Origin: Thermoanaerobaculia bacterium
Lineage (GTDB): Bacteria; Acidobacteriota; Thermoanaerobaculia; Gp7-AA8
Length of the DNA stretch: 64,000 nt
Assembly: GCA_034664845.1 (NCBI GenBank)
Contig: JAXDGW010000010.1
Coordinates: 58,936-122,935, forward strand
Reading direction: 5' to 3'
Part shown: in pieces, positions 1 through 64,000 of the stretch
How the letters are laid out: the number at the start of each line of letters is the position of its first letter
How positions within the stretch are numbered: position 1 is the first letter of the stretch
Position numbers and translations under genes: made by a program
The notes under the pieces: generated by a model
Database searches by the model: none
Seen by the model: the letters and a program-made list of their open reading frames with translations, nothing else
What the model was told of the DNA's origin: nothing

Positions 1-465
1 GGTCGTCAGGACGACTGCTGCCACGCCACGCTGTCGCGCGCTTTCGATAAACGCGCGGGTCAGAAGCTTGCCGGCGCCGGTTCGCTGCACGCGGGGATCG
101 ACCGCCAGCGACATGAGCACGGCGCCAGCCGAGAACGTTTGCGGTGGCGCATAGAGCGCGCGCAGGAGCCGCCGCACGATCGAGGGCTTCCGCAACAGCG
201 CCGTCATCGACGCGAGTCCAAACCGCAGCCAGCGGCGCCGGGCCGCCCGGCGGTAAAAACCGCCGCTGGCTGCACCTGCCACGAGTCCGACGACGCGCTC
301 CTCATCAACGGCCACGAAGGCGATGCTTTCTTCGTCAGAAACGATGGCGCGATACAGCTCGCGCAGAAAGCGAGCACCGAGAAACGAGAGAAAGAAGCCT
401 GGGAACGCGGCGAGATGAACCTCCGCCGCAGCGCCGGCATCCTTCATCAGCAACGGCCGGATCAC
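1..465 (-). CDS. GNAT family N-acetyltransferase (3' end beyond window edge)
   Basis: Manual minus-strand translation from a GTG at 465: MIRPLLMKDAGAAAEVHLAAFPGFF...VLMSLAVDPRVQRTGAGKLLTRAFIESARQRGVAAVVLTT. This matches GNAT motif A (V-x-P-x-x-Q/R-x-G-x-G/A, acetyl-CoA binding). The frame stays open to position 1 and the gene begins 6 nt after the upstream GT4 stop. It is absent from the ORF track because it runs off the edge. Confidence 0.45.
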   Translation of the reverse strand, partial: MIRPLLMKDAGAAAEVHLAAFPGFFLSFLGARFLRELYRAIVSDEESIAFVAVDEERVVGLVAGAASGGFYRRAARRRWLRFGLASMTALLRKPSIVRRLLRALYAPPQTFSAGAVLMSLAVDPRVQRTGAGKLLTRAFIESARQRGVAAVVLTT

Positions 466-470
466 GACGC

Positions 471-1703
471 TCAACGCGCCACACCTTCGATGATGTCCAC
501 GAGCCGCGGCAGACAAACGTCCGTGGTCACGGACGCCAGGGCCCAATCGCGGCCCGCACATCCCATCCTTTGCCGCACCTCGAGTGAGAGCCGCTTCATC
601 GATCGGATCGCGTCCGCCAGCACCGCGGGATCATCGGGAGCCACAACCACGCCCGCACCACTACCGAGAATCACAGCCGCAGTGTCGGAGTCCGGCAGTG
701 CGGTGGCAAGCACCGGCCTTGCGGAGAGTAGATAGCTGATGAGTTTCGACGGCACCGAGGCGGCCGATTGGGCCGCGTGCGTCGGAAGGAGCACCGCGTC
801 TGCGGCGTGCAACACATCGATCGTCCCTGGCCATGGGTACTCGAAACGAATACGCTCCGGCGCGATATCTCCCGCCAGACGGCGGCAGCGGTCGAGCGAT
901 GCACCCTCACCTGCGACGAGGAGGTAGATATCAGGCTCGTCGTCGAGATAGCGAAAGGCCTCGATCACCGTCTCCACCCCGGCAGAGACGCTGACGTTGC
1001 CTCCGTACACAAAGAGAAAGGCGCTGCGCGGGATGCCATTGCGGTCGCGGCAGGCTTCGGCGCGGCCAGGCGTTGCCTCCGTCCCCTGCGCCGGCAACCA
1101 GTTCGGAACGATGTGGATCCTGGACATGTCGACGCCGCGCGTCCGCCGGTAGTGCTCTGCAAACCGCTCCGAGATCACGACGACGGCAGCGGCGGAGCGG
1201 ACCGTACGCCGGTCGATTGACATAAGCACGCGCGCGGTGATGCCGCTGCCGCGACGGCCCTGCGATATCAGCGATTCCGGGTAGATGTCCTGGACAGAGA
1301 CGACGAACGGGATACGGCGCAAGCGGGCCACGAAGCCGGTCATCGCGGCCGCGAAAATCGGCCATGTGTTGGCGTAGATCACAGACGGCTTCCTGCCGAA
1401 GAGCAGCGCCAGGGACGACGTGAAACCGAACGAGACGTTCTCCGCCAACCTGCTGAGCATCGACGAGCTCCGCGAAAATGACGAAAGGCAACGAACGATG
1501 CGGAAGCCTTCCGCCGCCACCTCGAGCCGGAACAGGGCACGCCGATAACCGGCGTACAACGTCCCGGCAGGACGGTTCGGAAACGGCGCAATGACCGTGA
1601 CGTCGTGTCCGCGTGCAGCCAACGCGCGCGCCGTCTCGAAACTCGTCCGGCTGGAGACGACCGGCTCGGGAGGGAAGACGCAACTGACTACGGTGATCTT
1701 CAC
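471..1703 (-). CDS. Glycosyltransferase family 4 (GT1-fold, GT4-like)
   Basis: ORF 471..1763. N-terminus VKITVVSCVFPPEPVVSS...ARGHDVTVIAP and C-terminal GT4 sugar-donor region. The likely start is the GTG at 1703, which overlaps the upstream gene's TGA (1700-1702) as GTGA. Confidence 0.7.
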   Translation of the reverse strand: MKITVVSCVFPPEPVVSSRTSFETARALAARGHDVTVIAPFPNRPAGTLYAGYRRALFRLEVAAEGFRIVRCLSSFSRSSSMLSRLAENVSFGFTSSLALLFGRKPSVIYANTWPIFAAAMTGFVARLRRIPFVVSVQDIYPESLISQGRRGSGITARVLMSIDRRTVRSAAAVVVISERFAEHYRRTRGVDMSRIHIVPNWLPAQGTEATPGRAEACRDRNGIPRSAFLFVYGGNVSVSAGVETVIEAFRYLDDEPDIYLLVAGEGASLDRCRRLAGDIAPERIRFEYPWPGTIDVLHAADAVLLPTHAAQSAASVPSKLISYLLSARPVLATALPDSDTAAVILGSGAGVVVAPDDPAVLADAIRSMKRLSLEVRQRMGCAGRDWALASVTTDVCLPRLVDIIEGVAR

Positions 1704-2911
1704 GTCTTCGCCGCCAACACTCGCGTATATACGTCGACCAGGCTGTCGGTGATGACGTCCCACGAGTACCGCTCCGCGACGAGACGGCGCCCCGCCTCCC
1801 CCATCGCGCGCAGCGACGAACGATCGCCGAGGAGCTTGCGCAACGCATCCGCCATCTTCTCCGCGTCCGTGTTGACGATGACTCCCGCGCCCGCTTCTTC
1901 AACTTCGGGGAAGTTGCATTCTGGCGAGAGCATGACCGCCGTTGCGCTTGCGAGCGCTTCGAGGACGGCGTTGGAAAAGCCTTCCGCGAGCGACGGGAGA
2001 GAAAAGAGATCGGCGCGCGCCAGCACGTCTGCCTTTTCCTCACCGCCGATCATGCCGGCAAAGAACACACGATCACCGAGTACGTCCCGCGCGCGTTCGC
2101 GCCACGCTGTTTCCGAGCCCCACTCATCGGGTCCGGCAATCATCAACACAGCGTCGGGAAAGTCGTCCATCACGCGCAGAAAAGCATCGAGCAGCTTGTC
2201 CGTACCTTTGATCGGATGCAGGCGCCCGAGGAAGAGGATCATCACAGCGTCGGGCGAAACGCCGAAGCGGGCGTGGACGCGGGCTGCGGCTTCCGGCCGG
2301 GGCGGTGGGATGTCGACGCCGTTCGGCACGATTGCGATTGGAGTCCGTACGCCGAGGGCACGATACGACGTCCGTTCTGCCTCCGTGAGTGCCACGAGCG
2401 AGGCCGCGTGGTTCATGATCGGCTTTTCGATCGCACCGATGTACAGCCGTTTCTTCAAGCCGCGAAAGCGCAAGCGCTCCTCGGCAAAGCATCCCCGCTG
2501 GCTATACAGAAGCGGCTTGTGATGGCGCAACGCCGCATGAGCCGCAGCGTACGAGGGATAGACGAACGGCCCCTGCGTGTGCACGACGTCGATGTCCGGC
2601 ATGAGCCGGTCGAGCGCCGCGCGCATTTTGGGCGCGTACATGAACCCGATCGATCGCGAGAGATACGGCACGAAAGGAAGCAGCTTCTGCATCGGCTCCT
2701 GCCGCCGGAAATACCAGACCTGCACGCCGTCGACGTCGACAGGAACACCGAGCGGGACGTCGATATCCTGATCGTTGTTCGCGGTCGTCGTGACGACGGT
2801 GACGTCATGCCCTTTGCGGACGAGTCTCTCCGCCGCCGCGGAGACCGAGACGATCGGTCCTCCCAATCGATACGCTGGTTTGTAGCCGGTACCGGCGTAA
2901 AGAATCCTCAT
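1700..2911 (-). CDS. Glycosyltransferase family 4
   Basis: This is the C-terminal 403 aa of ORF 1700..3616, beginning MRILYAGTGYKP...GHDVTVVTT... with GT4 fold motifs (EGFSNAVLEALA). The ATG at 2909-2911 overlaps the upstream gene's stop (ATGA). The N-terminal 235 aa of the long ORF are Arg-rich out-of-context sequence. Confidence 0.75.
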   Translation of the reverse strand: MRILYAGTGYKPAYRLGGPIVSVSAAAERLVRKGHDVTVVTTTANNDQDIDVPLGVPVDVDGVQVWYFRRQEPMQKLLPFVPYLSRSIGFMYAPKMRAALDRLMPDIDVVHTQGPFVYPSYAAAHAALRHHKPLLYSQRGCFAEERLRFRGLKKRLYIGAIEKPIMNHAASLVALTEAERTSYRALGVRTPIAIVPNGVDIPPPRPEAAARVHARFGVSPDAVMILFLGRLHPIKGTDKLLDAFLRVMDDFPDAVLMIAGPDEWGSETAWRERARDVLGDRVFFAGMIGGEEKADVLARADLFSLPSLAEGFSNAVLEALASATAVMLSPECNFPEVEEAGAGVIVNTDAEKMADALRKLLGDRSSLRAMGEAGRRLVAERYSWDVITDSLVDVYTRVLAAKT

Positions 2912-3894
2912 CAGCGTTTGACGGCGCGGCCGACCACAAGTCCTTCGCGCGCGGCATCCACGTCTCGCAGACCCGCCTCGGTCAGCCAGTCGCGCACCAT
3001 CGCGGCCGTCTGCGGATGATCGTGCGCCGGAGCGAGCATGTCGAACGTGTCGAGGATGGCCCACTCGCGATGTTGTTCCATCGTGAGCGGGAAGACGCGG
3101 TAGTACATCATGATCGGAAGGACATACCGGAGGCGCCCGCCGATCAGCGGAATCGCCGCAAGCACCCTGCTGACCGGCAAGAGCTTTGGTACCAACCGCT
3201 CCACGATGGCGAAGAGCCGGCCCTGCCGCATCCGGCGTGTAAAGGGCCGCAGCCAGTATTTCGACCACAACACGTTCGCCGCCAGCTTTGGATAAAAATC
3301 GAGTGCGAGCTTGCCACCTGCCTTGAGCGGCGACGACAGGGCGAGCACGGCACGATGAGGATCGGGCGTGTGTTGCAGAACGCCCATGCAATAGACGTAG
3401 TCGAAGGAAGAGGCCTTGACCGGCAGCCGATAGACGTCGGCCTGGACAACGGAGAGCCGCGGATGCGGTCCGAGGTTCGCGTAGCACGCGTCGACGGCCG
3501 TGGAGTGATCGACGGCGACCACCTCCGCGCCTGTCGCGAGCGCCACCTCGGCGAAACGGCCGGCACCGCAGCCGATGTCGAGCACCCGTTTGCCTGCCAT
3601 CTCTTCCGGCGTCCATCGCGATTCTTTGAAAAAGCGCTCCCGCGCGATCGGCAAACCAGTGCGGCTATCGAGCTGTGTCGTCCTGAATTTGTTCCATTGG
3701 AATCCGAACGAATTGGCGTACGTGTCTGCGGGAACGAAGCGCGGAACGTGTCGCACGATCGGGAACGTTCGCGGGCAACCGGCGCAGTGCAGGGTGCCGG
3801 TTTCGATACTTTCTCCGCTCCGCACCGCCGGGTCGAGCGTCAACGAGCCGCCACAATCGGGACAAGCGAGGATGTCGAGGAGGTCTGGCGTCAT
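2911..3894 (-). CDS. Trm112-like zinc-ribbon + class I SAM-dependent methyltransferase
   Basis: N-terminus LDILACPDCGGSL...LHCAGCPRTFPI (Trm112p-like Cys4 ribbon), then the FGFQWNKF motif and SAM motif I (VLDIGCGAGRF). It is paralogous to ORF 10628..11704. Confidence 0.7.
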   Translation of the reverse strand: MTPDLLDILACPDCGGSLTLDPAVRSGESIETGTLHCAGCPRTFPIVRHVPRFVPADTYANSFGFQWNKFRTTQLDSRTGLPIARERFFKESRWTPEEMAGKRVLDIGCGAGRFAEVALATGAEVVAVDHSTAVDACYANLGPHPRLSVVQADVYRLPVKASSFDYVYCMGVLQHTPDPHRAVLALSSPLKAGGKLALDFYPKLAANVLWSKYWLRPFTRRMRQGRLFAIVERLVPKLLPVSRVLAAIPLIGGRLRYVLPIMMYYRVFPLTMEQHREWAILDTFDMLAPAHDHPQTAAMVRDWLTEAGLRDVDAAREGLVVGRAVKR

Positions 3895-3916
3895 GGGTTG
3901 TGTCAGATGGAGACGT

Positions 3917-4228
3917 TTACTCGCGCAACCAGAGCACGAACATGGTCAGCGCGAAGATGCGATGCGAGTTTACGAGTCCGCGCTCCTGCCCTTCGAGCAA
4001 GCGCCGGACGACGGTCTGGCCGAAATGCTTCGAAGCGCCGAGAACGTCGCGAAAGAAGCGGCCCCAGTCGCAGAGCCGGCGGTGGCCAAAGCCGGCCCGG
4101 CCGTCCGGCGCGCGCCAAACGCCCTGATCATCGGGCCCGCGGTGGCGAAGGGTCAACGCCATCGCCTCGAGGATCTCGATACGGACGACTTCACCCGGCC
4201 GGGCCGTGGTGCCGCAGATTCCGCACAT
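3917..4228 (-). pseudogene. Remnant of a second asparagine synthetase (AsnB) gene: N-terminal glutamine-amidotransferase fragment only
   Basis: 103-aa ORF MCGICG...LRHRGPDDQGVW...GFGHRRL. This is the Cys2 nucleophile and the conserved HRGPD and GHRRL motifs of class-II GATase. Homology to the intact AsnB at 7954..9777 stops after about 55 aa. It lies in an otherwise gene-free 342-bp gap. Confidence 0.5.
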
Positions 4229-4236
4229 GCCCGCTG

Positions 4237-5355
4237 CTACCCTATCTCCGTCGTTGCAGGCTTGTGGCGTGACGCGGCAATATCGATGGCGCGCCGGTAA
4301 GCATCTTCGTAGCGCTTCGCCGTCTCTTCGAGCGACTGCGAGGTTAGCGCCGACCGCGCGCGTCCCGCACGCGCTTCCGCCTCCGGACGATCGGCGAGCG
4401 CTTTCGCAATCGCAGCGCCGATGGCCCGGTTGTCGCCGCCACTGACGAAAAAGGCCGCATCATCAGCGAGAATCGAGCGGTACGCCGGGATGTCGGAAAC
4501 AATCAGCGGCACGCCCGCAGCAATCGCCTCGAGCACGGCGTTCGGATGGCCTTCGCAAAGCGAAACCGCAACAACGGCGCTGGAACGTCGTAGCCAGGAA
4601 GCGATGTCGTGCACGAATCCCGCGAAGATGACACGAGCGTCGAGGCCCGCCGCACGGACCTGAGCCATCAGGTCGTCGCGCATCGGCCCGTCGCCGCAAA
4701 AGGCGAACTTAGCGCGCGGCCGTTCACGAACCACGTGCTGCAGCGAGTCCACGAGCGTCGTCAGGTTTTTTTCCGGGCTGAGACGTCCGACATGGATGAC
4801 AAGCTCGTCGCCGGTGCTGATGCGTGAGTCGTCGAGAGGAGCGGCCGAAGCCATCTCCCCCATCGGAACGAAGTTTGGGATGACCTCGATTCGGGAACGA
4901 TCCACAGCCTGGGCCGCCCAGTAGCCGGCTCCACCGTCCGAGTTAGGCAGGATCAGAGTGGCGTGCCTGCCCGTCGCGACGCGGACGCGATTCAACAGCG
5001 TGGGTGGATAGCTGAGCGCGGCGCTTCTCTCGCTCATTACCCAGGGGACGCGCAACAACCGCGCAACCCCACCGCCGACGATGTCCATGTGTATCAACCA
5101 GGTGTGCACCACGTCCGGTCGAGGGCGGCGTACAAGTTTGAATGCCCGCGCCACGAGCGACGGATCGTATTTTGCCGCGGTGGCGAGACGATGGAGCGTC
5201 ACCCCGGTTCCTGCAAGTCTGTCGGAATTGACTCCGGGTCCAACAAACGCGACGTGTACGTCGTGGCCACGCCGGCTCAACTCTGACGCCAGATAGGCAA
5301 GCTGCCGCTCCGCCCCGCCGCCGGTCATTGTGAGAATCATGTGGAGGATCCTCAC
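4237..5355 (-). CDS. Glycosyltransferase family 4
   Basis: (V/M)RILHMILTMTGGGAERQLAYLASELSRRGHDVHV... is a typical GT4 N-terminus, with an E-x7-E-type C-terminal domain. The GTG start at 5355 overlaps the upstream TGA. Confidence 0.75.
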   Translation of the reverse strand: MRILHMILTMTGGGAERQLAYLASELSRRGHDVHVAFVGPGVNSDRLAGTGVTLHRLATAAKYDPSLVARAFKLVRRPRPDVVHTWLIHMDIVGGGVARLLRVPWVMSERSAALSYPPTLLNRVRVATGRHATLILPNSDGGAGYWAAQAVDRSRIEVIPNFVPMGEMASAAPLDDSRISTGDELVIHVGRLSPEKNLTTLVDSLQHVVRERPRAKFAFCGDGPMRDDLMAQVRAAGLDARVIFAGFVHDIASWLRRSSAVVAVSLCEGHPNAVLEAIAAGVPLIVSDIPAYRSILADDAAFFVSGGDNRAIGAAIAKALADRPEAEARAGRARSALTSQSLEETAKRYEDAYRRAIDIAASRHKPATTEIG

Positions 5356-6872
5356 GCACGCACCACTGCGGACGGCCCTTCAGCCGTTTTACGTCCGACA
5401 CGGCTCAAGACCTGTTCGAGCAACTTGGTAGCAACGACGACCGGCAGGAAGTGATAGACAACGAAGTAGACGAAGTAGAACGTCGACGCGCGGAACGTGT
5501 AGTACGCCCAGATGCTGATGAAAAGGTAGAGCAGCGTCGGCCAGAAATAGGACGAGTGCCTTACATACCAGCGGTGCAGAAGGGCAAGACACATGGCCAG
5601 TGCCACCCCGCGCAGCACGAGCTCAATCCAATCGAGTCCGACTGCGGCCTGCGACATGACTCCGAACATGTACCCAACGCCCGCTCCGGTCTGCCCAATG
5701 GCGTCGATGTACCACGACGATGGATCGATCTTTTCGAATGGCAGAAACTGGCTGGGGATGGGAAAGTAGAAATCGCTGACGTACACCTGCCACGGAATCG
5801 AAGTGATGTCGCCCGATTCGCGCCGTTTCTTGATGTCATAGGCGGTCGTGAAGAGTCCCTGGAATTCGTTAGCGGCGGTCAGGATGTGCTGCGCCTGTTC
5901 TTTCCTCATGTCACCCGAGCGTGTGTTTCGAATGGCGCCCGCCACCATGAACGCGGCAAGCAGCAGAGAGCCGGACACCACGAGCGTCCGAAAACTGACG
6001 CGCTTCACGAGGCGGTGGTAGAGCACTCCGGCGCTGATGAGCAGGAGCACGACCTTCCCGCGCGAGCCGAGACGGATGGCGCTGATCACCACTTCGGAGC
6101 CCAGCCACATGACCAGCGCATAACGGCACCACCGCTTCCGCCAATGAGAAAGCAACAGCACGATGACGCCTAGTTGCACGACAAACAGCGCCGATAGACT
6201 GTTGTGACTGATCTGCTGCATCAGGTACGGCATGTCGCGGCCACTGTGCGCCGCAGACATAGGATCGGCATAACTGTAGTCCTCAGGGTCGTAGTCATAA
6301 ACGATCCTCAGCGCGATCTTGAAGATATAGAGCGCAATGAACATGACGGCGACAGCCGCCTGTGTGGCAGGACTCGGCAGCGCGAATACCGTCGTCTTCA
6401 CCGCCTTACGTCCGCGCATGACCAGATACGACACCGCGAACGAAACGGCATAGACGACGTAGCGCCAGCCGAACATCCCGAGCTCGGCCGCATTGAACGA
6501 ATACGCGTGCATGCGGCCATCGACGAATTGGTCCCACTCCCCTCTCATCATGAGGAAGCCAACCATCGGGAGCGTTCCGTACACGGTGATGGCGAGCATG
6601 CACAGTGTTCCGGCTTCGAATACCGGAGGTGAGCCGTCGCGGGCCCACATGACCATCATGTAAACCGAAGACGTTACGACAATCGCCAGCATGGGAGCGG
6701 CGAGCAACCGGTCGTCCCCTTTCAGCAGAAGAAGGGCCGCCACGCTGGCGATGGCAACGAACAGGCAGAACGCGATGGCCTGCCGGCGGCGTCGTCGAGC
6801 GGCGTCTCGGACGCTGCGGACGAATATGCGGCGCCGGGGAGGTAGTGACGCTGCGGCCAGCACGTCACTCAT
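5352..6872 (-). CDS. Polytopic membrane protein, Wzy-like O-antigen/EPS polymerase candidate
   Basis: 506 aa with more than 10 predicted TM helices and large loops. It is the only multi-TM non-flippase protein in the operon. The ATGA overlap with the GT2 gene upstream supports this start. Confidence 0.5.
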   Translation of the reverse strand: MSDVLAAASLPPRRRIFVRSVRDAARRRRRQAIAFCLFVAIASVAALLLLKGDDRLLAAPMLAIVVTSSVYMMVMWARDGSPPVFEAGTLCMLAITVYGTLPMVGFLMMRGEWDQFVDGRMHAYSFNAAELGMFGWRYVVYAVSFAVSYLVMRGRKAVKTTVFALPSPATQAAVAVMFIALYIFKIALRIVYDYDPEDYSYADPMSAAHSGRDMPYLMQQISHNSLSALFVVQLGVIVLLLSHWRKRWCRYALVMWLGSEVVISAIRLGSRGKVVLLLISAGVLYHRLVKRVSFRTLVVSGSLLLAAFMVAGAIRNTRSGDMRKEQAQHILTAANEFQGLFTTAYDIKKRRESGDITSIPWQVYVSDFYFPIPSQFLPFEKIDPSSWYIDAIGQTGAGVGYMFGVMSQAAVGLDWIELVLRGVALAMCLALLHRWYVRHSSYFWPTLLYLFISIWAYYTFRASTFYFVYFVVYHFLPVVVATKLLEQVLSRVGRKTAEGPSAVVRA

Positions 6873-7957
6873 TTCGCATCCTCTTTCAAATGTTTCTCGT
6901 CCGCTTCACGAAAGAGCGTAGCCCGTCCCGAGAACGCGCGCGCGCTCGTTGCCGCGAAACGCAGCGCTCCCTGAGCGAACGCCGGCAAGTCGTAGCGCGC
7001 CGCCGTCAGATACCACCGGCTCATCGTTGCCGGTGAGGCGTTCGCGGCCATCGTGGCGATCCGCGCGATCAGCGATGCCGACTGAGCGCGGATCTCGCGG
7101 AGTTGTGCGGCCTCGGGCCAGATCTTCACGAACCGTTCATAGGCGCTGTCGATCAAGCGTACGAGCGGTTCGAGCGTCTCCAGAGCCGGGTAGAGCCGGG
7201 GATTCGTACCCCTCGTGAGCACGTCGATCCCGGCGGCGGCAGCAGGCTCGGCACCGATCGTCGCAGCGACATTGCTCATGAACACTTCGGCCACCCGTCG
7301 GATCGCCTCCATCGAATAACGCGAGGAGATCGACGTGCTTCTGCCGCGGTTCGCAACGAGTGTCTCATGCACACTGCGGAGAGGATGCTCGCGGCTGAGC
7401 CGCGACCAGAGCTCGAAATCCTGATTCGTGCGGAAGGTCTCGTCATACCCGCCGAAACGATCGAGCACGAGGTCGCGGCGGAAAACGACCGCCGAATGGA
7501 CAAACGGGTTTTCGTACATCAACTGCCAGCGGATGCCGAGGTGTGTTTCGCACCTTCGGAGACGCGCTCGGCGGCGGCCAAGCTCGTCGATGGAGACAGC
7601 CTGCGAGCCGACCACGGCGACGTCGCCGTTGCGCTCGAGAAACGCCACCTGGCGTGCCAGACGGTCGCGAAACGAGACGTCGTCGGCATCCTGCCGGGCG
7701 ATTAGAGCGCCGCGCGCTTCGCGGAGACCTAGATTGAGCGAGCGCGTGAGGCCGATGTTTTCCGGGTTGCGAATGATCCGGATTCGCTTGTCGTCATACG
7801 ACGCAAGAATGGCCGGCGTCGCGTCCCTCGAAGCGTCGTCGATGATGAGAAACTCGAAATCGCGGTAGGTCTGGCCGAGGATCGAGTCGATCGCCTCGCG
7901 AAGATACCCCTCGCCGTCGTAGACGCACAGCAGCACGGTAACCAGCGGAGCGGTCAC
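6869..7957 (-). CDS. Glycosyltransferase family 2
   Basis: The C-terminal 362 aa of ORF 6869..8671 carry the GT2 signature VTVLLCVYDGEGYLREAIDSILGQTYRDFEFLIIDDASRD...QDADD. The GTG start at 7955-7957 overlaps the AsnB TGA. Confidence 0.7.
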   Translation of the reverse strand: MTAPLVTVLLCVYDGEGYLREAIDSILGQTYRDFEFLIIDDASRDATPAILASYDDKRIRIIRNPENIGLTRSLNLGLREARGALIARQDADDVSFRDRLARQVAFLERNGDVAVVGSQAVSIDELGRRRARLRRCETHLGIRWQLMYENPFVHSAVVFRRDLVLDRFGGYDETFRTNQDFELWSRLSREHPLRSVHETLVANRGRSTSISSRYSMEAIRRVAEVFMSNVAATIGAEPAAAAGIDVLTRGTNPRLYPALETLEPLVRLIDSAYERFVKIWPEAAQLREIRAQSASLIARIATMAANASPATMSRWYLTAARYDLPAFAQGALRFAATSARAFSGRATLFREADEKHLKEDAK

Positions 7958-9777
7958 CACGCGACCTCGTGCCTCTCCAGCCAGATGCCGAGGGACATCA
8001 TGATCCAGGCGCGGTAGTTGTGCTCCTCGAGCACGTCGTCGACGGGACCGCGCAGCAATTCGCGCAGTTTCGATTTCGGCCCGGTAACCCGCCGCGTGAG
8101 CGCCGCGACGTCCGGCTTCTCCATCCATGCGCCGATCGGGGAGCCGAAGCCCTGCTTGCCCCGGCCGTGCAGTTCCTCCGGCCAGTAGCGCTCGCACGCC
8201 TCGCGCAACACGAGCTTGCCGCGGTTCTCGTCGACCTTCAGCGCGGCAGGCAACGACAATGCAAACTCGGCGAGGTCGCGGTCGAGAAACGGCGCGCGCG
8301 TCTCGAGCCCGTGCGCCATCGCCGCACGATCGACCTTCACGAGGATGTCGCCCGGCAGGTAGTGCATGAGGTCGAAGAAAAGTCCCCGATCGATGCCCTT
8401 CACGTCGTCGCCAGGCCGGTACAAATCGCCGGGAGTCCACGACGGAACGGATCGTCCCCACAGCTTCTGCCGTTGGCGCGGTGATGTCGTGACGTGGCTT
8501 TGAATGTCGCCGAGCCAGGGATCCGGCCAACGGGCGGCGTAGCCAAGAGCGATCGACTTCCGCGCAAGCGCGATGTTGCGGTCGCGCAGCAGCTTGCTCG
8601 CGATACGAGCGACGATCCAGAGCGCATAGGAATGCGTCACCTGCCCTGCCCGCACGAGCATGGAGTGCCACGGATACCCGCCGAACAATTCGTCGCCGCC
8701 ATCGCCCGAAAGAACGACCTTCACGTGCCGGCTCGCAAACTCGGATACGAGAAACGTCGGAATGTGTGACGTGTCGGCAAACGGCTCGTCGTAGACATCG
8801 CTCATCCGCTCGATCAGTCCGGCCACATCGAGCGTTTCCAGGTACAGCTCATAGTGTTCGGTTCGATACCGCTCGGCAACCGCGCGCGCATACGGAAGCT
8901 CATTGATGAGCGAACCGAAGCCGACGGAAAACGTCTTCACGGGGATCGCGGAGTGCTCCTGCATCAGCGCCACGATCGTGCTCGAGTCGAGGCCGCCGCT
9001 GAGAAACGCGCCGACCGGCACATCGGCGATCATCTGGCGCTTGACCGCGCGGCCGGCGAGATGCCGCAATTCCTCGGCCGCCTCGTCCATGCCGATTTGC
9101 CGTTCGCCGAGCCGCGGCCGCCAGTACGGCTCGACAGTCACGTTGCCTTCGCGCCAATCGAGGCAGTGCGCCGGAGGCAGTGTCGCGACGTCGCGATAGA
9201 CCGTACGGTCCGGCGGGACGTAGCCGAAGGCGAGGAATGCGTCGACGGAAACCAGATCGAGAGAATGGCCGACTAGTTTCGACGCCAGAATCGCCCGAAT
9301 TTCCGAGGCGATGACGAGCGCGCCGTCGCTCATCCGCGCGTAATAGAGCGGCTTTTCGCCGAAGATGTCGCGGGCCGCAAAGAGTGTTCGGTTGTGCGTG
9401 TCCCACAGTGCGAACGCGAACATGCCGCGGAATCGCTGGAGACAATCGCGGCCCCACTCGTGATACGCGGCGATGATGACCTCAGTATCCGAATGGGTTC
9501 GGAACGGGTGACCTTTCCCTTCGAGCTCGTCACGCAGCTCGAGAAAATTGTAGAGCTCTCCGTTGTAGGTGATCCAGTACCGCTCCGATGCATCACTCAT
9601 CGGTTGTGCGCCCGAGCTCAGATCGATGATGCTCAGACGGACATGGCCCAATGCGCAGTCACGCACACTGGCCGTGCCGCGGGCGTCAGGTCCGCGATGC
9701 TCGAGCGTATCGATCATCACGGAAACGAGCTCGAGCCGGTTCGCTACCGGGCTGATGATCGCGGCAATTCCGCACAT
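7954..9777 (-). CDS. asnB: Asparagine synthetase (glutamine-hydrolysing) family amidotransferase (AsnB/WbpS-like)
   Basis: MCGIAAII...LEHRGPDARG...GHVRLSIIDLSSGAQPM, an N-terminal Ntn GATase domain, and an asparagine-synthase adenylation domain with an SGGLDSS PP-loop. 607 aa. Confidence 0.85.
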   Translation of the reverse strand: MCGIAAIISPVANRLELVSVMIDTLEHRGPDARGTASVRDCALGHVRLSIIDLSSGAQPMSDASERYWITYNGELYNFLELRDELEGKGHPFRTHSDTEVIIAAYHEWGRDCLQRFRGMFAFALWDTHNRTLFAARDIFGEKPLYYARMSDGALVIASEIRAILASKLVGHSLDLVSVDAFLAFGYVPPDRTVYRDVATLPPAHCLDWREGNVTVEPYWRPRLGERQIGMDEAAEELRHLAGRAVKRQMIADVPVGAFLSGGLDSSTIVALMQEHSAIPVKTFSVGFGSLINELPYARAVAERYRTEHYELYLETLDVAGLIERMSDVYDEPFADTSHIPTFLVSEFASRHVKVVLSGDGGDELFGGYPWHSMLVRAGQVTHSYALWIVARIASKLLRDRNIALARKSIALGYAARWPDPWLGDIQSHVTTSPRQRQKLWGRSVPSWTPGDLYRPGDDVKGIDRGLFFDLMHYLPGDILVKVDRAAMAHGLETRAPFLDRDLAEFALSLPAALKVDENRGKLVLREACERYWPEELHGRGKQGFGSPIGAWMEKPDVAALTRRVTGPKSKLRELLRGPVDDVLEEHNYRAWIMMSLGIWLERHEVAW

Positions 9778-9779
9778 GG

Positions 9780-10682
9780 TTATGGTTCGTGGACGACGGC
9801 GCGGGGCGTTCGCTCAAATACGAATTCATTGCATCCGAGACCGCCGCCGGCAGTCCTCAGGTTGCGCAGAGAAAAACCGCGCTCGTGCAGGAAGCGAAAA
9901 ACCTCTTCCGGCCGGGCCGTCTCAAATGGATATCCGCCGAGCCAGTCGATCCAGTCGTGCACGAGGGACATCCCGCGCTCCGATTGATAATCCTGATAAC
10001 GGCGCAGCGGATTACGAAGCGACAACACATCGCCGGCAACGCCGCGCACGACCCAATACGGAACGAACGCCGTGAGCACGGCCACCCGTCCAATGGCGCT
10101 CGCGCTGTAAAGGCGCTTGATCTTCTTCCAGAGGCGGGTTTTCCGTCGCTGATCGTTATAGATTGCAATGAAGAGCACGCCGCTGTCGGCAACGAGCTCA
10201 CTGGCATTCGCAATTGCGTCCCACATCCTGCCTGTGTGGTGGAGAACACCCCACGAGTAAACGACGTCCCATCGGCCGAGAGAAGCCACATACGCATCGT
10301 CGAGGATGTCACCACGTTCGACGGTCCAAGGCACGCTGTCCGGTGCGAAACGGCGTTTGATCTCGGCCGTCGTAGCGACACTCTTCGGGTCATAGTCGAA
10401 CGAATGCACGCGCGCGGCGCCTAGACGAACCGCCGCCAGCGTGGAGAGTCCGCTTCCTGAACCGGCATCGAGAAACGTTCGTCCGGCGATCGCCTCCCTG
10501 CCGCCGATCATCTCGAGCATCGACGCCTCGGCAGCCTCGATGCGCCGCTCGTCGACACATTCGAGGAAGCGCGACCAATTCGCGCCGAACTCGAAGCGCA
10601 CCTGGTCGCTGGCGGACGATGATGAGGTCACGCCGTGAGCTCTCCCGACTGCCGGTTTGCCGCTTTTTCCGCGACCACCCAA
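9780..10682 (-). CDS. Class I SAM-dependent methyltransferase
   Basis: SAM motif I FLDAGSGSGLSTL and a C-terminal Trp/Tyr-rich extension. The start may instead be the GTG at 10631, which forms a GTGA overlap with the upstream stop. Confidence 0.65.
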   Translation of the reverse strand: MGGRGKSGKPAVGRAHGVTSSSSASDQVRFEFGANWSRFLECVDERRIEAAEASMLEMIGGREAIAGRTFLDAGSGSGLSTLAAVRLGAARVHSFDYDPKSVATTAEIKRRFAPDSVPWTVERGDILDDAYVASLGRWDVVYSWGVLHHTGRMWDAIANASELVADSGVLFIAIYNDQRRKTRLWKKIKRLYSASAIGRVAVLTAFVPYWVVRGVAGDVLSLRNPLRRYQDYQSERGMSLVHDWIDWLGGYPFETARPEEVFRFLHERGFSLRNLRTAGGGLGCNEFVFERTPRAVVHEP

Positions 10683-11704
10683 CCAACGCCTCGGCGAAGC
10701 GTTTCCACGCCGTCTGCGCGATCGAAATACGACCAGAATTCCTCCGGCAGGATGATCCGCTGGTATGCGTGCTGGCCGTAATAGTCGTACGTATTCGTCC
10801 AGGTGGTTTTGAAATCGGGCATCAGGTCATAGTAGAGCGCCGTGGCGCTCCAGCGAACCAGGCGGCCGAGCAATGGGACATACGCCAATGCCGCAAAGAA
10901 CCCGCAAATGAATAGGAGCTTGAACCGCTCCATGCGGCTCAATCGTCTTCGGAGCATCTCGTAATACCCGAGCCTGAATTTGCGGACGACGCGGCGAAGA
11001 AGACCTCGCGGAGGCGCTTGCGCGTAATGGCAGGCCAGAATACGCGCAGACGGTCTGCCCACACGGCAAAGCTCCTGCACCGTGGCCACGGAATCGCGGG
11101 TGTGCTGGATGACCCCTTCGCAATAGACAACGTCGAATTGCTCCGCTTCGAACGGCAACTGCGTAATGTCGCCCTGCACGCCCACCCAGTTTGCATTCAT
11201 GCGCAATTTGCGTGCGACGACATCGATTGCCGACGAGAGATCGATCGAAACGACGTCGGCACCGTGGCGAAGCAGGTAGGCCGACTGGTCCCCCGCCCCC
11301 GCTCCGGCGTCCAGCGTCAGACGGCCGCGGAAATCGTCGATGGAAATGCCAAAGCGATCGACGACACGCATCCTCAGATCGTCGTCGGTGCGCATCTCGC
11401 TATTCCACGTCCACTGCCAGCCGAAGCTCTCGACGGTCGCTTCCGATTGAAAATCGCCGGCCGGCGGCGGCTGCAGGCCGAGTGCTTCGAGCCACTGGCG
11501 ATGACGGTTCGCCGTCTCGGGAGTGAGGCGGGCCACGCAGTCGACGATCGGATATCCAGTCGACGTTCCCTCGATCCGGAGCGCGCCGCACACTGGTACC
11601 CCAGCCGGCGTACGTGCCAGCACGATCGGTTCGAGACGCTTGCCGCTGATCGGGTCGCGCCAGGCGATTCGGTCAAAAAGGGGTGAGGGAGAAGTTGAGG
11701 ACAT
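10628..11704 (-). CDS. Class I SAM-dependent methyltransferase (paralogue of 2911..3894)
   Basis: FGWQWTWNS motif followed by TLDAGAGAGDQS (motif I). The domain order and C-terminal extension are the same as in ORF 2911..3894. Confidence 0.65.
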   Translation of the reverse strand: MSSTSPSPLFDRIAWRDPISGKRLEPIVLARTPAGVPVCGALRIEGTSTGYPIVDCVARLTPETANRHRQWLEALGLQPPPAGDFQSEATVESFGWQWTWNSEMRTDDDLRMRVVDRFGISIDDFRGRLTLDAGAGAGDQSAYLLRHGADVVSIDLSSAIDVVARKLRMNANWVGVQGDITQLPFEAEQFDVVYCEGVIQHTRDSVATVQELCRVGRPSARILACHYAQAPPRGLLRRVVRKFRLGYYEMLRRRLSRMERFKLLFICGFFAALAYVPLLGRLVRWSATALYYDLMPDFKTTWTNTYDYYGQHAYQRIILPEEFWSYFDRADGVETLRRGVGWVVAEKAANRQSGELTA

Positions 11705-11708
11705 CGGG

Positions 11709-12782
11709 TTACGCCGTCACCGTCGCGCCTTGCTGCACGGCCTTTTTCTCTTCCGCCTTGATCATCTCTTCGATGATCGACGGGAGCTCGTGCGTGATCG
11801 ACCACGACGGGAAGTGCTCCTTCATCTTGTTGAGATTCGAGATGTAGCAAATGTGATCGCCGATGCGGTTCCGCTCGTCGTACGTCCACTTCACGCGATA
11901 GCCGCCGATCTGCTCGATGAGGTCGAAGCATTCCAGCACCGATGCGGCGTTCGAACGTCCACCGCCGAGGTTGTAGACCTCGCCCGGCCGGGGATTCGCA
12001 GCGAACGCCTCGAATGCCGCGATGACGTCCGCGCTATGGATCTGGTCGCGCACCTGCTTCGCTTTATAGCCGAACACCGTGTACGGCTTGCCTGTAACCG
12101 CGACATGTACGAGGTACGAGAGAAAGCCGTGTAACTCCACGCCGGAGTGAGACGGCCCTGTGAGGCAACCGCCGCGGAAAATCCCCACTTTCATTCCGAA
12201 ATACTTGCCGTACTCCTGGGCCAGAACATCGCCGGCTGTCTTCGATGCGCCGAAGAGCGAATGAACGCAACGGTCGATCCGGCAGTCTTCAGCGACACCA
12301 TCAAAGTCCTCGGCGCGCGCATAGTCCCAGCGCTTCTCGAGCTCGACGAGGGGAATCTCGTTCGGCGCGTCGCCATACACCTTATTCGTGCTCATGTGAA
12401 TGAACACGGCATCCGCGGCGTGACGGCGCGTCGCTTCGAGAAGGTTCAAGGTACCGACGGCGTTCACGTCGAAGTCGTCGAACGGAATGTCTCGGGCCTT
12501 GTCGTGCGACGGCTGCGCCGCGCAGTGGACGATCATGTCCGGCCGCGATTCCTTGAAGAAATCCAGCACCGCGGCGCGATCGCGAATATCGATGTCGTGC
12601 GGCGAAAAGCGCTGCGTTTCACGCATCAGCCGTTGCAAGTTCCAGCTCGTGTCGCCCTCGGGACCGAAGAACTCGCGCCTCATGTTGTTGTCGATGCCGA
12701 GCACCGAGTATCCGGCCGCATCGAAGTGCTGCACCGCCTCGGAACCGATCAAACCACTGCTTCCTGTTACCAGAACACGCAT
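11709..12782 (-). CDS. NAD-dependent epimerase/dehydratase, CDP-paratose/tyvelose 2-epimerase-like SDR
   Basis: MRVLVTGSSGLIGSEAV (Rossmann GxxGxxG), catalytic YxxxK region (MSTNKVYGD...), 357 aa. The C-terminal part is typical of CDP-sugar epimerases. Confidence 0.65.
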   Translation of the reverse strand: MRVLVTGSSGLIGSEAVQHFDAAGYSVLGIDNNMRREFFGPEGDTSWNLQRLMRETQRFSPHDIDIRDRAAVLDFFKESRPDMIVHCAAQPSHDKARDIPFDDFDVNAVGTLNLLEATRRHAADAVFIHMSTNKVYGDAPNEIPLVELEKRWDYARAEDFDGVAEDCRIDRCVHSLFGASKTAGDVLAQEYGKYFGMKVGIFRGGCLTGPSHSGVELHGFLSYLVHVAVTGKPYTVFGYKAKQVRDQIHSADVIAAFEAFAANPRPGEVYNLGGGRSNAASVLECFDLIEQIGGYRVKWTYDERNRIGDHICYISNLNKMKEHFPSWSITHELPSIIEEMIKAEEKKAVQQGATVTA

Positions 12783-12785
12783 GAC

Positions 12786-13823
12786 TCACTCCACCTTGAT
12801 CGCGCTGCGGCGCAGGACGGCGCCGAGGCCAATGTCGTCGAACATCTGTTTGAAACGGTGCGTCCACATATGCTCGGCCCGAGTCCGATCGTGGTACGCC
12901 CTGGCGATACGGGCCCGCTCACTCTCGTGGCTCGCGTAATAACGCACTTTCTCCGCACAGTCGTCCAGATCCTCGAACGCTACGAATTCTTTCCCCGGCT
13001 CGTAATAGCGTTCCAGGCTGGGACTCTGACGGCAGATCATCATCGTACCCGAAAGGCCCTGTTCGAATGTCCGGCTCTTGATCTGGAGGATGTCGGCGCT
13101 GACGCTGGCCTCCATCGGCGTGTACGAGATCCTGCTGCGGTTCCAGATGTCATTGATCTCGTCGTAATGAATGACCGCGCCATAAATTGAAGGGAAACGG
13201 AACGTCACTTTGCGGATGCCGGGCCAATAGAGAAACGCCGGCGTGCGCACCATTCCCGACATGAAGCCGTAGACACGGAGACCGGCGTGTTTGGCGAGGT
13301 AGCGGGCTGAGCGCACCCGGTCGCCGTAAATCTGGCCTGCGAACGTAAAGTCGAGATCCTTCGGCCGGTCGAAGTCGCCGAATCCGTCGAAGCATCCCCA
13401 CTGACTCAGGCGCAGGTTCGGATAGCGTGCCCGGTTCTGCTCGAAAATGTGCGGATATGTCGTAAACATGAAGGTGAAATAGGGAGCCATGAGGCTCGTC
13501 TGGCTCTCCCAGGCGAAATCGTCGTCGCTGTTCCAGGCAATCGTCGGCGCGTAACGCCCCGCTTCCCGAACCGGTTCACCGATGTGCCGCGCCTCCTGAC
13601 AGGCGGTCTGATAGATGATGGCGTCATAGCCGCCCTCCCGCACCGTTTTCAGAAACTCCTCGCCCGTTTGCGCCGGCCCCTTTTCCTTCATGGAACGGTA
13701 ATGGTCGAAATGTGCGACGTCGACGCCGAGCGAGCGGAGTACGTCCGTAAAAACGATATACAACGGCTCCACCGTATTGCTCACCCCGTAGTAGCCCTTT
13801 GTGACACAAGAAAGAATCTTCAT
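12786..13823 (-). CDS. CgeB-family (DUF3880/Glyco_trans_1_2-like) putative glycosyltransferase
   Basis: 345 aa. The C-terminal region VAFEDLDDCAEKVRYYASHESERARIARAYHDRTRAEHMWTHRF resembles the CgeB spore-maturation GT family. The assignment rests on memory of the family. Confidence 0.4.
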   Translation of the reverse strand: MKILSCVTKGYYGVSNTVEPLYIVFTDVLRSLGVDVAHFDHYRSMKEKGPAQTGEEFLKTVREGGYDAIIYQTACQEARHIGEPVREAGRYAPTIAWNSDDDFAWESQTSLMAPYFTFMFTTYPHIFEQNRARYPNLRLSQWGCFDGFGDFDRPKDLDFTFAGQIYGDRVRSARYLAKHAGLRVYGFMSGMVRTPAFLYWPGIRKVTFRFPSIYGAVIHYDEINDIWNRSRISYTPMEASVSADILQIKSRTFEQGLSGTMMICRQSPSLERYYEPGKEFVAFEDLDDCAEKVRYYASHESERARIARAYHDRTRAEHMWTHRFKQMFDDIGLGAVLRRSAIKVE

Positions 13824-14464
13824 CGTGGCGGGGTGATGCGGATGATGTCGTCAACGACTTCGACGCTGTAGTGGGGGTCCAGGGAAGCCACGATCTCACG
13901 GACGCCGTCGATCGTAGGATAGTCCGCCGTTCCATTAAACGATCGCGCGTCGTCGACGAGCAGTACGTGACCTGGCGCATTCCGTCGAAAGATCTCCCGC
14001 AACTCCTGGGCGATCGGCGTGTCGATCGTGCCGCGGGCCGTAGCGCCGCCCGAATAGTGAGCGTCAAGCCAGAAAAGGGCACGGCCGGAAAGCCCGGCCA
14101 CGATTCCTGGAAGCTCGCTGGCGCTGTCGCCATGGTGAAGGTGGATGTGCGGTCTCCGCGCAAAGCGCGCCCGCGCCTTCGCATAAAACTCCTCGCTCAA
14201 CTCGATCGAGTGCAGCGTCTCGAAGGACCTGGCCATCGCCGCGATCATGTCGCCGAGATAGGTGCCGGTCTCAACAAGTGTCCGCGCTCCATACCGACTG
14301 GCGTAGTCACGGACCACGCGGCGTTTGACCGCGTGCGGCATCCCAACGGATGCATCCCACATTCCGAGCCGGTAACGGATTCCCTGAATCCAATGAAGCA
14401 CGCGGTAGTGGAGATACAGCAGACGCCGGCGAAGCGGGATCGCCACCGGAACGTCATTGGTCAT
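13820..14464 (-). CDS. Class I SAM-dependent O-methyltransferase (TylF/Methyltransf_24-like)
   Basis: TLVETGTYLGDM (motif I variant) and FWLDAHYSGG. The ATG at 14462-14464 overlaps the GT2 stop (ATGA). The longer ORF start at 14533 would overlap the upstream gene by 73 bp. Confidence 0.55.
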   Translation of the reverse strand: MTNDVPVAIPLRRRLLYLHYRVLHWIQGIRYRLGMWDASVGMPHAVKRRVVRDYASRYGARTLVETGTYLGDMIAAMARSFETLHSIELSEEFYAKARARFARRPHIHLHHGDSASELPGIVAGLSGRALFWLDAHYSGGATARGTIDTPIAQELREIFRRNAPGHVLLVDDARSFNGTADYPTIDGVREIVASLDPHYSVEVVDDIIRITPPR

Positions 14465-15351
14465 AAAGACTCCCTGGCCATGAACAACCGCTTCATGCGG
14501 CGCCTTACAGCCTGCGACATCCAGCCGCTCCATATAAAGAGATCGCGCACGTATTTGATCGAAGCAAGAACCATGACGTATGTCTGAAACCCTCGCGAGG
14601 CTCCGGCCATCCGTGCGACCTTCACGTACCGGAGCGAGTACTTCAGATTCTCGCGCACATAAACGAGGAGCCCCGACGGCACGGACACCATTGCCTGATA
14701 GCGTTTGAAGAAAAGGATCTTCGGCGCGATGCGGCAGGGGCCTTGAAGGATCAGATCGAACACGAAAAGCACGTCCGAGGCGAAGGGCGCCCAGTGAAAC
14801 ACAGTCAAACCGTGGCCGAGCCCTGAGCGGCGATGAAGAGCATAAAACAGATTCGCCTTGCCGTAGCCGTCGTTCTGCAGGATGAAGCGGCGCACGCGTT
14901 CGCGCCGGCCAGCGACTTCAAATTCCGCCGTCTTGTTGACGACCCAATCGCCCTCAGGCATCCAGAAGTTCTGCACGAACGTAAAGGCCATCACAGCCGT
15001 TGGGTCGTTGTCGAGAAGTTCTACCACGGTCGCCAGATACTCCGGCGCCCAGATATCGTCAGCCGCTGCCCACATGTAGTACGGAGCGGACGTCTCGGCG
15101 AGAACGAATTCGAAATTCGCAATGCCTCCGCGGTTCTGCGTATGGCGGACATACCGCACACGGCTGTCGCTCGCCGCCAGGCGACGGCAGATCGTCTCCG
15201 TCTCGTCGGTCGAGCCATTGTCGGAGATGAGGAGATCGAACGCCGTGAAGGTTTGCGAAAGCAGAGACACGACGGCCTCTTCAATGGTATCGCCGCCGTT
15301 GTACACAGGCATACCAATGCTGACGCGTGACCCATCGGACTCACGAGGCAA
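14461..15351 (-). CDS. Glycosyltransferase family 2
   Basis: VSIGMPVYNGGDTIEEAVVSLLSQTFTAFDLLISDNGSTDETE. This is the classic GT2 N-terminus with a DxD-type segment. Confidence 0.75.
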   Translation of the reverse strand: MPRESDGSRVSIGMPVYNGGDTIEEAVVSLLSQTFTAFDLLISDNGSTDETETICRRLAASDSRVRYVRHTQNRGGIANFEFVLAETSAPYYMWAAADDIWAPEYLATVVELLDNDPTAVMAFTFVQNFWMPEGDWVVNKTAEFEVAGRRERVRRFILQNDGYGKANLFYALHRRSGLGHGLTVFHWAPFASDVLFVFDLILQGPCRIAPKILFFKRYQAMVSVPSGLLVYVRENLKYSLRYVKVARMAGASRGFQTYVMVLASIKYVRDLFIWSGWMSQAVRRRMKRLFMARESL

Positions 15352-16843
15352 AGCGGTTCCTCAATGTCAGGACAATTCGCTGGCGAACGTCACGCGCCGT
15401 CATGGCAGCGCACAATAGCGCGGCGGCGCCGGTGAACCCGATGGCCAGCAGCGCGCGCAGTGTCGTCAAGCTCGCCGGCGTGATCGCGCGTGCGACGGCG
15501 ACAACGAGAATAGTAGCCCCGAGCGGAAGCAGCGTGTCCCGAAAATACCAGGGCCATTTGGCGTGAGGCAGAATACGAGTGTGCATGATGGGGATGCTGA
15601 TCGTGAGATAGCCGATATTGAGGATCAGCCACGCAAATGCGGCACCAACCCCTCCGAACTGTCGCGCGAGCACGATCGTCAGCGGCACGATTACCGCGAC
15701 CGCCACGGCGTTCGTATAGATGCTCAGCGAGACCCACCCGTACGCCAGCTGCAACTGATACGGAAGGAATAGAGTTGAGTGGAGCATCGTGCCGACGACG
15801 AGCACGGACAGAATCGCCGCGGTGCTCGATGCAGTCCGAATGTCGTGCGTCCACGCCAGGAGGAGCTCATACGAAAAGAAACTGATCACGACGGCGGCCG
15901 GGAATACCACCACCGACATGAGCTGACACGCGCGGTGATAAACATCCTCGAGTTGGCCCCAGTCGGCAAGCGCCACAAGAGCGGTAAAGCGAGGAAACAG
16001 GGCCTGCGAGAGCGGTCCCACAAGCCGGTACAGACTGCCGGCCGCAACGCCCGCCAGCGTGTAATAGCCGAACAGTTCCAGCGGCAGAAACCGGCTGAGC
16101 ACGAGTTTGTCCGCCTGGGTCAGCGCGACTGCCAGCAGCGTGATCGCGTTGGCACCGGCGGCAAAACGCCAGATCGCGTGAAGCTCGCGTTTGTCGAACC
16201 GCGCCCGGTCGCCGGGAGGCAACGTCAGCCACACCGCGCTGCACATCGCCGCGGTCTGCAATGCATAAGCAACGGCCTGCCATTGAAAAAACGCGGACAC
16301 GCTCGGCTCGATCAGAGTGAGAACCAATACCGAGCCAACGCCATTGACCACGGCAGCGGATACGTTGATGACGTTCGCCGTAACTTGACGCTCCAGTCCA
16401 TAGAGCACCCCGGCGTAAAAGCTGAGGGGCCATTGCAGCATCGACGCGATGCCGATGAGAACCATCGTCCGCGTGAGCACGGCCGTCGTGAGATGGCTAT
16501 CCCCAAGCCAATGCGTAGCGATCAGCGGCGCCAGCGCCGCCACAGAGACGCCGATCATCAGGGCGACACCCCAATACAGAGTCTCTGTCGTCCGGATGAG
16601 AACCCGGTTCTTGGATGCGCGTTCCGGCGATGCCGATCGAAGAGCCAATTCTCTCATGACTGCGACACTGAGGCCTGCATCGAGCGGCCCGAACAGAGAC
16701 TGCAGCGCCGCAAACACCCCCACTAAGGCATAACCTTCAATGCCCATTCGCGCGATGTAAAACGGAATGAGCACCAGCGAAAGCAGCGCCGGCAGGATGC
16801 TCCCGGCATAATTCGCGGCGATGTTGCGGATCGTTTTCGTCAT
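15341..16843 (-). CDS. wzx: Wzx-type oligosaccharide flippase (MOP/polysaccharide biosynthesis protein family)
   Basis: 500 aa and about 12-14 TM helices. The N-terminus IRNIAANYAGSILPALLSLVLIPFYIARMG is typical of PST/Wzx. Confidence 0.8.
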   Translation of the reverse strand: MTKTIRNIAANYAGSILPALLSLVLIPFYIARMGIEGYALVGVFAALQSLFGPLDAGLSVAVMRELALRSASPERASKNRVLIRTTETLYWGVALMIGVSVAALAPLIATHWLGDSHLTTAVLTRTMVLIGIASMLQWPLSFYAGVLYGLERQVTANVINVSAAVVNGVGSVLVLTLIEPSVSAFFQWQAVAYALQTAAMCSAVWLTLPPGDRARFDKRELHAIWRFAAGANAITLLAVALTQADKLVLSRFLPLELFGYYTLAGVAAGSLYRLVGPLSQALFPRFTALVALADWGQLEDVYHRACQLMSVVVFPAAVVISFFSYELLLAWTHDIRTASSTAAILSVLVVGTMLHSTLFLPYQLQLAYGWVSLSIYTNAVAVAVIVPLTIVLARQFGGVGAAFAWLILNIGYLTISIPIMHTRILPHAKWPWYFRDTLLPLGATILVVAVARAITPASLTTLRALLAIGFTGAAALLCAAMTARDVRQRIVLTLRNRFAS

Positions 16844-18000
16844 CGTGCGCGGAGAAGCGCCGCCGACGGGCCGCGAAGGGCTTCGACAGCGTCCACGAGC
16901 ACCTCGCAGACGCGGAGGACATCCTCTTTCGTTAGATTGAGTCCACTGGGCAAATTCACTCCATACGGGGCAATCCGGTACGCCACCGGATTGCGTTCCC
17001 TCGCGCCAATCGCCGAGGGACTGCCGGCATAGGCTGGGATAGAGCTCAGCGGATGAAAAAACGGCCGTGTGTCAATGTCTGCTTCCCGCAGTTGATGGAT
17101 GAGCTCTTCCTTGGAAACGCCCAACTCAGGATCGACGATCACGGTAATCATCCAGTAGGCGTTCTTCGTCCCCGGGGCCTCATCGTTCAGAGTGAGCTCC
17201 GGACGGTCCGCCAGTTTCTCGCGGTACCACTGGAAAATCTCGCGCTTACGATCCACAAGCTCATCGACTCGCTCCAATTGCGCCAGTCCGAGTGCTGCCT
17301 GCATGCTCGACATCTTGTATTTGAAGGCAACCTCACGATTGAAGAACATCGTGTCGCCGGGCGCGCGGCCGTGATCGCGGAGAACGCTGGCTCGCCCAAA
17401 GAGCTGCTCGTCATCCGTAACGAGCATCCCGCCCTCGCCCGTTGTCAGCGTCTTGGAGCCGTGGAAGCTGAAAACGCCGGCACGCCCGAAACTACCGGCG
17501 CGCCGGCCGAAGTATTCGGCGCCAATCGCTTCCGCGGCATCTTCGATGACGGCGATGCCGTGGTGGTCTGCGATCGCTTCAATGGCTGCCAGGTCGGCCG
17601 GGCTGCCATACAGGTCAACAGGAATCACCGCCTTTGTGCGAGGCGTAATGGCCCGCTCGAAGGACTCCGGGTCGAGACACCAGCTTTTCTCGTCGATATC
17701 CGCGAACACCGTCGCCGCGCCGACATACGTAATCGGCGCCGCCGAGGCGATCCAGGTCGCCTCGGGGACAATTACCTCGTCTCCTGGGCCAATACCGAGC
17801 GCAGCCAGCGCCAGGTGAATCCCCGCGGTGCAAGACGGCAGTGCGATGGCATAACGGACACCGATGTAGTCAGCAAACGCCTTCTCGAATCGATGATGAA
17901 AGACGTTCGCATTCGCGTACCACGCATTGCTGACGGCATCCATCACATAATCGATTTCTTTTTGTGTGATCCAGGGACCGGAAACAGGAATACGGCTCAT
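16840..18000 (-). CDS. DegT/DnrJ/EryC1/StrS-family PLP-dependent sugar aminotransferase
   Basis: SGPWITQKEIDYV, ALPSCTAGIHLAL and FSFHGSKTLTTGEGG (the PLP lysine region). The M8 start (MSRIP) at 18000 avoids overlap with the upstream gene. Confidence 0.8.
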   Translation of the reverse strand: MSRIPVSGPWITQKEIDYVMDAVSNAWYANANVFHHRFEKAFADYIGVRYAIALPSCTAGIHLALAALGIGPGDEVIVPEATWIASAAPITYVGAATVFADIDEKSWCLDPESFERAITPRTKAVIPVDLYGSPADLAAIEAIADHHGIAVIEDAAEAIGAEYFGRRAGSFGRAGVFSFHGSKTLTTGEGGMLVTDDEQLFGRASVLRDHGRAPGDTMFFNREVAFKYKMSSMQAALGLAQLERVDELVDRKREIFQWYREKLADRPELTLNDEAPGTKNAYWMITVIVDPELGVSKEELIHQLREADIDTRPFFHPLSSIPAYAGSPSAIGARERNPVAYRIAPYGVNLPSGLNLTKEDVLRVCEVLVDAVEALRGPSAALLRAR

Positions 18001-18005
18001 ACTCG

Positions 18006-18740
18006 TTAGTCCTTCACACAACGCAGGTAACCATCTCTGGCCACTGTAACCAGGAGCTTCGCCTCAATTCGCTTGTCAATTTCGAAGCGGTCATTTGTCT
18101 TCATGAATTCCCACACAGCCGTCTTCGGGTTGTTCGACTTACCCCACGGCCGGTCTGTGAAGAACCCCTCCGGCTGATCTTCGATGGTCGTGTCGAAGAC
18201 AACGAGGTAGCTGTCCTTACCGACGAGCGGCGAGTACGCTTCCAATTCGGCCAGGACGTGGTCGTGCGTGTGATTGGAATCGAGCACGACGATGGTTCTC
18301 TTTCCAGCAGCGCGGGCGGCCACTTGCGCCACGACGCCTGCGTCTATGGATGAACCGGAGATCATGTCGATGCGCCCGGCCATCGGATGCGCCTCGATTC
18401 GCTTGCGATTGTGGTCGCGGATATCGATATCGATTCCCAGTACGCGACCGTCGCCGCCGAGAAGCTGGAGCATGGAGGCATAGAAGATCAGCGAGCCGCC
18501 GTGCGCAATCCCCGTCTCCACAATGAGATCCGGGCGAACCTCCCAGATGATCTCCTGCATCGCGCAGAGATCCTGAGGAAATTGAATGATCGGTATGCCC
18601 AGCCAGTTGAAATTGTAGGTGTACTTGAACCGGGCCGTCTCGCGCATGAAGTCGAGCCCCAGGCTGCTCAAGGCCGCATCGCCGCCCAGGGCTTCGATAT
18701 TGCGCTTCTTCTCCTCGTCAAACAACTCCAATGGATCCAT
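18006..18740 (-). CDS. CmcI/rhamnosyl-O-methyltransferase family (cephalosporin-hydroxylase-like class I MTase fold)
   Basis: PDLIVETGIAHGGSLIFYA...RVLGIDIDIRDHN...VVLDSNHTHDHV. 244 aa. Confidence 0.6.
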   Translation of the reverse strand: MDPLELFDEEKKRNIEALGGDAALSSLGLDFMRETARFKYTYNFNWLGIPIIQFPQDLCAMQEIIWEVRPDLIVETGIAHGGSLIFYASMLQLLGGDGRVLGIDIDIRDHNRKRIEAHPMAGRIDMISGSSIDAGVVAQVAARAAGKRTIVVLDSNHTHDHVLAELEAYSPLVGKDSYLVVFDTTIEDQPEGFFTDRPWGKSNNPKTAVWEFMKTNDRFEIDKRIEAKLLVTVARDGYLRCVKD

Positions 18741-18784
18741 CGGCAGTCCTTATTCTCGAATCGTGGCAGCGCGTAGCGGCGAAT

Positions 18785-19831
18785 TCAGTGTTGGGATGTT
18801 CCCGCACCGACTGCGCTTTGGCCAATCGCTGCCTCTCCGGCACATCGTTCAGCAATGCTCATGATCAGCGACTGAGAGGGGTTGATGACGTCGACTTTGC
18901 TGACCTCGGTGATGAGGAGCTTTGCATCGACGTGGTATTGCTCGCATGCTTTCTCGATTCGCGGCAGAAAGCTGGAGTGAAACTGCGCCGAGGCCATCGT
19001 CACCTCGAGGGCGGAGACACCCGTTCCGCCGGTCATCAGAGGCTGAATCAGCCGCTCGCCCACTTCCATTGCTTTGAGCAGGTCTACTCCTGTCTTGTAG
19101 CCCAGTTTCTCCAACAGCACCAGCATGACCTCGGTCTGTGAATTGCCGCTGCTCCGTCCCATACCGAGCATCGTCGTGTCGATCATCGTCGCGCCCGCCT
19201 CAATCGCCGCAAGGGCGTTGGCGTTTGCGAGGCCGAAGTTGTTATGACCGTGGAATCCGATCCCTGTATCGCCAACGACATCGCGGAGGCGGGCCACATA
19301 CTCGCGGACCTCATTCGGCATCATGCCTCCGGCGGAGTCCACAAGGTAGACGGTCTCGGCGCCCCATTCCGCTGTCTCTTTCAGGCGGCGCTGAAACTCC
19401 TCTGGCGAGACTGCATAGGACTTCATGGCATTGTAGGAAACTTCGAATCCAAGTTTCCGGCCATACTCGATGAACTCCCGCGCCTCCTCGGAACGGGTGA
19501 CGTTCGTGCCGATCCGGATGAACGACATCCCGTAATGACGGGCCATGTCGAGATGCTCCTTCGTTCCCAGCCCGGGAATGAAGAATGCGCCGAATTTCGC
19601 CTTCTTCAATGCCTGCGCGGCGGCGCGGACATATTCCTCGTCCGAGGCGGCGGCGAGGCCGATTTCGGGAACGGAAGCGCCAAGGCCGGAGCCATGTCCG
19701 ATCTCGATCAAGTCGAAACCTGCGGCCTCGAGTGCCGCGCTGATGACGGACGTGTCGTGCGCGGTAAATTTGAAATCGATGGCATAGCTGCCGTCGCGGA
19801 GTGTGCACTCCAGGATTCGTACGCGGTTCAT
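18785..19831 (-). CDS. DRE-TIM metallolyase (HMGL-like; 4-hydroxy-2-oxovalerate aldolase/2-isopropylmalate synthase superfamily) aldolase
   Basis: RILECTLRDGSYAIDF... and HGHNNFGLANANALAAIEAGA (metal-binding His-x-His of DRE-TIM aldolases). It is not paired with an acylating dehydrogenase. Confidence 0.6.
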   Translation of the reverse strand: MNRVRILECTLRDGSYAIDFKFTAHDTSVISAALEAAGFDLIEIGHGSGLGASVPEIGLAAASDEEYVRAAAQALKKAKFGAFFIPGLGTKEHLDMARHYGMSFIRIGTNVTRSEEAREFIEYGRKLGFEVSYNAMKSYAVSPEEFQRRLKETAEWGAETVYLVDSAGGMMPNEVREYVARLRDVVGDTGIGFHGHNNFGLANANALAAIEAGATMIDTTMLGMGRSSGNSQTEVMLVLLEKLGYKTGVDLLKAMEVGERLIQPLMTGGTGVSALEVTMASAQFHSSFLPRIEKACEQYHVDAKLLITEVSKVDVINPSQSLIMSIAERCAGEAAIGQSAVGAGTSQH

Positions 19832-19862
19832 TGTCGAGATCTCCAATCCGAATTGCGGAATT

Positions 19863-20960
19863 TTATAATGAGTCAGCGATTATGCGGCAGCTCTTGCGTA
19901 TCGATTCTGCGCTCGCCGACTCGTCGACCCACAGGTTCAACACGCGTGGGCAGAAAACTGCGGTATTTGGTGCACTCTTATCGCCGTCGAAGATGTCGGC
20001 GAGCGACCAGTAGTGATTCGATGCATTGAGCCCGTTGCGCCGAAGACTCGACGTTACGCGAAACGTGGCGTCCGCGGTCGGCAGGAGGAACGTATAGCGC
20101 CACACGGAACCGCTCGACCGCCAGTTATCGCTCTGCCGAACCGGAAGCCCGGCCAATGCCGCGTGATACTGCTCCGCGCGCTCCAGCCGCGCTTTCAGAT
20201 TATCGGGGAGTTTCGCCAGTGCATCCTCGATGAGCTCGGCGACTCCATTCTCCGGGAATCGGTGAAAATACAGCTCGCGATACGCAGTCATCGCCGTACG
20301 GAACACGCCCTGCAACTGCGCTTCATTCTCAGTGCGTAACAGGTCGACAACACCGTGGTAAAGATTCCGGTGACTGAGAGCCTTGAGCGAAATGCGCGGC
20401 GACGTATCAAAGGCAGGTAATGCCGCGATCTCCCGCTCGATGGCAGCCAGATGACGGTCATCGTTGAGCAGCAATGCTCCGCCACCACCGGCGGAGACGA
20501 TCTTCGTGCCTCCGAAACTGAGGACACCGAAATCACCGATTGCGCCGAGCTTGGCGCCGCCGTATTCGCCGCCCAGGCTCTGCGCCGCGTCTTCGATCAC
20601 ATACAAACCATTCTGCCGCGCGATCTCCATGACGCGATTCATGTCGGCGGCATGACCGAACAGATGCACGGGCATGATGGCGCGGGCCGCCGGCGTCACC
20701 GCTCGTTCCAGTGCGCCGATATCCAACGTGTAGTCGTCGAGATTGATATCGACGAACCGCGGCGTGAAGCCCGCGTATTCGATCATCTGGGCGATCGACG
20801 CGCACCCGATCGCGGGCACCAACACCTCGCCAAGTCCCGCCTGCATCTCCACAGCCTTCAATGCCAGGTAAATTGCCGTCGTGCCGTGGCCTGTGAGAAT
20901 GACATGGCGGCAGCCGAATTGCCGGGCGATAACCTGTTGCAGACGCCGGAGGTCAGACAT
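19863..20960 (-). CDS. DegT/DnrJ/EryC1/StrS-family aminotransferase (short variant)
   Basis: ILTGHGTTAIYLAL, YVIEDAAQSLGG and SFGGTKIVSAGGGGALL. Confidence 0.7.
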   Translation of the reverse strand: MSDLRRLQQVIARQFGCRHVILTGHGTTAIYLALKAVEMQAGLGEVLVPAIGCASIAQMIEYAGFTPRFVDINLDDYTLDIGALERAVTPAARAIMPVHLFGHAADMNRVMEIARQNGLYVIEDAAQSLGGEYGGAKLGAIGDFGVLSFGGTKIVSAGGGGALLLNDDRHLAAIEREIAALPAFDTSPRISLKALSHRNLYHGVVDLLRTENEAQLQGVFRTAMTAYRELYFHRFPENGVAELIEDALAKLPDNLKARLERAEQYHAALAGLPVRQSDNWRSSGSVWRYTFLLPTADATFRVTSSLRRNGLNASNHYWSLADIFDGDKSAPNTAVFCPRVLNLWVDESASAESIRKSCRIIADSL

Positions 20961-21876
20961 AGGTCAGCTCCGCGGCCGCGCAGCGAGCGACCTGCTCGAG
21001 CGTGGCGATAGCGACGTCGCCGTATTCGCCGGCAGCGGCAACGAGATATTCGACATTGCTGGCCACCGTTTGCAGATCATGCGCATAAAGAGGGTGCCCA
21101 ACCGGTCCGCGCGTTTCCTCGGGGTGAAGAATTGTGACCACGACGTGATCGCCCTCTCCAAGCGATTCGAGATGACGCTTGAATGCTGCCCGCAGAATGT
21201 CGCTTCGGTAGGCGAGATTGAGATAACGCGTCAGCGGACGCGGGTCATTGGGACCTTCCACCGGCGCCGACGTCATCGGCACTTCGACAATCGGGAGAGC
21301 TGGAGAACCAGTAACCCGATAATCGGCCGCCGACGGCCGGTACGGCTGATTGGGCGTGACCGACCAGTCGAAGCGGCGTGACGAATCGTCGCGGCGGCGT
21401 CCGGGGATTGCGGTTGAATCGACGGTAATACCGAGCTCGCTCAGTGTCCTCATCGACTGATTGCCATGAAATGCCTCGCCGATTCGCGACGCAGTGAAGT
21501 GATAACCGCTCGCGGTCAGAGACGCATGGATCTCACGCAACGCATCGGCGCACCGGCGGTCGTCAGTCTCCGCCACGAAGGTTCCCTGCTCGTCGCGCCT
21601 GACTACATGCGGATGCCATCCAATGAAGTGGCCGGCCTGGCGCAGATTGCTCCAGATCGCATTGTGCTCCCGCAGGAGCCATGCCGCGTCGCCATAGACA
21701 TCGCTCAGCTGGTTATCAGCCCGAACGAACCATGTGGCCGTTATCCCGTGGCGGCCAAAAACCCCGGCGATGCGCGGAACTTCGGCCACGCTGTCCCAGA
21801 TGAGCGTATTTCGCTCGTCGGCGGCAGTCATGCCGTCATTGTCAATATCGACTGTAAAAACAAAGGAGATTGTCAA
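20953..21876 (-). CDS. Polysaccharide deacetylase (CE4/NodB-like) family protein
   Basis: FTVDIDNDG...HGITATWFV...GWHPHV. The TTG start overlaps the upstream TGA (TTGA). Confidence 0.5.
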   Translation of the reverse strand: MTISFVFTVDIDNDGMTAADERNTLIWDSVAEVPRIAGVFGRHGITATWFVRADNQLSDVYGDAAWLLREHNAIWSNLRQAGHFIGWHPHVVRRDEQGTFVAETDDRRCADALREIHASLTASGYHFTASRIGEAFHGNQSMRTLSELGITVDSTAIPGRRRDDSSRRFDWSVTPNQPYRPSAADYRVTGSPALPIVEVPMTSAPVEGPNDPRPLTRYLNLAYRSDILRAAFKRHLESLGEGDHVVVTILHPEETRGPVGHPLYAHDLQTVASNVEYLVAAAGEYGDVAIATLEQVARCAAAELTYV

Positions 21877-22499
21877 GAGAGGAACGCCGGAGTCTTATAG
21901 ACCAGGAGTGTGAAATGGAAAGGGAGATAGTCGTGCCGCAACTGTACGAACGGAGTAAGTGTTTTCCCGTGCGCGAACATCTCCTCGGGACTGAAGTAGT
22001 TCAGACGCGGCTCTTCGTAATTGACATATTTGCTCAGCATGTCGACGGAGACGCAAATCCGCGCTGAGTCGAACGCCGCAGATACCGCCGCTTTGACGAT
22101 GTCGTCGTTCGAGCCTTCGCTGTACCGATTGTTGAACACCTGGCACATGACGATGTAGTCGGCCTCGTGGCCGATGCCGTCACGCGAAACGTCGCGTAGC
22201 TCAAAACGGGCTTGCGGAAACCGCTCTCGGTTTGACTCGATGAACGCGGGAACGAGATCGTAGCCGATGTAGTCGACCTCGCATCCCTGAGCTCTCAGGA
22301 ATTCGTAATAGTGACCAAGACCGCATCCGATATCGAGAACCGTCTTCCCATTCATCGGGCCTGCTGCCGCATGCACAGCGTGCTGAAGACGGTAATGCTC
22401 CTCCCGTCCCGGATTCAGGGAGCGTAAGTCGACACCGAATTCTTCAAAGCGGCGCGTATAACGGCCGACGATCTCTTGTTTGTCCGCGTCGGAAATCAT
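21873..22499 (-). CDS. Class I SAM-dependent methyltransferase
   Basis: KTVLDIGCGLGHYYEFL (motif I) ... DYIVMCQVF. 208 aa. Confidence 0.7.
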   Translation of the reverse strand: MISDADKQEIVGRYTRRFEEFGVDLRSLNPGREEHYRLQHAVHAAAGPMNGKTVLDIGCGLGHYYEFLRAQGCEVDYIGYDLVPAFIESNRERFPQARFELRDVSRDGIGHEADYIVMCQVFNNRYSEGSNDDIVKAAVSAAFDSARICVSVDMLSKYVNYEEPRLNYFSPEEMFAHGKTLTPFVQLRHDYLPFHFTLLVYKTPAFLS

Positions 22500-23698
22500 G
22501 CCACCTCCGCCGGGCGAACGACGTCATACTGGATTCGCGCGTGCGCCTCGCGCGAGATTTGCAGCAATTCCTGATGATCGCGGCCCGTGGCCAGGAGAAA
22601 ACCGGGCCGTTGGCCGCCATTTTGAGCGGCGGAAATCACGTCGCCTGGTTGCACGAAGAAACCGGCATCGACCACACCCGCCAGATCCTTCACTTCGGCG
22701 ATTCCGTCGAGGCGAAGCACAGTTCCTTCGGGCAGCATAAGAAATTCGAGCAGTCCCGCCAATGAGCGTGTGGGCGTGAGATCGACCGCGTCGCCAAGAG
22801 ACTGCCTGATCCGCTGCCCTACCGCGTCAATGCCGGTCATCGCGGGTATGAGCAACGTCGCCACACCGGCGCCGCAACCACGCGCGGCAATCTCGATGAG
22901 CCGCGGCCCGGCCGGCGTAACGATGTACTCAGCATGCGTCATCCCCATTTCGATGCCTACCGCCCGAATGACACGTTCGTTCAAGCGGACCAGTGCGCCG
23001 ATCACTTTGGGATCGAAAGACGCCGGATACAGGAGCCGGATATCGAAGCTGTAGGGAGGCGCGCACTTTACCTTCTCACAGATTCCAAACACCGTCACCG
23101 CACCATTGGAGACGAATGCCTCGATCGACGACTCCGTGCCCGTCATCATCTCTTCCACGAGTACCGAATGATCGGAACTGAACACGCTTGCGGTCTCGAA
23201 CCACGCCACGACATCGTCAGGTGAATGCAGTTTCGCCACACCCCGGCTTGCCTGCGCATCCAGTGGCTTTACGACGACCGGAAATCCGATCTCAGCCGCG
23301 CCGGCTGCCGCTTCTTCCGCCGATCTCGCTCTGATGTATCGCGGCATTGGCAGCCCCGCCTCGCGGCAGCGCTCCCGCATGATGAATTTGTTCGTCGCAG
23401 CGACGGCCGTATGGAGACCGATGCCGGGAAGCCCGAGGTTTTGGGCGATGTGCGCGGCGGTAACTACGGCCACATCCGTTTGCTCCGCGATGACGCCATC
23501 CACACGGTGCTTTCTGGCGATTGTGAGCATGGCATCGCGATCGCGCGTGTCGGCCACTTCGATTTCATCGGCAATCCCCAGAGCGGGAGCATCGGCATTC
23601 TGATCCGTTGCAATGACGTGGAGACCCATCGCCTGCGCAGTACGGATTACAGGGACCTGCCACACACCTGCAGTAAGAACGAGTAGGCGTCGCTTCAT
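22496..23698 (-). CDS. ATP-grasp domain carboxylate-amine ligase
   Basis: PVVVKPLDAQASRGV (ATP-grasp B-loop region) ... EEMMTGTESSIEAF. 400 aa. It is the first gene after a small hairpin downstream of the protease gene. Confidence 0.65.
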   Translation of the reverse strand: MKRRLLVLTAGVWQVPVIRTAQAMGLHVIATDQNADAPALGIADEIEVADTRDRDAMLTIARKHRVDGVIAEQTDVAVVTAAHIAQNLGLPGIGLHTAVAATNKFIMRERCREAGLPMPRYIRARSAEEAAAGAAEIGFPVVVKPLDAQASRGVAKLHSPDDVVAWFETASVFSSDHSVLVEEMMTGTESSIEAFVSNGAVTVFGICEKVKCAPPYSFDIRLLYPASFDPKVIGALVRLNERVIRAVGIEMGMTHAEYIVTPAGPRLIEIAARGCGAGVATLLIPAMTGIDAVGQRIRQSLGDAVDLTPTRSLAGLLEFLMLPEGTVLRLDGIAEVKDLAGVVDAGFFVQPGDVISAAQNGGQRPGFLLATGRDHQELLQISREAHARIQYDVVRPAEVA

Positions 23699-23740
23699 TC
23701 GATTGAGAGCCCGGAGGCCGGAGAGAGTCTCTCCGCCGGC

Positions 23741-26245
23741 TTAACGGCCGCGCGGGATGACCGGGTTAAACGTTGGCGTCGTGGTGGTGAGATTGGCCGT
23801 GGTGACGACGCTGAAGCCGTTCATGAGCCAGACCACGTTCGCACCGGTCGCTGGGTTGTGCCAGAGAATGTCGCCAGTGCCATTGCCGTTGAAATCGCCC
23901 GCCCCGCCGAAACGGAACGCGCTGTTCATGGTCTGGATGAACGAGCCCGCGGCAGCTGTAGCACCGTTCATCAGCCACATGACACTCTGCCCGGTGGCAT
24001 CGTTGTGCCATAACAGATCTGCCTGACCATCGTTGTTGAAGTCGACCGCCGCGGCGAGGTTGTACGCGGGATCGACCGAGTTGATCTGTCCTCCGCCGTT
24101 GAGCGAAAAACCATTCATGAGCCACATGTAGTTCGCGCCGGTGGCTGGGTCGCGCCAGAGAAGGTCGCCTTTGCCATCTCCATTAAAATCGGCGGCACCG
24201 GCAAGACGTACATTCGCAGTCGTCGTTTGTATGAAACTACCTGCCGCAACCGTGACGCCGTTCATCAGCCACATCACGTTCTGGCCGGTGGCATCGTTGT
24301 GCCACAAGATGTCCGCTTTGCCGTCGCCGTTGAAGTCGATCGCTGCGGCGAGATTGTAGGCGGCGTCGAACGTCTGGATTTGACCACCGCCGATGACGTT
24401 GAATCCGTTCATCAGCCACATGTAGTTGACGCCGGTCGCCGGATCGCGCCACAGAAGGTCGGTCCGGCCATCGCCATTGAAATCGGCAGCCGCGCCGAGC
24501 CGGACGTTCGTCGTCGCGTTGGAGATGAACGCGCCTGACTTCGTTGTGGTTCCGTTCATCAGCCACACCACGTTCTGACCGGTGGCGTCGTTGCGCCACA
24601 TGATGTCGTCGATGCCGTCGCCATCGAGATCCCAACGCGCCCGCCGCACCGGGTTCACGGTTACCGTACCAGTTGGACTATCGGCAAACCCGCAACTATT
24701 CGTTACACGCACCCAGTAGCTTGTCGTGCTGGAGGGCGACACTGTGACAGACGCAGCGGTTTGGCCCTGCATCGGAGAAGACGTATTGCCGCTCGTTCCC
24801 ACATACCACTGATACGACAATGGCGCGGTACCGCTTGCGGTGACGCTGAGCGTGGCCGAACCTCCCGCGGTAATCGTTTGTGATGCCGGTCCGGATTGGA
24901 TCGACGGCGGAGTACACGTTGAACAACTACCGCCGGGATAAACGGCGGCGGCGGCGTGCTGGTCCCACGCCTGCAGCGCTGCGTTGAGACCGTGCGTAAC
25001 ACTTGCTGTCATGACCGCGGAGGAAGAACACTCCAGCGATGGATCGCTCGAGCACGGCACGTTCGGATTGTCCGCGCGGGTCTGGTCGGAGTGGCGGAAC
25101 CCGAGTGTATGGCCGAGCTCATGGGCGATCGCGGTCGGCCAATCGCCACTGTTCAGGAGCAGAGAACAATTCGCGATCCCGCGGTTCATCTCCACGTCGC
25201 CTTCGGAGGTGCTGAAGAACGTCTCGGTGCCGAGCGAGTTTGTGCCGATCGTCTCCGTGACGCCACCGACGCCGAGAGTGCCCGCATATGAGTTGCTCGA
25301 GCAGGTAAACGGCGGAGCACCATAGGCGGATAAATCGCGCTCGAACAACACGGTATTTGCACTGTCAGGACCAGCGAGTCCGGTTGTGTGTGTCGTGTCG
25401 GTGCCCCCATAGGCATAGTTGATTTGGGACGGACAATCATTGGTCCAGGTGGCGAGCCCGGTCTGTACAGCGGGAAAACCATTGCCCGGCGCGCCCGGCT
25501 CACCATTGGCGTTCGCGTAGAACACTACCGGACTCGGGAAAACGGCCCAGCGAGCGCCACGCCCGCTTCCGACTGTGTACGAGGTGGCGGAAAACGTGGC
25601 CAGCGTGATGAGGGCCGGCGGCGAGCTCATCGTGCCCATCGCCCGTCGCTGACCACTTGACTCACTCATCGCGAGCGGCTGGCTGTCAATCACGTAATCC
25701 TGGCGCGCCGGTCCTCCGTGAGCTTCCGCACGCACAAAGTTCAGGAACTCGGTGGCCGCCCGGCGCAGCTCACGGTGCGACGCGCCACTGGGATCCCATC
25801 CGACGATGTCGGCCTCATCCCGAACGGCGATCGCCCGCCCGCGCACATCTTCTGTGAGGCGGAACTTGCCGAGCACGAGGTCAGTAACGGCCCACGATCG
25901 CTGTGGTGTCATTGTAAGAAAAAGAAGCACGCGGTCACCAACAGCGAAGGAAGGAGCGCCGGGGACGAATGTGGCGCGTCCATCGTAGACGCCACCGGGC
26001 TCATGCACTTCGAAAACAGCGCCCGGATCTCCTTTGATGGTTTCCTCGGATGCCATGACGGTCACCGTTTCGATTCCGCCATGCGTGTTGAGCTGAACGT
26101 ATGAGCTTGTTGCGTTCGCTACTACGATCGCGTCGGCGCGCCTGACCATGTCACGATCGGGAGGCACGATGAACGTCGCGGCGTGGACGATGGTGGCAAC
26201 AAACAGGAGAGAGGGGGCGGCGAGAGCTAGAGTTCTGGGCTTCAT
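23741..26245 (-). CDS. Secreted metzincin-type zinc metalloprotease with Ig-like domain and about 8 C-terminal FG-GAP/beta-propeller repeats
   Basis: Signal peptide MKPRTLALAAPSLLFVATIVHAATF. HELGHTLGFRHSD matches HExxHxxGxxH, followed by a Met-turn candidate (AVMTA). C-terminal repeats DFNGDGKADILWHNDATGQNVMWLMNG, about 46 aa each, give nucleotide-level tandem repeats at 23760-24660. Confidence 0.6.
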   Translation of the reverse strand: MKPRTLALAAPSLLFVATIVHAATFIVPPDRDMVRRADAIVVANATSSYVQLNTHGGIETVTVMASEETIKGDPGAVFEVHEPGGVYDGRATFVPGAPSFAVGDRVLLFLTMTPQRSWAVTDLVLGKFRLTEDVRGRAIAVRDEADIVGWDPSGASHRELRRAATEFLNFVRAEAHGGPARQDYVIDSQPLAMSESSGQRRAMGTMSSPPALITLATFSATSYTVGSGRGARWAVFPSPVVFYANANGEPGAPGNGFPAVQTGLATWTNDCPSQINYAYGGTDTTHTTGLAGPDSANTVLFERDLSAYGAPPFTCSSNSYAGTLGVGGVTETIGTNSLGTETFFSTSEGDVEMNRGIANCSLLLNSGDWPTAIAHELGHTLGFRHSDQTRADNPNVPCSSDPSLECSSSAVMTASVTHGLNAALQAWDQHAAAAVYPGGSCSTCTPPSIQSGPASQTITAGGSATLSVTASGTAPLSYQWYVGTSGNTSSPMQGQTAASVTVSPSSTTSYWVRVTNSCGFADSPTGTVTVNPVRRARWDLDGDGIDDIMWRNDATGQNVVWLMNGTTTKSGAFISNATTNVRLGAAADFNGDGRTDLLWRDPATGVNYMWLMNGFNVIGGGQIQTFDAAYNLAAAIDFNGDGKADILWHNDATGQNVMWLMNGVTVAAGSFIQTTTANVRLAGAADFNGDGKGDLLWRDPATGANYMWLMNGFSLNGGGQINSVDPAYNLAAAVDFNNDGQADLLWHNDATGQSVMWLMNGATAAAGSFIQTMNSAFRFGGAGDFNGNGTGDILWHNPATGANVVWLMNGFSVVTTANLTTTTPTFNPVIPRGR

Positions 26246-26382
26246 GGCGGGTCCGGAGAGTGATCGCCGGAGTACCAATGCGAAAGATCTGCCTGTCAAC
26301 CGCCTCGCTCTTCAGTATAGCGGCCTCGGCCACAGCGAAGGCTGATGGGCCCGCCCAGTTCCGCTCGTTACACCTCGTACCG

Positions 26383-26967
26383 TCACTCATTGAGCTGATA
26401 ATCGGGATACGCGCCGTCACGCCGCGAAAGGATCGGATCAGTCAGAGGCCACTGAATTCCGAACGCCGGATCGTCCCACCGAATCCCTCGGCTTGCCTCT
26501 GCTACAAAACGCGCTGACATTTCGTAATAAACGTCGGATTCGTCGGCCAAGGTCTGGAACCCGTGAGCAAAATCCTTGGGAGCGTATACCGCGCGCCGGT
26601 TTTCAGCCGTGAGCTCGACGGCGGCCCAATGGCGATACGTCGAGGAATCGCGGCGCAAATCGACGATGACGTCGAGTATCGCACCGCGGACACAGCGAAC
26701 GATCTTCGCTTCCTGATGCGGCGCCGCCTGATAGTGCATCCCTCGCAGTGTCCCCTTTTTCCTGTTGTGCGAGATGTTGCACTGTGCAATGCAAGGCTCG
26801 AGGCCGAGCTCGAGAAACTCCTCCGCACAGAAGGTGCGGGCGAAGAATCCACGATCGTCTGCAATGGGCTCGATATCAATCACGTACGCACCGGCCAGTG
26901 GGAGAGCGGCGAACCTCAATGCAGAACCTCGACCTCTGGAATGAGAACGGCGAACCGCCCTCCCCAC
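26383..26967 (-). CDS. rfbC: NDP-4-keto-6-deoxyhexose 3,5-epimerase (RmlC/RfbC cupin family)
   Basis: AYVIDIEPIADDRGFFARTF...RGMHYQ...KIVRCVRGAILDVIVDLR (RmlC His/Tyr catalytic region). A possible TTG start at 26919 forms a TTGA overlap. Confidence 0.75.
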   Translation of the reverse strand: MGRAVRRSHSRGRGSALRFAALPLAGAYVIDIEPIADDRGFFARTFCAEEFLELGLEPCIAQCNISHNRKKGTLRGMHYQAAPHQEAKIVRCVRGAILDVIVDLRRDSSTYRHWAAVELTAENRRAVYAPKDFAHGFQTLADESDVYYEMSARFVAEASRGIRWDDPAFGIQWPLTDPILSRRDGAYPDYQLNE

Positions 26968-28142
26968 TCACGGATGTGGGCCATCTGTCTCACGATCTCG
27001 TCGCGAAGATTCCACGGAAGTATCAAAACGTAATCCGGGCGCGTCTCGGTGATCCTCTCCGGATCATGGATGGGAATGTGCGTCCCGGGGAGAAAAAGAC
27101 CTTGTTTGTGAGGGCTGCGGTCGACTGTGTATTCGACAAGATCGGCGCGAATGCCACAGTAGTTGAGGAGCGTATTGCCCTTGGCTGGTGCACCATAGCC
27201 AACCACATGCTTTCCCTCTTCCCGGGCGCCGATAAGGAACTTGAGGATGGTGCGTTTCAGTTGGCTGACCCGATCGCCGAAAGTCGTGTACGTCGCAAGC
27301 CGGTCGAGCCCAAACTCGCGCTCCCGACGCTCCAAATCGGCCACGGCCGGGGAGGCGGGAGCCTCTCCCTTGTGCATTGCATAGATACGAAGTGAGCCGC
27401 CATGCGTCGGCAACTCGTCGACGTCGACGATCTCAAGGCCGTGCGCGCTGAAGATCTGCCGCGCCGTGAGCAGCGAAAGATAAGAGAAATGCTCGTGATA
27501 GATCGTATCGAACTGGTTTCCGATCATCAGTCGCATGAGATGCGGAAACTCCATTGTGACCGTGCCGCCGGGCTTCAGCGCGGTCTGTAATCCCTGAACG
27601 AAGTCGTTGATGTCCGGCACGTGTGCCAAGACGTTGTTGCCGAGGAGGAGATCGGCCTTGCGGCCTTCCGCGGCCAGTTCGGAGGCCGTGTTCTGGCCAA
27701 AGAACCGAACCAGTGTGTCGATTCCCTTCTCGCGCGCCACATCGGCGACATTTGCCGCCGGCTCGATACCAAGGACAGGAATCTGCGCCTGCCGAAAGTA
27801 TTGCAGGAGGTAGCCGTCGTTGCTGGCGATCTCAATCACCTGAGACTCCCGACTAAGACCGAGGCGGACAATCATTGCTTCGCAATACCTTCTCGCGTGA
27901 TCCAGCCAGCTCTCGGAGTATGACGAGAAGTAGGCGTAATCGCTGAAGATGTTCTCCGGAGTCTGCACGGCGGGCAGCTGAACGAGAAAACAGCGTTCGC
28001 ACACATAGACGGTCAGCGGATAGAAAGGCTCCATCCGATCGAGCTGGTTGGCGCGCACATACGCATTCGACAAGGGCGACATCCCCAGGTCGGCAAAAAT
28101 ATGGACGAGCGGCTCATCGCAGAACCGGCAGGACAACGACAT
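26916..28142 (-). CDS. NDP-hexose C-methyltransferase (TylCIII/TcaB9-like: N-terminal Zn-ribbon + class I MTase + C-methyltransferase C-terminal domain)
   Basis: MSLSCRFCDEPLVHIFADLGMSPLSNAYV (Cys-rich zinc-binding N-domain), VIEIASNDGYLL (motif I) and a C-terminal domain. The start at 28140-28142 overlaps rfbG's TAA (TAATG). Confidence 0.65.
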   Translation of the reverse strand: MSLSCRFCDEPLVHIFADLGMSPLSNAYVRANQLDRMEPFYPLTVYVCERCFLVQLPAVQTPENIFSDYAYFSSYSESWLDHARRYCEAMIVRLGLSRESQVIEIASNDGYLLQYFRQAQIPVLGIEPAANVADVAREKGIDTLVRFFGQNTASELAAEGRKADLLLGNNVLAHVPDINDFVQGLQTALKPGGTVTMEFPHLMRLMIGNQFDTIYHEHFSYLSLLTARQIFSAHGLEIVDVDELPTHGGSLRIYAMHKGEAPASPAVADLERREREFGLDRLATYTTFGDRVSQLKRTILKFLIGAREEGKHVVGYGAPAKGNTLLNYCGIRADLVEYTVDRSPHKQGLFLPGTHIPIHDPERITETRPDYVLILPWNLRDEIVRQMAHIREWGGRFAVLIPEVEVLH

Positions 28143-29197
28143 TACTGACTGCCCTCGAAGCGTTCGATCTGCTGGTCCATTAGAGCGGCGGCGGAGCTGC
28201 CACCCAACAATCCCCCATAAAACTCGACGAGCCAATCGACTGCGGTTTCGAGCGGAACGCGCGGCCGCCAGCCGAGGAGTGCCCGCGAACGGGTGCTGTC
28301 GAGTTTGAGCGTAACGGCTTCCGGCACGTGAGCTTCTGAATCGCGCGTCCAGGCCGCGTCGTTGCCCCAGGCACCCAAGAGGCGATCGGCGATCCACTCG
28401 ACGGAATGCGCATCGCCCTCGTTCGGCCCGAAGTTCCAGGCGCCCGCCTCCGCGGTGCCGCTCCAGAGCGCTTCGGCGAGAACGAGGTACCCGTTGAGGG
28501 CATCGAGCACGAATTGCCATGGCCGGATCGCGGCAGGATTGCGGATCTGGGCCGGCGAGCCTGACGAGAAGGCGCGAATCAGATCGGGCACCAGACGGTC
28601 CTGCGCCCAATCACCGCCGCCGACAATGTTGCCGGCGCGGGCAGTCGCCACGCGGGGCGCGTTCCCGCTCTGAAAGAACGAGCTCCGATACGCTGCCGTG
28701 ACGAGTTCTGCACACGCCTTGCTGTTGGAGTAGGGGTCCTTGCCACCCATCGGCTCGTTTTCGCGGTACGGCCAGAGCCATTCGCGATTCTCGTAGCACT
28801 TGTCGCTGGTGACGACGACGACCACACGCACCGCGGGGCAGCGGCGAACTGCGTCGAGCAGGTGAACGGTGCCCATGACGTTGGTCGAGTACGTTCCAAC
28901 AGGATCGTCGTAGGACGCGCGGACGATCGGCTGCGCGGCGAGGTGCAGGACAACCTCGGGGTTCGCTGCCGTCATCGCCCGCTCGACAGCGGCGAGATCG
29001 CGGATGTCTGCGATGACTGATTCGATCCCGGCGCCGATCGTTGCTTCTTCGTAGAGGTTTGGCTTCGTCGGGGGATTGAGAGCGAAGCCGGTCACTGTCG
29101 CACCCGCCCGCTTGAGCCAATGTGTAAGCCACGCGCCTTTGAATCCGGTATGCCCGGTGAGGAACACGCGCCGGCCGCGCCAGAGGTCGGGCGTCAT
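28142..29197 (-). CDS. rfbG: CDP-glucose 4,6-dehydratase
   Basis: RVFLTGHTGFKGAWLTHWL...TSDKCYEN. Length and motifs match RfbG. It begins at MTPDLW within the longer ORF 28142..29431. Confidence 0.8.
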   Translation of the reverse strand: MTPDLWRGRRVFLTGHTGFKGAWLTHWLKRAGATVTGFALNPPTKPNLYEEATIGAGIESVIADIRDLAAVERAMTAANPEVVLHLAAQPIVRASYDDPVGTYSTNVMGTVHLLDAVRRCPAVRVVVVVTSDKCYENREWLWPYRENEPMGGKDPYSNSKACAELVTAAYRSSFFQSGNAPRVATARAGNIVGGGDWAQDRLVPDLIRAFSSGSPAQIRNPAAIRPWQFVLDALNGYLVLAEALWSGTAEAGAWNFGPNEGDAHSVEWIADRLLGAWGNDAAWTRDSEAHVPEAVTLKLDSTRSRALLGWRPRVPLETAVDWLVEFYGGLLGGSSAAALMDQQIERFEGSQ

Positions 29198-29201
29198 GAC
29201 G

Positions 29202-29969
29202 TCACCATACTTTCCAGGGCGCCTTCCCCGTTCCCCAGAGTGCATCGAGGAGGGTCTTGTCGCGAAGCGTGTCCATCGGCTGCCAGAAGCCGTCATGTTT
29301 GTACGCCGAGAGGTGTCCGTCGCGCGCAAGCGTCTCGAGCGGCTCGCGCTCCCAAATCGTCTCATCGCCGCCGAGGTAATCGAATACCTGCGGCTCGAGT
29401 ACGAAGAACCCGCCGTTAACCCAGCTGCCATCGCCGGGAGGCTTTTCGGCGAACGTCCGGATCTTCTCCGCCTCGATATCGATCACGCCGAAACGGCCGG
29501 GTGGCTGAACCGCCGTCAACGTCGCAAAGGTCTTTTGCTCGCGGTGAAAATCGATCAGCTTCGCGATGTTGACGTCGGCCAGCCCGTCGCCATACGTGAA
29601 ACAGAACGTCTCTCCATCGACGTGGTGCCGGACGCGTCCGAGGCGGCCACCGGTCTGGGTGTCCTGGCCGGTGTCGACCAGCGTGACCGTCCATGGTTCG
29701 GATGTGCTGTGATGCACGGAAACTTCATTGCTGCGCAGATTGATCGTCACGTCGGACATGTGCAGAAAGTAGTTCGCGAAGTACTCCTTGATCATGTAAC
29801 CCTTGTATCCAAGGCAGATCACGAAGTCGTTGATCCCATGCGCCGAGTACAACTTCATGATGTGCCAGAGGACGGGCATTCCTCCCAGCTCGACCATCGG
29901 CTTCGGACGAATGACTGTTTCTTCGCTGAGTCGCGTGCCGAGTCCACCGGCGAGAATGACGGCTTTCAT
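29202..29969 (-). CDS. rfbF: Glucose-1-phosphate cytidylyltransferase
   Basis: [75 protein letters not shown] is nearly collinear with enterobacterial RfbF. ATGA overlap with fcl. Confidence 0.85.
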   Translation of the reverse strand: MKAVILAGGLGTRLSEETVIRPKPMVELGGMPVLWHIMKLYSAHGINDFVICLGYKGYMIKEYFANYFLHMSDVTINLRSNEVSVHHSTSEPWTVTLVDTGQDTQTGGRLGRVRHHVDGETFCFTYGDGLADVNIAKLIDFHREQKTFATLTAVQPPGRFGVIDIEAEKIRTFAEKPPGDGSWVNGGFFVLEPQVFDYLGGDETIWEREPLETLARDGHLSAYKHDGFWQPMDTLRDKTLLDALWGTGKAPWKVW

Positions 29970-30937
29970 TGGCTGACCTCGTCCGATCCGCGTTGTTGAT
30001 TTCGATGGCCGTTGAACCATTCGATCGTGGCGGCGAGTCCGCCGGCGAATGACGTCTGGGACTGGAATCCGAACTCGCGCGCGGCGCGCGAGACATCAAG
30101 CCGCCGGTTGGGCTGTCCATTCGGCTTGGTGCTGTCCCACTCGACGTTGCCTTCGTATCCGACGAGGTGGCGGATCGTCTCGGCAAGATCCTTGATCGAG
30201 ATCTCCTTCCCGCTTCCGAGATTCACGGGGTCCGCGCCGTCGTAGCGGCTGGCCGCTGCCACGATTCCATCGGCAGCATCGGCCGCGTAGAGAAATTCGC
30301 GCGTCGGCGTGCCGTCACCCCAGAGCGTCACGGTCGGGCGACGGAGCTCCTTTGCGTCGACAAACTTGCGGATCATGGCGGGGATGACATGGCTCGACTC
30401 GAGATCGAAGTTGTCTCCGGGGCCGTAGAGGTTCACGGGAAGAAGGAAGATGCCGTTGAAGCCGTACTCCTGCCGGTAGGCCTGAAGCTGGACGAGGAGC
30501 GCTTTCTTGGCGATGCCATACGCCGCGTTCGTTTCCTCGGGGTAGCCATTCCAGAGATCGTCTTCGCGGAACGGAATCGGCGCGAACTTCGGATAGGCGC
30601 AGATCGTTCCGAGACAGACGAACTTGGCGACGCCGGCAAGGCGCGCTTCTTCGATGAGCTGAATCCCCATGATGGCGTTTTCGTAGAAAAAACTGCCCGG
30701 ATGCTTCTGGTTCGCGCCGATTCCGCCAACGACCGCGGCGGCGTGGATGATGATGTCGGGCTTCTGTGCCGCGAGATACGCGCGCACTGCGGCGGCGTCC
30801 CTGAGATCGAGCTCCTGTTTGCGCGGCGCGAGGATCGCGGCGGGCTGCTCCCGTTCCAGACGCTGGCGAATGAACGTGCCGAGAAAACCGCCGCCGCCGG
30901 TCAGAAGAACGCGCCGGCCCGGCCAGAATCCGCTCAT
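29966..30937 (-). CDS. fcl: GDP-L-fucose synthase (GDP-4-keto-6-deoxy-D-mannose 3,5-epimerase/4-reductase)
   Basis: [14 protein letters not shown]...[23 protein letters not shown]...NAAYGIAKK (Y-x3-K). ATGA overlap with gmd. Confidence 0.85.
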
Positions 30938-32007
30938 GAGCCGCCCGCTTTCAACTGCCCCTCGTTCGCGGCGAGCATGAGGTCCGCATCGACCATCATG
31001 TTGACGAGCTCCAGGAATGTCGTCCGCGGCGCCCAGCCGAGCTTTTCCCTCGCTTTTGTGGCGTCGCCGCACAGCAGCTCGACTTCGGACGGACGGAGAT
31101 AGCGCGGGTCGATGACGACACGCGTCTTTCCCGTTGCGGCGTCGATTCCCTGCTCGTCAGACCCGCTCCCTCGCCACTCGATGCGGATACCGGCGCGCTC
31201 GAAGGCAAGCTCGCAGAATTTGCGCACCGTGTGCGTCTCGGAAGTGGCCACCACGTAGTCGTCCGGCTGATCCTGTTGCAGCATGAGCCACATTGCCTCG
31301 ACGTAATCCCGGGCGTAACCCCAGTCGCGTTTTGCGTCGAGGTTGCCGAGATAGAGGCATTCCTGCAGACCATGCTTGATGCGGCCGACCGCTCGCGTGA
31401 TCTTGCGCGAGACGAACGTTTCACCGCGGCGCGGCGACTCGTGATTGAAGAGAATGCCGTTCGAGGCGTACAAACCGTAAGCCTCGCGATAGTTCACCGT
31501 CATCCAGTACGCGTAAACCTTCGCTACGCCATACGGGCTTCGCGGATAGAAAGGAGTCGTCTCGCGCTGCGGTGTCTCCATCACTTTGCCGAACATCTCA
31601 GACGAGGATGCCTGATAGATCCGCGGACGCAGTTCCAGCTCGCGAATGGCCTCGAGGAGCCTCACCGATCCGAGCCCGGTTACTTCGCCCGTGTACTCAG
31701 GCGTGTCGAACGACACCTTCACGTGACTCTGGGCGCCGAGGTTGTAGATCTCATCGGGCTTGACGATTCGAAGGATCCGATTCAGCGACGAGGCATCGTT
31801 GAGGTCGCCGTAGTGAAGGATCAACCGCCGGCCCAGCTCGTGCGGATCCTCATAAATCGAGTCGATGCGCTGCGTGTTGAAGGACGACGAGCGCCTGATG
31901 ATGCCGTGCACCTCGTAGCCCTTTTCGAGCAGAAGCTCGGCAAGGTAGGAGCCGTCCTGGCCGGTGATGCCGGTGATGAGTGCTTTTTTCAGCGCCTGTT
32001 CAGCCAT
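30934..32007 (-). CDS. gmd: GDP-mannose 4,6-dehydratase
   Basis: [46 protein letters not shown]...SSSEMFGK...[12 protein letters not shown]. Canonical Gmd. Confidence 0.9.
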
Positions 32008-32121
32008 CAGTCTTGCGTCCCGGGGACTCACCGGACGGGCTTCGCCCCCTTCGGTATACACACCGAGAGATCAGCACGGGAAAGCGACCCGCTTCGCATG
32101 TTCCTTCGCCGGCAGCCCGCG

Positions 32122-32478
32122 TCAGGCGGACCGGTCCGGCGTGATCACCAAACGGCGCACCTCTTCGGAAAGGTGCGTGATCTCCTCCGCCAGCCGATCG
32201 TATTCATCGCGCTTGCGGCGGAGGAAGGCGCGCGTGACGTCGATCTTTTCCTCGATTCCGCGAGGTGTGAGGACGTACAGGTACGCCGACTTGTTGTTGC
32301 TGTTGCGGAAGTTCCGAACCTTGACCCACCCCTTCTCGACGAGGGCCTTGAGGCAGTAGTTCGCTTTGCCGATGCTGACGCCGAGCGCCCGCGCCACCTG
32401 ACGTTGGGTGGCAGTGGGATGCTCCTCGATGTAGCTGAGAAGGCGGTAGCGGATCTCATCCGTCGGGTCGTAGGTCAT
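32122..32478 (-). CDS. EPS-associated MarR-family winged-helix transcriptional regulator
   Basis: 118 aa. RYRLLSYIEEHPTATQRQVARALGVSIGKANYCLKALVEKGWVKV...YLYVLTPRG matches the small MarR-type regulators found in exosortase/PEP-CTERM EPS loci. Confidence 0.65.
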   Translation of the reverse strand: MTYDPTDEIRYRLLSYIEEHPTATQRQVARALGVSIGKANYCLKALVEKGWVKVRNFRNSNNKSAYLYVLTPRGIEEKIDVTRAFLRRKRDEYDRLAEEITHLSEEVRRLVITPDRSA

Positions 32479-32545
32479 CGGTCGTGTTCAACTGTTGAAC
32501 GCACCACGATTTAACCATTACGCTCCGCCGAAAGCAACGCCACGG

Positions 32546-33127
32546 TCACCGCTTTGCGCGGCGAAGAACCGGCCGCTCAAACTCGACGGCCAGGTTCTTC
32601 CGCAGCAGAGAAACCGAGACGACGAGGCGATCGCCGCGGGCGCTGCGGACGACCACGCCCGAATAGCCGGAGAACGGACCTTTCATGATCGTGACGACGT
32701 CGTCCGGCAGAAGGTCTTCATAAACCTCGAACGATGCGCCGGCGAGTTGGAGCCGGCGGATCTGCGCGAGCTGTGCGCCGAGCAGGTCCTGATCTTCGAC
32801 CTCGATGATGCGTACCGTCACGCCGCTCCGCAGCGCGACATCACGTCCCCGCGCGTCCCCGCGCAGGAATACGTATCCCGGAAACAGCGGGACGTACGAG
32901 CGAAAACGCCGCGACGATCGTTCCGAGACGTGCTCGACCTGCGGGAGATAAAACGGGATTTGCTGATCGAGCAGGCGGCGAGCCAGGACCTTTTCCTGGC
33001 GGCTCCGCACATGCGTGACGTGCCAGGGGAAGGAATCCGCGGTCAGCGCGAAGAGATCGTCGGGAAAAAGGTCGGCTTCTTTCGGGAGCAGCGGCATGGC
33101 GGCTGCGAACAGCATCACCCCCGGCAC
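32546..33127 (-). CDS. NusG/RfaH-paralogue transcription antiterminator (UpxY/LoaP-like)
   Basis: NGN domain WHVTHVRSRQEKVLARRLLDQQIPFYLP...FPGYVFLRGD and KOW motif GDVVTIMKGPFSGYSGVV. It is the first gene of the minus-strand glycan operon. Confidence 0.7.
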   Translation of the reverse strand: MPGVMLFAAAMPLLPKEADLFPDDLFALTADSFPWHVTHVRSRQEKVLARRLLDQQIPFYLPQVEHVSERSSRRFRSYVPLFPGYVFLRGDARGRDVALRSGVTVRIIEVEDQDLLGAQLAQIRRLQLAGASFEVYEDLLPDDVVTIMKGPFSGYSGVVVRSARGDRLVVSVSLLRKNLAVEFERPVLRRAKR

Positions 33128-33177
33128 GTTTATTCCGTCATCACGCTGCTTGACGGGTCGCCGCCGCGCTGCGATCC

Positions 33178-34800
33178 TTGCGCGCTATGACCGATTCTCA
33201 TCACGCGGAAATTGTTGAAGTCGTCGACCGGCCGGTGTCCATCAGCCATCTCACCCACACGCTGCAGGCGTATGGGCCAGCCATCTTCCTCTCAACCGCC
33301 GCCATCGCCGTTCTCTACCTCATCCTCAGCGTGGCGATTTACGTTCTCTCGCCCACGCAGCGGATCAGCTCGCAGCAGTTCCGCTTGGATTTCGAAGGCG
33401 CCTCGGAAGCGAAGTACCCGAACGGAATCAAGTTCTCGAGTAGCGATATCACCTCGACGCCCATTCTCCTGAAGGTCTTTCAGGACAATCAACTGGACCG
33501 GTTCACGAGCTTTCCGAACTTCAGCCGCTCGCTGGTTGTCCTCGAGTCCAATGCCGACTACGAGCGCCTGGCCGCCGAGTACCAGGCTCGTCTGGCCGAT
33601 CCGAAGCAATCCGCGATCGACCGGGAGCGCGTCTTGCGCGACTGGCAGGCGAAAGCGTCGAGCATCGCCAAGAACGATTTTTCCCTCAACTGGTTCCGCA
33701 CGCGCGACACCGCTGCCGTTCCTGAGAGTGTCGTCAAGAAGGTTCTACTCGATACTCTGAGCTCCTGGGCTCGGTATGCTGCCAACGAGCAGCACGTGCT
33801 CAAGTACCGGCTGACTGTGTTCTCGCCGGAGATGATCGGGTCGGCCGATACCGACAGCGAGCCGATCGTGGCCATTCAGGTCCTCCGCTCGAAGATCTAC
33901 AAGGTTCTGCAGAACATCGATGCACTTCGCGAGGTCCCCGGGTCCGAGCTCGTTCGAGGTCCGGACGGGATGAATCTGGACGAGATCCGGCTTCGCCTGG
34001 AAGAGATCATCCGTTTCCACCTTGACCCGCTCACCGGACGCGTGAGCACGACTGGTCTGATCGCAAACCGGCCGGCCACGCTCCGGTTTCTCGAGAGCCA
34101 GCTCGCCTACGATCAACGCCACATGAAAGCCACGCAGGATTATGCGGACGTGATCCGGCAGTCCTTCGCGGTGTACTCACTCGATCAACGTGGGTTCTCA
34201 CCGGACAGCGTCACCGCGGCCGCGGCGACGGCCGCGGCGCCTCCTAACCAGCAGCACCCGCAGCAGCAACGCTCCGACACGTTGATGCCGCAGATCGGCG
34301 ACTCCTTCCTGGACCGGCTGCTAACCCTGACGTCTCAGTCCAGCGATATTCAATATCGCCAGAAGGTCGCGGACGAGTACCGGCGTGCTTCGGAAGCGGT
34401 CATCCCGGCGCAACAGTCAGTAGCCTACGATCAGGAAGTACTCGTCCAGGTGAGGTCCAGCGCCACCGCACCCATCGCCGGAGAAGCAGACGGCGTACGA
34501 AACGAGATCATCGCGACGAAGAATGAGGTCAAGCAATTGCTCGGCCGCGTCAATCACATTTACGATGCCGTTTCGGCGAATCTCAATCCATCCAAAGAGC
34601 TCTACACGCTCACGGCGCCCTCCGTGGTGCGCACGGAACACTCGCGCAGCCTTTTTCAACTCGCCCTGTATGGCGTAGCGGTGATCGCGCTCTCGCTGAT
34701 CGTCATCATCATTCTCTGTCTTATCCACGCCCGAATCCGCGAGGAAGAGGCGGCCGAGACGCATTCAAGTGAAGCGCTCCGCACCGATGGACAACCCTGA
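33178..34800 (+). CDS. Polysaccharide co-polymerase (PCP/GumC-EpsF-like chain-length determinant) candidate, no kinase domain
   Basis: 540 aa. One TM near residues 33-56, a large soluble domain with coiled-coil-like segments, and a second TM near residues 495-518. This is the classic PCP topology. It is divergent from the operon leader. Confidence 0.4.
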   Translation: MRAMTDSHHAEIVEVVDRPVSISHLTHTLQAYGPAIFLSTAAIAVLYLILSVAIYVLSPTQRISSQQFRLDFEGASEAKYPNGIKFSSSDITSTPILLKVFQDNQLDRFTSFPNFSRSLVVLESNADYERLAAEYQARLADPKQSAIDRERVLRDWQAKASSIAKNDFSLNWFRTRDTAAVPESVVKKVLLDTLSSWARYAANEQHVLKYRLTVFSPEMIGSADTDSEPIVAIQVLRSKIYKVLQNIDALREVPGSELVRGPDGMNLDEIRLRLEEIIRFHLDPLTGRVSTTGLIANRPATLRFLESQLAYDQRHMKATQDYADVIRQSFAVYSLDQRGFSPDSVTAAAATAAAPPNQQHPQQQRSDTLMPQIGDSFLDRLLTLTSQSSDIQYRQKVADEYRRASEAVIPAQQSVAYDQEVLVQVRSSATAPIAGEADGVRNEIIATKNEVKQLLGRVNHIYDAVSANLNPSKELYTLTAPSVVRTEHSRSLFQLALYGVAVIALSLIVIIILCLIHARIREEEAAETHSSEALRTDGQP

Positions 34801-35710
34801 GGAGCAGAGCGGCGGGCGCAAGTTCGCCGCTCTCTTCAAGGAGATCTCCCGCTCCCAGCACGCCGGCAAGTGCGATTCGCACGACCGCGCGGCCCTTGAA
34901 AAATCTCTGGATCTACTGCTGCGGATCGGAAGCGAACTGGGGGTCACGATTGGGCCGGCCAGCCGGGTTCTCGATTTCGGCTGTGGTCTCGGCGAGACGG
35001 TCGAGATCCTGCTTTCGCGGGGCATCGAGGCTTACGGTGTCGACGTCGGCGAGTGGTGGGGAAAGGATTTCGACGCCTATTGGCAAAAGGGTGATCTTCC
35101 TGCCGCCGGCGTTCTGGCACGTTTGCATTCCATCAACGAAGACCGCTATGTGTTGCCCTTTCCGGACGACTCGTTCGATTTGATCATCAGCACCGCTACG
35201 TTCGAGCACGTGTTCAACTACGAAACGGTCTTTCGCGAGATTCACCGCGTGCTCAAGCCGACAGGGATTTCCGTCAACATTTTCCCAGGACGCTGGTCGC
35301 CGGTGGAGCCTCACGTCGGCATTCCGATCATTCCGCTTTGCAAACACAATTGGTGGCTGGCACTCTGGGCTCTGCGACGGGGCACAGGAGTTGGCTGGCG
35401 CGAGCACTACCACTCCTTGCAGGGCACCATGAAACTCACTTGCTATCCGACGCGCAAGCAGGTCCGTCGCTACGCAGCCGCAGCCGGGGCGCATCTCGAA
35501 TTCTGCGAACGGCTCTATGTCGCTCTCTCAGCCTCAAGGCCTAACCGCATCGTGCGAGCGGCGAGCCGCTTCGGTCTGGGAAGGGTTGTTTCCGCCGCCG
35601 TGGAGCGGGTTTGCCAAAGGACGATGGTTCTGCGAAAACGTACCGCGCCGGGGCTCGATTCGCGGGGCGTCGGGAGAGCGTCCGCACAGCACGGAGCGAT
35701 CACGCCCTGA
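34769..35710 (+). CDS. Class I SAM-dependent methyltransferase
   Basis: RVLDFGCGLGETVEIL (motif I) and DLIISTATFEHV. The start may be M7 at 34787. Confidence 0.6.
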   Translation: MKRSAPMDNPEEQSGGRKFAALFKEISRSQHAGKCDSHDRAALEKSLDLLLRIGSELGVTIGPASRVLDFGCGLGETVEILLSRGIEAYGVDVGEWWGKDFDAYWQKGDLPAAGVLARLHSINEDRYVLPFPDDSFDLIISTATFEHVFNYETVFREIHRVLKPTGISVNIFPGRWSPVEPHVGIPIIPLCKHNWWLALWALRRGTGVGWREHYHSLQGTMKLTCYPTRKQVRRYAAAAGAHLEFCERLYVALSASRPNRIVRAASRFGLGRVVSAAVERVCQRTMVLRKRTAPGLDSRGVGRASAQHGAITP

Positions 35711-37037
35711 CCACATCGAGTCCGGCAACGCCGCGCGGGACGATGTTGCGCGTATCGATGGCCAGGCGCACCTTCGCCCAGAGTGACGGATCTCTGAACT
35801 GCGTGTGCGGCGTCGAAACGACGACCGCGTCATATTGACCGATCGCTTCCGCGGTGCAGGGAATCGACCGCAGCCCCACGTCGTGCTTCCGCCCCCGCCG
35901 AGCCTGCGGTACGTAAGGATCACAGTACGCGACCACAGCACCTCGGGCCTGCAGCATCTCGATCAACTCGAACGACGGCGACTCGCGGTCGTCATCGATG
36001 TCGGGCTTGTACGAGAGCCCCATCACCAGCACCGTCGCGCCGACGATGCTCTTGCCGTGTTTGTTCACCGCCTCGACCGTGCGGTCGACGACGTAGCGCG
36101 GCATCGAGGCATTGACCTCGCCTGCCAGTTCGATGAAACGGGCCCACGTCCCATACTCGGCGGCCTTCCACGTGAGGTAAAACGGATCGAGTGGAATGCA
36201 GTGCCCGCCCAGACCAGGGCCCGGATAGAACGGCATGAAGCCGAACGGTTTCGTCTTTGCTGCCTCGATGACTTCCCACACGTCGATGCCCATCCGCTCA
36301 AAGACAACCTTCATTTCGTTCACGAGAGCGATGTTCACGGCGCGAAAAATGTTCTCGAGGAGCTTGGCGGACTCCGCGACCTCCGTCGAGGAAACAGGAA
36401 CGACGCGATCGACGACGGCGCTATAGAGCTCCGTGGCTGCGCGAAGGGAGGGAGCGTCGATCCCGCCGACGACTTTCGGGATGTTCCGCGTGTTGAAGCG
36501 CTCGTTCCCGGGATCTTCGCGCTCGGGAGAGAAGCCGACAAAGTAGTCGCGGCCGCAGACAAGGCCACGCGCCTCAAAGCGCGACAGAAGCTCCTCGCGC
36601 GTCGTACCGGGGTAGGTGGTCGATTCGAGTACGACGATCTGCCCCGGCCGCAGGCGCCGCGCGATCTCTTCCGCCGTAATGCGGATGTACCGCAGATCGG
36701 GCTCGCGGTGCGTACCCAGTGGCGTCGGTACGCAGATGAGGATCGCGTCACAGTCGGCGAGGCGGTCGAAGTCGGCCGTGGCAAAGACCTTCTCGTTGCC
36801 AAACGCTTTGGCGATTCGTTCCCGGCCGATGTGCCGGATGTAGGTCTCGCCCGCGTTGAGCATCCCGGTCTTCGTCGTATCGACGTCGAAGCCCGTCACC
36901 GGGAAGCCGGCCTCCTCGAAAAGGAGAACGAGCGGAAGTCCGACGTAGCCGAGGCCGATCACGCCGATGCGAGCGGAGCGCGCTCGGATCGATTCGATCA
37001 ACGTGTCGATTCTTTGCGGGCCGGATGTCGCGGTCAT
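35700..37037 (-). CDS. UDP-N-acetyl-D-hexosamine 6-dehydrogenase (WecC/WbpA/Cap5O-type nucleotide-sugar dehydrogenase)
   Basis: [18 protein letters not shown] (NAD Rossmann), CVPTPL and [12 protein letters not shown] (catalytic Cys). The start at MTATSG gives an ATGA overlap with the epimerase gene. Confidence 0.8.
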
Positions 37038-38044
37038 CGGTCGATTCCGTAGTAGGCACGATACCAATCGACGAACCGGGCGATCCCGTCACGAATCGTC
37101 GTCGATGGACGAAACCCGACCGCGGACTCCAGCTCGGAGACGTCGGCCATCGTCGACGGCACATCACCCGGCTGCATGGGCAGCAGCTCCATCGTTGCCT
37201 TGCGTCCCAATGCTTCCTCCAGCGCGGCAATGAAGTCGAGCAGCGGAACGGGCTGGTTGTTGCCGATATTGAAGATGCGGTATGGCGCAAAGCTTCTTGC
37301 CGGATCGGGAGCGTCGCCGCTCCAGGCCGGAGCCGGTACGGCCACGGAATCGATCACCCGGATGACGCCTTCGACGATGTCATCGATGTAGGTGAAGTCG
37401 CGAATCATCCGGCCGTAGTTGTAGACCTCGATCGGCTCACCGTTGAGTATCCCCTTCGTGAATTTGAATAGCGCCATGTCGGGCCTGCCCCACGGGCCGT
37501 AAACGGTAAAGAAACGCAATCCGGTGCACGGAAGGTTGAAGAGAGCCGCGTACGTGTGCGCCATCAGCTCATTGGCTTTCTTCGTAGCCGCGTAAAGGCT
37601 GACCGGATGATCGACGTTGTGATGCTCGGAGAATGGCTGCGCGGTATTCGCGCCGTAGACTGAGCTCGATGACGCGAAGACAAGGTGCTCGATACCGTGA
37701 TGCCGGCTGCCCTCGAGGATGTTCAGGAACCCCTGCACGTTCGCGTCGATGTACGCCTGAGGGTTCACCAGGGAGTAGCGCACGCCCGCTTGAGCGGCCA
37801 GGTTGACGACGCGCTGCGGCTTGATGTCACTGAAGAGCCGGCGCATCCCGTCCGCATCGGCGATATCGAGACGCTCGAAACGAAAGCCGCTCCCGGTCAG
37901 ACGTGCCAACCGCGCTTCTTTCAACTTCGGATCGTAGTAGTCGTTGAGATTGTCGACGCCGATCACCTCGTCGCCACGCGCGAGTAGACGTTGAACGACG
38001 TGGTATCCGATGAAACCGGCCGCGCCGGTGACGAGGGCCTTCAA
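37034..38044 (-). CDS. NAD-dependent nucleotide-sugar 4-epimerase (UDP-glucuronate/UDP-GlcNAcA 4-epimerase, CapI/WbpP-like)
   Basis: [38 protein letters not shown] and SSSSVYG...YAATKKANE (Y-x3-K). Confidence 0.8.
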
Positions 38045-38064
38045 AGCCGGCGCATTCTATCTGC

Positions 38065-39807
38065 TTACTGGAGGTAGCCGAGCGATTTCAACTTCTCGAT
38101 CGTCTCGCGGTCCAGTCTTCGGGTCATGGCGTCTCGAACCTCCGCCGGCGACCCTTTCAGGTTGGACATGAAGAGTCCGAAGTACGGATCGGCGTCGCGC
38201 GCACGATCGAGCATCCCGGCTGCAAGTGCACGTTTCCTGGATCGAATCGCGAGAAGGTCAACCTGTTCAGCGCGATCCGCACGGACATCGTAGAGTCGCA
38301 CCGGAGACCCGGCAAGCACCCTGCTGACTCTGTTCCCGAAATGCAGCAACTTGTAGATGCCATCCGGCGTCAGCTCGATCCGTCCCCAGTAAAAGACCCC
38401 CAGCCGCTCGAGATCTTCGACATCTTTTTTCAGTACGGCCCCTCGATCATCCTTTTGACTGGCCAGTAATTGATGGACGGCATCCGTGTACGTGAGCGCG
38501 GAGACCGAACTTACCTGCATCGATTTTCGCTTCGTCACGGCGAACATGTTCATCGAGTCGGAAGCAGGGCCGGTTCCGAAGTCTTCGCCGAGAAGATAGC
38601 CAAGAGTCCTCACGAAATCGGCATGACTGACGAGGCGGTCGGCGACACGCCCCGGCAGGATCGCTCCGTTTTCTGTGTAGTAGAGCAGCGGTACATGCAG
38701 CGTCGATTCGAACGGACTGGGCCAGTGCTCGCCGTGGAAGCCGTGATCGTAAGACTCGCCATGGTCGGCCGTGATGACGAAGAGCGTTTTCTTCGTCAGT
38801 CCGCGTGCTTTGAAATCGTCAAAGAGCTGCTTGAGCGCGGCGTCCGCCTCGCTGAGATTGGCGTCGTAGTAAGCGAATTGGTTGGCGCGGAATGCACCTG
38901 AATCGACGGCACCCAACGCCAGTTGTTCCTCCGTGGGGCCCTTCGGGGCTTTACCCGCCGGCAGCGTTTTCGAATGCCGGCGGAGAAACTCTTCGGCGAT
39001 GGGAGTCACCGGCGCGTGCCCTCCCTTCAGGTGAATCATCGCGAAGAACGGCTTGCCGGAGGAGAGCAGCGGCAGACAATGCTCCCTGAATTGCTGGTAC
39101 GAAACGCGATTCGAGCTCCACGGCCGCGTTGCCGCGTCGGGACCAACCGGGTATTCGAAGTGATCGAATCCCCGCTCCATCTTGTTCAGGTCGTGCAGAA
39201 AGAACGCGACCGTGCTTCCAACGGTCACATATCCCCGCTTTCGCAACTCCTCGGGAAGCCAGAACACGCCCGGGGCAAGCGGCACACCGTTGTAGAGCAC
39301 TCCGTGTTTCGGCGGCACGAGACCCGACAGGAGCGTCGCGTGTGCCGGCGAGGTCGAGCCGGTGATCGTGTACGCGTGCATGACGAGCAGACCCTTGCGC
39401 GCGAGCGAGTCGAAGTAGGGCATCGTGCGCGGCGATCCACCGTATGCGCCGATGCGCGCAGCATCCGTGGCGTCGAGCGTGATGAGAACGACGTTCCACC
39501 CATCGAGGGAGCCGAGGCGCGGAGTTGGGGACGAGGCCGCGGAACCGAGGAGAAGGAGTGCGATGAAGGGAAGTGCGAGTCTTAGAGAGTGAATCCCGCC
39601 TTCCTTCCGTCGTCGTGAAACATCTTCACGGTTTCGAGCGAGTAGTCGTCGAGGTCCTTCCCCATCAGACTCAGCTTCTTGAGAATGTCGTTCGTCACCG
39701 TGATGATGTGACAGCCGATGGCGTCGGCTTGCAGGATGTTGAGCAACTCGCGAGGGCTCGCCCAGATCAGTTCGGCGCTGGGAGCAGCTTTCAGGATGCT
39801 CAGGCAT
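38065..39807 (-). CDS. Alkaline-phosphatase-superfamily 'sulfatase-like' hydrolase/transferase with Thr nucleophile (phospho-substituent transferase candidate)
   Basis: Signal/TM LRLALPFIALLLLGSAASS. The conserved block VVLITLDATDAARIGAYGG...TGSTSPAHATLLSGL has T-S-P-A-H in place of the formylglycine C/S-x-P-x-R motif, as in LtaS/MdoB/EptA-type transferases. The only canonical in-frame start is the ATG at 39807, which forces a 226-bp overlap with the transaldolase gene, so the true start is uncertain. Confidence 0.5.
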   Translation of the reverse strand: MPEHPESCSQRRTDLGEPSRVAQHPASRRHRLSHHHGDERHSQEAESDGEGPRRLLARNREDVSRRRKEGGIHSLRLALPFIALLLLGSAASSPTPRLGSLDGWNVVLITLDATDAARIGAYGGSPRTMPYFDSLARKGLLVMHAYTITGSTSPAHATLLSGLVPPKHGVLYNGVPLAPGVFWLPEELRKRGYVTVGSTVAFFLHDLNKMERGFDHFEYPVGPDAATRPWSSNRVSYQQFREHCLPLLSSGKPFFAMIHLKGGHAPVTPIAEEFLRRHSKTLPAGKAPKGPTEEQLALGAVDSGAFRANQFAYYDANLSEADAALKQLFDDFKARGLTKKTLFVITADHGESYDHGFHGEHWPSPFESTLHVPLLYYTENGAILPGRVADRLVSHADFVRTLGYLLGEDFGTGPASDSMNMFAVTKRKSMQVSSVSALTYTDAVHQLLASQKDDRGAVLKKDVEDLERLGVFYWGRIELTPDGIYKLLHFGNRVSRVLAGSPVRLYDVRADRAEQVDLLAIRSRKRALAAGMLDRARDADPYFGLFMSNLKGSPAEVRDAMTRRLDRETIEKLKSLGYLQ

Positions 39808-40319
39808 TCGGTCATGATGGGAATCGGATCCCGGCCGGTATCGGCGATGCGGCCGGCGAAGACTGAGACGCAGGAGGGCACACTTGCGTTTACAGCACCG
39901 GCGACATTGCGCACCTGATCGATCGTCATGATGGCGGTGATATTCAGCTTCACCCCATCATTCGAAAGTCGCCGCACGAGCTCGTACGCCGGCTCGCGGC
40001 GCGTGTTCGTGACGGGGATCTTGACGTAGACGTTGCCGCCCCACGTGGCAATCTCGCGCGCCTGCCGCTCCATCTCGTCGAATTCATCCGAGAAGACCTC
40101 GAACGAGATGGGCCGGTCGGGGATTGCAGCGACGATGTCATGCGCGAACGCGCGGTAGTCGGTCAGCCCCACCTTGTGCATCAACGTTGGATTGGTAGTG
40201 AAGCCTTTGATGTACGGTTTGGCGTACATCTCCAGCATGCCGGCCTTATCCGCGCCATCGGCGAAGATTTTCACGTTGAGGTCTTCAAGAGGTTTGGTCA
40301 CTGGTTTTCGAGAATCCAA
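39582..40319 (-). CDS. tal: Transaldolase / fructose-6-phosphate aldolase family (short TalC/FSA type)
   Basis: VKIFADGADKAG...GFTTNPTLM...VYVKIPVTNTRREP. The Schiff-base lysine region (VKIP) is typical of the about 220-aa class. The start may be the GTG near 40274. Confidence 0.75.
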   Translation of the reverse strand: MDSRKPVTKPLEDLNVKIFADGADKAGMLEMYAKPYIKGFTTNPTLMHKVGLTDYRAFAHDIVAAIPDRPISFEVFSDEFDEMERQAREIATWGGNVYVKIPVTNTRREPAYELVRRLSNDGVKLNITAIMTIDQVRNVAGAVNASVPSCVSVFAGRIADTGRDPIPIMTECLSILKAAPSAELIWASPRELLNILQADAIGCHIITVTNDILKKLSLMGKDLDDYSLETVKMFHDDGRKAGFTL

Positions 40320-40840
40320 TCTGCGGCCGCTGCGAGTGAAGGAACGCGGACGAACGGAGCCTCCGGCTGCCGCTCGCGATACCCATTATCGACGAAAAGA
40401 CACCGGCAACCGGCACGCTGGCCGGCTTCGATGTCGCGCCAGCGATCTCCCACCATGAACGAGCGCTCGACCTCGACGTCGTGCCGTCGTGCAGCGGCGA
40501 GGATCGCTCCCGGCTTTGGCTTCCGGCAGTCACAGTCGTCGCCGTCGTGAAAGCACGTCAGCACTTCGTCGATCGCCAGCTCTGAAGCCAGCCGCTCGTG
40601 CATGGCCTCGACCTTGTCCCGCGTCTGCGTTCCGCGCGCGACGTCCGGCTGATTCGTAATCACGATCAGGCGGAACCCAGCACTGCGCAGCTTGCTCAGC
40701 GCATCCGCGACGCCGGAGAGCACTTCCAACTCATCGACGCTTTCCGGCGGGTGAGGTTTTCCGTCACGCACGATGGCGCGGTTGATGACGCCGTCCCGAT
40801 CGAGAAAGACGGCGCGCGCCACTACCGGGTCGACTCCCAT
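40298..40840 (-). CDS. gmhB: D-glycero-D-manno-heptose 1,7-bisphosphate phosphatase (HAD-IIIA, GmhB-like)
   Basis: AVFLDRDGVINR (DxDGT/V motif I), VITNQ and GDRWRDIEAGQRAG. 180 aa. Confidence 0.8.
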   Translation of the reverse strand: MGVDPVVARAVFLDRDGVINRAIVRDGKPHPPESVDELEVLSGVADALSKLRSAGFRLIVITNQPDVARGTQTRDKVEAMHERLASELAIDEVLTCFHDGDDCDCRKPKPGAILAAARRHDVEVERSFMVGDRWRDIEAGQRAGCRCLFVDNGYRERQPEAPFVRVPSLAAAADWILENQ

Positions 40841-41433
40841 TTTGTCTCGGCGGCTTTCAATTTCGGATGCGACACCAGCAGGTGCCAGATCACGGCTTGA
40901 AACGCTTCCGTGTGCGGGGTGACGTTCTGCGGATTCACGGTGGGAACGATGACGCAGGCGTCCGCAACTTTCGCTGTGTAGCCTCCATCGCGACCAACGA
41001 TGCCACAGATCGTCGCACCAACCTCTTTCCCGTATTCGAGGGCGGCTACGAGGTTGGGGCTCACATTTTTCTCCCGATCGCCACCGCCGACTGAGAGAAC
41101 GAAGAGCAGGTCCTCCGGGCGCAACCTGCTAACCTTCAGCCATTCGATGAACACCGACGCCCAGCCATCATCGTTCGTGCGCGCGGTCAGTTCGCTGACG
41201 TTGTCGGTCGGGGCATACGCCTCGATGCCGCAGATCTTGCGGAAGTCATTCACAGCGTGGGAGCAGTTGGCCGCGCTACCGCCGACGCCGAGCAGAAAAA
41301 GACGGCCATGCCGCTCCCGCAGCTCGGCGAGGAGGGCGGCTGTTCGTTCGATCGAATCGGCGTCGAGCGCAGCAATGATCGCGGCCGCTTCCTGAAGATG
41401 TCGTTGTGCGTAGCTCATCGGCGAGAGCGCCAT
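40822..41433 (-). CDS. gmhA: Sedoheptulose-7-phosphate isomerase (SIS domain, GmhA)
   Basis: RLFLLGVGGSAANCSHAVNDF...LLFVLSVGGG...ICGIVGRDGG. Confidence 0.85.
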   Translation of the reverse strand: MALSPMSYAQRHLQEAAAIIAALDADSIERTAALLAELRERHGRLFLLGVGGSAANCSHAVNDFRKICGIEAYAPTDNVSELTARTNDDGWASVFIEWLKVSRLRPEDLLFVLSVGGGDREKNVSPNLVAALEYGKEVGATICGIVGRDGGYTAKVADACVIVPTVNPQNVTPHTEAFQAVIWHLLVSHPKLKAAETKWESTR

Positions 41434-41449
41434 TGTAGCGGGCTGTCAC

Positions 41450-42430
41450 TCACGACATGAGCACTTTGGTACCCTCGAAATCGAAACGGAACCGCACCTC
41501 TTCCAGTCCTGCCTCACTCATCGCCCTTCGCAATCCCGTTCGATCCTCGGCGTAAAACAACAGGAACCCACCACCGCCGGCACCGACCAGCTTCCCTCCG
41601 ATGGCGCCGCTGCGGCGTGCGAGCTCGTACCACTCATCGATCTGCGGATTGCTCATTCCGCGCGAGCGCCGCTTCTTGTGCTCCCAATGCTCGTGCAGCA
41701 GCTCTCCGAACTCATGACACCGGCCAGCCTCGAGCGCGCTCTGGCTGCGGTAACCAAGATCCTTGACGTAGTGGAGGTTGTCGATCATCTCGGGATCTGC
41801 CTCTTCGGAACGCGTTTTCTGATCCTGCAGGAGGCTTCCCGCGCTTCGTGAAAAGCCGGTGAAGAAGAGGAGGAGATTGTCCTCGAGCTCGAACAGCGTA
41901 TCCATCGCCAGCGTCAGAGGCCGCGCCGCAACCGAGCCGTCGGGATGAAAATCGAAGCAGGTCACTCCGCCGTATGCCGCGATGTACTGATCCTGCTTCC
42001 CGACCGGCTCATGCAACCGTTCGATCTCAATCTCGCAGGCCAGCCGCGCCACCTCACTCGAATGCAGCAGCCGCCGCCGGTGGGCGTAAAGCGCCTTGAC
42101 CAGCGCGGTGGTGAAGCTCCCTGACGACCCGAGGCCGGTGCCGGATGGGATCTCGGCGAGCGTGGTGATCTCGATCTGCGGCGTGCGCAGGTTCATCATC
42201 CGCAGTGCCTCGCGCAGGATCGGATGCCGCACTTCATCGACAGTGTCGACGTTCTCGATGTCGGAGTACTTCAGACGGATGCCCGCGCCGAAAGGACGGT
42301 TGACGGTAACGTAGACGTAGCGGTCGATGGCCGCGGCGATGAGGAATCCACCGAATTTCTCGTAGTACGAAGGCAGGTCCGTACCACCGCCACCCAGACT
42401 GATCCGGAGGGGGCTGCGCGTGATGATCAT
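41450..42430 (-). CDS. GHMP-family sugar kinase, D-glycero-D-manno-heptose 7-phosphate kinase (HddA/WcbL-like)
   Basis: MIITRSPLRISLGGGGTDLP...PSGTGLGSSGSFTTALV (GHMP motif 2) ... GAGGGGFLLFY (motif 3). Confidence 0.75.
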   Translation of the reverse strand: MIITRSPLRISLGGGGTDLPSYYEKFGGFLIAAAIDRYVYVTVNRPFGAGIRLKYSDIENVDTVDEVRHPILREALRMMNLRTPQIEITTLAEIPSGTGLGSSGSFTTALVKALYAHRRRLLHSSEVARLACEIEIERLHEPVGKQDQYIAAYGGVTCFDFHPDGSVAARPLTLAMDTLFELEDNLLLFFTGFSRSAGSLLQDQKTRSEEADPEMIDNLHYVKDLGYRSQSALEAGRCHEFGELLHEHWEHKKRRSRGMSNPQIDEWYELARRSGAIGGKLVGAGGGGFLLFYAEDRTGLRRAMSEAGLEEVRFRFDFEGTKVLMS

Positions 42431-42552
42431 CGCTCTCTCTCCCGATCCCGAACCGCCGTCATCTTCGTCATTCGCACGAGCATACGCAAGCGGCAGGCGT
42501 CCCGTCGGATTATGGCGGTGAAGTCAGTCGGAACTCGCCGTCATAGGGAGAA

Positions 42553-44229
42553 TCAGCCGCGAATCCGCATCGCCCCAAGCAACGCCAAGATTCCCGCGAG
42601 GGCCACCAAGACCCACATCGAGGCGGCTGGGATCACCGCCGGATTGACCGTGGTGATCGCTAACGTGGAGGTGTTGTTCGCTGGATTCAAATCCGTCTCC
42701 GTCGCTGTCACGGTTGCCGTATTCGCGATCGGCCCAGGCGTTGACGCGCTAGTCAACGTGAGACTGATCGTCGCGCTACTCCCGTTCGTCAACGCGCCGA
42801 GTACGCAAGTCACCGTCGTCGTTCCGCTACACGACCCCAGCGACGACGTCGCGGAGACGAACGTGGTGCCCGCCGGAAGCACATCCGTGACAGTCACATT
42901 GTTCGCCGCCCCAGGACCATTGTTGACGACCGCGATGGTGTAAGTGATGTTTCCGCCGGCAGGAAAGAGCGGCCCGCCGGTGATGGACTTTGTGATGTTG
43001 AGGTCTGGTGCCGGGACGAAAACTAACGCAGCACCGGCGTTATTGCTGTCATTTGGCGCTCCCAGAATGGCCGTGAAGCCATCGGCAGAAAGGGACACAG
43101 CATTGCCTTCGAAAGCGGTCCCTATTAAGTCAAAACCAACCAGCTTCGAGGACTGCTGAGTCCAAATCACGCCGTTCCTTTTCCAGACCCAGGCCGCCCC
43201 GACGTCATTGTTGTCGCGTGGACCGCCGATGAGGGCGGTATTGCCGTTTGCCGAGATAGATACGGAATCGCCCTGTCGAGAGAATCCCCCGAGAACGCCA
43301 GAGCCGACCAACTTGGTTCCCTGTTGAGTCCAGACTCCTCCGACTCTCGTCCAGACCCACCCGGCACCAACGACATTGTCGTCATATGCTCCTCCGACAA
43401 GGGCCGTGTTGCCATCGGCCGAGAGAGACACGGCGGTACCTTGTTGAGCGTTACCCACCGCCCCGGAACCGACCAGTTTGCCTCCCTGTTGAGTCCACAC
43501 TCCTCCACTTCTGGTCCATACCCAAACTGCCCCATCGGTGTTGTTATCGAAGGGGCCGCCAACAATCGCTGTATTGCCGTCACCGGACAGGCATACGGAT
43601 GTGCCTTGGATCGCATTACCCATGGCTCCCGAACTCACGAGTTTGGTCCCCTGCTGAGTCCACAACCCGCCCGTTCTCGTCCAAATCCACGCCGCCCCAA
43701 CAGAATTATCGGCTGGTCCGCCTATAATGGCCGTGTTGCCATCGGCGGCCAGTGATACGGCAACGCCCTGTTCGCTAGGATTCATAGCACCTGAACCAAC
43801 TAGTTTGGATCCCTGCTGTGCCCAGACACCTCCGCTCCTTGTCCAGACCCAAGCAGCCCCAGCATCATTGTTGTCACTGGGCCCTCCGACAATGGCCGTG
43901 TTGCCGTCGGCCGATATGGAGACGCTGTATCCTTGACTCTGAGGGCCAACGCCCCCTGACCCGACAAGCTTTGGTCCTTGCTGCGTCCAAACTCCTCCGC
44001 TTCTTACCCAAACGAACGCGGCCCCAATGTAGTCGTTGTCATTGAGGCCTCCAACGATGGCCGTGTTGCCATCGGCAGAGAGCGCCACAGATCTGCCTTG
44101 AGCAGCGTTTCCTGCGGCCCCTGTCGCGACCAGCTTAGGACCCTGCTGCGAGAACTGCGCGAAGGCCGAACGAGAAAGCAACGTTGCGGCGAAAAGGGCG
44201 ATCAACGCAATAGAATGGCGCCGTTTCAT
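42553..44229 (-). CDS. Secreted tandem-repeat (beta-propeller-like x9) + DUF11/CARDB-like protein with C-terminal IPTL/PEP-CTERM-type sorting signal
   Basis: Signal peptide MKRRHSIALIALFAATLLSRSAFAQ. Nine repeats of about 48 aa (QQG-KLVGSGA-G---QG-SVSLSADGNTAIVGGP-DNN-GAAWVWTRSGGVWTQ). A DUF11-like domain (NITYTIAVVNNGPGAANNVTVTDVLPAG). A C-terminal tail NPAVIPAASMWVLVALAGILALLGAMRIRG made of a short motif, a TM helix and a basic end. Confidence 0.6.
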   Translation of the reverse strand: MKRRHSIALIALFAATLLSRSAFAQFSQQGPKLVATGAAGNAAQGRSVALSADGNTAIVGGLNDNDYIGAAFVWVRSGGVWTQQGPKLVGSGGVGPQSQGYSVSISADGNTAIVGGPSDNNDAGAAWVWTRSGGVWAQQGSKLVGSGAMNPSEQGVAVSLAADGNTAIIGGPADNSVGAAWIWTRTGGLWTQQGTKLVSSGAMGNAIQGTSVCLSGDGNTAIVGGPFDNNTDGAVWVWTRSGGVWTQQGGKLVGSGAVGNAQQGTAVSLSADGNTALVGGAYDDNVVGAGWVWTRVGGVWTQQGTKLVGSGVLGGFSRQGDSVSISANGNTALIGGPRDNNDVGAAWVWKRNGVIWTQQSSKLVGFDLIGTAFEGNAVSLSADGFTAILGAPNDSNNAGAALVFVPAPDLNITKSITGGPLFPAGGNITYTIAVVNNGPGAANNVTVTDVLPAGTTFVSATSSLGSCSGTTTVTCVLGALTNGSSATISLTLTSASTPGPIANTATVTATETDLNPANNTSTLAITTVNPAVIPAASMWVLVALAGILALLGAMRIRG

Positions 44230-44453
44230 GATCATCAGTTTAGGCGGAACAAATGAAAGCTGAGCACTCACCACTACCCAAGGTTGGAAGAGGGCTAACA
44301 TCAGCCGACCAAAGGTACCGGCAATTCTTCGTGGCGACCTCCAGCTATCTTCAGCGGACTGCATCCGACACTCGCCGCCTCGACCGAGAGGTTCACGAAT
44401 CTAGGCATTGATGGCCCGGAAGCCGCCAAACGATTATCGGATCCGAGTGGTTC

Positions 44454-45320
44454 TTACTGCAGCGTAAGGAGCACCAGGATTTCGCCCCGTCCGTTCGGTA
44501 GCGACTCTAATGCCTTACCCAGGATTGTGCCTGGGCGATGCATTTCGATCTCGCCAACCTTCACCGGCACGGATCTCATGGCCATTCCTGAACCACCGCC
44601 GGTGACCAGAAGGTCGCCCACGTGAATACCCGTCTTCCCCGCGTCAACCATCACCTTTACGCGTCCGGTCGTTGCGATCTTACATTTGCCTGGAGCATCT
44701 TCACCCAGGATTACGCCCGGATTCTCCGAGACCACGCCGGCCACGGTAGTGTCGTAGGCTCGCGACGAAGCCATGACTTCGTTCGAATGCTCCTTGTTGA
44801 GAACGACGACCGTTCCAGCCTTCATCGCAGCGTTCGCCGGGACCCATTCAGCGACGTCCTGGTATTTCGCGGCAATGTTCCCATCGGCCATAATCGCTCC
44901 CGCCACGTGAAGCATCGCCTGGGGGTTCGTTGTGCCGATGCCAACGTTGCCGCCATTCGTGACTACCATCTTTGTAGTTTCGGGACTATTGCCGGTATTG
45001 AAAAAGATGCTACCAACGCCGTTGTAGGCATTAAGAATAAAGTTACCCGTGGTACCTCTGAAGACGATATCGCCTGGCACCGCGGTCGTCGAGAACTGCC
45101 CCGCGCCGGCAGCGACGGCGAGGATTCCATCCTGCCCCGTCCGACCGACATTGTAGCCGGCATAGGCACCCGCATTGAGGCTGAACACCTGAGCGATCGT
45201 GCTGCCATTGTGTGAGTACTGGATCGTCCCGTTAGCATCCGGCGGGGTCCATTGGGCAAAACAGGGGACTGCGACGAGAAGCGCCACTAACATCATCAGA
45301 CCACGTGTTCGCGAATTCAT
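44454..45320 (-). CDS. Secreted protein with tail-fibre/collar-like domain
   Basis: Signal peptide MNSRTRGLMMLVALLVAVPCFAQ. NGGNVGIGTTNPQAMLHVAG is a motif typical of phage-tail-fibre-like cell-surface proteins. The C-terminal Gly-rich beta region is unassigned. Confidence 0.35.
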   Translation of the reverse strand: MNSRTRGLMMLVALLVAVPCFAQWTPPDANGTIQYSHNGSTIAQVFSLNAGAYAGYNVGRTGQDGILAVAAGAGQFSTTAVPGDIVFRGTTGNFILNAYNGVGSIFFNTGNSPETTKMVVTNGGNVGIGTTNPQAMLHVAGAIMADGNIAAKYQDVAEWVPANAAMKAGTVVVLNKEHSNEVMASSRAYDTTVAGVVSENPGVILGEDAPGKCKIATTGRVKVMVDAGKTGIHVGDLLVTGGGSGMAMRSVPVKVGEIEMHRPGTILGKALESLPNGRGEILVLLTLQ

Positions 45321-45662
45321 TTGAAGCTCCTTTGATGATTCCGTTCCGATGCCGATTCAGATTTCGAATCACGACGGGCCGCCCGGCCTCGGCATGATGC
45401 TGTTCACTCCGTCGATTCAGGATTGACGCCAGCCCGATCAAGAGCCACCTTACCGTCAGTATACCTCTCCTGGTCCGTCAACGAGACCAGACCTCTGAGT
45501 GCGGCTTCCTGCCGGATTGAGTTGTCGGGATTGCCTGAGCGCGCAATTGTAGTGCTTCCTGAATCAGCATGCAATTCGCCGTCTTTCTGCGCCCCGAAAG
45601 GGGGGGCTGTCATCCATCGTCTTCGGAATCTGGGGAAGTAACTTCGAAGCCCGGCTCTTCCA

Positions 45663-46607
45663 TCAAGAATCCCGCGCCACTCTCCCATTCTCGCCAAACC
45701 ACGCCATTGTTTTCATCAATCCCTCGCGAATCGAGAGAGGCGCGTTGAGGGTGGCCAGCGTTCTCAAGCGGCCACCATCGAGAACACTCCGCATCTGTTC
45801 TCCTGCTTTTGCTTCACCATGAGTCGGCGCGTCCCCCACTCCGGCGGTCGAGGCCAGAATCTCGTACACCTCATTGATCGATGTCTCGACGCCCGTGCCG
45901 ACGTTGTATTCGCCCTGCCAGTCGCCATCGGACGCAGCCAGATTCGCGGCAACGACATCTCCGACGTAGACGAAATCGCGCGTCTGCGTTCCGCTTCCGT
46001 TGATCACGACCGGCTGTCCTTCGAGCAGGCGTCCGGCAAAGATGGCCACAACTCCCGCTTCCCCCTGCGCGTTTTGCCTTGGTCCGTAGACGTTGGCGTA
46101 GCGCAAGGCGACGGATGAGAGGCCGCGCACGACGCGAAAGTAGTGTAGATAGTGCTCGACGGCGAGTTTGGCGCAGCCATACGGCGAGAGCGGCGCGGTT
46201 GGATGCGATTCGTCCTGCAGCCCTCCGACCGGCTCCCCGTAGATCGCGCCGCCGGTCGACGCAAACACGACGCGCTTCACGCCGGCATCGGCGGCCGCTT
46301 CGAGCAAGCGCAACGTTCCGACGACATTCACATCGGCATCGTTGGCCGGATCCTCAACCGATTTGCGAACGTCCATCTGCGCGGCGTGATGACTGATGAC
46401 ATCGGGCTTGAGCGTGCGAATGAGATGGCCCGCGGCGGCATCGCGAATATCAATCTGGTGAAACTCCGCATGTGGGTTGAGGTTGCGGCGGTCGCCGCCG
46501 GAAAGGTTGTCGATGATCGTGACGCGGTCGCCGCGCTCGACGAAGGCGTCAGCAAGGTGTGAGCCGATGAAGCCCGCGCCGCCGGTGATCACGACGTGCA
46601 TGGTCAT
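45663..46607 (-). CDS. NAD-dependent epimerase/dehydratase (UDP-glucose 4-epimerase GalE-like)
   Basis: [34 protein letters not shown] and [13 protein letters not shown] (Y-x3-K). Confidence 0.75.
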
Positions 46608-47512
46608 GCCGGTGTTGCCGCGGCGCGCGCTGCGCGCTGCGCTTGCTCCTCGAGCAGGCTGAAAAGGTAGCGGCCGTACGTGCTCTTGGCGAGCTTCGTG
46701 GCCAGGTCACGCATTTGCTGCGCGTCGATGAGCCCGAGGTAGTAGGCAACTTCTTCGGGGCAGGCGATCTTCAACCCCTGCCGCAACTCGACGGTCTCGA
46801 CGAAATTGGCGGCCTGCAACAGCGACTCCTGCGTTCCCGTATCGAACCAGGCGTAGCCGCGGCCGAGCTGCTCCACGCGCAGTTCGCCCATCTCCAGATA
46901 GACGCGATTCAGATCGGTGATCTCCAACTCGCCGCGCTTCGAAGGCTTCAGATTCGCGGCGAAGTCGCAGACGCGCTCGTCGTAAAAATAGAGTCCCGTG
47001 ACGGCGAAGTTGGAGCGCGGCTTCTCCGGCTTTTCTTCGATGCTGATGGCGCGGCCGCTTTCATCGAACTCCGCCACACCGTAACGCTCCGGATCGTTCA
47101 CGCGATAGACAAAGACGGTCGCGCCACGGTCGCCTTTGGCGGCTCGCCGCAGCGAGTCCGGCAAACCGTGACCGTAGAAGATGTTGTCGCCCAGGATCAG
47201 GCAGCTCGGCTCCCCGGCAACGAAATCACGTCCGATCAGAAACGCCTGCGCCAGTCCGCCCGGATCGGGCTGCGCTGCATATTCGAGCCGGATTCCCCAC
47301 TGCGATCCGGATCCCAGCAGCTTCTGAAAACTCGCCTGATCCTCGGGCGTGGTGATGATCAAAAAGTCAGTGATGCCGGCGAGCATGAGCGTCGTCAACG
47401 GGTAATAAATCATCGGCTTGTCGTACACGGGCAACAACTGTTTCGACATCGCCGACGTCATCGGATAGAGCCGCGTGCCCGAGCCGCCGGCCAGAATGAT
47501 CCCTTTTTTCAA
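46604..47512 (-). CDS. rfbA: Glucose-1-phosphate thymidylyltransferase
   Basis: (TTG)[46 protein letters not shown]... is near-canonical RmlA. The TTG start at 47510-47512 overlaps the rhomboid TGA (TTGA). The long ORF N-terminal to it is Arg-rich noise. Confidence 0.85.
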
Positions 47513-48285
47513 GAAGCGTCTCCTTCGCCTGCATATGGTGTCATACGTTCCCGCGCTCCCCGCCTGGCGATCAATCCGATCAGCGCGCCAAACAGGAAAC
47601 CGCCAACGTGCGCCCACCAGGCGATTCCCGTCACTTCCTGCGTGCGGTGCGCCGCCGCAATGGAGAGGAAACCGTTGAAAAACTGCATGCCGAACCAGAT
47701 CGGCAGAAAGATGACCGCGCGGATCTCGACCATCGCCCAGTAAACGATCAGCGGCAGCAGCGTGATGATGCGCGCCTTGGGACGAAGCACGAGAAACGCG
47801 CCGAGGATGCCGGCGATGCTGCCCGAGGCACCGATCGACGGCACGGTCGAGTGCGGAAAAAGCATCGCGTGCGTCAGGCTGCCGATCACACCGCAAATCA
47901 CGAAGAAGACGATGTAGCGGGTGTGTCCGAGCGCGTCCTCGACTGCGCCGCCGAAGACCCAGAGATAGATCATGTTGCCGATCAGATGGACGAACCCGCC
48001 ATGCAGAAACAGCGAGGTGACGAGCGTGATCAGCACTTCAAAGATCGAGTAGCCGTAAGCCGCCGGATGAAACAACCGGACCGGCACGAAACCGAAGATG
48101 TTGATCATCGTTTCCGTGCGGGACCCGAGGAGGAGTTGGGACAGGAAGACGATGCAGTTGGCGATGACGATGGCGCGATTGACGATCGGAGTCGTTCGCG
48201 GCGGAAGCGTGTGGCGGAGTGGGATCATGGTGTGGCACAGACAGTCCTGTCTGTGTCCAGAACTTCTAGCCCAAAGCCTTCCCAA
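47509..48285 (-). CDS. Rhomboid-family intramembrane serine protease
   Basis: [31 protein letters not shown] (GxSG catalytic Ser) and [13 protein letters not shown] (catalytic His). About 6 TM helices. It is overlap-coupled on both sides to sugar-nucleotide genes. Confidence 0.8.
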
Positions 48286-49384
48286 TCTCCCGAACCACCT
48301 CCGCCATCTGATCCTTCGTCAGCTCCGGGAAAACAGGAATGGCCAGGGTCCCCGCGGCAGCCAGATCGGAATTCGGAAACTGGCCGCGCCCCGAGACATT
48401 GTCCGCAAAGCATTCCTGCTGCGGCAATGTCAGTGGGTAGTAAATGTCGCACCCGATGCCGGCACTCTTGAGGTGCGCCATGACGCTGTCTCGCTTCCCA
48501 CCCGTGAACCGGATCACGTACTGGTTGTAGACGTGATGCCGCCGCGGCAGCTCGCGCGGCAGAATCACGCGGTCGCCGAGGGCAGCATCGGCGAAGAGCT
48601 CCGCGTAGGTCGCGGCGTTACGCCGGCGTCCTTCCGCCCAGGCATCGAGGTGGGCCAGCTTGATGTGGAGAATCGCCGCCTGCAGCGCGTCGATGCGGAA
48701 GTTCCCTCCGAGGTAGCGGTGGTAGTACTTCGGCCGCATTCCATGGACGCGAAAGTCGATGAGTCGCTCGTAGGTCTCCTCGTCTTCGCAGGTCACGGCG
48801 CCGGCATCTCCGAACGCGCCGAGGTTCTTGGATGGGAAGAAGGAGAAGGCGGCCATCGTCCCGAGCACACCGGCGCGGCGACCGTCGTATTCGGCGCCGA
48901 CAGCCTGCGCCGCATCCTCGATCACTGCCAGCTTGTGTTTTGCAGCGATGCGATTGATCTCGTCCATCTCCGCGCATTGACCGTAGAGATGGACCGGCAT
49001 GATCGCCTTCGTAGCCGGCGTGATCAGAGGCTCGATGACTTTCGGATCGAGGTTGTAGTCCGCCAGGTCGACGTCGGCGAACACGGGAGTCGCGCCGAGG
49101 CGGTCAACGACTCCGGCGGTGGCGAAAAAGGAGTAGGCGGGAACGATGACTTCGTCGCCAGGTCCGACGCCGAGAACCATGAGCGCGATGAGCAGCGCAT
49201 CGGTGCCCGACGACACGCCGACGGCGTGTTTGCTGTGGCAATAGGCAGCAAAGTCGCGCTCGAAATCGTCGACACGTTTGCCGAGGATGAAGTACTGCGA
49301 TTCGTAGACCTCGTTGGTGACGCGGAGGACTTCGTCGCGAATCGTGGCGTACTGAAGTTTCAGATCGAGTAATGGGACGGGCAT
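48266..49384 (-). CDS. DegT/DnrJ/EryC1/StrS-family PLP-dependent sugar aminotransferase
   Basis: PLLDLKLQY...ILGKRVDDFERDFAAYCH and SFFPSKNLGAFGDAGA (PLP Lys). The ATG at 49382-49384 (MPVPLLDL) is the likely start. Confidence 0.8.
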   Translation of the reverse strand: MPVPLLDLKLQYATIRDEVLRVTNEVYESQYFILGKRVDDFERDFAAYCHSKHAVGVSSGTDALLIALMVLGVGPGDEVIVPAYSFFATAGVVDRLGATPVFADVDLADYNLDPKVIEPLITPATKAIMPVHLYGQCAEMDEINRIAAKHKLAVIEDAAQAVGAEYDGRRAGVLGTMAAFSFFPSKNLGAFGDAGAVTCEDEETYERLIDFRVHGMRPKYYHRYLGGNFRIDALQAAILHIKLAHLDAWAEGRRRNAATYAELFADAALGDRVILPRELPRRHHVYNQYVIRFTGGKRDSVMAHLKSAGIGCDIYYPLTLPQQECFADNVSGRGQFPNSDLAAAGTLAIPVFPELTKDQMAEVVREIGKALG

Positions 49385-49424
49385 ATCGGGCGGAGTATAT
49401 CGAGCGGGTGAGAGAACCGTTTCA

Positions 49425-49478
49425 CGCGAAGCCGCGAAGAACACGAAGAAACTCTTTCGCGACTTCGCGACTTCGCGT
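49425..49478. repeat. Tandem-octamer palindromic element (CGCGAAGN x3 and inverted partner) in the DegT / secreted-protein divergent intergenic region
   Basis: cgcgaagccgcgaagaacacgaag ... ttcgcgacttcgcgacttcgcg. Three 8-nt units on each arm, and the arms are reverse-complementary. Confidence 0.55.
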
Positions 49479-49677
49479 GAGTGGTTCCCAACGCTTTCAC
49501 GACTCCCCCCGTATCACCAACGCCAAACGCACACGAATGCGGCCGCCATCGCGGTCGTACGTGTGCGTTTTGCGTATCGATCTAAACGGCTTTGTTTTCA
49601 ATGCTTTGACCGCATAAATTCATAGACGTTCTTTTTCGTGACGGCGTACCAGAGCGCAACTAACGAAGGAGAACCGA

Positions 49678-50748
49678 ATGAACATCAAACGCATCCTCAC
49701 CACCACCATCGCAGCACTCTTTCCACTCGTCGCCGCCGCCACCACACTCATCATCCCGGCCTCGGGGACGGTCCAGGGAGTCGACAACAGCCATTGGCAG
49801 ACGGAGCTGACGCTGCACAACACGAGCGCCAGCGCGATCGCCGCAACGCTCACGTTTCATGACGCCGCCGGCGCCGCGGAAACATCGATCGTCAACGTTC
49901 CGCCGCGTGCCACCGTCGCCCTTGCTGACGTCGTCGCCAACCGCTTCGGACGCCAGAGCGCGACGGGCGCGATCGAGATCACGTTCGACAGCGCCTTCGC
50001 CCAGAAGCTGAGCGTAGCCTCGCGGACATTCAACAAGTTACCGTCGGGCGAGTTCGGCCAGGACATTCCCGCCGTCGATGCGTCCACCGCAGCCGCGGCC
50101 GGCAACACCATCGTCCTCGGCGGACCATCCTCCACAGCCAGCGCGCGCTTCAACTTCGGCGTCTACGCGGTGAACGCCGCCGCCGTACGATGGGATCTCA
50201 TCCGCGCCGACGGCAGCATCGCCGCGTCGACGGAAGTCTCCTACGCGGCTGGCTCGCAGCGGCAGTACAACGACGGCGTCACGACTCTGTTCAACAGCAC
50301 CTCCGCGGACAACGACACGGTTCACGCAGTCGTTATGAGCGGGAAGGCCATCGCCTTTGGCAGCGTCGTGAACAATCAATCCGGCGATCCGACGTACGTG
50401 CCGGGACTGCTCGCCCGCTCCGATCTGCGCATCAACTTTGTGGGCGTCTCGTTCGGCGACACGGGAGCGATCGATGTGGCAGATGGCAATCATGACGGTG
50501 TGCTGGACCGCTCCGTCGACATCCAGACCGGTACGTGGCCGGTGGCCTTCCGTGTCGTCGTCAACTCGGCCAGCGTCGCGACGTTCGAGCTGGTGAATCC
50601 GCCAGCGGACGTGAAGTTCTTCGACGCACACGGTGGCATCGTCTGGACTCCGCGAGCATCGGCGGCAGGCACGAGCCCGACGCTCACGCTTCGCGTCACG
50701 GCGGACGGATCAACCGAGATCATCACGATTCCGGTCAATCTGCGGTAA
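49678..50748 (+). CDS. Secreted hypothetical protein (no recognisable family)
   Basis: Signal peptide MNIKRILTTTIAALFPLVAAATT. The body is Ala/Ser/Thr/Val-rich and beta-like. RBS ggagaaccgaATG. Followed by an intrinsic terminator. Confidence 0.55.
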   Translation: MNIKRILTTTIAALFPLVAAATTLIIPASGTVQGVDNSHWQTELTLHNTSASAIAATLTFHDAAGAAETSIVNVPPRATVALADVVANRFGRQSATGAIEITFDSAFAQKLSVASRTFNKLPSGEFGQDIPAVDASTAAAAGNTIVLGGPSSTASARFNFGVYAVNAAAVRWDLIRADGSIAASTEVSYAAGSQRQYNDGVTTLFNSTSADNDTVHAVVMSGKAIAFGSVVNNQSGDPTYVPGLLARSDLRINFVGVSFGDTGAIDVADGNHDGVLDRSVDIQTGTWPVAFRVVVNSASVATFELVNPPADVKFFDAHGGIVWTPRASAAGTSPTLTLRVTADGSTEIITIPVNLR

Positions 50749-50756
50749 TCCTCGCG

Positions 50757-50787
50757 AGGGACGGGGGGAAACTCTCGTCCCTTTTTG
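50757..50787 (+). terminator. Rho-independent terminator (agggacg-N12-cgtccct-TTTTT)
   Basis: A 7-bp GC stem immediately after the stop of 49678..50748, followed by a T5 run. A second 16-bp-stem hairpin at 50803-50863 lies between it and the convergent tyrS. Confidence 0.7.
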
Positions 50788-50872
50788 AATCAAAACCATG
50801 CACCACAGAGGCGCAGAGAGCACAGAGAAATGATTAAACTCTGTGACCTCTGCGCCTCTGTGGTTCAAATCA

Positions 50873-52090
50873 TCAGCCGAACACGATCTTCGCGAAGCGC
50901 CGCTTTCCGACCTTCAGCACATACGACTTTCCGCTCGACGCATCGAGCGTTGCGCGCGGGTCGCTCACCTTCGCATCATCGACGAGCACGCCGCCCTGCG
51001 CGATCACACGCTGCGCATCTTTGTTCGACTCGGAGAGACCGGCCTGCACGATGACTTTCGATAGCAATTGCGCCTCGGCCGCGGCAGGCAGCGTCGTCTC
51101 CTCGATCTCCGCCGGCGCCTGTCTCTCGCTGAACACCCTCCGAAACTCCGCCTCGGCGGCATCAGCAGCAGCGGCGTCGTCGTGAAAGTCGCGAATGATC
51201 GACTTGGCCAGCTCGCGCTTGGCCTCCATCGGATGCAGCGCTCCCGACTCGACTTCGCTCCGTTTCTCCGCGATCGCGGCGGGCGTCAAATCGGTGCAGA
51301 GCGTGTAGTACTTCCACATCAGATCGTCGGAGATCGACATCACTTTCCCGAAGATCGAGCCGGGCTCTTCGTGGATGCCGATGTAGTTGCTGAGCGACTT
51401 CGACATCTTCTCGATGCCGTCGAGTCCTTCGAGCAACGGCATGGTGATGACGACTTGCGGCTCGAGGTTGTACTCGCGCATCAGATCGCGGCCGACCAGC
51501 AGGTTGAAGAGTTGATCGGTTCCGCCCATCTCCACGTCGCACTTCAACGCGACCGAGTCGTATCCCTGCGCAAGTGGATAGAGAAGCTCGTGGATGGCGA
51601 TCGGTTGATGCGCGTCGAATCGTTTGCGGAAATCGTCCCGCTCGAGGATGCGCGCCAGCGTGTACTTCGCCGCGAGGCGCACCATTCCTTCCGCGCCGAG
51701 GGCGCCGAGCCACTCGGAGTTGAAACGTATCTCGGTCGTGGCCGGATCGAGGATTTTGAAGACCTGCTGCTTGTAGGTCTCGGCGTTCGCCAGCACTTCC
51801 TCTTTCGAAAGCGCCGGACGCGTAGCCTTCTTGCCGGTCGGATCGCCGATGAGTCCCGTGAAATCGCCGATCAGAAAAATGACGCGATGCCCGAGCTGCT
51901 GGAAGTGCTTCATCTTCCTGATGACGACGGTGTGCCCGAGGTGGATATCTGGCGCCGTCGGATCGAATCCGACCTTGATCGTCAGCGGCTTCCCGCGCGC
52001 CAGCTTGGTCTTGAGGTCCTTGCGTTCGATAAAGTCGACCGTCCCCTTGCCGAGAAAGTCGAGTTGTTCGTCGAGTGTCATGGCGCGCAT
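50873..52090 (-). CDS. tyrS: Tyrosine--tRNA ligase
   Basis: HIGH motif (PDIHLGH), KMSKS motif and a C-terminal S4 domain. 405 aa. Confidence 0.9.
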
Positions 52091-52102
52091 TGTAGCGGCG
52101 GT

Positions 52103-52290
52103 AGCGAGGTCGCGAGGTTTGCGGGGTCGCGCAGTGGTTGCTGGGTTGCTGAGTTGGCGAGTTGGCGTGTATGGGCGATCTTCGTCGCGCCGAGCTTATA
52201 GATGCCGACCGAGCAACCAAGCAACCTGGCAACTCAGCAACCCAAACCGCGACCCCGAGACCGCGAGCCCCCGCGACCGCATTTGACAGC
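52103..52290. repeat. ~190-bp imperfect palindromic element built from tandem octamers, in the tyrS/hisZ divergent intergenic region
   Basis: Left arm gcgaggtc|gcgaggtt|tgcggggt|cgcgcagt|ggttgctg|ggttgctg|agttggcg|agttggcg. Right arm caaccaag|caacctgg|caactcag|caacccaa|accgcgac|cccgagac|cgcgagcc|cccgcgac. The arms are reverse-complementary (for example ggggtcgcg/cgcgacccc and gttgctgagttg/caactcagcaac). Confidence 0.6.
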
Positions 52291-52467
52291 CACCGCTCCC
52301 GTCTCTACACTCCGCAAACTCAATGAGCACCCACGTCGCCCAGCAGCACCATCATCACCACAGCTAGGGGTGCCGTGCGCGCCCCGATCGGACGAGGGGC
52401 GCTCAGCGACGATACGTAGCCAACTGACCTGAACCTCTTCCGATTTCGAGAAGAGGTTTTTGAGTTT

Positions 52468-53349
52468 ATGGCCACGAAATCGAGATACCCGACAGGTGTA
52501 CGGCCGCTCTTGGCCGAGGAGACCGCGCGCCGCCGGCGGATGGAATCGCGCTTCGTCGATGCATTCACCGGCGCCGGCTTTGCCGAAGTCGTGCTTCCGA
52601 TCATCGATTATGTCGAGCCGTACGCAGCGCTGGTCGAGCCTGCGACGGCAAAGCAGAGCTATCGATTCGTCGACCGCGAAGGCGACCTGATCGCCATCCG
52701 CTCCGACTTCACGCCGATGCTGGCTCGCGCGCTCGCGCCTGCGATCACGCCCGAGGATCTGCCGATGCGGCTCTTCTACCGCGGCGATGTCATCCGCGTC
52801 GAAGCCTCCCGCCTCGGCGCCAACCGGGAGTTGTTCCAGATCGGCGCGGAGATCGTCGGCGACGACTCCATCGACGCCGATGTAGCGATGCTGCGGCTGG
52901 CGGCCGATCTCGTGCGCGCTCCCGGCGACGAGCCGACGGTCGTCTACAACGACGTCTCGATCGCTGCCGCGTTGATCGCGCAGTCGGCGCCTGTTCGTGA
53001 AGCGCTGGCGGCGAAGCGGATGACCGCGGGAGTGCCTGCTGCCTTACAAACAATCGTCGCGAAACTGATCTCCGGCGACGCGACGTTGAGCGATGTTGCG
53101 CCGTTCGCGCCTGAGGCGGCGGCGAGGTTGTCGGCGATCGAGGAAGCGGTCGCCGGCGACAGCATCTTCACGTTGCACCTCGACGACATCGAAGACAGCG
53201 GCTACTACACTGGCCTTCGCTTTCGCGTCTACGCCGGCGGCGCGCGCACGAAGGTTGCGCAGGGCGGGCGGTACGACAACCTCTACGAACGCTTCGGCCA
53301 GCGCGCCGCGGCGATCGGATTCACCTTCACGATCGACGACCTGGATTGA
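52468..53349 (+). CDS. hisZ: ATP phosphoribosyltransferase regulatory subunit
   Basis: HisRS-like catalytic core without an anticodon-binding domain. 293 aa. Directly precedes a short-form hisG. Confidence 0.85.
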   Translation: MATKSRYPTGVRPLLAEETARRRRMESRFVDAFTGAGFAEVVLPIIDYVEPYAALVEPATAKQSYRFVDREGDLIAIRSDFTPMLARALAPAITPEDLPMRLFYRGDVIRVEASRLGANRELFQIGAEIVGDDSIDADVAMLRLAADLVRAPGDEPTVVYNDVSIAAALIAQSAPVREALAAKRMTAGVPAALQTIVAKLISGDATLSDVAPFAPEAAARLSAIEEAVAGDSIFTLHLDDIEDSGYYTGLRFRVYAGGARTKVAQGGRYDNLYERFGQRAAAIGFTFTIDDLD

Positions 53350-53354
53350 ACGAT

Positions 53355-53963
53355 ATGCGCATTGCGATACCGAAAGGACGGCTGCAGGAGAAGGCGCTCG
53401 CCGTCTTCGCCAACGCCGGCTACGACGTGCCTTCCGAGGCGGATCTGAAGACGCGGAAACTCGTGTTCGAGCGCGGCGGCATCGAATGGATCTTCGTCAA
53501 AGATGGTGACGTACCGGTCTACGTCGAGCATGGCGCCGCCGACGCAGGCATCGCCGGACTCGATCAGATCCTCGAGCACGAATGCACCGCCTATCAGCCG
53601 GTCGAGTTTCCGTTCGGCCACTGCAGGATGATGCTGATCGCCGCGCCGGGCGCGCCTCCGCTGACGAAAGTGGCCACGAAGTATCCGCGCATCACGCGGC
53701 AGTTCCTCGACGCGCGCGGCGTTCACGCGGAGATCGTCCCGCTGAGCGGCTCCGTCGAGCTCGCGGCGGTGCTGAACCTCACGTCGCACGTCGTCGATCT
53801 CGTCGAGACCGGCGAGACCGTGCGCATTCACAAACTGGAGATGCAGGAAGTGGTCGCGGAGATTTCGCCGCGGCTGATCGTCGGAAAGAACTTCTATCGC
53901 ACGGAACCGAAGATGGTGAGAGAACTGATCAACAGAATTGAGGAGAAAGTCCTGTCATCCTGA
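53355..53963 (+). CDS. hisG: ATP phosphoribosyltransferase, short form
   Basis: MRIAIPKGRLQEKAL...ADAGIAGLDQILEH. About 200 aa with no C-terminal regulatory domain. The ATG at 53355 is preferred over the TTG at 53346. Confidence 0.85.
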   Translation: MRIAIPKGRLQEKALAVFANAGYDVPSEADLKTRKLVFERGGIEWIFVKDGDVPVYVEHGAADAGIAGLDQILEHECTAYQPVEFPFGHCRMMLIAAPGAPPLTKVATKYPRITRQFLDARGVHAEIVPLSGSVELAAVLNLTSHVVDLVETGETVRIHKLEMQEVVAEISPRLIVGKNFYRTEPKMVRELINRIEEKVLSS

Positions 53964-53991
53964 GGCGCCTTGGCGGCTCAGGATGACATCA
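53951..53991. repeat. Short palindromic element with TGTCATCCTGAG / CTCAGGATGACA inverted termini at the hisG-hisD junction
   Basis: cctgtcatcctgag-gcgccttggcgg-ctcaggatgacatc. The left arm encodes the last codons and stop of hisG. The same termini bound the 163-bp element at 59570..59732. Confidence 0.65.
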
Positions 53992-53999
53992 AAATCCAA

Positions 54000-55193
54000 A
54001 TGCGAGTCTTTAACGCAAACACCCCCGAATCCGACGCCGCCTTGCGCGCGATTCTCGATCGCCGCAGCGCCACGAACGAGAACGCGTTGCGCGTGGCCGA
54101 CGAGATGATCGCCGGCGTCCGCGCTCGCGGCGATGGGTATGTGGCCGAGGTCATCGCGAAGTTTGACGGCGTGACGATTGGGCCGGACGCGATCCGGACT
54201 ACGCCGCGCGAGGTCACGATTTCGACCGAGATGCAGGCAGCCATCGATCTCGCCATCGACCGCGTCGAAGCGTTCCACCGGCCGCAGCTTCCGCAGTCGT
54301 ACACGCTTGGCAATCTCGAGCATCGCGTGCGGCCGATCCGACGCGTCGGCGTCTATGTGCCGGGCGGACGCGCCGTTTACCTCTCGACGCTGATCATGAC
54401 CGCGGTCCCGGCGCGCATTGCGGGAGTCGACGAGATCGTCTGCATCACAACTTCTTCTGCTGCAGATCGCGACGAGCTTCATTACGTTTGCAACCGCCTC
54501 GGCGTCCGCGAAATCTATCGCTGCGGCGGCGCGGCAGGCGTCGCCGCGGCGGCGATCGGAACGCAATCTCTCGCTCGCGTCGACAAGATCGTCGGGCCGG
54601 GCAACGCCTACGTCACCGCCGCGAAAATGCGCCTCATCGGCGAGGTGGGAATCGACATGACCGCCGGCCCGACCGAGCTGGTGGTCATCGCCGACGACAC
54701 TGCCGACGCACGATTCGTCGTCGCCGATTTGCTCGCGCAAGCGGAGCACGGCGCCGATTCGGAAGTCATCCTTCTGACGACTTCGCAAACGCTGGCCGCG
54801 CAAATGCCGGAGCGCGCGCTCACATTCGTCGTCGCCTCGCTCGACGACGCGATCGTGATCGCCGACCGCATCGCGCCGGAGCATCTCTCCATTCACACCC
54901 GCGATGCGGCAGCGATCGGAGCGCGTGTCCAAAACTGCGGCGCCATCTTCTGCGGTCCGTTCGCGCCGCCCGCGGCCGGCGATTACGTCGTCGGGACGAA
55001 TCACGTGCTCCCCACCGCCGGCAGCGCGCGTTTCTTCTCCCCCCTCGGCGTCTACGATTTCGTCAAGCGCGCCAACGTCATCTCCCTCTCCGCCGAAGAG
55101 CTTGCGGAAATCAGCGATGCCGGCGAACGGATCGCCACGTTCGAAGGACTGCCCGCTCACGCCGCATCGATGGCCATCAGGAGGACCGCATGA
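54000..55193 (+). CDS. hisD: Histidinol dehydrogenase
   Basis: Full HisD with Zn/NAD motifs. The ATG at 54000 (MRVFNANTPES...) places ARGD at the position seen in E. coli HisD. The ORF track starts at the TTG at 53970. Confidence 0.9.
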   Translation: MRVFNANTPESDAALRAILDRRSATNENALRVADEMIAGVRARGDGYVAEVIAKFDGVTIGPDAIRTTPREVTISTEMQAAIDLAIDRVEAFHRPQLPQSYTLGNLEHRVRPIRRVGVYVPGGRAVYLSTLIMTAVPARIAGVDEIVCITTSSAADRDELHYVCNRLGVREIYRCGGAAGVAAAAIGTQSLARVDKIVGPGNAYVTAAKMRLIGEVGIDMTAGPTELVVIADDTADARFVVADLLAQAEHGADSEVILLTTSQTLAAQMPERALTFVVASLDDAIVIADRIAPEHLSIHTRDAAAIGARVQNCGAIFCGPFAPPAAGDYVVGTNHVLPTAGSARFFSPLGVYDFVKRANVISLSAEELAEISDAGERIATFEGLPAHAASMAIRRTA

Positions 55194-56230
55194 GTCGCGC
55201 TGTCGTCGCCGCCATGACCGCCTACACGCTGGAGTTGCGTGAGGCCGAGATCAAGCTGAATCAGAACGAGAGTCCGAGCGATTTTCCGCAGGAGCTCAAG
55301 GAGAGAGTTCTCGCCGAGATGGCGCGGCGCTCGTGGAACATCTATCCCGACTTCGAGTCGATGATGCTTCGCGGCGCGCTGGCGAAGGCGTACGGCTACG
55401 AAGCCGCGAACATTCTCGTCGGCAACGGCTCGAACGAGCTGCTTGCCGCGACGATCCCGACGTTTGTCGGCCCCGGAACGCCGGTCGTTTTTCCGAAGCC
55501 GACGTTTGCGCTGTACGAAAAACTCGTCGCCGTCGCCGGCGGCATCGCGCTGCCCGTCGCGGTCGATCCCTCGACGGGACTGCTGCCGCTCGACGAGATG
55601 CTCCGCGCCATCGCCCGCTGCGACGACGCTGTCGTCATCGTCTGTTCGCCGAACAATCCAACGGGCGGCGTGCTGCCGGACGGCGGGATCGACGCGCTCC
55701 TCGCCACCGGCGCGACCGTGCTTTTCGATCGCGCGTACGGCGATTTTGCCGAGGATGTGATGCCGGAGCTGAACGACCGGCTGGTGACGTTCTCGACGTT
55801 CTCGAAAGCGTGGGGAATGGCCGGATTGCGCGTCGGCTGGCTCGCGTCGACGGCATCGACCTGCCGCGAGATCCGCAAAGTGAAACTCCCCTACTCGCTG
55901 AACATCGTCAGCGAATACGCCGCCGCGACGGCGCTCGAGAACGGCGAGATCCGTACGCGCAACGTCGCCGCCACGATCGCCGAGCGCGCGCGGATGTTCG
56001 CGGCGATGCAGCAAATCGACGGCGTGACGCCGTTCCCATCGCGCTCGAACTTCATCGCGTTCACGACACAGCGCGACGCGAAGGAAGTCTTCAACGCGCT
56101 GCACGCCAGCGGCATCCTTATCCGCGACATCAGCGCCGCGGTCCCGAACGCGCTGCGCGTTTCGGTCGGGACGCCGGCACACAACGACGCATTCCTCACC
56201 GCTCTCGATCAAACAATGAAGCAGGAGTAA
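55190..56230 (+). CDS. hisC: Histidinol-phosphate aminotransferase
   Basis: Class II aminotransferase with PLP-Lys region FSTFSKAWGMAGLRVGW. The ATG at 55190 overlaps the hisD TGA (ATGA). The ORF track embeds it in a longer artefactual ORF, 54488..56230. Confidence 0.9.
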   Translation: MSRAVVAAMTAYTLELREAEIKLNQNESPSDFPQELKERVLAEMARRSWNIYPDFESMMLRGALAKAYGYEAANILVGNGSNELLAATIPTFVGPGTPVVFPKPTFALYEKLVAVAGGIALPVAVDPSTGLLPLDEMLRAIARCDDAVVIVCSPNNPTGGVLPDGGIDALLATGATVLFDRAYGDFAEDVMPELNDRLVTFSTFSKAWGMAGLRVGWLASTASTCREIRKVKLPYSLNIVSEYAAATALENGEIRTRNVAATIAERARMFAAMQQIDGVTPFPSRSNFIAFTTQRDAKEVFNALHASGILIRDISAAVPNALRVSVGTPAHNDAFLTALDQTMKQE

Positions 56231-56233
56231 CCG

Positions 56234-56824
56234 ATGCGACAAGCAACCATTACCCGCACCACCAAAGAAACCAACGTCGCGGTCACGCTCGATCTGGACG
56301 GCGACGGCACGCATTCGAAGATCGACACTCCCGTCGGTTTTCTGTCGCACATGCTCGACGTCATCGCGCGCCACGGCCGCGTCGATCTCGACATCGTCTC
56401 CACCGGCGACACGCACATTGACTATCACCACACGGTCGAAGACACCGCCCTCGTCCTCGGCGAAGCCTTCGCCCAGGCCCTCGGCGACAAGCGCGGCATC
56501 CGCCGTTTCGGCCACGCCTACGTTCCGCTGGACGAAGCGCTGGCGCGCGTCGTCGTCGACTTCGCGGGCCGGCCTTTTCTCGTCTTCGACGTCCCTTTCG
56601 ACCGCGAGATGCTCCTCATCCACAAGGATTTTCCCTTCGCACTCGTCGAGGAGTTCTTCAAGTCGTTCGCGAACAAATGCGCCTGCAACATCCACGTCGA
56701 TCTCATTCGCGGCCGCAACGGCCATCACGCCGCCGAGGCGATTTTCAAGGCGTTCGCGATCGCGCTGCGCGAGGCGAAGAGCGTGGTTGGGAGCGAGATT
56801 CCGAGCACGAAGGGTGTGATTTAA
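56234..56824 (+). CDS. hisB: Imidazoleglycerol-phosphate dehydratase
   Basis: TKETNVAVTLDLDG...HHTVEDTALVLG...HHAAEAIFKA. Monofunctional, 196 aa. Confidence 0.9.
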   Translation: MRQATITRTTKETNVAVTLDLDGDGTHSKIDTPVGFLSHMLDVIARHGRVDLDIVSTGDTHIDYHHTVEDTALVLGEAFAQALGDKRGIRRFGHAYVPLDEALARVVVDFAGRPFLVFDVPFDREMLLIHKDFPFALVEEFFKSFANKCACNIHVDLIRGRNGHHAAEAIFKAFAIALREAKSVVGSEIPSTKGVI

Positions 56825-56927
56825 CGAAAGGGGTCAGGTCGAAACCGAAACTGACGACGGCCATCGATGAACCACTCGCTCTACTCAAGCTCGTCGTCAG
56901 TTTCGGTTTCGACCTGACCCCTTTCGC
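56825..56927. repeat. 103-bp palindromic element (35-bp perfect arms) between hisB and hisH
   Basis: cgaaaggggtcaggtcgaaaccgaaactgacgacg - 33-nt loop - cgtcgtcagtttcggtttcgacctgacccctttcg. It starts 1 nt after the hisB stop, and hisH starts 7 nt after it ends. Confidence 0.7.
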
Positions 56928-56933
56928 TAACCC

Positions 56934-57530
56934 ATGATCACGACTCTCATCGATTCACCCGTCGCGAACGTCGCCAACATCGCTCGTGCGCTGCGCACTG
57001 TCGGCGCGGAGCTGGTTGTCACGCGCGATCCGGACGCGATTGCAGCGGCGGAGAAACTTGTCCTGCCGGGCGTCGGTTCCTTTATCGCCGCGATGCGATG
57101 GCTCGAAGAGAATCGCATCGATGCAGCGATCAGCACGGCGGTCAAACGCGGCGCGACGCTGCTCGGCGTTTGCGTCGGACATCAGCTCTTGTTCGATCTC
57201 TCGCACGAAATGGGGAGCACGCGCGGCCTCGGCTTGGTGCGCGGCGAAGTACACAAATACGAGGGCTCGCTTCCGGTACCGCAGATCGGATGGAATCGCG
57301 TGAAGGCCGCCGAGGGCTCGGCACTCTTCGACGGCGTCGAGAATGGCGTCTTCTACTTCGTCAACTCCTACGCGGCTTCGAACGCGCCCGACGAGATTGC
57401 GCGCGCTGATTACGGTAGGCCGTTCACCGCGGCGGTTCAACACGATCGCGTGTTCGGCGTGCAGTTTCATCCCGAAAAATCGTCGGCGGCAGGTCTGCGC
57501 GTCTTGAGGAACTTCGTGACATGGACGTAA
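56934..57530 (+). CDS. hisH: Imidazole glycerol phosphate synthase, glutamine amidotransferase subunit
   Basis: Class I GATase: GVCVGHQLL (nucleophile Cys) and FGVQFHPEKS. Confidence 0.9.
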   Translation: MITTLIDSPVANVANIARALRTVGAELVVTRDPDAIAAAEKLVLPGVGSFIAAMRWLEENRIDAAISTAVKRGATLLGVCVGHQLLFDLSHEMGSTRGLGLVRGEVHKYEGSLPVPQIGWNRVKAAEGSALFDGVENGVFYFVNSYAASNAPDEIARADYGRPFTAAVQHDRVFGVQFHPEKSSAAGLRVLRNFVTWT

Positions 57531-58987
57531 TCCCTTCGCTCGACCTCCTCGGCGGGCAAGTCGTCCGTCTGCTGCACGGCGATTTCGCGAACGTGACGGC
57601 GTACGGCGATCCGGAGAAGGTTCTCGATTCACTCGAGGTGCCACGCGGATCGCGGCTGCACATCGTCGACCTCGAAGCGTCGCGCAGCGGCAGACCGGTC
57701 GAACTGGAGGCCGTGCGGCGATTAGCGAAACGCGATCTGCGCGTTCAGGCCGGCGGCGGAATTCGCTCGCTCGCCGATGCGAAGGCGTGGATCGACGCCG
57801 GCGCCGAGAAGGTCGTGATCGGAACCGTCGCCGCAGACGCGCCCGAGGTCTTGCGTGAGATCGTCGCGGCGCTCGGCGCCGATCGCGTCATCGCCGCCGT
57901 CGATGTGCGCGACGGCGTCGTACGCGTGCACGGCTGGGAGCGTGACGCGGGCGCGACGCTCGCCGAGGTTCTCGAGCGCGTCGAATCCCTCGGCATCAGA
58001 GAAGCGCTCATCACCGACATCAACAAAGACGGCGCGATGCGTGGGCCGTCGTTCGCGCTTTACCGCTCGCTGCGCACGAAACTGCGCATCATCGCCAGCG
58101 GCGGCGTCTCCACCCTCGGCGATGTCGTCTCGCTGAGCCGCATCGGCAGCGTCGGCGCATGCGTCATCGGGCGCGCGCTGCTCGACGGCCGCGTGCAACT
58201 CGCCGAGGCGCGGGCGCGTGTGGCGACACCGAACGCGATTCCGGAGCGCGTCATCCCCTGCCTCGACGTGCGCGACGGCCGCGTGGTCAAGGGCATCAAC
58301 TTCGTCGATATCCGCGACGCCGGCGATCCGGTCGAATGCGCCGTGCGATACGAAGCCGAGGGCGCCGACGAGATGGTGATTCTCGACATCTCCGCGACCG
58401 ACGCGAATCGCACGACGGCTCTCGACACGGTGCATCGCGTCTCCGAATCGTTGTTCATCCCGCTCACCGTCGGTGGCGGCGTGCGGACGATCGAAGATTT
58501 TCGCGCGTTGCTCCGCGCCGGCGCGGACCGCGTGGCCATCAACACCGCCGCGCTTCGCAATCCGCGGCTCATCGCCGATTGCGCCGCCGAGTTTGGCGTG
58601 CAGGCCGTCGTGCTTTCGTGCGATGCCAAACGGATCGGCGATCACTACGAGGCGATGGTGCGCAGCGGCAAGGAATCGTCGAGCGTCGATGCCGTGGTGT
58701 GGTGCCGGCGCGCCGAGGAGCTGGGCACGGGCGAGATCCTGCTCACGTCGGTCGATCGCGATGGAACGAACGCGGGATACGACATCGAGCTGCTGCGCGC
58801 CGTCACCAGCGTCGTTCGCATCAGCGTCATCGCCTCGGGTGGCGCCGGCTCTCTCGAGCACTTCCGCGACGCCATCGAAGCCGGCGGCGCGCGCGCAGTG
58901 CTGGCGGCGTCGCTGTTTCATGACCGGCGGCTGTCGATTGGCGATGTGAAGCGCTTTCTGGCAAATGAAGGGATACCCGTACGATGA
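57521..58987 (+). CDS. hisA-hisF: In-frame fusion: ProFAR isomerase (HisA) + imidazole glycerol phosphate synthase cyclase subunit (HisF)
   Basis: Single 488-aa ORF. Residues 1 to about 233 are HisA ([17 protein letters not shown]...[20 protein letters not shown]). HisF follows directly (...[38 protein letters not shown]...). Across the junction ...gtg gcg aca ccg aac gcg att ccg gag cgc gtc atc ccc tgc ctc gac gtg... there is no stop codon and no ATG/GTG/TTG. Confidence 0.75.
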
Positions 58988-59568
58988 CTGATTTGAAATT
59001 CGACGCATCAGGCCTCATCCCCGCAGTCATTCAAGACGCGCGAACCGGCGAAGTTCTGACGCTCGCGTACATGAATCAGGCTTCGCTCGACCGCACGCGC
59101 GAGAGCGGTGAGACGTGGCTCTGGAGCCGCTCGCGCAAGGAGCTCTGGCACAAAGGCGCGACGTCAGGCAATACGCAGCGCGTCGTCGCCATCAGTGAAG
59201 ACTGCGACGGCGACGCGCTCGTCGTCAGCGTCATTCCGAACGGACCGGCGTGTCACACCGGCGCGCGATCGTGCTTCGCCGGCACGCCGCCGCGCACGCT
59301 CGATCGGCTGATGAACGTTCTGCGTGATCGGCGCGAAAAGCGTCCCGAGGGCTCGTACAGCGCGAAGCTGTTCAGCGGAGGACGAGGCAGGATTGCGAAA
59401 AAAATCGGCGAGGAGGCCACCGAGGTCGTCATCGCCGCGCTGAGCGAAACGCGCGAGCGCATGGTCAGCGAGATCGCCGATCTGGTCTTTCACGTCACCG
59501 TGCTGATGGCGGATGAAGGGATCGACTGGAGCGAGATTGAGGGGGAGCTGGCGGGCAGAGAAAGGTAA
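58984..59568 (+). CDS. hisIE: Bifunctional phosphoribosyl-AMP cyclohydrolase / phosphoribosyl-ATP pyrophosphatase
   Basis: HisI domain (LAYMNQASL...[12 protein letters not shown]...CDGDAL) followed by the HisE MazG-like domain. ATGA overlap with the hisAF stop. Confidence 0.9.
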
Positions 59569-59569
59569 A

Positions 59570-59732
59570 CCTGTCATCCTGAATCGCCGAAGGACACGAA
59601 GTGCCGGAGGACGATGAAGGACCCCCCGCGCATGTGCACGGTCGGGTGGTGGAACTGGTGACAACGCAATGCGCAGGGGGTCCTTCGACCGTCCTCCGGC
59701 ACTTCGTGTCCTGCGGCGGCTCAGGATGACAG
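59570..59732. repeat. 163-bp near-perfect palindromic element with TGTCATCCTGA terminal inverted repeats, downstream of hisIE
   Basis: Left arm cctgtcatcctgaatcgccgaaggacacgaagtgccggaggacgatgaaggaccccc. The right arm is its reverse complement (gggggtccttcgaccgtcctccggcacttcgtgtcctgcggcggctcaggatgacag). The central loop contains a further gcgcatg/catgcgc-type stem. It lies between the convergent hisIE and M23 peptidase genes. Confidence 0.7.
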
Positions 59733-59876
59733 CGTGGATGACAGGGGACGACTGCGCGGGTCATACGAGCGCTCGCACCACAACCCTTGACGAGCGACCG
59801 CCTGCCGAATCGCGAGGAGCTTCGGCGACAACGCGCGAAGCGCAACCAACCGACAACCGACAACGCGCGAAGCGCA

Positions 59877-60755
59877 CTAAAACGCGTTGAGGATGTACTC
59901 GAGCGGATTCACCGGGTTGTTGTTCAAGCGCACTTCGTAGTGGAGGTGCGGGCCGGTGGAGCGGCCGGTCGAGCCGACGTACGCGATGATGTCGCCGCGC
60001 TTGACGTGCTGGCCGGGCTTGGCCGCGTACGCCGAGAGGTGGCCGTAGCGCGTCGAGTAGCCGTATCCGTGCGAGAGATAGATGACGTTGCCGTAGCCGT
60101 TGGCCCATTCGGCCTTGACGACGATGCCGTCAGCGGGGGCGCGTACGGCCTGTCCGATGGCGGAAGAGATATCGACTGCGTTGTGAGTGCCGGCTTCACC
60201 GGTGAACGGATCGGAGCGGCCTCCGAAACCATCCGTCAGGATTCCGCGGACCGGCGCGATCGACGGCGTAGATGCCAGGAGCTGCGACTGCGCCACGAGC
60301 TTCTGTTCGAGGACTGACAGATCGCCTTCGATACGGCGGGAGCGGAAGGCCATCTTGTCGACGTCATCGCGATACGGATTGTCGCCCAGGTCTGAGGGGC
60401 GAAGGCCGCCGACGCCGCCCTGCTGCGCGCTGTCATCGAGGCTGCTGATTCCGGCGTAGATCGCCAGTTTGCGGGTGCGGTCTTCAACGGTGCGAAGCTG
60501 CCCGCGGAGTGATTCGACCGACTTGCTGAACTGTTCGTTGGCGGTCTGGAGGTCTTTGTTCTCGTGGCGAAGTTTGCTGAGCTCGTGCGTCTGCGAGAGC
60601 GAGGTGAAGTACTGGACGGAGAAGAAGGTCGATAGACAGAGAGAGGAGGTCAGGACCGACAGAACAGAGAAGAGCAGGCGGTGGGACACCTTCAACTTCC
60701 GGAACTTGGCCCGCGCATGCGGGACAAAGATGATTGTTGAATAGCGTTGATCCAT
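59877..60755 (-). CDS. M23-family (LytM/EnvC-like) peptidoglycan endopeptidase with N-terminal TM and coiled coil
   Basis: The C-terminal domain has HNAVDI...GYGNVIYLSHGYGYSTRYGHL...GSTGRSTGPHLHYEV (HxxxD / HxH zinc motifs). The N-terminal coiled-coil is EnvC/NlpD-like. Confidence 0.85.
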   Translation of the reverse strand: MDQRYSTIIFVPHARAKFRKLKVSHRLLFSVLSVLTSSLCLSTFFSVQYFTSLSQTHELSKLRHENKDLQTANEQFSKSVESLRGQLRTVEDRTRKLAIYAGISSLDDSAQQGGVGGLRPSDLGDNPYRDDVDKMAFRSRRIEGDLSVLEQKLVAQSQLLASTPSIAPVRGILTDGFGGRSDPFTGEAGTHNAVDISSAIGQAVRAPADGIVVKAEWANGYGNVIYLSHGYGYSTRYGHLSAYAAKPGQHVKRGDIIAYVGSTGRSTGPHLHYEVRLNNNPVNPLEYILNAF

Positions 60756-61121
60756 GCGTACTCCTTAACTCGGGATGGCCGACTGGACGACGGCAGTGAG
60801 GGGCGTATTCTATGGAAAGAGCGAGCGGAGTCAACGCAAAAACGGCGGTAAGTTGTGGGAGCACAAGCACTTCCGGGCGCGTTTTATGGTGTTACCCCAT
60901 ATTCGGGACGGATGGCTTAAGGTTTCCGTTTCATAACACAAATAACTTTATGTTGAGGTTGTCCTGGAGCGTGCGAAATGGGAGCGGATGCGCATCTGCA
61001 CCGGTCGTTGTGCATGTCCGCGTTCGCGCCGCTCACACTCCCCAGCCCACTCCCCGCATCCCGTGCTATCCTCCCGCCGCCCTTCCCGAACGGCGACAAA
61101 TCTCTCTAAAACAAGGTCTGT

Positions 61122-61658
61122 ATGAACGTCAAAAAACGGCTGCTCGACGGTCCTCGAATGAATCGCGCCATCCGGCGCATGGCCATTGAAATCCTCGAGA
61201 AAAACCGCGGGACCGATGACCTCATCATCGTCGGCATCCGCAGCCGAGGAGTTCCGATCGCCGAGAGGATGGCGAAGGAGATCGAGGAGATGGAAGGGCA
61301 TCCGGTCAGCTCCGGCATCCTCGACATCACCCTTTACCGCGACGACCTGACGACGATCGCGCCGCAGCCGGTCGTCAAGCCGACCAAGCTTCCCGAGCCG
61401 ATCGACGACAAGATCGTCGTCCTCGTCGACGACGTTCTCTACACCGGCCGCACGGTTCGCGCCGCGCTCGATGCGCTGATCGACTTCGGCCGTCCCAAGG
61501 CAGTCATGCTCGCCGTCCTCATCGATCGCGGCCACCGCGAGCTCCCCATCCACGCCGACGTGATCGGCAAGACAGTCCCCACCGATGCGCACGAAGTGAT
61601 CAAAGTGAAGCTGGTGGAGACGGATGGCGAGGACGAGGTTTTGATCATGGAGAAGTGA
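61122..61658 (+). CDS. pyrR: Bifunctional pyrimidine operon regulator / uracil phosphoribosyltransferase
   Basis: [16 protein letters not shown]...[22 protein letters not shown] (PRPP-binding motif). 178 aa. Upstream of pyrB. Confidence 0.9.
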
Positions 61659-61669
61659 TGTTTGCGGTT

Positions 61670-61730
61670 GCGAGGTCTCGGGGTTGCGCGGTAGCGCAGT
61701 AACACCGCGAGACCGCGAGACCGCGAGACC
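61670..61730. repeat. Tandem-octamer palindromic element (CGCGAGAC x3 and inverted partner) between pyrR and pyrB
   Basis: gcgaggtctcggggttgcgcggtagcgcagtaacaccgcgagaccgcgagaccgcgagacc. It may double as the pyr attenuator/terminator hairpin, with no U-tract. It belongs to the same family as the 49425..49478 and 52103..52290 elements. Confidence 0.55.
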
Positions 61731-61752
61731 GCGAGACCCCGCCACCGCCAAC

Positions 61753-62703
61753 ATGCGCGCCTCCACATCCTCGCTCCGCTCGAAAGACCTTCTCGGCATC
61801 GAGCAACTCCTTCCCGAAGAGATCGAGTTGATTCTCGATACCGCAGAGGGATTCAAGGAAGTGAGCGAGCGGCCGGTGAAGAAAGTGCCGGCGTTGCGCG
61901 GGCAACTCATCATCAATCTCTTCATGGAAGCGTCGACGCGGACGCGGGTCTCGTTCGAGATCGCGGAGAAACGCCTCTCCGCCGACACGCTCAACTTCAC
62001 CGCCTCCGGCTCCTCGGTCGAAAAAGGCGAAACGCTCATCGACACCGCCGAGAACCTCGTGGCGATGCATCCGGAGATGATCGTCATCCGGCATAAGTAT
62101 CCGGGCGCGCCGAAGATGCTGGCGGACCGGCTGCCGAACGTCTCGATCATCAACGCCGGCGACGGCGCGCACGAGCATCCGACGCAGGCTCTCCTCGACG
62201 CCTTCACCATCCGCGAGCGTCTCGGGCGGCTGGCCGGCGTCAACGTCTCGATCATCGGCGACATCGCTCACTCGCGCGTGGTGCGATCGAACATCCATCT
62301 GCTGACGAAGATGAAGGCCAACGTCACCGTGGCCGCGCCGCCGACGCTGCTGCCGGCGGAGATCGGAAAGATGGGCGTGCGCGTCGTTCACTCGCTCGAC
62401 GAAGCGGTGTCCGGGGCGGACGTCATCATGATGTTGCGCATCCAGCTCGAACGGCAGGGGAAGCTGTCGTTTCCGTCGCTGCGCGAGTACTACAACACGT
62501 TCGGCCTGACGCCGGAGCGGCTGAAGCGCGCCAACAGCGAGGCCATCATCATGCATCCCGGTCCGATGAACCGCGGCGTGGAGATCGCCAGCGATGTGGC
62601 GGATGATCCTCGGCGCTCAGTCATCCTGGAGCAGGTGACGAATGGTGTGGCGGTGCGGATGGCGGTGTTGTATCTGCTGGGGGGAGCGCATGGCAGTGAG
62701 TGA
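61753..62703 (+). CDS. pyrB: Aspartate carbamoyltransferase catalytic subunit
   Basis: STRTR (carbamoyl-phosphate binding), HPTQ and HPGP motifs. The ATG at 61753 ([19 protein letters not shown]) is the likely start within ORF 61684..62703. Confidence 0.9.
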
Positions 62704-62775
62704 AAAACCTTTTCATCCGCAGATGACGCAGATGTACACAGATCTGCGTTCATCTGCGACATCTGCGGATAAAAA

Positions 62776-64000
62776 ATGAATCTACTGATTACCAACGGCC
62801 GCGTCATCGACCCAAGTCAGGAGCTTGACGCCAAACTCGACGTCCTCATCGAAGACGGCGTCATCGCGCGCATCGACAAGCGGATCAAGGCTGACGTCGA
62901 GACCATCGATGCCGACGGACTTGTCGTCGCCCCGGGGCTCATCGACCTGCACACCCATCTTCGCGAGCCCGGTCAGGAGCACAAAGAGACGATCGCCACA
63001 GGCACTCGCGCGGCAGTTGCGGGCGGCTACACGGCAGTCTGCGCGATGGCCAACACGCTGCCGCCGAACGATGAGCGCGCCGTGACCGAGATGATCATCG
63101 CCGAGTCGCGGCGGAACGGCGCGTGCCGCGTCTACCCGATCGGCGCGGTCAGCAAAGGCCTGATGGGCGAAGCGCTGGCGGAACTGGCCGACCTTCGCGC
63201 CGCCGGCTGCGTCGCAGTCAGCGACGATGGCAAACCGGTCTGGAACGCGCAGCTGATGCGGCGCGCGCTCGAGTACTGCTCCATGCTCGGCATCCCGGTG
63301 ATCGCGCATGAAGAGGACGCCAATCTCTCCGACCACGGCGTGATGCACGAAGGCTATTACTCAACGCTACTGGGCCTGGGCGGCATCCCCGCGGCATCGG
63401 AGGAGACGCTTGTGGCGCGCGATGTGATTCTGGCGCGTATGACCGGATCGCACGTGCACATCGCCCATTTGTCGACAGCCGGTGCGGTCGACTCCGTGCG
63501 TCACGCGCGCGCGGCCGGCGTTCGCGTCACCTGCGAAGTCACCCCACACCACCTCACCCTCGGCGACGAGAGCGTGCAGTCGTTTTCGACGAACCTGAAG
63601 ATGAATCCGCCGCTGCGCTCGAAGGAGCATCGTGACGCGCTCATCGCCGGCATCGCCGACGGAACGATCGACGCGATCGCCACCGATCACGCGCCGCATC
63701 ACTTCGACGAAAAGAACGTCGAGTTCGATCTCGCGCCGTTCGGGATCATCGGCCTGGAGACTGCGTTTGCCGTCTGCTACGACCAGCTTGTCCGCGCTGG
63801 CGTCATCGCAATCGATCGCCTGATCGAGCTGATGTCCTGCGGACCGGCGCGCATCTTCAATCTGCCCGGCGGAACGCTGCGCAATGGAGCGTTGGGCGAT
63901 GTGACGCTGATCGATCTCGATTCGAAGTTCACCGTTCCGGCAGCGTTCCGATCGAAGGCGTCGAACTCGCCCTTCGTTGGCCAGACGCTGCACGCCCGGC
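62776..64000 (+). CDS. pyrC: Dihydroorotase (type I, multifunctional-complex type), 3' end beyond window
   Basis: The ATG at 62776 opens a frame that stays open to the window end. It encodes MNLLITNGRVIDPSQ...GLIDLHTHLREPGQEHKETI...ATDHAPHHFDEK (metal-binding HxH and Asp). It is absent from the ORF track because it has no stop in the window. Confidence 0.85.
   Translation, partial: MNLLITNGRVIDPSQELDAKLDVLIEDGVIARIDKRIKADVETIDADGLVVAPGLIDLHTHLREPGQEHKETIATGTRAAVAGGYTAVCAMANTLPPNDERAVTEMIIAESRRNGACRVYPIGAVSKGLMGEALAELADLRAAGCVAVSDDGKPVWNAQLMRRALEYCSMLGIPVIAHEEDANLSDHGVMHEGYYSTLLGLGGIPAASEETLVARDVILARMTGSHVHIAHLSTAGAVDSVRHARAAGVRVTCEVTPHHLTLGDESVQSFSTNLKMNPPLRSKEHRDALIAGIADGTIDAIATDHAPHHFDEKNVEFDLAPFGIIGLETAFAVCYDQLVRAGVIAIDRLIELMSCGPARIFNLPGGTLRNGALGDVTLIDLDSKFTVPAAFRSKASNSPFVGQTLHAR

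Follow-up and report, generated by a model that had tools for sequence, protein, structure and literature searches.

The gene that we describe here encodes what is predicted to be a Sec-exported zinc endopeptidase of four modules, with a catalytic domain of the matrix-metalloproteinase (MMP) type and, ahead of it, a TIMP/NTR-like OB-fold domain. We postulate that the enzyme is latent as secreted, that a C-terminal propeller docks it as a lectin and that a promoter of its own drives its expression; taken jointly with the enzymatic assignment, these propositions seem to us modestly probable. The wider proposal is more tentative, and we hold it with some doubt: that the protein belongs to a large unannotated bacterial family of matrixin-like enzymes which carry a TIMP/NTR-fold domain in cis, the exposed N-terminus of which would plug the active site, and that in the present case the enzyme is aimed by a lectin.

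Module order and catalytic domain

The gene lies on the minus strand of a 64,000-nucleotide stretch of DNA (the window, meaning the whole of the stretch analysed), from an ATG at 26245 to a stop codon at 23741-23743, and its 834-aa product matches P0001, 'MAG Thermoanaerobaculia bacterium hypothetical protein QOC81_330', at 100% identity. The bearer of the gene is described as a soil bacterium. No paralog was found elsewhere in the window by tblastn. Searches with the window protein returned, in NCBIfam, motif matches only, all of them sub-threshold; in a PDB sequence search with the whole protein, nothing but Ig domains; and in a Foldseek comparison of the full-length model with the PDB, Ig arrays and generic propellers, nothing of which was informative. 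The modules follow one another in the order signal peptide, TIMP/NTR-like OB-fold, MMP-like catalytic domain, Ig-like domain and six-bladed calcium-loop propeller, and the features are placed as follows.

23741..26245, minus strand: whole gene including the stop codon, predicted secreted multidomain metalloprotease (ORF list and translation)
26279..26293, minus strand: candidate −24/−12 (σ54-type) promoter GGCAGATCTTTCGCA, 33-49 nt upstream of the ATG (conserved block and pattern counts)
26180..26245, minus strand: signal peptide, aa 1-22 (MKPRTLALAAPSLLFVATIVHA), with a predicted signal-peptidase I cut after VHA (sequence features)
25661..26179, minus strand: TIMP/NTR-like OB-fold domain, aa 23-195, with mature N-terminus A-T-F-I-V-P-P
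25598..25660, minus strand: variable, predicted-disordered linker, aa 196-216, a candidate activation-cleavage region (pLDDT below 50; column conservation 0.13-0.18)
24926..25597, minus strand: matrixin-like (MMP-fold) zinc endopeptidase catalytic domain, aa 217-440
25091..25123, minus strand: zinc-binding motif HELGHTLGFRH, aa 375-385, followed by Ser386 (invariant key residues)
25010..25012, minus strand: Met412, candidate Met-turn methionine, in the context C406-S-S-S-A410-V-M412 (invariant in 50 sequences)
24656..24925, minus strand: Ig-like domain, aa 441-530 (Pfam Ig_3, E 9e-6; all-beta in the AF2 model)
23744..24655, minus strand: six-bladed FG-GAP/VCBS-type beta-propeller, aa 531-834, of six 49-aa repeats

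The initial annotation had called the same open reading frame, recognised HELGHTLGFRH within it and predicted a signal peptide and an Ig-like module, and in each of these respects it is borne out by the present analysis. The catalytic domain has the metzincin fold, and HELGHTLGFRH is a zinc motif of the metzincin clan. Across 50 aligned sequences H375, E376, G378, H379 and H385 are invariant, as are C406, A410 and M412, the last of which sits 27 residues past His385; HExxHxxGxxH occurs in 220/232 long family members, and in 168 of these 220 the third zinc His is followed by Ser (Ser386 in the window), in 46 by Ala. The Pfam classification suggested at the outset as a check yields a divided answer: the window protein scores 15.5 bits against Peptidase_M10 (PF00413), below the cut-off of 24 and over the motif only, whereas relatives at 25-32% identity exceed that cut-off (L012 50.0, L027 35.9, L021 25.3 and L010 24.5 bits), so that membership of the matrixins is by transitivity only.

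The N-terminal domain as a candidate zinc cap

The most unusual feature of the protein is its ~170-aa TIMP/NTR-like N-terminal domain, which was absent from the initial annotation. It is an OB-fold with NTR topology and, as in TIMP/NTR proteins, it stands at residue 1 of the mature chain with Ser/Thr at position 2. Judged from the sequences compared, the domain always starts at the predicted signal-peptidase site. In the window protein, which reads MKPRTLALAAPSLLFVATIVHA/ATF here, the n-region is basic, the core is hydrophobic (mean Kyte-Doolittle 2.1) and the cleavage motif is VHA; aa 1-22 have an AF2 pLDDT below 50. The N-terminal layout is like the window's in 100/120 homologs, the remainder being truncated or near variants. 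In those 100 an AxA-type site abuts the conserved N-terminal motif with zero spacer, the mature protein starting [A/T/S/V]-[T/S]-[F/Y]-[V/I]-V-P directly after AxA, with Thr at mature position 2 in 85 and Ser in 15. Relatives in other phyla, at 25-32% identity, retain [T/A/M]-[S/T]-[Y/F/V] directly after the Ala that precedes the cut. By eye, the domain begins at residue 18-39 in roughly 142 of the best 150 library matches; there were 3 late-start exceptions, and the two inspected were both mis-called starts. The N-terminal block is the best-conserved stretch of the domain by column conservation, the first ten mature residues have a pLDDT of only about 70, and the AF2 model places residues 25-26 in a beta bridge. 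As a counterpoint to the zinc-capping model set out below, conservation of the N-terminus could merely reflect a structural first strand.

The two-domain AF2 model has a pTM of 0.82 although the linker of ~20 residues is disordered, which argues for a confident, fixed interface between the N-terminal and catalytic domains. In sequence, no match to PF00965 or PF01759 was found by Pfam on aa 23-178 (E up to 10) or on the whole protein, and hhalign of the domain against TIMP-1 to -4 gave a probability of 0.2%, which is not significant. The domain in the window has no cysteines, and thus neither Cys1 nor the three disulfides of a TIMP; no Cys occurs in the protein before aa 271, and 206/232 family members are likewise free of Cys in aa 21-200. 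A cysteine-switch propeptide (PRCGxPD) is not present either, and some other latency device would therefore be needed. Free-standing TIMP-like proteins were considered and rejected as candidates, since the short library matches (160-300 aa) break off within the linker and have the appearance of genes truncated at contig ends, and so provide no evidence for a free form of the domain.

The model that we favour, and which as a whole we would place a little above an even balance of belief, begins with removal of the signal peptide, which would free the N-terminus A-T-F-I-V-P. As in TIMPs, this N-terminus may then occupy the active-site cleft, here the one in the catalytic domain to which it is joined, with its alpha-amino and carbonyl groups capping the zinc, and the enzyme would be secreted in a latent state. 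Activation would need the linker (aa 196-216) to be cut, or the N-terminus to be trimmed or displaced. The C-terminal propeller, as a lectin, would dock the enzyme on a cell-surface glycopolymer, the simplest candidate being the polysaccharide made by the surrounding locus, and proteolysis would be confined in this manner to the glycan layer. A σ54-type promoter of its own, and not read-through from the NusG-headed sugar operon alone, would probably drive expression of the gene. If true, the TIMP-type 'N-terminal wedge' would not be confined to animals: here it would be built into the protease itself to keep the zymogen silent, a mechanism new to metzincins, and it would reflect either an ancient kinship with the TIMP-MMP pair or remarkable convergence. 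The family would then also offer a tractable bacterial model of TIMP-MMP recognition without disulfides, and a data point on the origin of the NTR/TIMP module.

A rather less likely explanation is that the OB-fold domain is no inhibitor and serves as an ordinary prodomain or folding chaperone, or else as an exosite that, in the manner of agrin NtA, PCOLCE NTR and C345C modules, binds a protein or an oligosaccharide as its ligand; the enzyme would then be either active as secreted or kept latent by other means. The missing TIMP Cys1 and disulfides, the lack of significant sequence similarity to TIMPs and the only moderate pLDDT of the N-terminal segment would all suit such a role. However, a plain binding module gives no cause for a fixed register, and the zero-spacer start with Ser/Thr at residue 2, which recurs across thousands of clusters and several phyla, consequently counts against it; the fixed interface with the catalytic domain indicated by the pTM, and a family with no other recognisable latency element, also favour the zinc cap.

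C-terminal modules, glycan locus and candidate promoter

The Ig-like module matches Pfam Ig_3 at E 9e-6, which is under the gathering score, and an Ig chain of CD22 in the PDB at E 4.8e-4. The propeller consists of six four-stranded blades and scores 90.2 bits against FG-GAP_3 (cut-off 26.9) and 89.1 bits against FG-GAP (cut-off 22.1), both at about 1e-25; each repeat holds a D-x-[DN]-x-[DN]-G calcium-loop motif, and the six motifs are spaced at 49 aa. The initial annotation had counted about eight FG-GAP repeats, and exactly six of 49 aa are present; its estimate of some 900 bp of tandem DNA repeats is correct in extent (6 x 147 nt = 882 nt), but the description of these as recombinogenic is weak, as the units are too diverged (in-register nucleotide identity 52-76%, longest exact in-register run 20 nt), and at that identity we reject the array as recombination-prone. 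C-terminal tails vary freely across the family and include propellers, Ig arrays, PKD, fn3, CARDB and dockerin modules. The best structural match to the propeller, at 19% identity, is UmbA4, the targeting lectin of an antibacterial toxin particle, which has six blades with Ca loops and teichuronic acid as its ligand (PMC13274773). From the fold, at that level of identity, and from the genomic context we infer that the propeller is a putative lectin, and on the same grounds its ligand.

That context is a polysaccharide locus. As first annotated, the gene is flanked on the same strand by an RmlC-like gene (26383-26967, minus strand, across a 137-nt gap upstream) and an ATP-grasp gene (22496-23698, minus strand, across a 42-nt gap downstream), and its placement among glycan genes, likewise claimed at the outset, proves to be conserved: 10/11 independent loci (the window and ten relatives) lie inside sugar-nucleotide or polysaccharide clusters, in relatives down to 46% identity. 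The ATP-grasp gene was rejected as a conserved functional partner, as apart from the window it adjoins the protease only in L001 and L002, the closest orthologs, and is not next to it at the remaining loci. Most relatives have, between the protease and the upstream sugar genes, a gene of divergent orientation for a small secreted protein, which we call CPCVP after its TIMP-like C-P-C-V-P motif; one such gene lies at 5495-5917 of L035. This protein has no match in Pfam or, by sequence, in the PDB, and hhalign relates it to the profile of the protease N-terminal domain with a probability of 4.8%, that is, not at all. Neither tblastn nor hmmsearch found a homolog in the window; the gene has been lost there and in the 78%-identical relative, and the protease gene is intact in both.

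The candidate σ54-like element upstream of the protease was recognised by pattern match. GGCAGATCTTTCGCA has GG at −24 and GC at −12 with the canonical spacing, the block GGCA...TTTCGCA is kept in four orthologous intergenic regions that have elsewhere diverged, and GGC-N8-[TC]G[CA]A occurs 30-60 nt before the start in 11/14 family loci, where 0.078 would be expected per 150 nt. The window ORFs that were scanned include no rpoN and no enhancer-binding protein; a σ54 activator adjoins one paralog, in L034. A scan for σ70-type promoters and intrinsic terminators found none flanking the gene, the counts being at or below shuffle expectation, and with no terminator between the gene and its neighbours read-through co-transcription may still occur. 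On the other hand, the −24/−12 element in the 137-nt gap and the divergent gene found there in most relatives make it more likely that the protease heads its own unit, and the initial view that it is probably co-transcribed with the polysaccharide genes has become uncertain.

The same observations could be taken to describe an interbacterial weapon and not a housekeeping enzyme of the cell surface, an explanation that we consider improbable. The propeller, or the Ig array of paralogous subfamilies, would recognise the glycopolymers of competitors as UmbA lectins do, the protease would do the harm, and the small divergent CPCVP protein would be a self-protecting inhibitor. The match to the targeting lectin of a toxin particle, the freely swapped tails and the tight linkage, in most relatives, of a small secreted partner with a TIMP-like motif lend themselves to this account; however, conserved placement in the organism's own polysaccharide locus (10/11 loci, the window included) points to a self glycan, the protease gene is intact in the window and in the 78%-identical relative although both have lost the partner, and features of toxin delivery or of polymorphic toxins were not seen. 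That the protein is an inert adhesin or lectin merely retaining a metzincin-shaped domain is very improbable, although it reaches no Pfam peptidase family threshold and large lectin and Ig portions make up most of its sequence, as pseudo-enzymes usually lose zinc-ligand and catalytic residues and here 50/50 aligned sequences keep the three zinc His, the catalytic Glu and the Met, with the motif present in 220/232.

Comparison with known systems

The predicted latent protease belongs to a family of more than 2000 sequence clusters. With the matrix metalloproteinases (matrixins, MEROPS M10A, PF00413, including the bacterial karilysin) it has in common HExxHxxGxxH followed by Ser, a downstream Met whose A-x-M context recalls ALM, and a final helix ending D...A....YPG that recalls the MMP C-terminal helix. 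In vertebrate MMPs the Met lies about 8 residues past the third His, whereas that of the window lies 27 residues after it, with a two-Cys insert; furthermore, the window protein is without the PRCGxPD cysteine-switch propeptide and the hemopexin domain, and an OB-fold stands where the propeptide would be.

Both TIMPs and the way in which their N-terminus caps the zinc are textbook animal biology, and to our knowledge TIMPs are regarded as metazoan. Like TIMPs and NTR modules (PF00965, PF01759), the window domain begins at the first mature residue; its x-[T/S]-x-[V/I]-(V)-P, which leads into a short helix, resembles the C-[T/S]-C-x-P of TIMPs, and it is likewise physically associated with an MMP-type enzyme. 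In contrast to TIMPs, which are separate inhibitors, it is bacterial, fused in cis and a candidate inhibitor, and it lacks Cys1, disulfides and detectable sequence similarity. The bacterial serralysin inhibitors APRin and SmaPI, whose fold is an eight-stranded barrel, differ from it in fold and in acting in trans and in the periplasm. Their N-terminal residues enter the metzincin cleft and the amine caps the zinc, an arrangement that has been likened to that of TIMP (PMC8235301).

The sole bacterial 'TIMP-like' report that we found concerns a lipoprotein of Listeria monocytogenes, and its authors noted no earlier record (PMC8235301). In that Mtz/Tim system a secreted metzincin is coupled genetically to a protein that is TIMP-like by predicted structure (Phyre2, at 60-90% confidence) and not by sequence; the lipoprotein is separate, encoded downstream and a substrate of the protease (PMC8235301). 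In the window protein, by contrast, the protease chain itself carries the domain at its N-terminal end, and the window family is unrelated and much larger. Finally, the UmbA4 lectin of the Streptomyces umbrella toxin particles (PDB 9oee; PMC13274773), 19% identical to the window propeller, is paired with an inactive trypsin-like domain in a toxin particle, whereas the lectin-like tail described here belongs to a metalloprotease in a polysaccharide locus; the conserved placement and the UmbA-like tail together suggest an unrecognised protein component of the surface-glycan systems of Acidobacteriota.

A divergent matrixin-type metzincin

A single long open reading frame on the minus strand (ATG at 26245, stop at 23741-23743) encodes an 834-aa protein that ends in ...NPVIPRGR and has exactly the sequence of P0001, annotated 'hypothetical protein' in a Thermoanaerobaculia (Acidobacteriota) metagenome-assembled genome. 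It has the signal peptide and the HELGHTLGFRH motif that the initial annotation had described: the N-terminus (MKPRTLALAAPSLLFVATIVHA|ATF) shows the tripartite build of a Sec signal peptide, and the motif is located at residues 375-385. In Pfam, FG-GAP_3 and FG-GAP score well over cut-off and an Ig domain slightly under it; no metallopeptidase family in Pfam or NCBIfam exceeds threshold, the matches being confined to the zinc motif. H375, E376, G378, H379, H385, C406, A410 and M412 are invariant among 50 aligned family members. In genome loci with relatives at 25-32% identity, similarity extends over the N-domain as well as the catalytic domain, and since several of these relatives clear Pfam Peptidase_M10 over the full profile (50.0 bits at L012, 35.9 bits at L027), the protease is, on sequence, a divergent matrixin-type metzincin. 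It is predicted to work like an MMP and is of matrixin lineage by transitivity, though not a recognised Pfam member. As in MMPs, a Ser follows the third His; unlike in MMPs, the Met sits 27 residues downstream of that His, and the cysteine-switch propeptide is absent, its place being taken by an NTR-fold domain.

A TIMP-like N-domain joined to a matrixin domain, the two-domain core, also occurs at 25-32% identity with other C-terminal tails (fn3, PKD, CARDB, dockerin) at L009-L027. These copies, from Holophagales, Nevskiaceae, a betaproteobacterium and Binatia, lie outside sugar loci as judged by the probes used.

Examples of the two-domain core
L012: 9920-11491
L020: 9896-12475
L027: 9788-12115
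L018: 9920-13204

The N-terminal domain as a putative built-in inhibitor

Residues 23-195 have no sequence match in Pfam, NCBIfam or PDB, and in the AlphaFold2 model they form, at high confidence, a beta-barrel with helices, an NTR fold for which meteorin NTR and complement C345C domains serve as comparisons. The mature N-terminus, A-T-F-I-V-P-P, is followed by a short helix and then a long beta-hairpin. TIMP begins C-T-C-V-P-P, a start whose layout matches that of the N-domain. By column conservation, no part of the domain is better conserved than the block [A/T/S/V]-[T/S]-[F/Y]-[V/I]-V-P. In 100 of 120 homologs this block abuts the signal-peptidase site with zero spacer; the remainder are truncated or near variants. 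A phmmer search with the N-domain alone against 1.84 billion cluster representatives matched 2160 clusters with E of at most 1e-3; among the best 150 of these 2160 matches, counted by eye, the domain starts at residue 18-39 in about 142, and of three late-start exceptions both of the two inspected were mis-called starts. The pattern A|[T/A/M]-[S/T]-[Y/F/V] is kept at 25-32% identity in Holophagales, a Nevskiaceae gammaproteobacterium, a betaproteobacterium and Binatia.

The 20-residue linker to the catalytic domain is disordered and unconserved, yet the two-domain model (residues 1-445: pLDDT 82.5) reaches a high pTM of 0.82, which implies a fixed, confident interface between the modelled domains. 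From this interface and the conserved N-terminal register at the signal-peptidase site, we infer that the N-domain may be a built-in TIMP-style inhibitor, in which the newly formed alpha-amino group would cap the zinc until cleavage of the linker or displacement of the N-terminus. Counting against this reading, the first ten mature residues have a pLDDT of only ~70 and the N-domain has no cysteines. Alignment by hhalign with TIMP-1 to -4 (approximate query sequences) was not significant, the best local alignment, itself not significant, falling in the N-terminal register. The in-cis mechanism is tentative, its chance of being real being somewhat short of even.

The polysaccharide locus, the promoter and the propeller

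On the minus strand, the whole stretch ~470-33127 forms one polysaccharide locus, with the protease gene inside it.

Features of the locus
32546-33127, minus: NusG-like protein, first gene
32122-32478, minus: small MarR-like HTH protein, 118 aa, second gene
Between HTH and protease genes, in order: GDP-mannose dehydratase, epimerase, nucleotidyltransferase, SDR, sugar C-methyltransferase, RmlC-like epimerase
26293-26279, upstream of the protease start: candidate σ54-type −24/−12 element (pattern conservation)
After the protease gene, in order: ATP-grasp ligase, methyltransferases, two DegT aminotransferases, HMGL-like enzyme, CmcI methyltransferase
Following these, in order: Wzx-type flippase, several glycosyltransferases, asparagine-synthase-like enzyme

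The NusG-like and HTH pair (32122-33127, minus) also heads loci L002, L003 and L031, and recalls operon-specific antitermination pairs elsewhere (RfaH; UpxY/UpxZ in Bacteroides polysaccharide loci). Divergent from the NusG-like gene, 33178-34800 (plus) encodes a 540-aa protein with a C-terminal hydrophobic segment and no Pfam match, a candidate export or chain-length component; L002 likewise carries near its head, opposite the operon, a 533-aa gene (265-1866) with no Pfam match. The adjacent sugar-gene set (35700-47896: UDP-glucose dehydrogenase, epimerases, sulfatase, SIS and GHMP-kinase heptose-type genes, nucleotidyltransferase) contains a second secreted repeat protein (42553-44364, minus; 603 aa, FG-GAP_2 and DUF11). 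Mechanically called frames for the C-methyltransferase (26916-28610, minus; 564 aa from TTG) and SDR (28142-29431, minus) overlap by ~470 nt; as the C-methyltransferase orthologs in L002 and L035 have 408-409 aa, this enzyme probably begins at an internal codon around 28140.

Of ten independent homolog-encoding loci surveyed, nine (ten of 11 with the window) are within sugar-nucleotide/polysaccharide clusters, which house FG-GAP-tailed homologs at 46-78% identity (P0002, P0003, P0004, P0005, P0021, P0022, P0055) and Ig-tailed ones (P0025, P0067). As a rule, a NusG-like and HTH gene pair, epimerases and UDP-glucose dehydrogenase precede these clusters. Only P0071, of the many-Ig subfamily, departs from this placement; its neighbours are a paralog and an S8 peptidase. 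Three more loci (L006-L008) have a DegT or SDR gene near the homolog, and none of the distant loci L009-L029 does.

The RmlC-like and ATP-grasp genes flank the protease gene on the same strand, as originally noted; the co-transcription proposed from this arrangement fares less simply. A conserved block, GGCA-N7-CGCA, with the spacing of a σ54 −24/−12 element, lies in the short region upstream of the start. Of 14 family loci, 11 carry a relaxed form of this block 30-60 nt before the start codon, against an expectation of 0.078 per 150 nt, so that the protease gene probably has its own regulated promoter. No terminator-like or σ70-like sites were found flanking the gene, and read-through from the sugar genes is possible. 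A σ54-dependent response-regulator/activator gene (L034: 913-2289), ~3 kb upstream of tandem many-Ig protease paralogs, fits the σ54-like element upstream of family members.

The repeats of the propeller number exactly six, of 49 aa apiece and all carrying a D-x-[DN]-x-[DN]-G loop, not the roughly eight FG-GAP repeats first claimed. The corresponding DNA units, spaced 147 nt and also detected as a 294-nt double unit, share 52-76% nucleotide identity in register, with a longest common exact run of 20 nt, and are therefore poor recombination substrates, contrary to the suggestion that they are recombinogenic. The earlier idea of a glycan-guided protease gains fold-level support from UmbA4, a six-bladed beta-propeller lectin with degenerate repeats and conserved Ca-binding loops, whose binding sites for a glycopolymer of the cell surface lie at blade 4 and between blades 5 and 6 (PMC13274773).

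The divergent partner gene and known TIMP-like systems

In nearly all close relatives, a partner gene of 136-154 aa lies immediately upstream of the protease gene on the opposite strand.

Partner genes
L002: 9487-9939, minus
L003: 7413-7847, minus
L004: 7461-7886, minus
L030: 7471-7899, minus
L031: 7512-7955, minus
L032: 6376-6801, minus
L033: 7476-7910, minus
L035: 5495-5917, minus

The partner has a signal peptide, four conserved cysteines and an invariant C-P-C-[V/I]-P (120/120), reminiscent of the TIMP N-terminus C-T-C-V-P-P but sitting 1-8 residues after the likely cleavage site. Pfam and PDB contain no match to it, its profile is unrelated to that of the protease N-domain, and all 181 homologs are annotated 'hypothetical'. 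Possible roles for it are trans-acting inhibitor, immunity protein or substrate. Its absence from the window and from a 78%-identical relative (L036), and its presence in relatives at 74% and 70%, point to recent loss.

A basic C-terminal tail such as PEPRRRAxxH ends 117 of the 120 partner proteins examined (P0264-P0383). This tail, approximately P-[E/x]-P-[K/R]-[R/H]-R-[A/S]-x-x-H with no hydrophobic helix, also ends 42 of 232 protease family members, of the many-Ig subfamily (among them P0010, P0039, P0071, P0079, P0094, P0106, P0115, P0147, P0201 and P0263). It has the look of a C-terminal tag for sorting or anchoring, so far undescribed, similar to PEP-CTERM but without the transmembrane segment; the window protease's own end is at best a degenerate version.

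In the open-access literature we found no bacterial TIMP-like report besides the Listeria Mtz/Tim pair, nor anything closer, and the authors of that work noted no previous record from bacteria (PMC8235301). The TIMP-like member of that pair is a lipoprotein of its own (PMC8235301); here, as modelled, an NTR-fold domain in cis substitutes for the cysteine-switch propeptide of a matrixin-type protease.

Follow-up and report, generated by a model that had tools for sequence, protein, structure and literature searches.

A predicted CDP-sugar epimerase of the RmlC family in a C-methyltransferase cassette of a polysaccharide locus

Does an RmlC-like epimerase encoded next to CDP-sugar genes act on a CDP-sugar or, like canonical RmlC, on a dTDP-sugar? 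The question is raised by a gene in the 64,000-nt stretch of DNA analysed here (hereafter, the window). The preliminary description grouped this gene with rmlA as dTDP-type, noted that it sits in a CDP sub-cluster rather than beside rmlA, and proposed that its product may use a CDP-sugar, a substrate switch deemed noteworthy. The gene indeed closes the CDP sub-cluster on its 3' side and is unlinked to rmlA, and all the named open reading frames are present, at or near the positions given for them. The inventory of the sub-cluster was incomplete, however: a C-methyltransferase gene (26916..28142) had been overlooked. It lies between rfbG and the RmlC-like gene, and it changes both the predicted substrate and the predicted product. 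The operon and the two regulators next to it are listed below, with equivalog calls given as bit scores against NCBIfam cut-offs.

32546..33127, minus strand: NusG-paralogue (UpxY/RfaH-like) transcription antiterminator (PF02357 NusG, 37 bits; NF033644 UpxY, 73 bits, cut-off of 100 not reached)
32122..32478, minus strand: MarR-family EPS-associated regulator (TIGR04176 MarR_EPS, 151 bits, cut-off 88)
30934..32007, minus strand: gmd, GDP-mannose 4,6-dehydratase, 357 aa (TIGR01472, 583 bits, cut-off 415)
29966..30937, minus strand: fcl-like SDR, probable GDP-L-fucose synthase, 323 aa (NF047922, 307 bits, below the cut-off of 500)
29202..29969, minus strand: rfbF, glucose-1-phosphate cytidylyltransferase, 255 aa (TIGR02623, 454 bits, cut-off 300)
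28142..29197, minus strand: rfbG, the 4,6-dehydratase of CDP-glucose (TIGR02622, 460 bits, cut-off 278)
26916..28142, minus strand: NDP-4-keto-hexose C-methyltransferase of the TylC3/MtmC/KijD1/TcaB9 type, 408 aa (PF08421, SAM-methyltransferase domain, PF08484)
26383..26919, minus strand: RmlC-fold epimerase, predicted CDP-4-keto-6-deoxyhexose 5- (or 3,5-) epimerase, 178 aa (PF00908, 205 bits)

The operon and its gene families

The six genes from gmd to the RmlC-like gene (32007..26383, minus strand) form a single operon, in the order listed. Their junctions are, successively, ATGA (gmd stop and fcl-like start), ATGA (fcl-like gene and rfbF), a 4-nt gap, TAATG (rfbG and the methyltransferase gene) and TTGA, indicating translational coupling throughout. 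The interval 26383..26967 previously assigned to the RmlC-like gene is the maximal open reading frame; the likely start is the TTG at 26919, which gives 178 aa and overlaps the methyltransferase stop codon as TTGA. The co-directional gene array is headed by the UpxY/RfaH-like antiterminator, and the RmlC-like gene is immediately followed by one encoding a secreted, FG-GAP/metalloprotease-like protein.

The designation of rfbF and rfbG as a CDP-sugar pair holds, both exceeding their equivalog cut-offs: RfbF shares 53% identity with HS41.21, whose function has been validated biochemically, and has the same length in the JGI gene call, and RfbG is 39% identical to the validated HS41.20. The attribution of a GDP-6-deoxyhexose to gmd and fcl is borne out for gmd; the fcl-like protein falls short of its cut-off, yet its closest solved proteins are GDP-L-fucose synthases (8du0, 240 bits; E. 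coli 1bws, 227 bits), with matches at E 1e-66 to 1e-70. The C-methyltransferase combines a PF08421 zinc domain (82 bits), a SAM-methyltransferase domain and a C-terminal PF08484 domain (222 bits). Its nearest solved relatives, among them D-mycarose 3-C-methyltransferase (4rv9, E 1.6e-88), KijD1 (5t64) and TcaB9 (3ndi), are all NDP-4-keto-sugar C3-methyltransferases (E 1e-70 to 1e-88).

The catalytic residues His62, Lys72, Tyr132 and Asp168 are conserved in the RmlC-like protein. It passes the equivalog cut-off of TIGR01221 (NCBIfam rmlC; 165.5 against 155.75 bits) and its closest solved proteins are dTDP RmlCs (E about 1e-40), both of which count against a CDP substrate. NovW is another solved relative (E 3.6e-31), and GDP-specific RmlC-fold enzymes are far more remote (E about 1e-14).

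Gene context, phylogeny and residue signature of the epimerase

In a distance-based NJ tree that included only 11 dTDP-context sequences, the RmlC-like protein belongs to a large CDP-context clade (bootstrap 97/100), apart from the sampled rmlABD-linked RmlCs, which form a clade of their own (84/100). This is the phylogenetic placement that the preliminary description called for. Among the 88 members of the main clade, a C-methyltransferase gene is found near the epimerase gene in 72, and rfbF or rfbG within 6 kb in 60, whereas rmlA or rmlB within that distance was detected in none. The order RfbF-RfbG-C-methyltransferase-RmlC-like protein recurs among the 80 closest genomic relatives, which were picked as such (52-67% identity, at least 14 phyla); only 2 of these 80 loci have an RmlA match within 9 kb.

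Annotated plasmids of cultured bacteria show the same division. Most matches with at least 45% identity have an rfbF/rfbG context (Deinococcus, Aquisphaera, Brachyspira, Peteryoungia, Alloyangia and Desulfolutivibrio), and a few (Azospirillum, S. meliloti pSymB and unannotated records) have no nucleotidyltransferase or dehydratase gene in the vicinity. At 42% identity or less, an rmlABD context was found for 10 of the 11 matches fetched (Phaeobacter, Ilyobacter, Streptomyces, Rhizobium tumorigenes, Bartonella, Bacillus, Lactiplantibacillus, Bradyrhizobium, Sphingomonas and E. coli), the remaining one, Priestia filamentosa, lacking annotated rml neighbours.

Two positions separate the groups. 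Arg occupies position 28 in 87 of the 88 main-clade proteins, and Glu occupies position 70 in likewise 87; all 5 other CDP-type proteins have both residues, against Glu28 in 11 of 11 and Gln70 in 10 of 11 dTDP-context enzymes; the Arg28/Glu70 pair occurs in every CDP-context lineage. This signature also forecast the gene context correctly in a blind test, for which cluster representatives with 41-46% identity to the window protein were used: Arg/Glu representatives adjoin RfbG and the C-methyltransferase, or a methyltransferase-like gene, and Glu/Gln representatives adjoin RmlA, RmlD, or RmlA/RmlB/RmlD. Position 28 maps to Thr33' of the GDP-specific homologues DdahB/MlghB, for which a hydrogen bond with the nucleobase has been reported (PMC7949155); from this mapping, a role of Arg28/Glu70 in cytosine recognition is putative.

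The signature, together with Cys31 and the catalytic residues, is shared with HS41.19 of C. jejuni HS:41 (UniProt Q5M6T2), an RmlC-fold enzyme proven to be a CDP-4-keto-6-deoxy-D-glucose 3,5-epimerase whose gene likewise has those for glucose-1-phosphate cytidylyltransferase and CDP-glucose 4,6-dehydratase as neighbours (Simons, Narindoshvili & Raushel 2025, PMC12369002). It counts against a CDP substrate, however, that HS41.19, the sole CDP enzyme to have been characterised, has only 38% identity to the window epimerase and belongs to another tree lineage. HS41.19 also carries a 23-residue insertion, and the HS:41 pathway lacks a C-methyltransferase, its last enzymes being a reductase and a pyranose/furanose mutase. 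Canonical RmlC/RfbC (E. coli RfbC, Salmonella 1dzr) shares with the window epimerase the Pfam family, the His/Asp dyad, Lys and Tyr, and E. coli RfbC is similar in length and 39% identical, but it belongs to the separate clade, and Glu28, Asn31, Asp47 and Gln70 of the canonical enzyme are replaced by Arg, Cys, Cys and Glu; the window-type clade is never found with rmlA, rmlB or rmlD nearby. The gene context, the separate clade, the signature common to the proven CDP epimerase and the blind test agree, because of which the predicted specificity for a CDP-sugar rather than a dTDP-sugar is strongly supported, as had been suspected; the earlier dTDP-type label is contradicted.

Proposed pathway and its alternatives

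Two further genes probably extend the module.

18006..18740, minus strand: CmcI/rhamnosyl-O-methyltransferase-family methyltransferase, proposed member of the extended CDP-sugar module (PF04989, 302 bits)
16840..18021, minus strand: DegT-family sugar C4-aminotransferase, proposed member of the extended CDP-sugar module (PF01041, 392 bits)
21873..22499, minus strand: class I methyltransferase, also in this region (Pfam methyltransferase domains)

Counting homologues with at least 30% identity, 28 of the 80 related loci have a CmcI gene and 18 a DegT gene downstream of that for the RmlC-like protein; the best are 61-68% identical and their order is that of the window. Of these loci, 67 have at least 3 kb of downstream sequence: in 11 of them the CmcI-like gene is directly followed by a DegT homologue of at least 45% identity (63-67% in most), and in 20 an SDR reductase follows the cassette, the two never occurring together. 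Two features weigh against the proposed pathway: the window lacks an orthologue of this reductase, its best match scoring 112 bits where orthologues reach at least 200-480, and its CmcI and DegT genes are 7.6 kb from the cassette, with unrelated genes between. Locus L001 encodes a protein in which a methyltransferase domain is fused to the RmlC-like protein, and the class I methyltransferase is weakly related to its residues 176-393 (27% identity, E 3e-21).

From the computed family assignments, operon structure, clade, context statistics and residue signature, we infer the nucleotide specificity, step order, methylation position and final product. It is likely that the RmlC-like protein is a cofactor-independent epimerase of CDP-4-keto-6-deoxyhexose in an RfbF-RfbG-methyltransferase-DegT/CmcI pathway, the cassette product probably being a methyl-branched deoxysugar. 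RfbF would yield CDP-D-glucose and RfbG CDP-4-keto-6-deoxy-D-glucose, to which the TylC3/TcaB9-type enzyme would add a methyl group, C3 being the likeliest position. The RmlC-like enzyme would then invert C5 (His62/Asp168 as base, Tyr132 as acid, Lys72 as enolate stabiliser), or C3 as well if it acted before methylation, giving an L-series 4-keto intermediate. DegT would probably transaminate the 4-keto group and CmcI probably add a further methylation, the predicted end product being a CDP-4-amino-4,6-dideoxy-3-C-methyl-L-hexose derivative. Separately, GDP-L-fucose or a close relative would come from Gmd and the fcl-like protein.

NovW and NovU set a precedent for mono-epimerisation followed by C5 methylation, and a noviose-like CDP-linked pathway of this kind, with the methyltransferase acting at C5 instead of C3, is unlikely here. 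It agrees with the match to NovW, with the placement of the epimerase gene before the methyltransferase gene in a Desulfolutivibrio locus (L094) and in Synechocystis (slr0985-slr1610), and with the fact that sequence does not distinguish C3 from C5 methylation; opposed to it are the exclusively C3-methylating solved relatives of the methyltransferase and the 3-C-methyl structure of CDP-vinelose from Azotobacter vinelandii, which has the rfbFGC arrangement.

Coxiella virenose offers a proposed example of a 3-C-methyl-6-deoxyhexose made by a GDP route. It is quite improbable that in the window, too, the methyltransferase and the RmlC-like enzyme act on GDP-4-keto-6-deoxy-D-mannose from Gmd, with rfbF/rfbG serving another sugar. 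Although gmd and the fcl-like gene share the coupled operon and also adjoin the cassette in loci L046 and L003, only about 4 of the 80 loci have gmd close to the cassette, rfbF/rfbG being the regular neighbours; the remote GDP-specific RmlC-fold enzymes have Thr at the mapped position 28, and Arg28/Glu70 is common to the proven CDP enzyme. With GDP-perosamine synthase (3bn1/3dr4, 305 bits) as its closest solved relative and gmd among the operon genes, DegT could serve the GDP branch instead.

Another reading is a canonical dTDP-4-dehydrorhamnose 3,5-epimerase that makes dTDP-L-rhamnose with RmlA and with rmlB/rmlD products encoded elsewhere, its position in the CDP sub-cluster being accidental. 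The TIGR01221 score, the solved dTDP relatives, the intact catalytic residues and the rmlA gene of the window fit this very improbable reading, but rmlB and rmlD are missing from the window, the epimerase gene is translationally coupled to that of the C-methyltransferase, and the clade neighbourhoods, the signature and the blind test speak against it. That the cassette is a remnant or incomplete pathway, without the usual 4-ketoreductase gene and yielding no finished CDP-sugar, is highly unlikely: the downstream SDR orthologue is absent and the secreted-protein gene comes right after the RmlC-like gene, but the four cassette genes are intact, full-length and coupled, and the alternative finishing genes, CmcI and DegT, belong to the same co-directional array, with 63-68% identity to their counterparts in complete loci elsewhere.

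Other nucleotide sugars and related systems

Five activation chemistries had been claimed for the locus, which is only partly verified. The dTDP-type gene is given below.

46604..47512, minus strand: rmlA, glucose-1-phosphate thymidylyltransferase (TIGR01207, 486 bits, cut-off 361)

RmlA is dTDP-type as described (64% identity to E. coli RfbA), and, because no rmlB or rmlD was found in the 64,000-nt window, rmlA is the only dTDP-specific gene there. The SDRs at 11709..12782 and 45663..46607 had been aptly characterised, being closest to solved CDP-tyvelose 2-epimerases (121 bits) and to GalE (253 bits), respectively. The enzyme families of the pair at 35700..38044 match, namely, a nucleotide-sugar dehydrogenase (35700..37067; TIGR03026, 410 bits) and a relative of UDP-glucuronate 4-epimerases (37034..38044), UDP being the presumed nucleotide. 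GDP-heptose is not established, because the gmhA-, gmhB- and hddA-like genes, which are accompanied by a transaldolase gene, fall well short of their equivalog cut-offs (48 against 209, 125 against 178 and 166 against 600) and no HddC-type nucleotidyltransferase was found in the window. Multiple nucleotide-sugar chemistries are, in any case, unremarkable for a large polysaccharide locus.

Nor is a CDP substrate new for an RmlC-family enzyme, given the characterisation of HS41.19 in 2025, the rfbF-rfbG-rfbC arrangement of Azotobacter vinelandii (Hausman et al. 1998) and that of Synechocystis slr0983-slr0985 and slr1610, which includes a putative C-3 methyltransferase (Fisher et al. 2013, PMC3769361). 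By published gene arrangement, these systems share with the window the cytidylyltransferase, CDP-glucose dehydratase, RmlC-like epimerase and putative C-3 methyltransferase, although in Synechocystis the methyltransferase follows the epimerase; we found no biochemical characterisation of either gene set in the searchable literature.

The same pair of enzyme families operates in dTDP-L-mycarose-type pathways (TylC3/EryBIII/MtmC and a TylK/EvaD-type 5-epimerase). There, the 4-keto intermediate is methylated at C3 and then epimerised at C5 by an RmlC-fold enzyme, a logic predicted for the window cassette as well. The cassette differs in its predicted nucleotide, CDP instead of dTDP, in its location in a polysaccharide locus rather than an antibiotic cluster, and in having no 2,3-dehydratase or 3-ketoreductase genes, so that the 2-hydroxyl would be retained.

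Vinelose, 6-deoxy-3-C-methyl-2-O-methyl-L-talose, was isolated from Azotobacter vinelandii as its CDP derivative, to our knowledge the only CDP-linked C-methyl sugar. Kansosamine is 4-amino-4,6-dideoxy-3-C-methyl-2-O-methyl-L-mannose, and its N-acyl form is part of the lipooligosaccharides of Mycobacterium kansasii. The presence of N-acyl-kansosamine in this species is documented (PMC4403928). The modifications of these two sugars are those that the cassette, CmcI and either the reductase or DegT would be predicted to introduce. The CDP cassette with its RmlC-like epimerase and C-methyltransferase is widespread, and, because CmcI and DegT homologues follow it in other phyla, a kansosamine-like product, CDP-4-amino-4,6-dideoxy-3-C-methyl-L-hexose, is suggested.

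Operon organization and gene context

In the window, which has a G+C content of about 62%, six genes were resolved among the long minus-strand ORFs between 32061 and 26383:

30934..32007, minus strand, gmd (TIGR01472, 583 bits against a cut-off of 415)
29966..30937, minus strand, fcl-like SDR (NF047922, 307 bits, under the cut-off of 500)
29202..29969, minus strand, rfbF (TIGR02623, 454 bits)
28142..29197, minus strand, rfbG (TIGR02622, 460 bits)
26916..28142, minus strand, C-methyltransferase of 408 aa with a PF08421 zinc domain and a PF08484 C-terminal domain
26383..26919, minus strand, RmlC-like epimerase (PF00908, 205 bits)

The junctions along this series (ATGA, ATGA, a 4-nt gap, TAATG and TTGA) indicate translational coupling within a single six-gene operon, the last four genes of which are denoted here the cassette. 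In the JGI annotation of the 126.8-kb metagenome contig from which the window derives, rfbF, rfbG and the methyltransferase gene have the lengths given above; for the epimerase, a TTG start at 26919, yielding a protein of 178 aa, is preferred because homologue alignments begin at residue 1-3. A scan of 26000..33400 for promoters and terminators returned nothing beyond chance. Upstream of the operon are the genes of a NusG paralogue and a MarR_EPS regulator, and behind this pair, on the minus strand of 471..33127, lie more than 30 kb of nearly unbroken co-directional polysaccharide genes, including glycosyltransferases, a Wzx-like flippase, an asparagine synthase and several methyltransferases, an arrangement suggesting that a very long transcript is subject to operon-specific antitermination.

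A glucose-1-phosphate cytidylyltransferase and a CDP-glucose 4,6-dehydratase are thus encoded in the same operon as the epimerase; the window RfbF is 53% identical to HS41.21, and RfbG 39% identical to HS41.20, the validated partners of the epimerase HS41.19 of Campylobacter jejuni HS:41. As to the route to GDP-L-fucose or a related GDP-6-deoxyhexose assigned to gmd and fcl in the preliminary description, Gmd scores above its cut-off, and the fcl-like SDR falls below its own yet aligns over its full length to solved GDP-L-fucose synthases (E 1e-66 to 1e-70).

The methyltransferase gene, located between rfbG and the RmlC-like gene, was missing from the preliminary gene list. Its product matches PF08421 (82 bits), PF13489 (63 bits) and PF08484 (222 bits), so that the three-part architecture of the TylC3/MtmC/KijD1/TcaB9 type (zinc, SAM Rossmann and C-terminal domains) is complete, and four N-terminal cysteines (Cys5, Cys8, Cys48 and Cys51) are seen in the translation. 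The nearest solved relatives are MtmC (4rv9, aligned over the full length, E 1.6e-88), KijD1 and TcaB9. By analogy, the 4-keto sugar would be methylated at C3, as all solved relatives are C3-methyltransferases; methylation at C5 instead is possible.

The gene context of the epimerase was compared across its 80 nearest relatives from species-representative genomes, chosen by similarity to the query (52-67% identity, at least 14 phyla). Nearly all lie immediately behind this methyltransferase, RfbF-RfbG-methyltransferase-epimerase being the usual order, and an RmlA match lies within 9 kb at only two of the 80 loci. Annotated plasmids of cultured bacteria provided an independent sample. Plasmid matches of at least 45% identity are mostly found in an rfbF/rfbG context (Deinococcus ficus, Aquisphaera, Brachyspira hyodysenteriae, Peteryoungia, Alloyangia and Desulfolutivibrio), and a few (Azospirillum, S. 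meliloti pSymB and unannotated records) have no nucleotidyltransferase or dehydratase nearby; among the fetched matches of at most 42% identity, 10 of 11 are in the classical rmlABD context, the remaining one, from Priestia filamentosa, being without annotated rml neighbours. PGAP names most of the CDP-context plasmid relatives (loci L082-L094) 'rfbC' and the others 'dTDP-4-dehydrorhamnose 3,5-epimerase family protein'.

The closest relative of the cassette itself is found at locus L002. In a Thermoanaerobaculia MAG (locus L046, DASUSN010000102.1), the gene order resembles that of the window (rmlA, Wzz-like, gmd, fcl, rfbF, rfbG, methyltransferase, epimerase, FG-GAP), with identities of 57-81%, falling to 34-44% for the Wzz-like gene and the FG-GAP gene; the window is probably of acidobacterial origin, from the class Thermoanaerobaculia. 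In a Nitrospiraceae MAG (L001:8995-10176, QZJQ01000023.1), a 393-aa ORF fuses the RmlC-like domain (PF00908) to a C-terminal class I methyltransferase domain. At 13 loci, including L007, L009, L014, L054, L058, L066 and L070, a DUF4910/DUF2172/HTH_47 protein with an aminopeptidase-like fold is encoded directly downstream of the RmlC-like gene; at most of these loci (seven), the rfbF-like gene is more divergent in sequence (35-41% identity) and downstream, and at the rest it is absent or nearer to the window rfbF. These loci appear to represent a separate cassette sub-type. On Brachyspira hyodysenteriae plasmid pBHZ375 (L085:2873-7376), which encodes, in this order, rfbF, rfbG, a radical SAM protein, an rfbC-like protein and a reductase, the radical SAM enzyme fills the slot held elsewhere by the C-methyltransferase. 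A Peteryoungia desertarenae plasmid (L092:1-6549) carries two divergent CDP cassettes back to back, with rfbF, rfbG and a class I SAM methyltransferase gene in both, and with one epimerase of the HS41.19 lineage and the other of the clade that includes the window protein.

Nucleotide specificity of the RmlC-like epimerase

The PF00908 match of the epimerase covers residues 22-189 of the maximal ORF and profile positions 2-165 of 168. The catalytic residues His62 (base), Asp168 (dyad), Lys72 (enolate stabilizer) and Tyr132 (acid), with roles as described in PMC7949155, are all present in the window protein. An RmlC-family enzyme that is a CDP-4-keto-6-deoxy-D-glucose 3,5-epimerase, HS41.19, has been characterized experimentally (Simons, Narindoshvili and Raushel 2025, PMC12369002); HS41.19 and the window protein share 38% sequence identity.

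In a distance-based, neighbour-joining tree of 104 sequences, with few dTDP representatives (11 dTDP-context enzymes), the window protein belongs to a main clade of 88 sequences (bootstrap 97/100), separate from the rmlABD-linked enzymes, which form a clade of their own (84/100). HS41.19 lies outside this main clade, in a group with a Peteryoungia protein (L092_157) and sequences of S. meliloti (92/100). Within 6 kb of the main-clade genes, RfbF or RfbG is encoded in 60 of 88 cases and RmlA or RmlB in none; the methyltransferase is present beside the epimerase in 72 of the 88, and the four catalytic residues are kept in 86-88 members.

Two positions separate the groups almost completely, in the numbering of the window protein: position 28 is Arg in 87/88 main-clade members versus Glu in 11/11 dTDP-context enzymes, and position 70 is Glu in 87/88 versus Gln in 10/11. 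Column comparison revealed an additional contrast at Cys31 and Cys47. Despite its other lineage, HS41.19 carries Arg28, Cys31 and Glu70, as do the CDP-context proteins of Brachyspira and Peteryoungia. In the GDP-specific DdahB/MlghB, Thr33' hydrogen-bonds and Ile31' stacks on the guanine, and the phosphate is bound by Arg28' and Arg64 (PMC7949155); a constant offset of five residues maps Thr33', Ile31', Arg28' and Arg64 to Arg28, Phe26, Arg23 and Arg59 of the window protein. Because Thr33' corresponds to position 28, this position would contact the base. Details of base contacts are absent from PMC9095892 and PMC9415975.

The window protein has one unusual residue: Asp116 (26572..26574), shared by only four main-clade members, replaces a Gly that is found in 81/88 of the clade and all 11 dTDP enzymes, within the conserved P-x-G-F-A-H-G motif just ahead of His119.

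The signature was then subjected to a blind test. From 1.84 billion cluster representatives, 691 clusters were recovered at E ≤ 1e-30; among the best 150 of these 691 (clustering at 50% identity), 121 have Arg/Glu and 7 have Glu/Gln. We inspected the contigs of eight representatives, four per signature, whose context was not known beforehand and seven of which are 41-46% identical to the window protein; context was readable for six. Of the Arg/Glu representatives, P0192 is located after RfbG and the methyltransferase, P0210 after a methyltransferase-like gene, and P0222 ahead of a GFO/SAF oxidoreductase, an arrangement also seen at the Deinococcus CDP locus. The Glu/Gln representatives are located after a long-form RmlA (P0226), before RmlD (P0231), and inside RmlA-RmlC-RmlB-RmlD (P0235). 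Gene context is predicted by the signature at residues 28 and 70, not by overall identity.

The preliminary description counted the RmlC-like gene among those of the dTDP type and, at the same time, suggested that its product might act on a CDP-sugar. A canonical dTDP role has in its favour that the protein passes the TIGR01221 rmlC equivalog cut-off, marginally (165.5 versus 155.75 bits), but is contradicted by gene context, clade and residue signature. A GDP route through the gmd of the operon is likewise contradicted, given that gmd is rarely found near the cassette and that the window enzyme shares the Arg28/Glu70 signature with the proven CDP enzyme. The CDP suggestion was very probably right, judging from gene context, clade, the Arg28/Glu70 signature and the blind test, and we predict from sequence that the window enzyme is a CDP-4-keto-6-deoxyhexose epimerase. 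The substrate switch, initially considered noteworthy, is already documented for HS41.19.

Downstream genes and the predicted product

We surveyed the genes that follow the epimerase at the 67 related loci where the sequence extends 3 kb or more beyond it. One conserved SDR, presumed to be a 4-ketoreductase, comes next at 20 loci, an RmlD-like reductase at 6-7, and a DegT aminotransferase at 11; the conserved SDR and DegT are mutually exclusive. No orthologue of this SDR was found in the window (top score 112 bits versus at least 200 for orthologues). Across the 80 loci, homologues of two other window genes occur behind the cassette, those of CmcI in 28 and those of DegT in 18 (at least 30% identity, best 61-68%); the window genes have the same order and short overlap as in the related loci and are separated from the cassette by a 7.6-kb block:

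16840..18021, minus strand, DegT gene, closest solved relative the C4-aminotransferase GDP-perosamine synthase
18006..18740, minus strand, CmcI/rhamnosyl-O-methyltransferase-family gene, with homologues behind the cassette elsewhere
18785..26299, block encoding an 852-aa secreted protein (HExxHxxGxxH zinc-protease motif, Ig-like domain, FG-GAP repeats), an ATP-grasp L-amino-acid-ligase-like enzyme, a methyltransferase, a protein of no assigned family, a half-length DegT-like protein (the N-terminal half alone matches the family) and an HMGL-like/4-hydroxy-2-oxovalerate-aldolase-like protein

Speculatively, the ligase, aldolase and methyltransferase of the block might build or attach an N-acyl group on an amino sugar. 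At other loci, a methyltransferase or acetyltransferase is encoded between the epimerase and CmcI; a search of the window for a homologue returned only a weak match of the methyltransferase domain of the L001 fusion protein to 21873..22499 (27% identity, E 3e-21).

By homology, RfbF and RfbG would convert glucose-1-phosphate to CDP-4-keto-6-deoxy-D-glucose, which would then be methylated, at C3 if the analogy with the solved relatives holds; the RmlC-like enzyme would invert C5, and C3 as well if epimerization precedes methylation. Since the window lacks the SDR orthologue but has CmcI and DegT, as found behind cassettes elsewhere, we propose an amino-sugar product, putatively CDP-4-amino-4,6-dideoxy-3-C-methyl-L-hexose with an extra methyl group. 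That the cassette is instead defunct in the window is unlikely, given that its genes are coupled and undamaged and that the window has the alternative finishing genes.

CDP-vinelose and kansosamine were described decades ago. The aminotransferase-type product predicted here presumably matches kansosamine of Mycobacterium kansasii, and the reductase-type loci presumably correspond to the CDP-vinelose found in Azotobacter vinelandii. The aminotransferase-type module is complete at 10-11 loci from about seven phyla. Tentatively, and with more doubt than confidence, we propose that the cassette with CmcI and DegT may be a module for a CDP-activated, kansosamine-type 4-amino-4,6-dideoxy-3-C-methyl-O-methyl-L-hexose, and that the reductase-type sister loci would lead to a sugar of the CDP-vinelose type. 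No biosynthetic genes assigned to CDP-vinelose or kansosamine were found in the literature searched.

Other sugar pathways and implications for annotation

Other genes in the window relate to further nucleotide-sugar pathways:

35700..38044, nucleotide-sugar dehydrogenase and epimerase pair, the epimerase resembling UDP-glucuronate 4-epimerases
39582..42430, cluster of GHMP kinase, SIS-domain protein, HAD-IIIA phosphatase and transaldolase (TIGR02134, 345 bits)
46604..47512, minus strand, rmlA (TIGR01207, 486 bits)

The rmlA gene is real, as initially described. It is located about 20 kb from the RmlC-like gene, and the dTDP-L-rhamnose set RmlA-D is incomplete in the window, with RmlA alone: rmlB and rmlD were sought there and are absent (the top RfbB-like match is 27% identical, and there is no RfbD match). 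The SDR at 37034..38044 matches PDB 5u4q (485 bits), an entry whose label, 'dTDP-glucose 4,6-dehydratase', may have been assigned generically. The solved structures that rank next are UDP-glucuronate 4-epimerases (6zl6), and the SDR gene adjoins that of the nucleotide-sugar dehydrogenase. The heptose pathway attributed to gmhA, gmhB and hddA, here the SIS-domain protein, phosphatase and GHMP kinase genes of the 39582..42430 cluster, is not established: none of the three matches reaches the equivalog level (GmhA 48 versus 209, HddA 166 versus 600, GmhB 125 versus 178), and neither HddC nor another nucleotidyltransferase was found with this cluster, which resembles a heptose or other sugar-phosphate pathway. 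The remaining two SDRs were described aptly, the one at 11709 as CDP-paratose-epimerase-like (closest to CDP-tyvelose 2-epimerase) and the one at 45663 as GalE-like (closest to GalE). Of the five nucleotide-sugar chemistries originally listed for this locus, CDP, GDP and dTDP are each represented by a committed enzyme, and the other two are plausible; such a combination is not unusual.

CDP use by an RmlC-fold enzyme is already known, as is the gene arrangement. A 1998 publication described the rfbF-rfbG-rfbC arrangement in A. vinelandii, and Fisher et al. (2013, PMC3769361) noted it in Synechocystis, together with a 'putative C-3 methyltransferase'; the likeness of both to the window cassette is one of gene arrangement, by published description. 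S. meliloti has ddhA-ddhB with an NDP-hexose 3-C-methyltransferase. No biochemical study of a methyltransferase-containing cassette was found in the literature searched.

For a large family routinely annotated as 'dTDP-4-dehydrorhamnose 3,5-epimerase (rfbC)', gene context and a two-residue signature point to CDP substrates. Acceptance by TIGR01221 and the 'rfbC' names given by PGAP probably reflect a systematic error in the nucleotide assigned, and inferring rhamnose from this epimerase gene would lead to wrong pathway reconstructions. The cassette is predicted to be a widespread route to C-methyl-branched deoxysugars in environmental polysaccharides, and is a candidate genetic basis for CDP-vinelose and kansosamine. 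If the tentative module proposal above is correct, Arg28/Glu70 versus Glu28/Gln70 would be a simple code, transferable between RmlC-fold enzymes, that tells cytidine from thymidine recognition, and very many public 'rfbC / dTDP-rhamnose' annotations would name the wrong nucleotide.

What the first reader, a model, noticed from the sequence alone, without database searches (positions are those of the whole stretch)
38065..42430. Heptose (GDP-D-glycero-D-manno-heptose-type) pathway with its own transaldolase and a Thr-nucleophile 'sulfatase-like' transferase
The gene order is hddA-like GHMP kinase (41450..42430), gmhA (40822..41433), gmhB (40298..40840), a short-type transaldolase/FSA (39582..40319) and an alkaline-phosphatase-superfamily enzyme (38065..39807). 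A dedicated transaldolase would supply sedoheptulose-7-P directly from F6P and E4P, which is rare in heptose clusters. The last enzyme has T-S-P-A-H where sulfatases have C/S-x-P-x-R. It is therefore likely a phospho-group transferase (phosphoglycerol or phosphoethanolamine type) that decorates the polymer, not a sulfatase. No heptose-1-P nucleotidyltransferase is adjacent. RfbF, RmlA or a gene elsewhere may serve instead.
Basis: partly seen in the sequence, partly recalled or inferred. Interest (0 to 1): 0.55.

Follow-up and report, generated by a model that had tools for sequence, protein, structure and literature searches.

The report
Transaldolase-primed higher-sugar nucleotide pathway cassette
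The kinase, isomerase, phosphatase and transaldolase genes form one conserved module, found in many bacterial phyla and sometimes fused, that probably builds an unusual 7- or 8-carbon sugar for a surface glycan; the neighbouring "sulfatase" is a lineage-specific add-on that cannot be a sulfatase.

Summary
All five genes exist on the minus strand of a Thermoanaerobaculia (Acidobacteriota) glycan locus. Two starts need correcting: the transaldolase (TAL) starts at 40301, and the sulfatase-like gene near 39594, not 39807.

The kinase, isomerase and phosphatase are only distant relatives of HddA, GmhA and GmhB. All score below NCBI's equivalog cut-offs.

The TAL is not housekeeping by chance. In 65 of 79 loci from very diverse phyla, its orthologue (62-84% identity) lies within 2.5 kb of the same SIS and/or HAD genes. 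HAD-TAL and TAL-SIS fusion proteins exist.

Outside this lineage the cassette also carries a 231-aa nucleotidyltransferase, an epimerase, an NDP-sugar dehydrogenase, a Gfo/Idh/MocA oxidoreductase and an SDR. This is the enzyme-family set of the lincosamide GDP-octose pathway (LmbR/N/P/K/O/M/L/Z). No curated model or paper I searched describes it.

I favour a TAL-made ketose phosphate other than pool sedoheptulose-7-P, most likely octulose-8-P. This is inferred. A heptose remains a strong rival.

The sulfatase-like protein has Thr and His where sulfatases have the formylglycine Cys/Ser and Arg. It has an S1-sulfatase fold and only a signal peptide. Most relatives lack it, so it is an accessory esterase or transferase of unknown substrate.

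The parts
41450..42430 (-). GHMP-family sugar-phosphate anomeric kinase (HddA/WcbL-like, LmbP-like role)
   Evidence: Pfam GHMP_kinases_N and _C. NF049969 HddA scores 166 bits against a cut-off of 600. Best PDB matches are 3K85, WcbL 4USK and 4N3O at 137-176 bits. 91-94% identical in the closest Thermoanaerobaculia relatives (L001-L004, L008-L010), more conserved than TyrRS. 70% identical to the kinase of the Methylococcales cassette.
40822..41433 (-). SIS_2 ketose/aldose phosphate isomerase (distant GmhA relative, LmbN-like role)
   Evidence: PF13580 at 37 bits. gmhA TIGR00441 at 48.5 bits against 209. GmhA structures match at only ~45 bits. The His...Asp/Glu...Glu...His positions of the GmhA Zn/catalytic site are kept, but the phosphate loop reads SVGGGDREKNVSPN instead of STSGKSPN. 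It lies next to TAL in 62 of 79 loci. It is fused to TAL in P0249, with 54% identity.
40298..40840 (-). HAD-IIIA sugar bisphosphate phosphatase (GmhB-like, LmbK-like role)
   Evidence: TIGR01656 at 135.6 bits, above cut-off. GmhB NF006506 at 125 bits against 178. Overlaps SIS by 19 nt and TAL by 4 nt (GTGA). Fused to TAL in P0241, P0245, P0257 and P0266.
39582..40301 (-). Transaldolase of the TIGR02134 type, the proposed first committed step
   Evidence: TIGR02134 at 345 bits against 282. The Schiff-base Lys sits in VYVKIP. Phe, not Tyr, sits in SVFAGR, which is the transaldolase state rather than the F6P-aldolase state; the residue is read and its significance is from memory. Orthologues at 62-84% identity occur in 80 loci of many phyla, nearly always beside SIS/HAD.
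38065..39594 (-). Accessory secreted alkaline-phosphatase-superfamily enzyme with Thr nucleophile (TSPAH); S1-sulfatase fold; not a sulfatase
   Evidence: PF00884 at 136 bits, PF01663 at 48 bits over the N-terminal part only. Thr lies at the fGly position and His at the Arg position. Family invariants are D, T, H, H, DH and H. One N-terminal hydrophobic segment only. AF2 pLDDT 87.7; the nearest folds are S1 sulfatases at TM ~0.6. Present at this position only in L005/L006, at another position in L007, and absent in L001-L004 and L008-L010.
46604..47512 (-). RmlA-type nucleotidyltransferase, syntenic candidate for activating the sugar-1-phosphate in this lineage
   Evidence: TIGR01207 at 486 bits against 361. 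TTG start overlaps the rhomboid stop. Close relatives read NTP-transferase, epimerase, GHMP, SIS, HAD, TAL without interruption. The link is not universal: it is relocated in L012 and not found at this position in L015/L016.
45663..46607 (-). SDR epimerase/dehydratase (314 aa) immediately upstream of the kinase in relatives
   Evidence: PF01370 at 208 bits; no equivalog cut-off is reached. 30-35% identical to the cassette epimerase of L030.
42553..45320 (-). Two-gene insertion (FG-GAP/DUF11 surface protein of 603 aa, plus a secreted 288-aa protein) that splits the operon in this genome only
   Evidence: Pfam, hydrophobic N-termini. Absent between the epimerase and the kinase in L001-L005 and L008-L010.
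35700..38044 (-). Separate downstream module: 336-aa SDR epimerase (UDP-glucuronate 4-epimerase-like) plus nucleotide-sugar 6-dehydrogenase
   Evidence: TIGR03026 at 410 bits and PF01370 at 197 bits. It follows TAL directly in relatives. It is only 25-30% identical to the cassette DH/epimerase of L030, so it is not orthologous. The UDP-GlcA 4-epimerase assignment rests on the NDYYDPKLK motif, which I recalled from memory.

Best explanation
GHMP kinase, SIS isomerase, HAD phosphatase and TAL form one translationally coupled module. It is the reduced Thermoanaerobaculia version of a cassette spread by horizontal transfer through many phyla.

Proposed mechanism:
1. The TAL transfers the C3 dihydroxyacetone unit of fructose-6-P (or S7P) onto an aldose phosphate. 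I think the acceptor is most likely ribose-5-P, giving octulose-8-P, as LmbR does.
2. The SIS enzyme isomerises the ketose phosphate to the aldose phosphate.
3. The GHMP kinase phosphorylates C1.
4. The HAD enzyme removes the terminal phosphate.
5. A nucleotidyltransferase makes the NDP-sugar for the surface glycan encoded by the rest of the locus. Here that enzyme is unassigned; the syntenic RmlA-type gene is the best candidate.

Shown: gene content, coupling, conservation, fusions, and the parallel in enzyme families. Inferred: the reaction order, the acceptor, and therefore the chain length (C8 rather than C7).

The sulfatase-like gene is a lineage-specific accessory. It encodes a secreted metalloenzyme that works through a phospho-threonine (not formylglycine) intermediate on an unknown phosphoester of the envelope or glycan.
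For: Coupling in the window: the gaps are GHMP/SIS 16 nt, SIS/HAD -19, HAD/TAL -4 (GTGA) and TAL/AP -13.

Conservation:
- The same order occurs in L001-L006 and L008-L016.
- The GHMP kinase is 91-94% identical in the closest relatives, against 86.5-93% for TyrRS.
- TAL orthologues lie beside SIS and/or HAD in 65 of 79 loci from Acidobacteriota, Chloroflexota, Omnitrophota, Methylococcales, Rhizobiales, Legionellales, Planctomycetota, Cyanobacteria, Chlorobium, Pelagibacteraceae and others. Six of the 14 exceptions have under 300 bp of contig upstream of TAL.

Fusions: HAD-TAL occurs in two clusters with 4 and 6 full-length 430-aa members from independent assemblies, plus two singletons. One TAL-SIS fusion also exists.

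Full cassette: epimerase, NDP-sugar DH, SDR, Gfo/Idh/MocA, GHMP, 231-aa NTP-transferase, SIS, HAD, TAL. It is found in L030, Rhizobium jaguaris (L090), Lawsonia (L088) and at least 12 other loci.

Lincosamide parallel: these are the same families as LmbM/L/Z/P/O/N/K/R (PMC4351081 table; PMC12945683). LmbR makes octulose from ribose-5-P plus F6P or S7P (PMC5854111).

Best non-lincosamide hits of the Ccb proteins: for CcbK, CcbZ, CcbO, CcbN and CcbP these were Acidobacteria and Sorangium proteins (PMC4351081 S1). Those are taxa where this cassette is common.

Misfit with heptose enzymes: the kinase, isomerase and phosphatase all miss the heptose equivalog cut-offs, and the isomerase has a rebuilt phosphate loop.
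Against: - No Lmb/Ccb sequence could be obtained, so relatedness to them rests on family membership and on published best-hit tables.
- LmbR/CcbR is a 222-aa classical short transaldolase, a different subfamily from this 239-aa TIGR02134 type.
- The nearest characterised relatives that could be compared are heptose enzymes.
- TIGR02134 transaldolases are ordinary pentose-phosphate enzymes in Firmicutes (and the model's own name).
- The window's variant lacks the 231-aa nucleotidyltransferase and the DH/Gfo/SDR tailoring genes.
- In a third variant the triad is paired with an HldE-like enzyme, which is typical of ADP-heptose synthesis.
- No octose has been reported from glycans of any carrier, as far as my literature searches reached.
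Confidence: 0.5

Rival explanations
1. This is a D-glycero-D-manno-heptose nucleotide pathway (GmhA/HddA/GmhB type). The co-transcribed transaldolase only boosts or channels sedoheptulose-7-P from F6P and E4P.
For: - The nearest characterised homologues of the kinase, isomerase and phosphatase are heptose enzymes.
- The GmhA catalytic/Zn positions are retained.
- TIGR02134 enzymes are bona fide transaldolases whose normal products include S7P.
- Variant 3 pairs the triad with an HldE-like kinase/adenylyltransferase.
- Heptoses are common in glycans; octoses are not known there.
Against: - S7P is already supplied by transketolase in every carrier.
- I know of no characterised heptose cluster that carries a transaldolase, and my literature searches found none.
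- An auxiliary gene would not be expected to be retained in >80% of loci across phyla, or to be fused to the phosphatase or isomerase.
- All three enzymes fall well below the equivalog cut-offs.
- The full cassette carries the DH plus Gfo/Idh/MocA pair that, in the lincosamide pathway, modifies GDP-octose on the way to lincosamide (PMC12945683).
Confidence: 0.32
2. The transaldolase is simply the cell's housekeeping pentose-phosphate enzyme and sits in the glycan operon by chance.
For: It passes the TIGR02134 'transaldolase' equivalog cut-off. It is highly conserved, at 84-96% identity across many MAGs. Whether these genomes hold another tal gene could not be checked.
Against: - Its conservation is no higher than that of its neighbours; the kinase is more conserved.
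- Linkage to SIS/HAD holds across many phyla with otherwise unrelated flanks.
- Gene fusions with HAD and SIS exist.
- Its start overlaps the HAD stop.
Confidence: 0.03
3. For the sulfatase-like gene, the first reader's reading: a phosphoglycerol or phosphoethanolamine transferase that decorates the polymer, in the manner of LtaS, EptA or MdoB.
For: - Thr nucleophile with intact metal ligands.
- Exported.
- Always found inside glycan loci: next to TAL in the window and L005/L006, and among GT2, flippase and methyltransferase genes in L007.
- A related TLPSH-motif protein with an N-terminal multi-TM domain lies inside the cassette of L013.
Against: - The window protein has only a signal peptide, with no lipid-binding TM domain.
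- The top-ranked structural neighbours are all soluble S1 sulfatases and phosphonate monoester hydrolases; none is LtaS or EptA.
- It is missing from most genomes that carry the module.
- A hydrolase role, such as a phosphodiesterase trimming a phospho-linked glycan or scavenging phosphate, fits the architecture at least as well.
Confidence: 0.25

Closest known systems
Lincosamide GDP-octose pathway of Streptomyces lincolnensis / S. caelestis (LmbR transaldolase, LmbN isomerase, LmbP kinase, LmbK phosphatase, LmbO guanylyltransferase; tailoring by LmbM, LmbL, LmbZ, LmbS)
   Same: It is the only characterised pathway I know in which a transaldolase is co-encoded with a SIS isomerase, a GHMP kinase, a HAD phosphatase and a nucleotidyltransferase. 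The full cassette in other phyla also has the epimerase, the UDP-Glc-DH-family enzyme and the Gfo/Idh/MocA enzyme (PMC4351081; PMC12945683; PMC5854111).
   Different: - The transaldolase belongs to another subfamily: TIGR02134 at 239 aa, against the 222-aa classical type.
- There is no aminotransferase inside the cassette; an SDR stands there instead.
- The context is envelope-glycan loci (GT2, LPG-synthase-TM, Wzy_C, flippase), not an antibiotic cluster.
- The window's version lacks the 231-aa nucleotidyltransferase and all tailoring genes.
- Sequence relatedness to the Lmb proteins was not tested here.
GDP-D-glycero-alpha-D-manno-heptose pathway (GmhA, HddA, GmhB, HddC) of Aneurinibacillus, Campylobacter, Burkholderia (WcbL/N/M) and Yersinia
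   Same: The same three enzyme families in the same logical order. The kinase matches HddA/WcbL structures at 137-176 bits.
   Different: All three enzymes score below the equivalog cut-offs. The SIS enzyme is only ~45 bits from GmhA and has an altered phosphate loop. No HddC is present. A transaldolase is an obligatory partner, which I know of in no heptose cluster.
TIGR02134 'Staphylococcus-type' transaldolase
   Same: Scores above the curated cut-off; the catalytic Lys, Asp, Glu and the Phe are present.
   Different: Firmicute members (for example Dolosigranulum, 47% identity) are annotated as ordinary transaldolases. I did not examine their gene neighbourhoods. The clade at 62-84% identity is embedded in, and sometimes fused to, the sugar-activation module.
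S1 formylglycine sulfatases, with Thr-nucleophile alkaline-phosphatase-superfamily enzymes (NPP, LtaS, EptA/MCR-1) as functional analogues
   Same: Sulfatase two-domain fold. The metal-binding Asp and Asp-His are kept. The T-x-P-x-H...GLxPxxHG nucleophile motif is as I recall it from NPP. The nucleophile is Thr, as in LtaS and EptA.
   Different: There is no C/S-x-P-x-R, so no formylglycine can form. There is no multi-TM domain. Only the first 66 of 342 PF01663 positions match. The family is annotated only as 'sulfatase-like hydrolase/transferase'.

Membership tests
GDP-/ADP-glycero-manno-heptose pathway | Sedoheptulose-7-P isomerase GmhA (equivalog HMM above cut-off) | tested here: not met
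   TIGR00441 scores 48.5 bits against 209.45, and NF010547 scores 41 against 320. The L030 orthologue behaves the same way.
GDP-/ADP-glycero-manno-heptose pathway | Heptose-7-P kinase HddA (equivalog HMM above cut-off) | tested here: not met
   NF049969 scores 166 bits against 600. It is still the best-scoring family, and the PDB matches are HddA/WcbL.
GDP-/ADP-glycero-manno-heptose pathway | Heptose-1,7-bisphosphate phosphatase GmhB (equivalog HMM above cut-off) | tested here: not met
   NF006506 scores 125 bits against 178, and TIGR00213 scores 98.6 against 149.6. Only the general HAD-IIIA domain models pass.
GDP-/ADP-glycero-manno-heptose pathway | Dedicated heptose-1-P nucleotidyltransferase (HddC or the HldE C-domain) in the cluster | tested here: not met
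   The window holds only RfbF and RmlA. The cassette's 231-aa enzyme in L030 scores 90.5 bits against 300 for HddC.
GDP-/ADP-glycero-manno-heptose pathway | The product is a heptose | not testable with these tools
   Needs enzymology or glycan analysis.
Lincosamide-type NDP-octose pathway | Transaldolase co-encoded with a SIS isomerase, a GHMP kinase and a HAD phosphatase | tested here: met
   for the window; across 79 loci; fusions.
Lincosamide-type NDP-octose pathway | ~230-aa nucleotidyltransferase (LmbO/CcbO type) in the cluster | tested here: not met
   Absent from the window. Present between the kinase and the isomerase in L030, L088, L090 and many other loci.
Lincosamide-type NDP-octose pathway | LmbM/LmbL/LmbZ-type tailoring set (SDR epimerase, UDP-Glc-DH family, Gfo/Idh/MocA) | tested here: not met
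   The window has no orthologues. They are present in the full cassette of other phyla and of Thermoanaerobaculia L013.
Lincosamide-type NDP-octose pathway | Sequence orthology to the Lmb/Ccb proteins | not tested
   No Lmb/Ccb sequence was reachable. Only lengths and best-hit taxa come from PMC4351081 S1. The TAL subfamily differs.
Lincosamide-type NDP-octose pathway | The transaldolase uses ribose-5-P to give octulose-8-P | not testable with these tools
   Biochemical assay needed.
TIGR02134 transaldolase | HMM above cut-off and catalytic residues present | tested here: met
   345 bits against 282. The Lys lies in VYVKIP; the Asp, Glu and Phe positions are aligned.
S1 formylglycine-dependent sulfatases | C/S-x-P-x-R motif for formylglycine | tested here: not met
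   T-S-P-A-H aligns to S-T-P-A-R. The Thr is invariant in the family.
S1 formylglycine-dependent sulfatases | Sulfatase fold | tested here: met
   The AF2 model (pLDDT 87.7) matches S1 sulfatases at E 1e-22 and TM ~0.6.
LtaS / EptA / MdoB lipid-donor phosphotransferases | N-terminal multi-TM domain plus a C-terminal Thr-nucleophile domain | tested here: not met
   There is one N-terminal hydrophobic segment only. A distant relative in L013 does carry a multi-TM domain.
Nucleotide pyrophosphatase/phosphodiesterase (PF01663) | T-x-P-x-H nucleophile motif and a full-length domain match | tested here: inconclusive
   The motif is present. PF01663 scores 48 bits, above the gathering score, but its best-scoring stretch covers only profile positions 1-66 of 342.

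The most novel reading that the evidence does not exclude
The window holds the core of an unrecognised, widely transferred pathway. In it a dedicated transaldolase builds a ketose phosphate longer than the cell's normal pool sugars: octulose-8-P or another higher sugar. The product is converted into an NDP-higher-carbon sugar for envelope glycans or glycolipids across very diverse bacterial phyla, including Rhizobium, Lawsonia and possibly Coxiella. This cassette would also be the evolutionary source of the lincosamide octose genes.
Probability: 0.45. Interest if true: 0.8.

Novelty: new variant of a known kind. Interest (0 to 1): 0.66.

Why it matters
If the transaldolase really primes the pathway, bacteria from many phyla make an activated higher-carbon sugar that no annotation pipeline recognises. 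PGAP calls the parts 'SIS domain protein', 'galactokinase' and 'transaldolase'.

That would have four consequences:
- It would add a new building block to envelope glycobiology.
- It would explain where the lincomycin octose genes came from.
- It would give a handle on unexplained O-antigen genes in pathogens such as Lawsonia and, possibly, Coxiella.
- It would show that TIGR02134 'transaldolase' calls inflate pentose-phosphate-pathway reconstructions in MAGs.

It is directly testable, because cultured carriers exist: Rhizobium jaguaris CCGE525 and Rhodoblastus sphagnicola DSM 16996.

The Thr-type sulfatase-fold family is a second, smaller open question. It is a large family with no known substrate.

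Tried and rejected
- An exact look-up of the window's TAL with the TTG start found nothing. The real start is GTG 40301.
- The primary LmbR/LmbN and LmbK/LmbO papers (PMC3486926, PMC3932030) are not held. No Lmb/Ccb sequence could be retrieved, so direct comparison was impossible.
- Literature searches for a transaldolase in heptose clusters, or for octose nucleotide sugars in polysaccharides, found nothing relevant.
- Bradyrhizose hypothesis: the 11-gene O-antigen operon of photosynthetic Bradyrhizobium might be this cassette. The published gdh primers and their encoded peptides match none of the loci, including the Bradyrhizobium MAG L028. Dropped.
- E. coli complete genomes hold nothing similar to the SIS-HAD-TAL DNA of an 'Enterobacteriaceae' MAG. 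No known O-antigen structure could therefore be used as a key.
- 'TAL is exceptionally conserved, hence housekeeping' is rejected. Its neighbours are as conserved or more so.
- 'The downstream epimerase plus dehydrogenase (35700-38044) are the LmbM/LmbL equivalents' is rejected. They are only 25-30% identical to the cassette's enzymes and look like a UDP-uronic-acid module.
- 'The sulfatase-like gene is a core part of the module' is rejected on synteny.
- The Streptomyces sp. 3211 plasmid TAL (50% identity) lies in an unrelated context.

Full report
**Setting**

The window has about 62% G+C. It carries one very long minus-strand glycan locus, from about 7.9 kb to 49.4 kb. The locus holds glycosyltransferases, a flippase, several aminotransferases and methyltransferases, Gmd/Fcl, RfbF, RmlA and an RmlC-like gene.

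The sulfatase-like protein is 100% identical to an NCBI protein from a Thermoanaerobaculia (Acidobacteriota) MAG, on a 147-kb contig. The closest transaldolases also come from Thermoanaerobaculia.

**Checking the observation**

All five ORFs exist where stated. Pfam and NCBIfam give the following.

| Coordinates | Family | Nearest specific model: score vs cut-off |
|---|---|---|
| 41450-42430 | GHMP kinase | HddA: 166 vs 600 bits |
| 40822-41433 | SIS_2 | gmhA: 48.5 vs 209 bits |
| 40298-40840 | HAD-IIIA | GmhB: 125 vs 178 bits |
| 39582-40319 | Transaldolase | TIGR02134: 345 vs 282 bits |
| 38065-39807 | PF00884 Sulfatase (136 bits) | plus the first 66 positions of PF01663 |

So the family calls are right. 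The three 'heptose' enzymes, however, are not members of the curated heptose equivalogs.

Two starts need correcting.
- **TAL.** It begins at GTG 40301, overlapping the HAD stop as GTGA. The 96%-identical P0001 begins at the same residue.
- **Sulfatase-like ORF.** It overlaps the TAL by 226 nt. That extension is an out-of-frame read of the conserved TAL 3' end, because it 'matches' genomes that lack the gene. Homologues begin about 10-15 residues before a signal peptide.
- **Candidate start.** No ATG, GTG or TTG lies in that stretch in the window. ATT at 39594, preceded by GGAAGGAAGG, would give a textbook signal peptide (MHSLRLALPFIALLLLGSAASS). The same arrangement is seen in L005.
- **PGAP's start.** Its downstream ATG (452 aa) removes the signal peptide and the conserved metal-binding Asp.

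**The module is conserved and the transaldolase belongs to it**

In close relatives (L001-L006, L008-L010) the order is: DegT, rhomboid, RmlA-type NTP-transferase, epimerase, GHMP, SIS, HAD, TAL, [sulfatase-like only in L005/L006], epimerase, NDP-sugar dehydrogenase, Gmd. Most junctions overlap.

The window differs in three ways.
- A two-gene insertion (42553-45320) separates the epimerase from the kinase.
- The sulfatase-like gene lies after the TAL.
- A block holding a methyltransferase, a 540-aa protein, a NusG paralogue and a MarR-like regulator lies before gmd.

Identities to those relatives:

| Protein | % identity |
|---|---|
| GHMP kinase | 93-94 |
| TAL | 86.5-87 |
| SIS | 86-87 |
| TyrRS | 86.5 |
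| HAD | 75-79 |

The TAL is therefore not unusually conserved relative to its neighbours.

A HMMER search of 1.84 billion representatives found 4361 relatives of the TAL. Several are fusion proteins.
- HAD-TAL fusions: P0241, P0245, P0257 and P0266. The first two clusters hold 4 and 6 full-length 430-aa members from independent assemblies.
- One TAL-SIS fusion: P0249.
- The HAD part is 35% identical, and the SIS part 54% identical, to the window's proteins.

A scan of 185,579 species genomes returned the 80 best loci, with TAL at 62-84% identity. They come from Acidobacteriota, Chloroflexota, Omnitrophota, Methylococcales, Rhizobiales, Legionellales, Coxiellaceae, Planctomycetota, Cyanobacteria, Gemmatimonas, Chlorobium, Pelagibacteraceae, Spirochaetia, Bacteroidia and others.

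In 65 of 79 usable loci, SIS and/or HAD lie within 2.5 kb of the TAL. Six of the 14 exceptions have under 300 bp of contig upstream of the TAL.

Chance placement of a housekeeping gene is therefore excluded. The patchy, cross-phylum distribution at high identity points to horizontal transfer of a glycan cassette.

**The full cassette**

In the Methylococcales MAG L030 the operon reads:

methyltransferase, GT2, LPG-synthase-TM protein, SDR epimerase (318 aa), UDP-Glc/GDP-Man-dehydrogenase family (443), short-chain dehydrogenase (291), Gfo/Idh/MocA (330), GHMP (336), NTP-transferase (231), SIS (199), HAD (188), TAL (238).

The nine genes from the epimerase to the TAL recur at 45-85% identity.
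- At least 12 of the 40 loci with enough flank have them, though two or three of those lack the dehydrogenase.
- Rhizobium jaguaris CCGE525 carries them on a chromid (L090).
- Lawsonia intracellularis carries them on plasmid 3. There PGAP names them only generically: 'SIS domain-containing protein', 'HAD-IIIA family hydrolase', 'transaldolase', 'galactokinase', 'nucleotidyltransferase family protein'.

None of the L030 proteins except the TAL reaches an NCBIfam equivalog cut-off.

A third variant (L049 and relatives) keeps SIS-HAD-TAL. It replaces the kinase and NTP-transferase with a reversed-domain HldE-like protein, and adds Gfo, DH, epimerases and a split transketolase.

**What it most likely does**

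The one characterised pathway with this family set is the lincosamide amino-octose pathway.
- LmbR transaldolase makes octulose-8-P from ribose-5-P plus F6P or S7P.
- LmbN isomerises it, LmbP phosphorylates it, LmbK dephosphorylates it, and LmbO makes GDP-octose.
- LmbM (epimerase), LmbL (dehydrogenase family), LmbZ/CcbZ (oxidoreductase) and LmbS (aminotransferase) then convert GDP-octose to GDP-lincosamide (PMC4351081; PMC5854111; PMC12945683).

The published best non-lincosamide hits of CcbK, CcbZ, CcbO, CcbN and CcbP were proteins of Solibacter, an uncultured acidobacterium, Acidobacterium and Sorangium. These are lineages in which the present cassette is common.

Four observations make a non-S7P ketose phosphate, most likely octulose-8-P, my preferred reading (about 0.5).
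- S7P is available in every cell (established knowledge).
- I know of no characterised heptose cluster that needs a transaldolase, and my searches found none.
- This cassette almost never lacks its transaldolase.
- The SIS enzyme has a rebuilt phosphate loop, SVGGGDREKNVSPN against STSGKSPN.

Only the gene content, the coupling, the conservation and the fusions are shown. The reaction order and the chain length are inferred.

The heptose reading stays at about 0.3, for these reasons.
- The only comparable characterised relatives are heptose enzymes.
- CcbR/LmbR is a different, 222-aa transaldolase type.
- Variant 3 uses an HldE-like activator.
- No octose is known from glycans of any carrier.

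**This lineage's version**

The window lacks the 231-aa NTP-transferase and the DH/Gfo/SDR genes. The RmlA-type gene (46604-47512) scores well above its equivalog cut-off. It lies two genes upstream of the kinase in close relatives, so it is the syntenic candidate for activation. The link is not universal, however (L012, L015, L016).

The epimerase and dehydrogenase downstream of the TAL are only 25-30% identical to the cassette's enzymes. They look like a separate UDP-uronic-acid module.

**The sulfatase-like protein**

- **Active-site motif.** Alignment to solved sulfatases puts Thr at the formylglycine position and His at the Arg position.
- **Conserved residues.** Thr, the metal Asp, the Asp-His pair and several His are invariant or nearly so in the family.
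- **Fold.** A confident AF2 model (pLDDT 87.7) is closest to S1 sulfatases and phosphonate monoester hydrolases (TM ~0.6, 15-19% identity). No LtaS, EptA or NPP structure is among the top-ranked matches.
- **Topology.** It has a single N-terminal hydrophobic segment.
- **Distribution.** Close homologues are essentially confined to Thermoanaerobaculia. More distant ones, often TPR-fused, are annotated 'sulfatase-like hydrolase/transferase'.
- **Position.** It lies after the TAL only in the window and L005/L006, and among GT2, flippase and methyltransferase genes in L007.
- **A membrane-bound relative.** A distant TLPSH-motif relative with a multi-TM N-terminus lies inside the cassette of L013.
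- **Rarity.** Elsewhere, AP-type genes near the cassette are rare.

It is thus an accessory, glycan-locus-associated, exported Thr-nucleophile metalloenzyme. It is not a sulfatase. Whether it hydrolyses or transfers a phospho group cannot be decided here.

**Novelty**

I found no curated family and no paper that describes this cassette. It is best filed as a new variant of the known NDP-heptose / NDP-octose activation logic, with a dedicated TIGR02134-type transaldolase as its hallmark. Cultured carriers make it directly testable.

Noticed in passing
window 39580-39620 (- strand): The sulfatase-like gene has no ATG, GTG or TTG between the TAL stop and its signal peptide. An ATT (39594-39592) behind GGAAGGAAGG, 13 nt inside the TAL, would give a canonical signal peptide. 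L005 has the same ATT/SD arrangement. NCBI's annotation starts 57 residues later and cuts off the signal peptide and the metal-binding Asp.
   Followed up: partly
window 42553-45320 (- strand): A two-gene insertion splits the operon between the epimerase and the kinase: a 603-aa FG-GAP/DUF11 protein with N- and C-terminal hydrophobic segments, and a secreted 288-aa protein with a weak Peptidase_G2 match. Relatives have these genes contiguous. A second FG-GAP protein (852 aa) lies at 23741-26299 inside the same glycan locus.
   Followed up: partly
window 32122-33127 (- strand); also L005 12642-13636: A NusG paralogue (193 aa) and a small MarR/HTH_24 regulator sit together just upstream of gmd, in the window and in L005/L006. 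This looks like a dedicated antitermination and regulator pair for the long glycan operon.
   Followed up: no
window 18006-23698 (- strand); also L007 679-3563: An unusual tailoring block: CmcI-type methyltransferase, 4-hydroxy-2-oxovalerate-aldolase-family (HMGL-like) enzyme scoring above cut-off, a DegT whose match covers only the N-terminal half, a 307-aa protein with no family, a methyltransferase and an ATP-grasp ligase. The HMGL-like, CmcI and DegT trio recurs in L007. This suggests a C-C bond-forming step on a sugar.
   Followed up: no
window 26383-32061 (- strand): A TylC3-type sugar C-methyltransferase, an RmlC-like 3,5-epimerase, RfbF (CDP-glucose), an Fcl-like reductase (below cut-off) and Gmd lie together. 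This implies further branched or deoxy sugars in the same glycan.
   Followed up: no
L049 8859-19911 (also L058, L061, L071, L073, L082, L087): A third cassette variant: SIS, HAD, TAL, two epimerases, a reversed-domain HldE-like protein (cytidylyltransferase-like N-terminus, PfkB C-terminus), Gfo/Idh/MocA, NDP-sugar DH, epimerase, methyltransferase, epimerase and transketolase N-terminal subunit. It resembles the published description of the Coxiella burnetii cbu0674-cbu0678 region, whose reversed HldE (cbu0678) is needed for phase I LPS (PMC5843353, PMC13552124). The C. burnetii sequence itself was not examined.
   Followed up: partly
L013 5674-7820: A multi-TM sulfatase-like gene (TLPSH motif, C-terminus ...LRALNYLQ like the window's ...LKSLGYLQ) lies between the Gfo and kinase genes of a Thermoanaerobaculia chromosome. 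It is split into two overlapping ORFs, which could be a frameshift, an assembly error or a pseudogene.
   Followed up: partly
L089 10676-13427 (Streptomyces sp. 3211 plasmid p3211-1): A TIGR02134-type transaldolase (50% identity) lies between a D-arabinono-1,4-lactone oxidase and the hexitol phosphatase HxpB, next to an MFS transporter. This is a different, non-cassette context for the enzyme type.
   Followed up: no
P0326 and P0291 (representatives): Other odd TAL fusions or gene-call mergers: a PDZ plus radical-SAM-like domain joined to a partial TAL (P0326), and a NUMOD3-motif N-terminus joined to a TAL (P0291).
   Followed up: no
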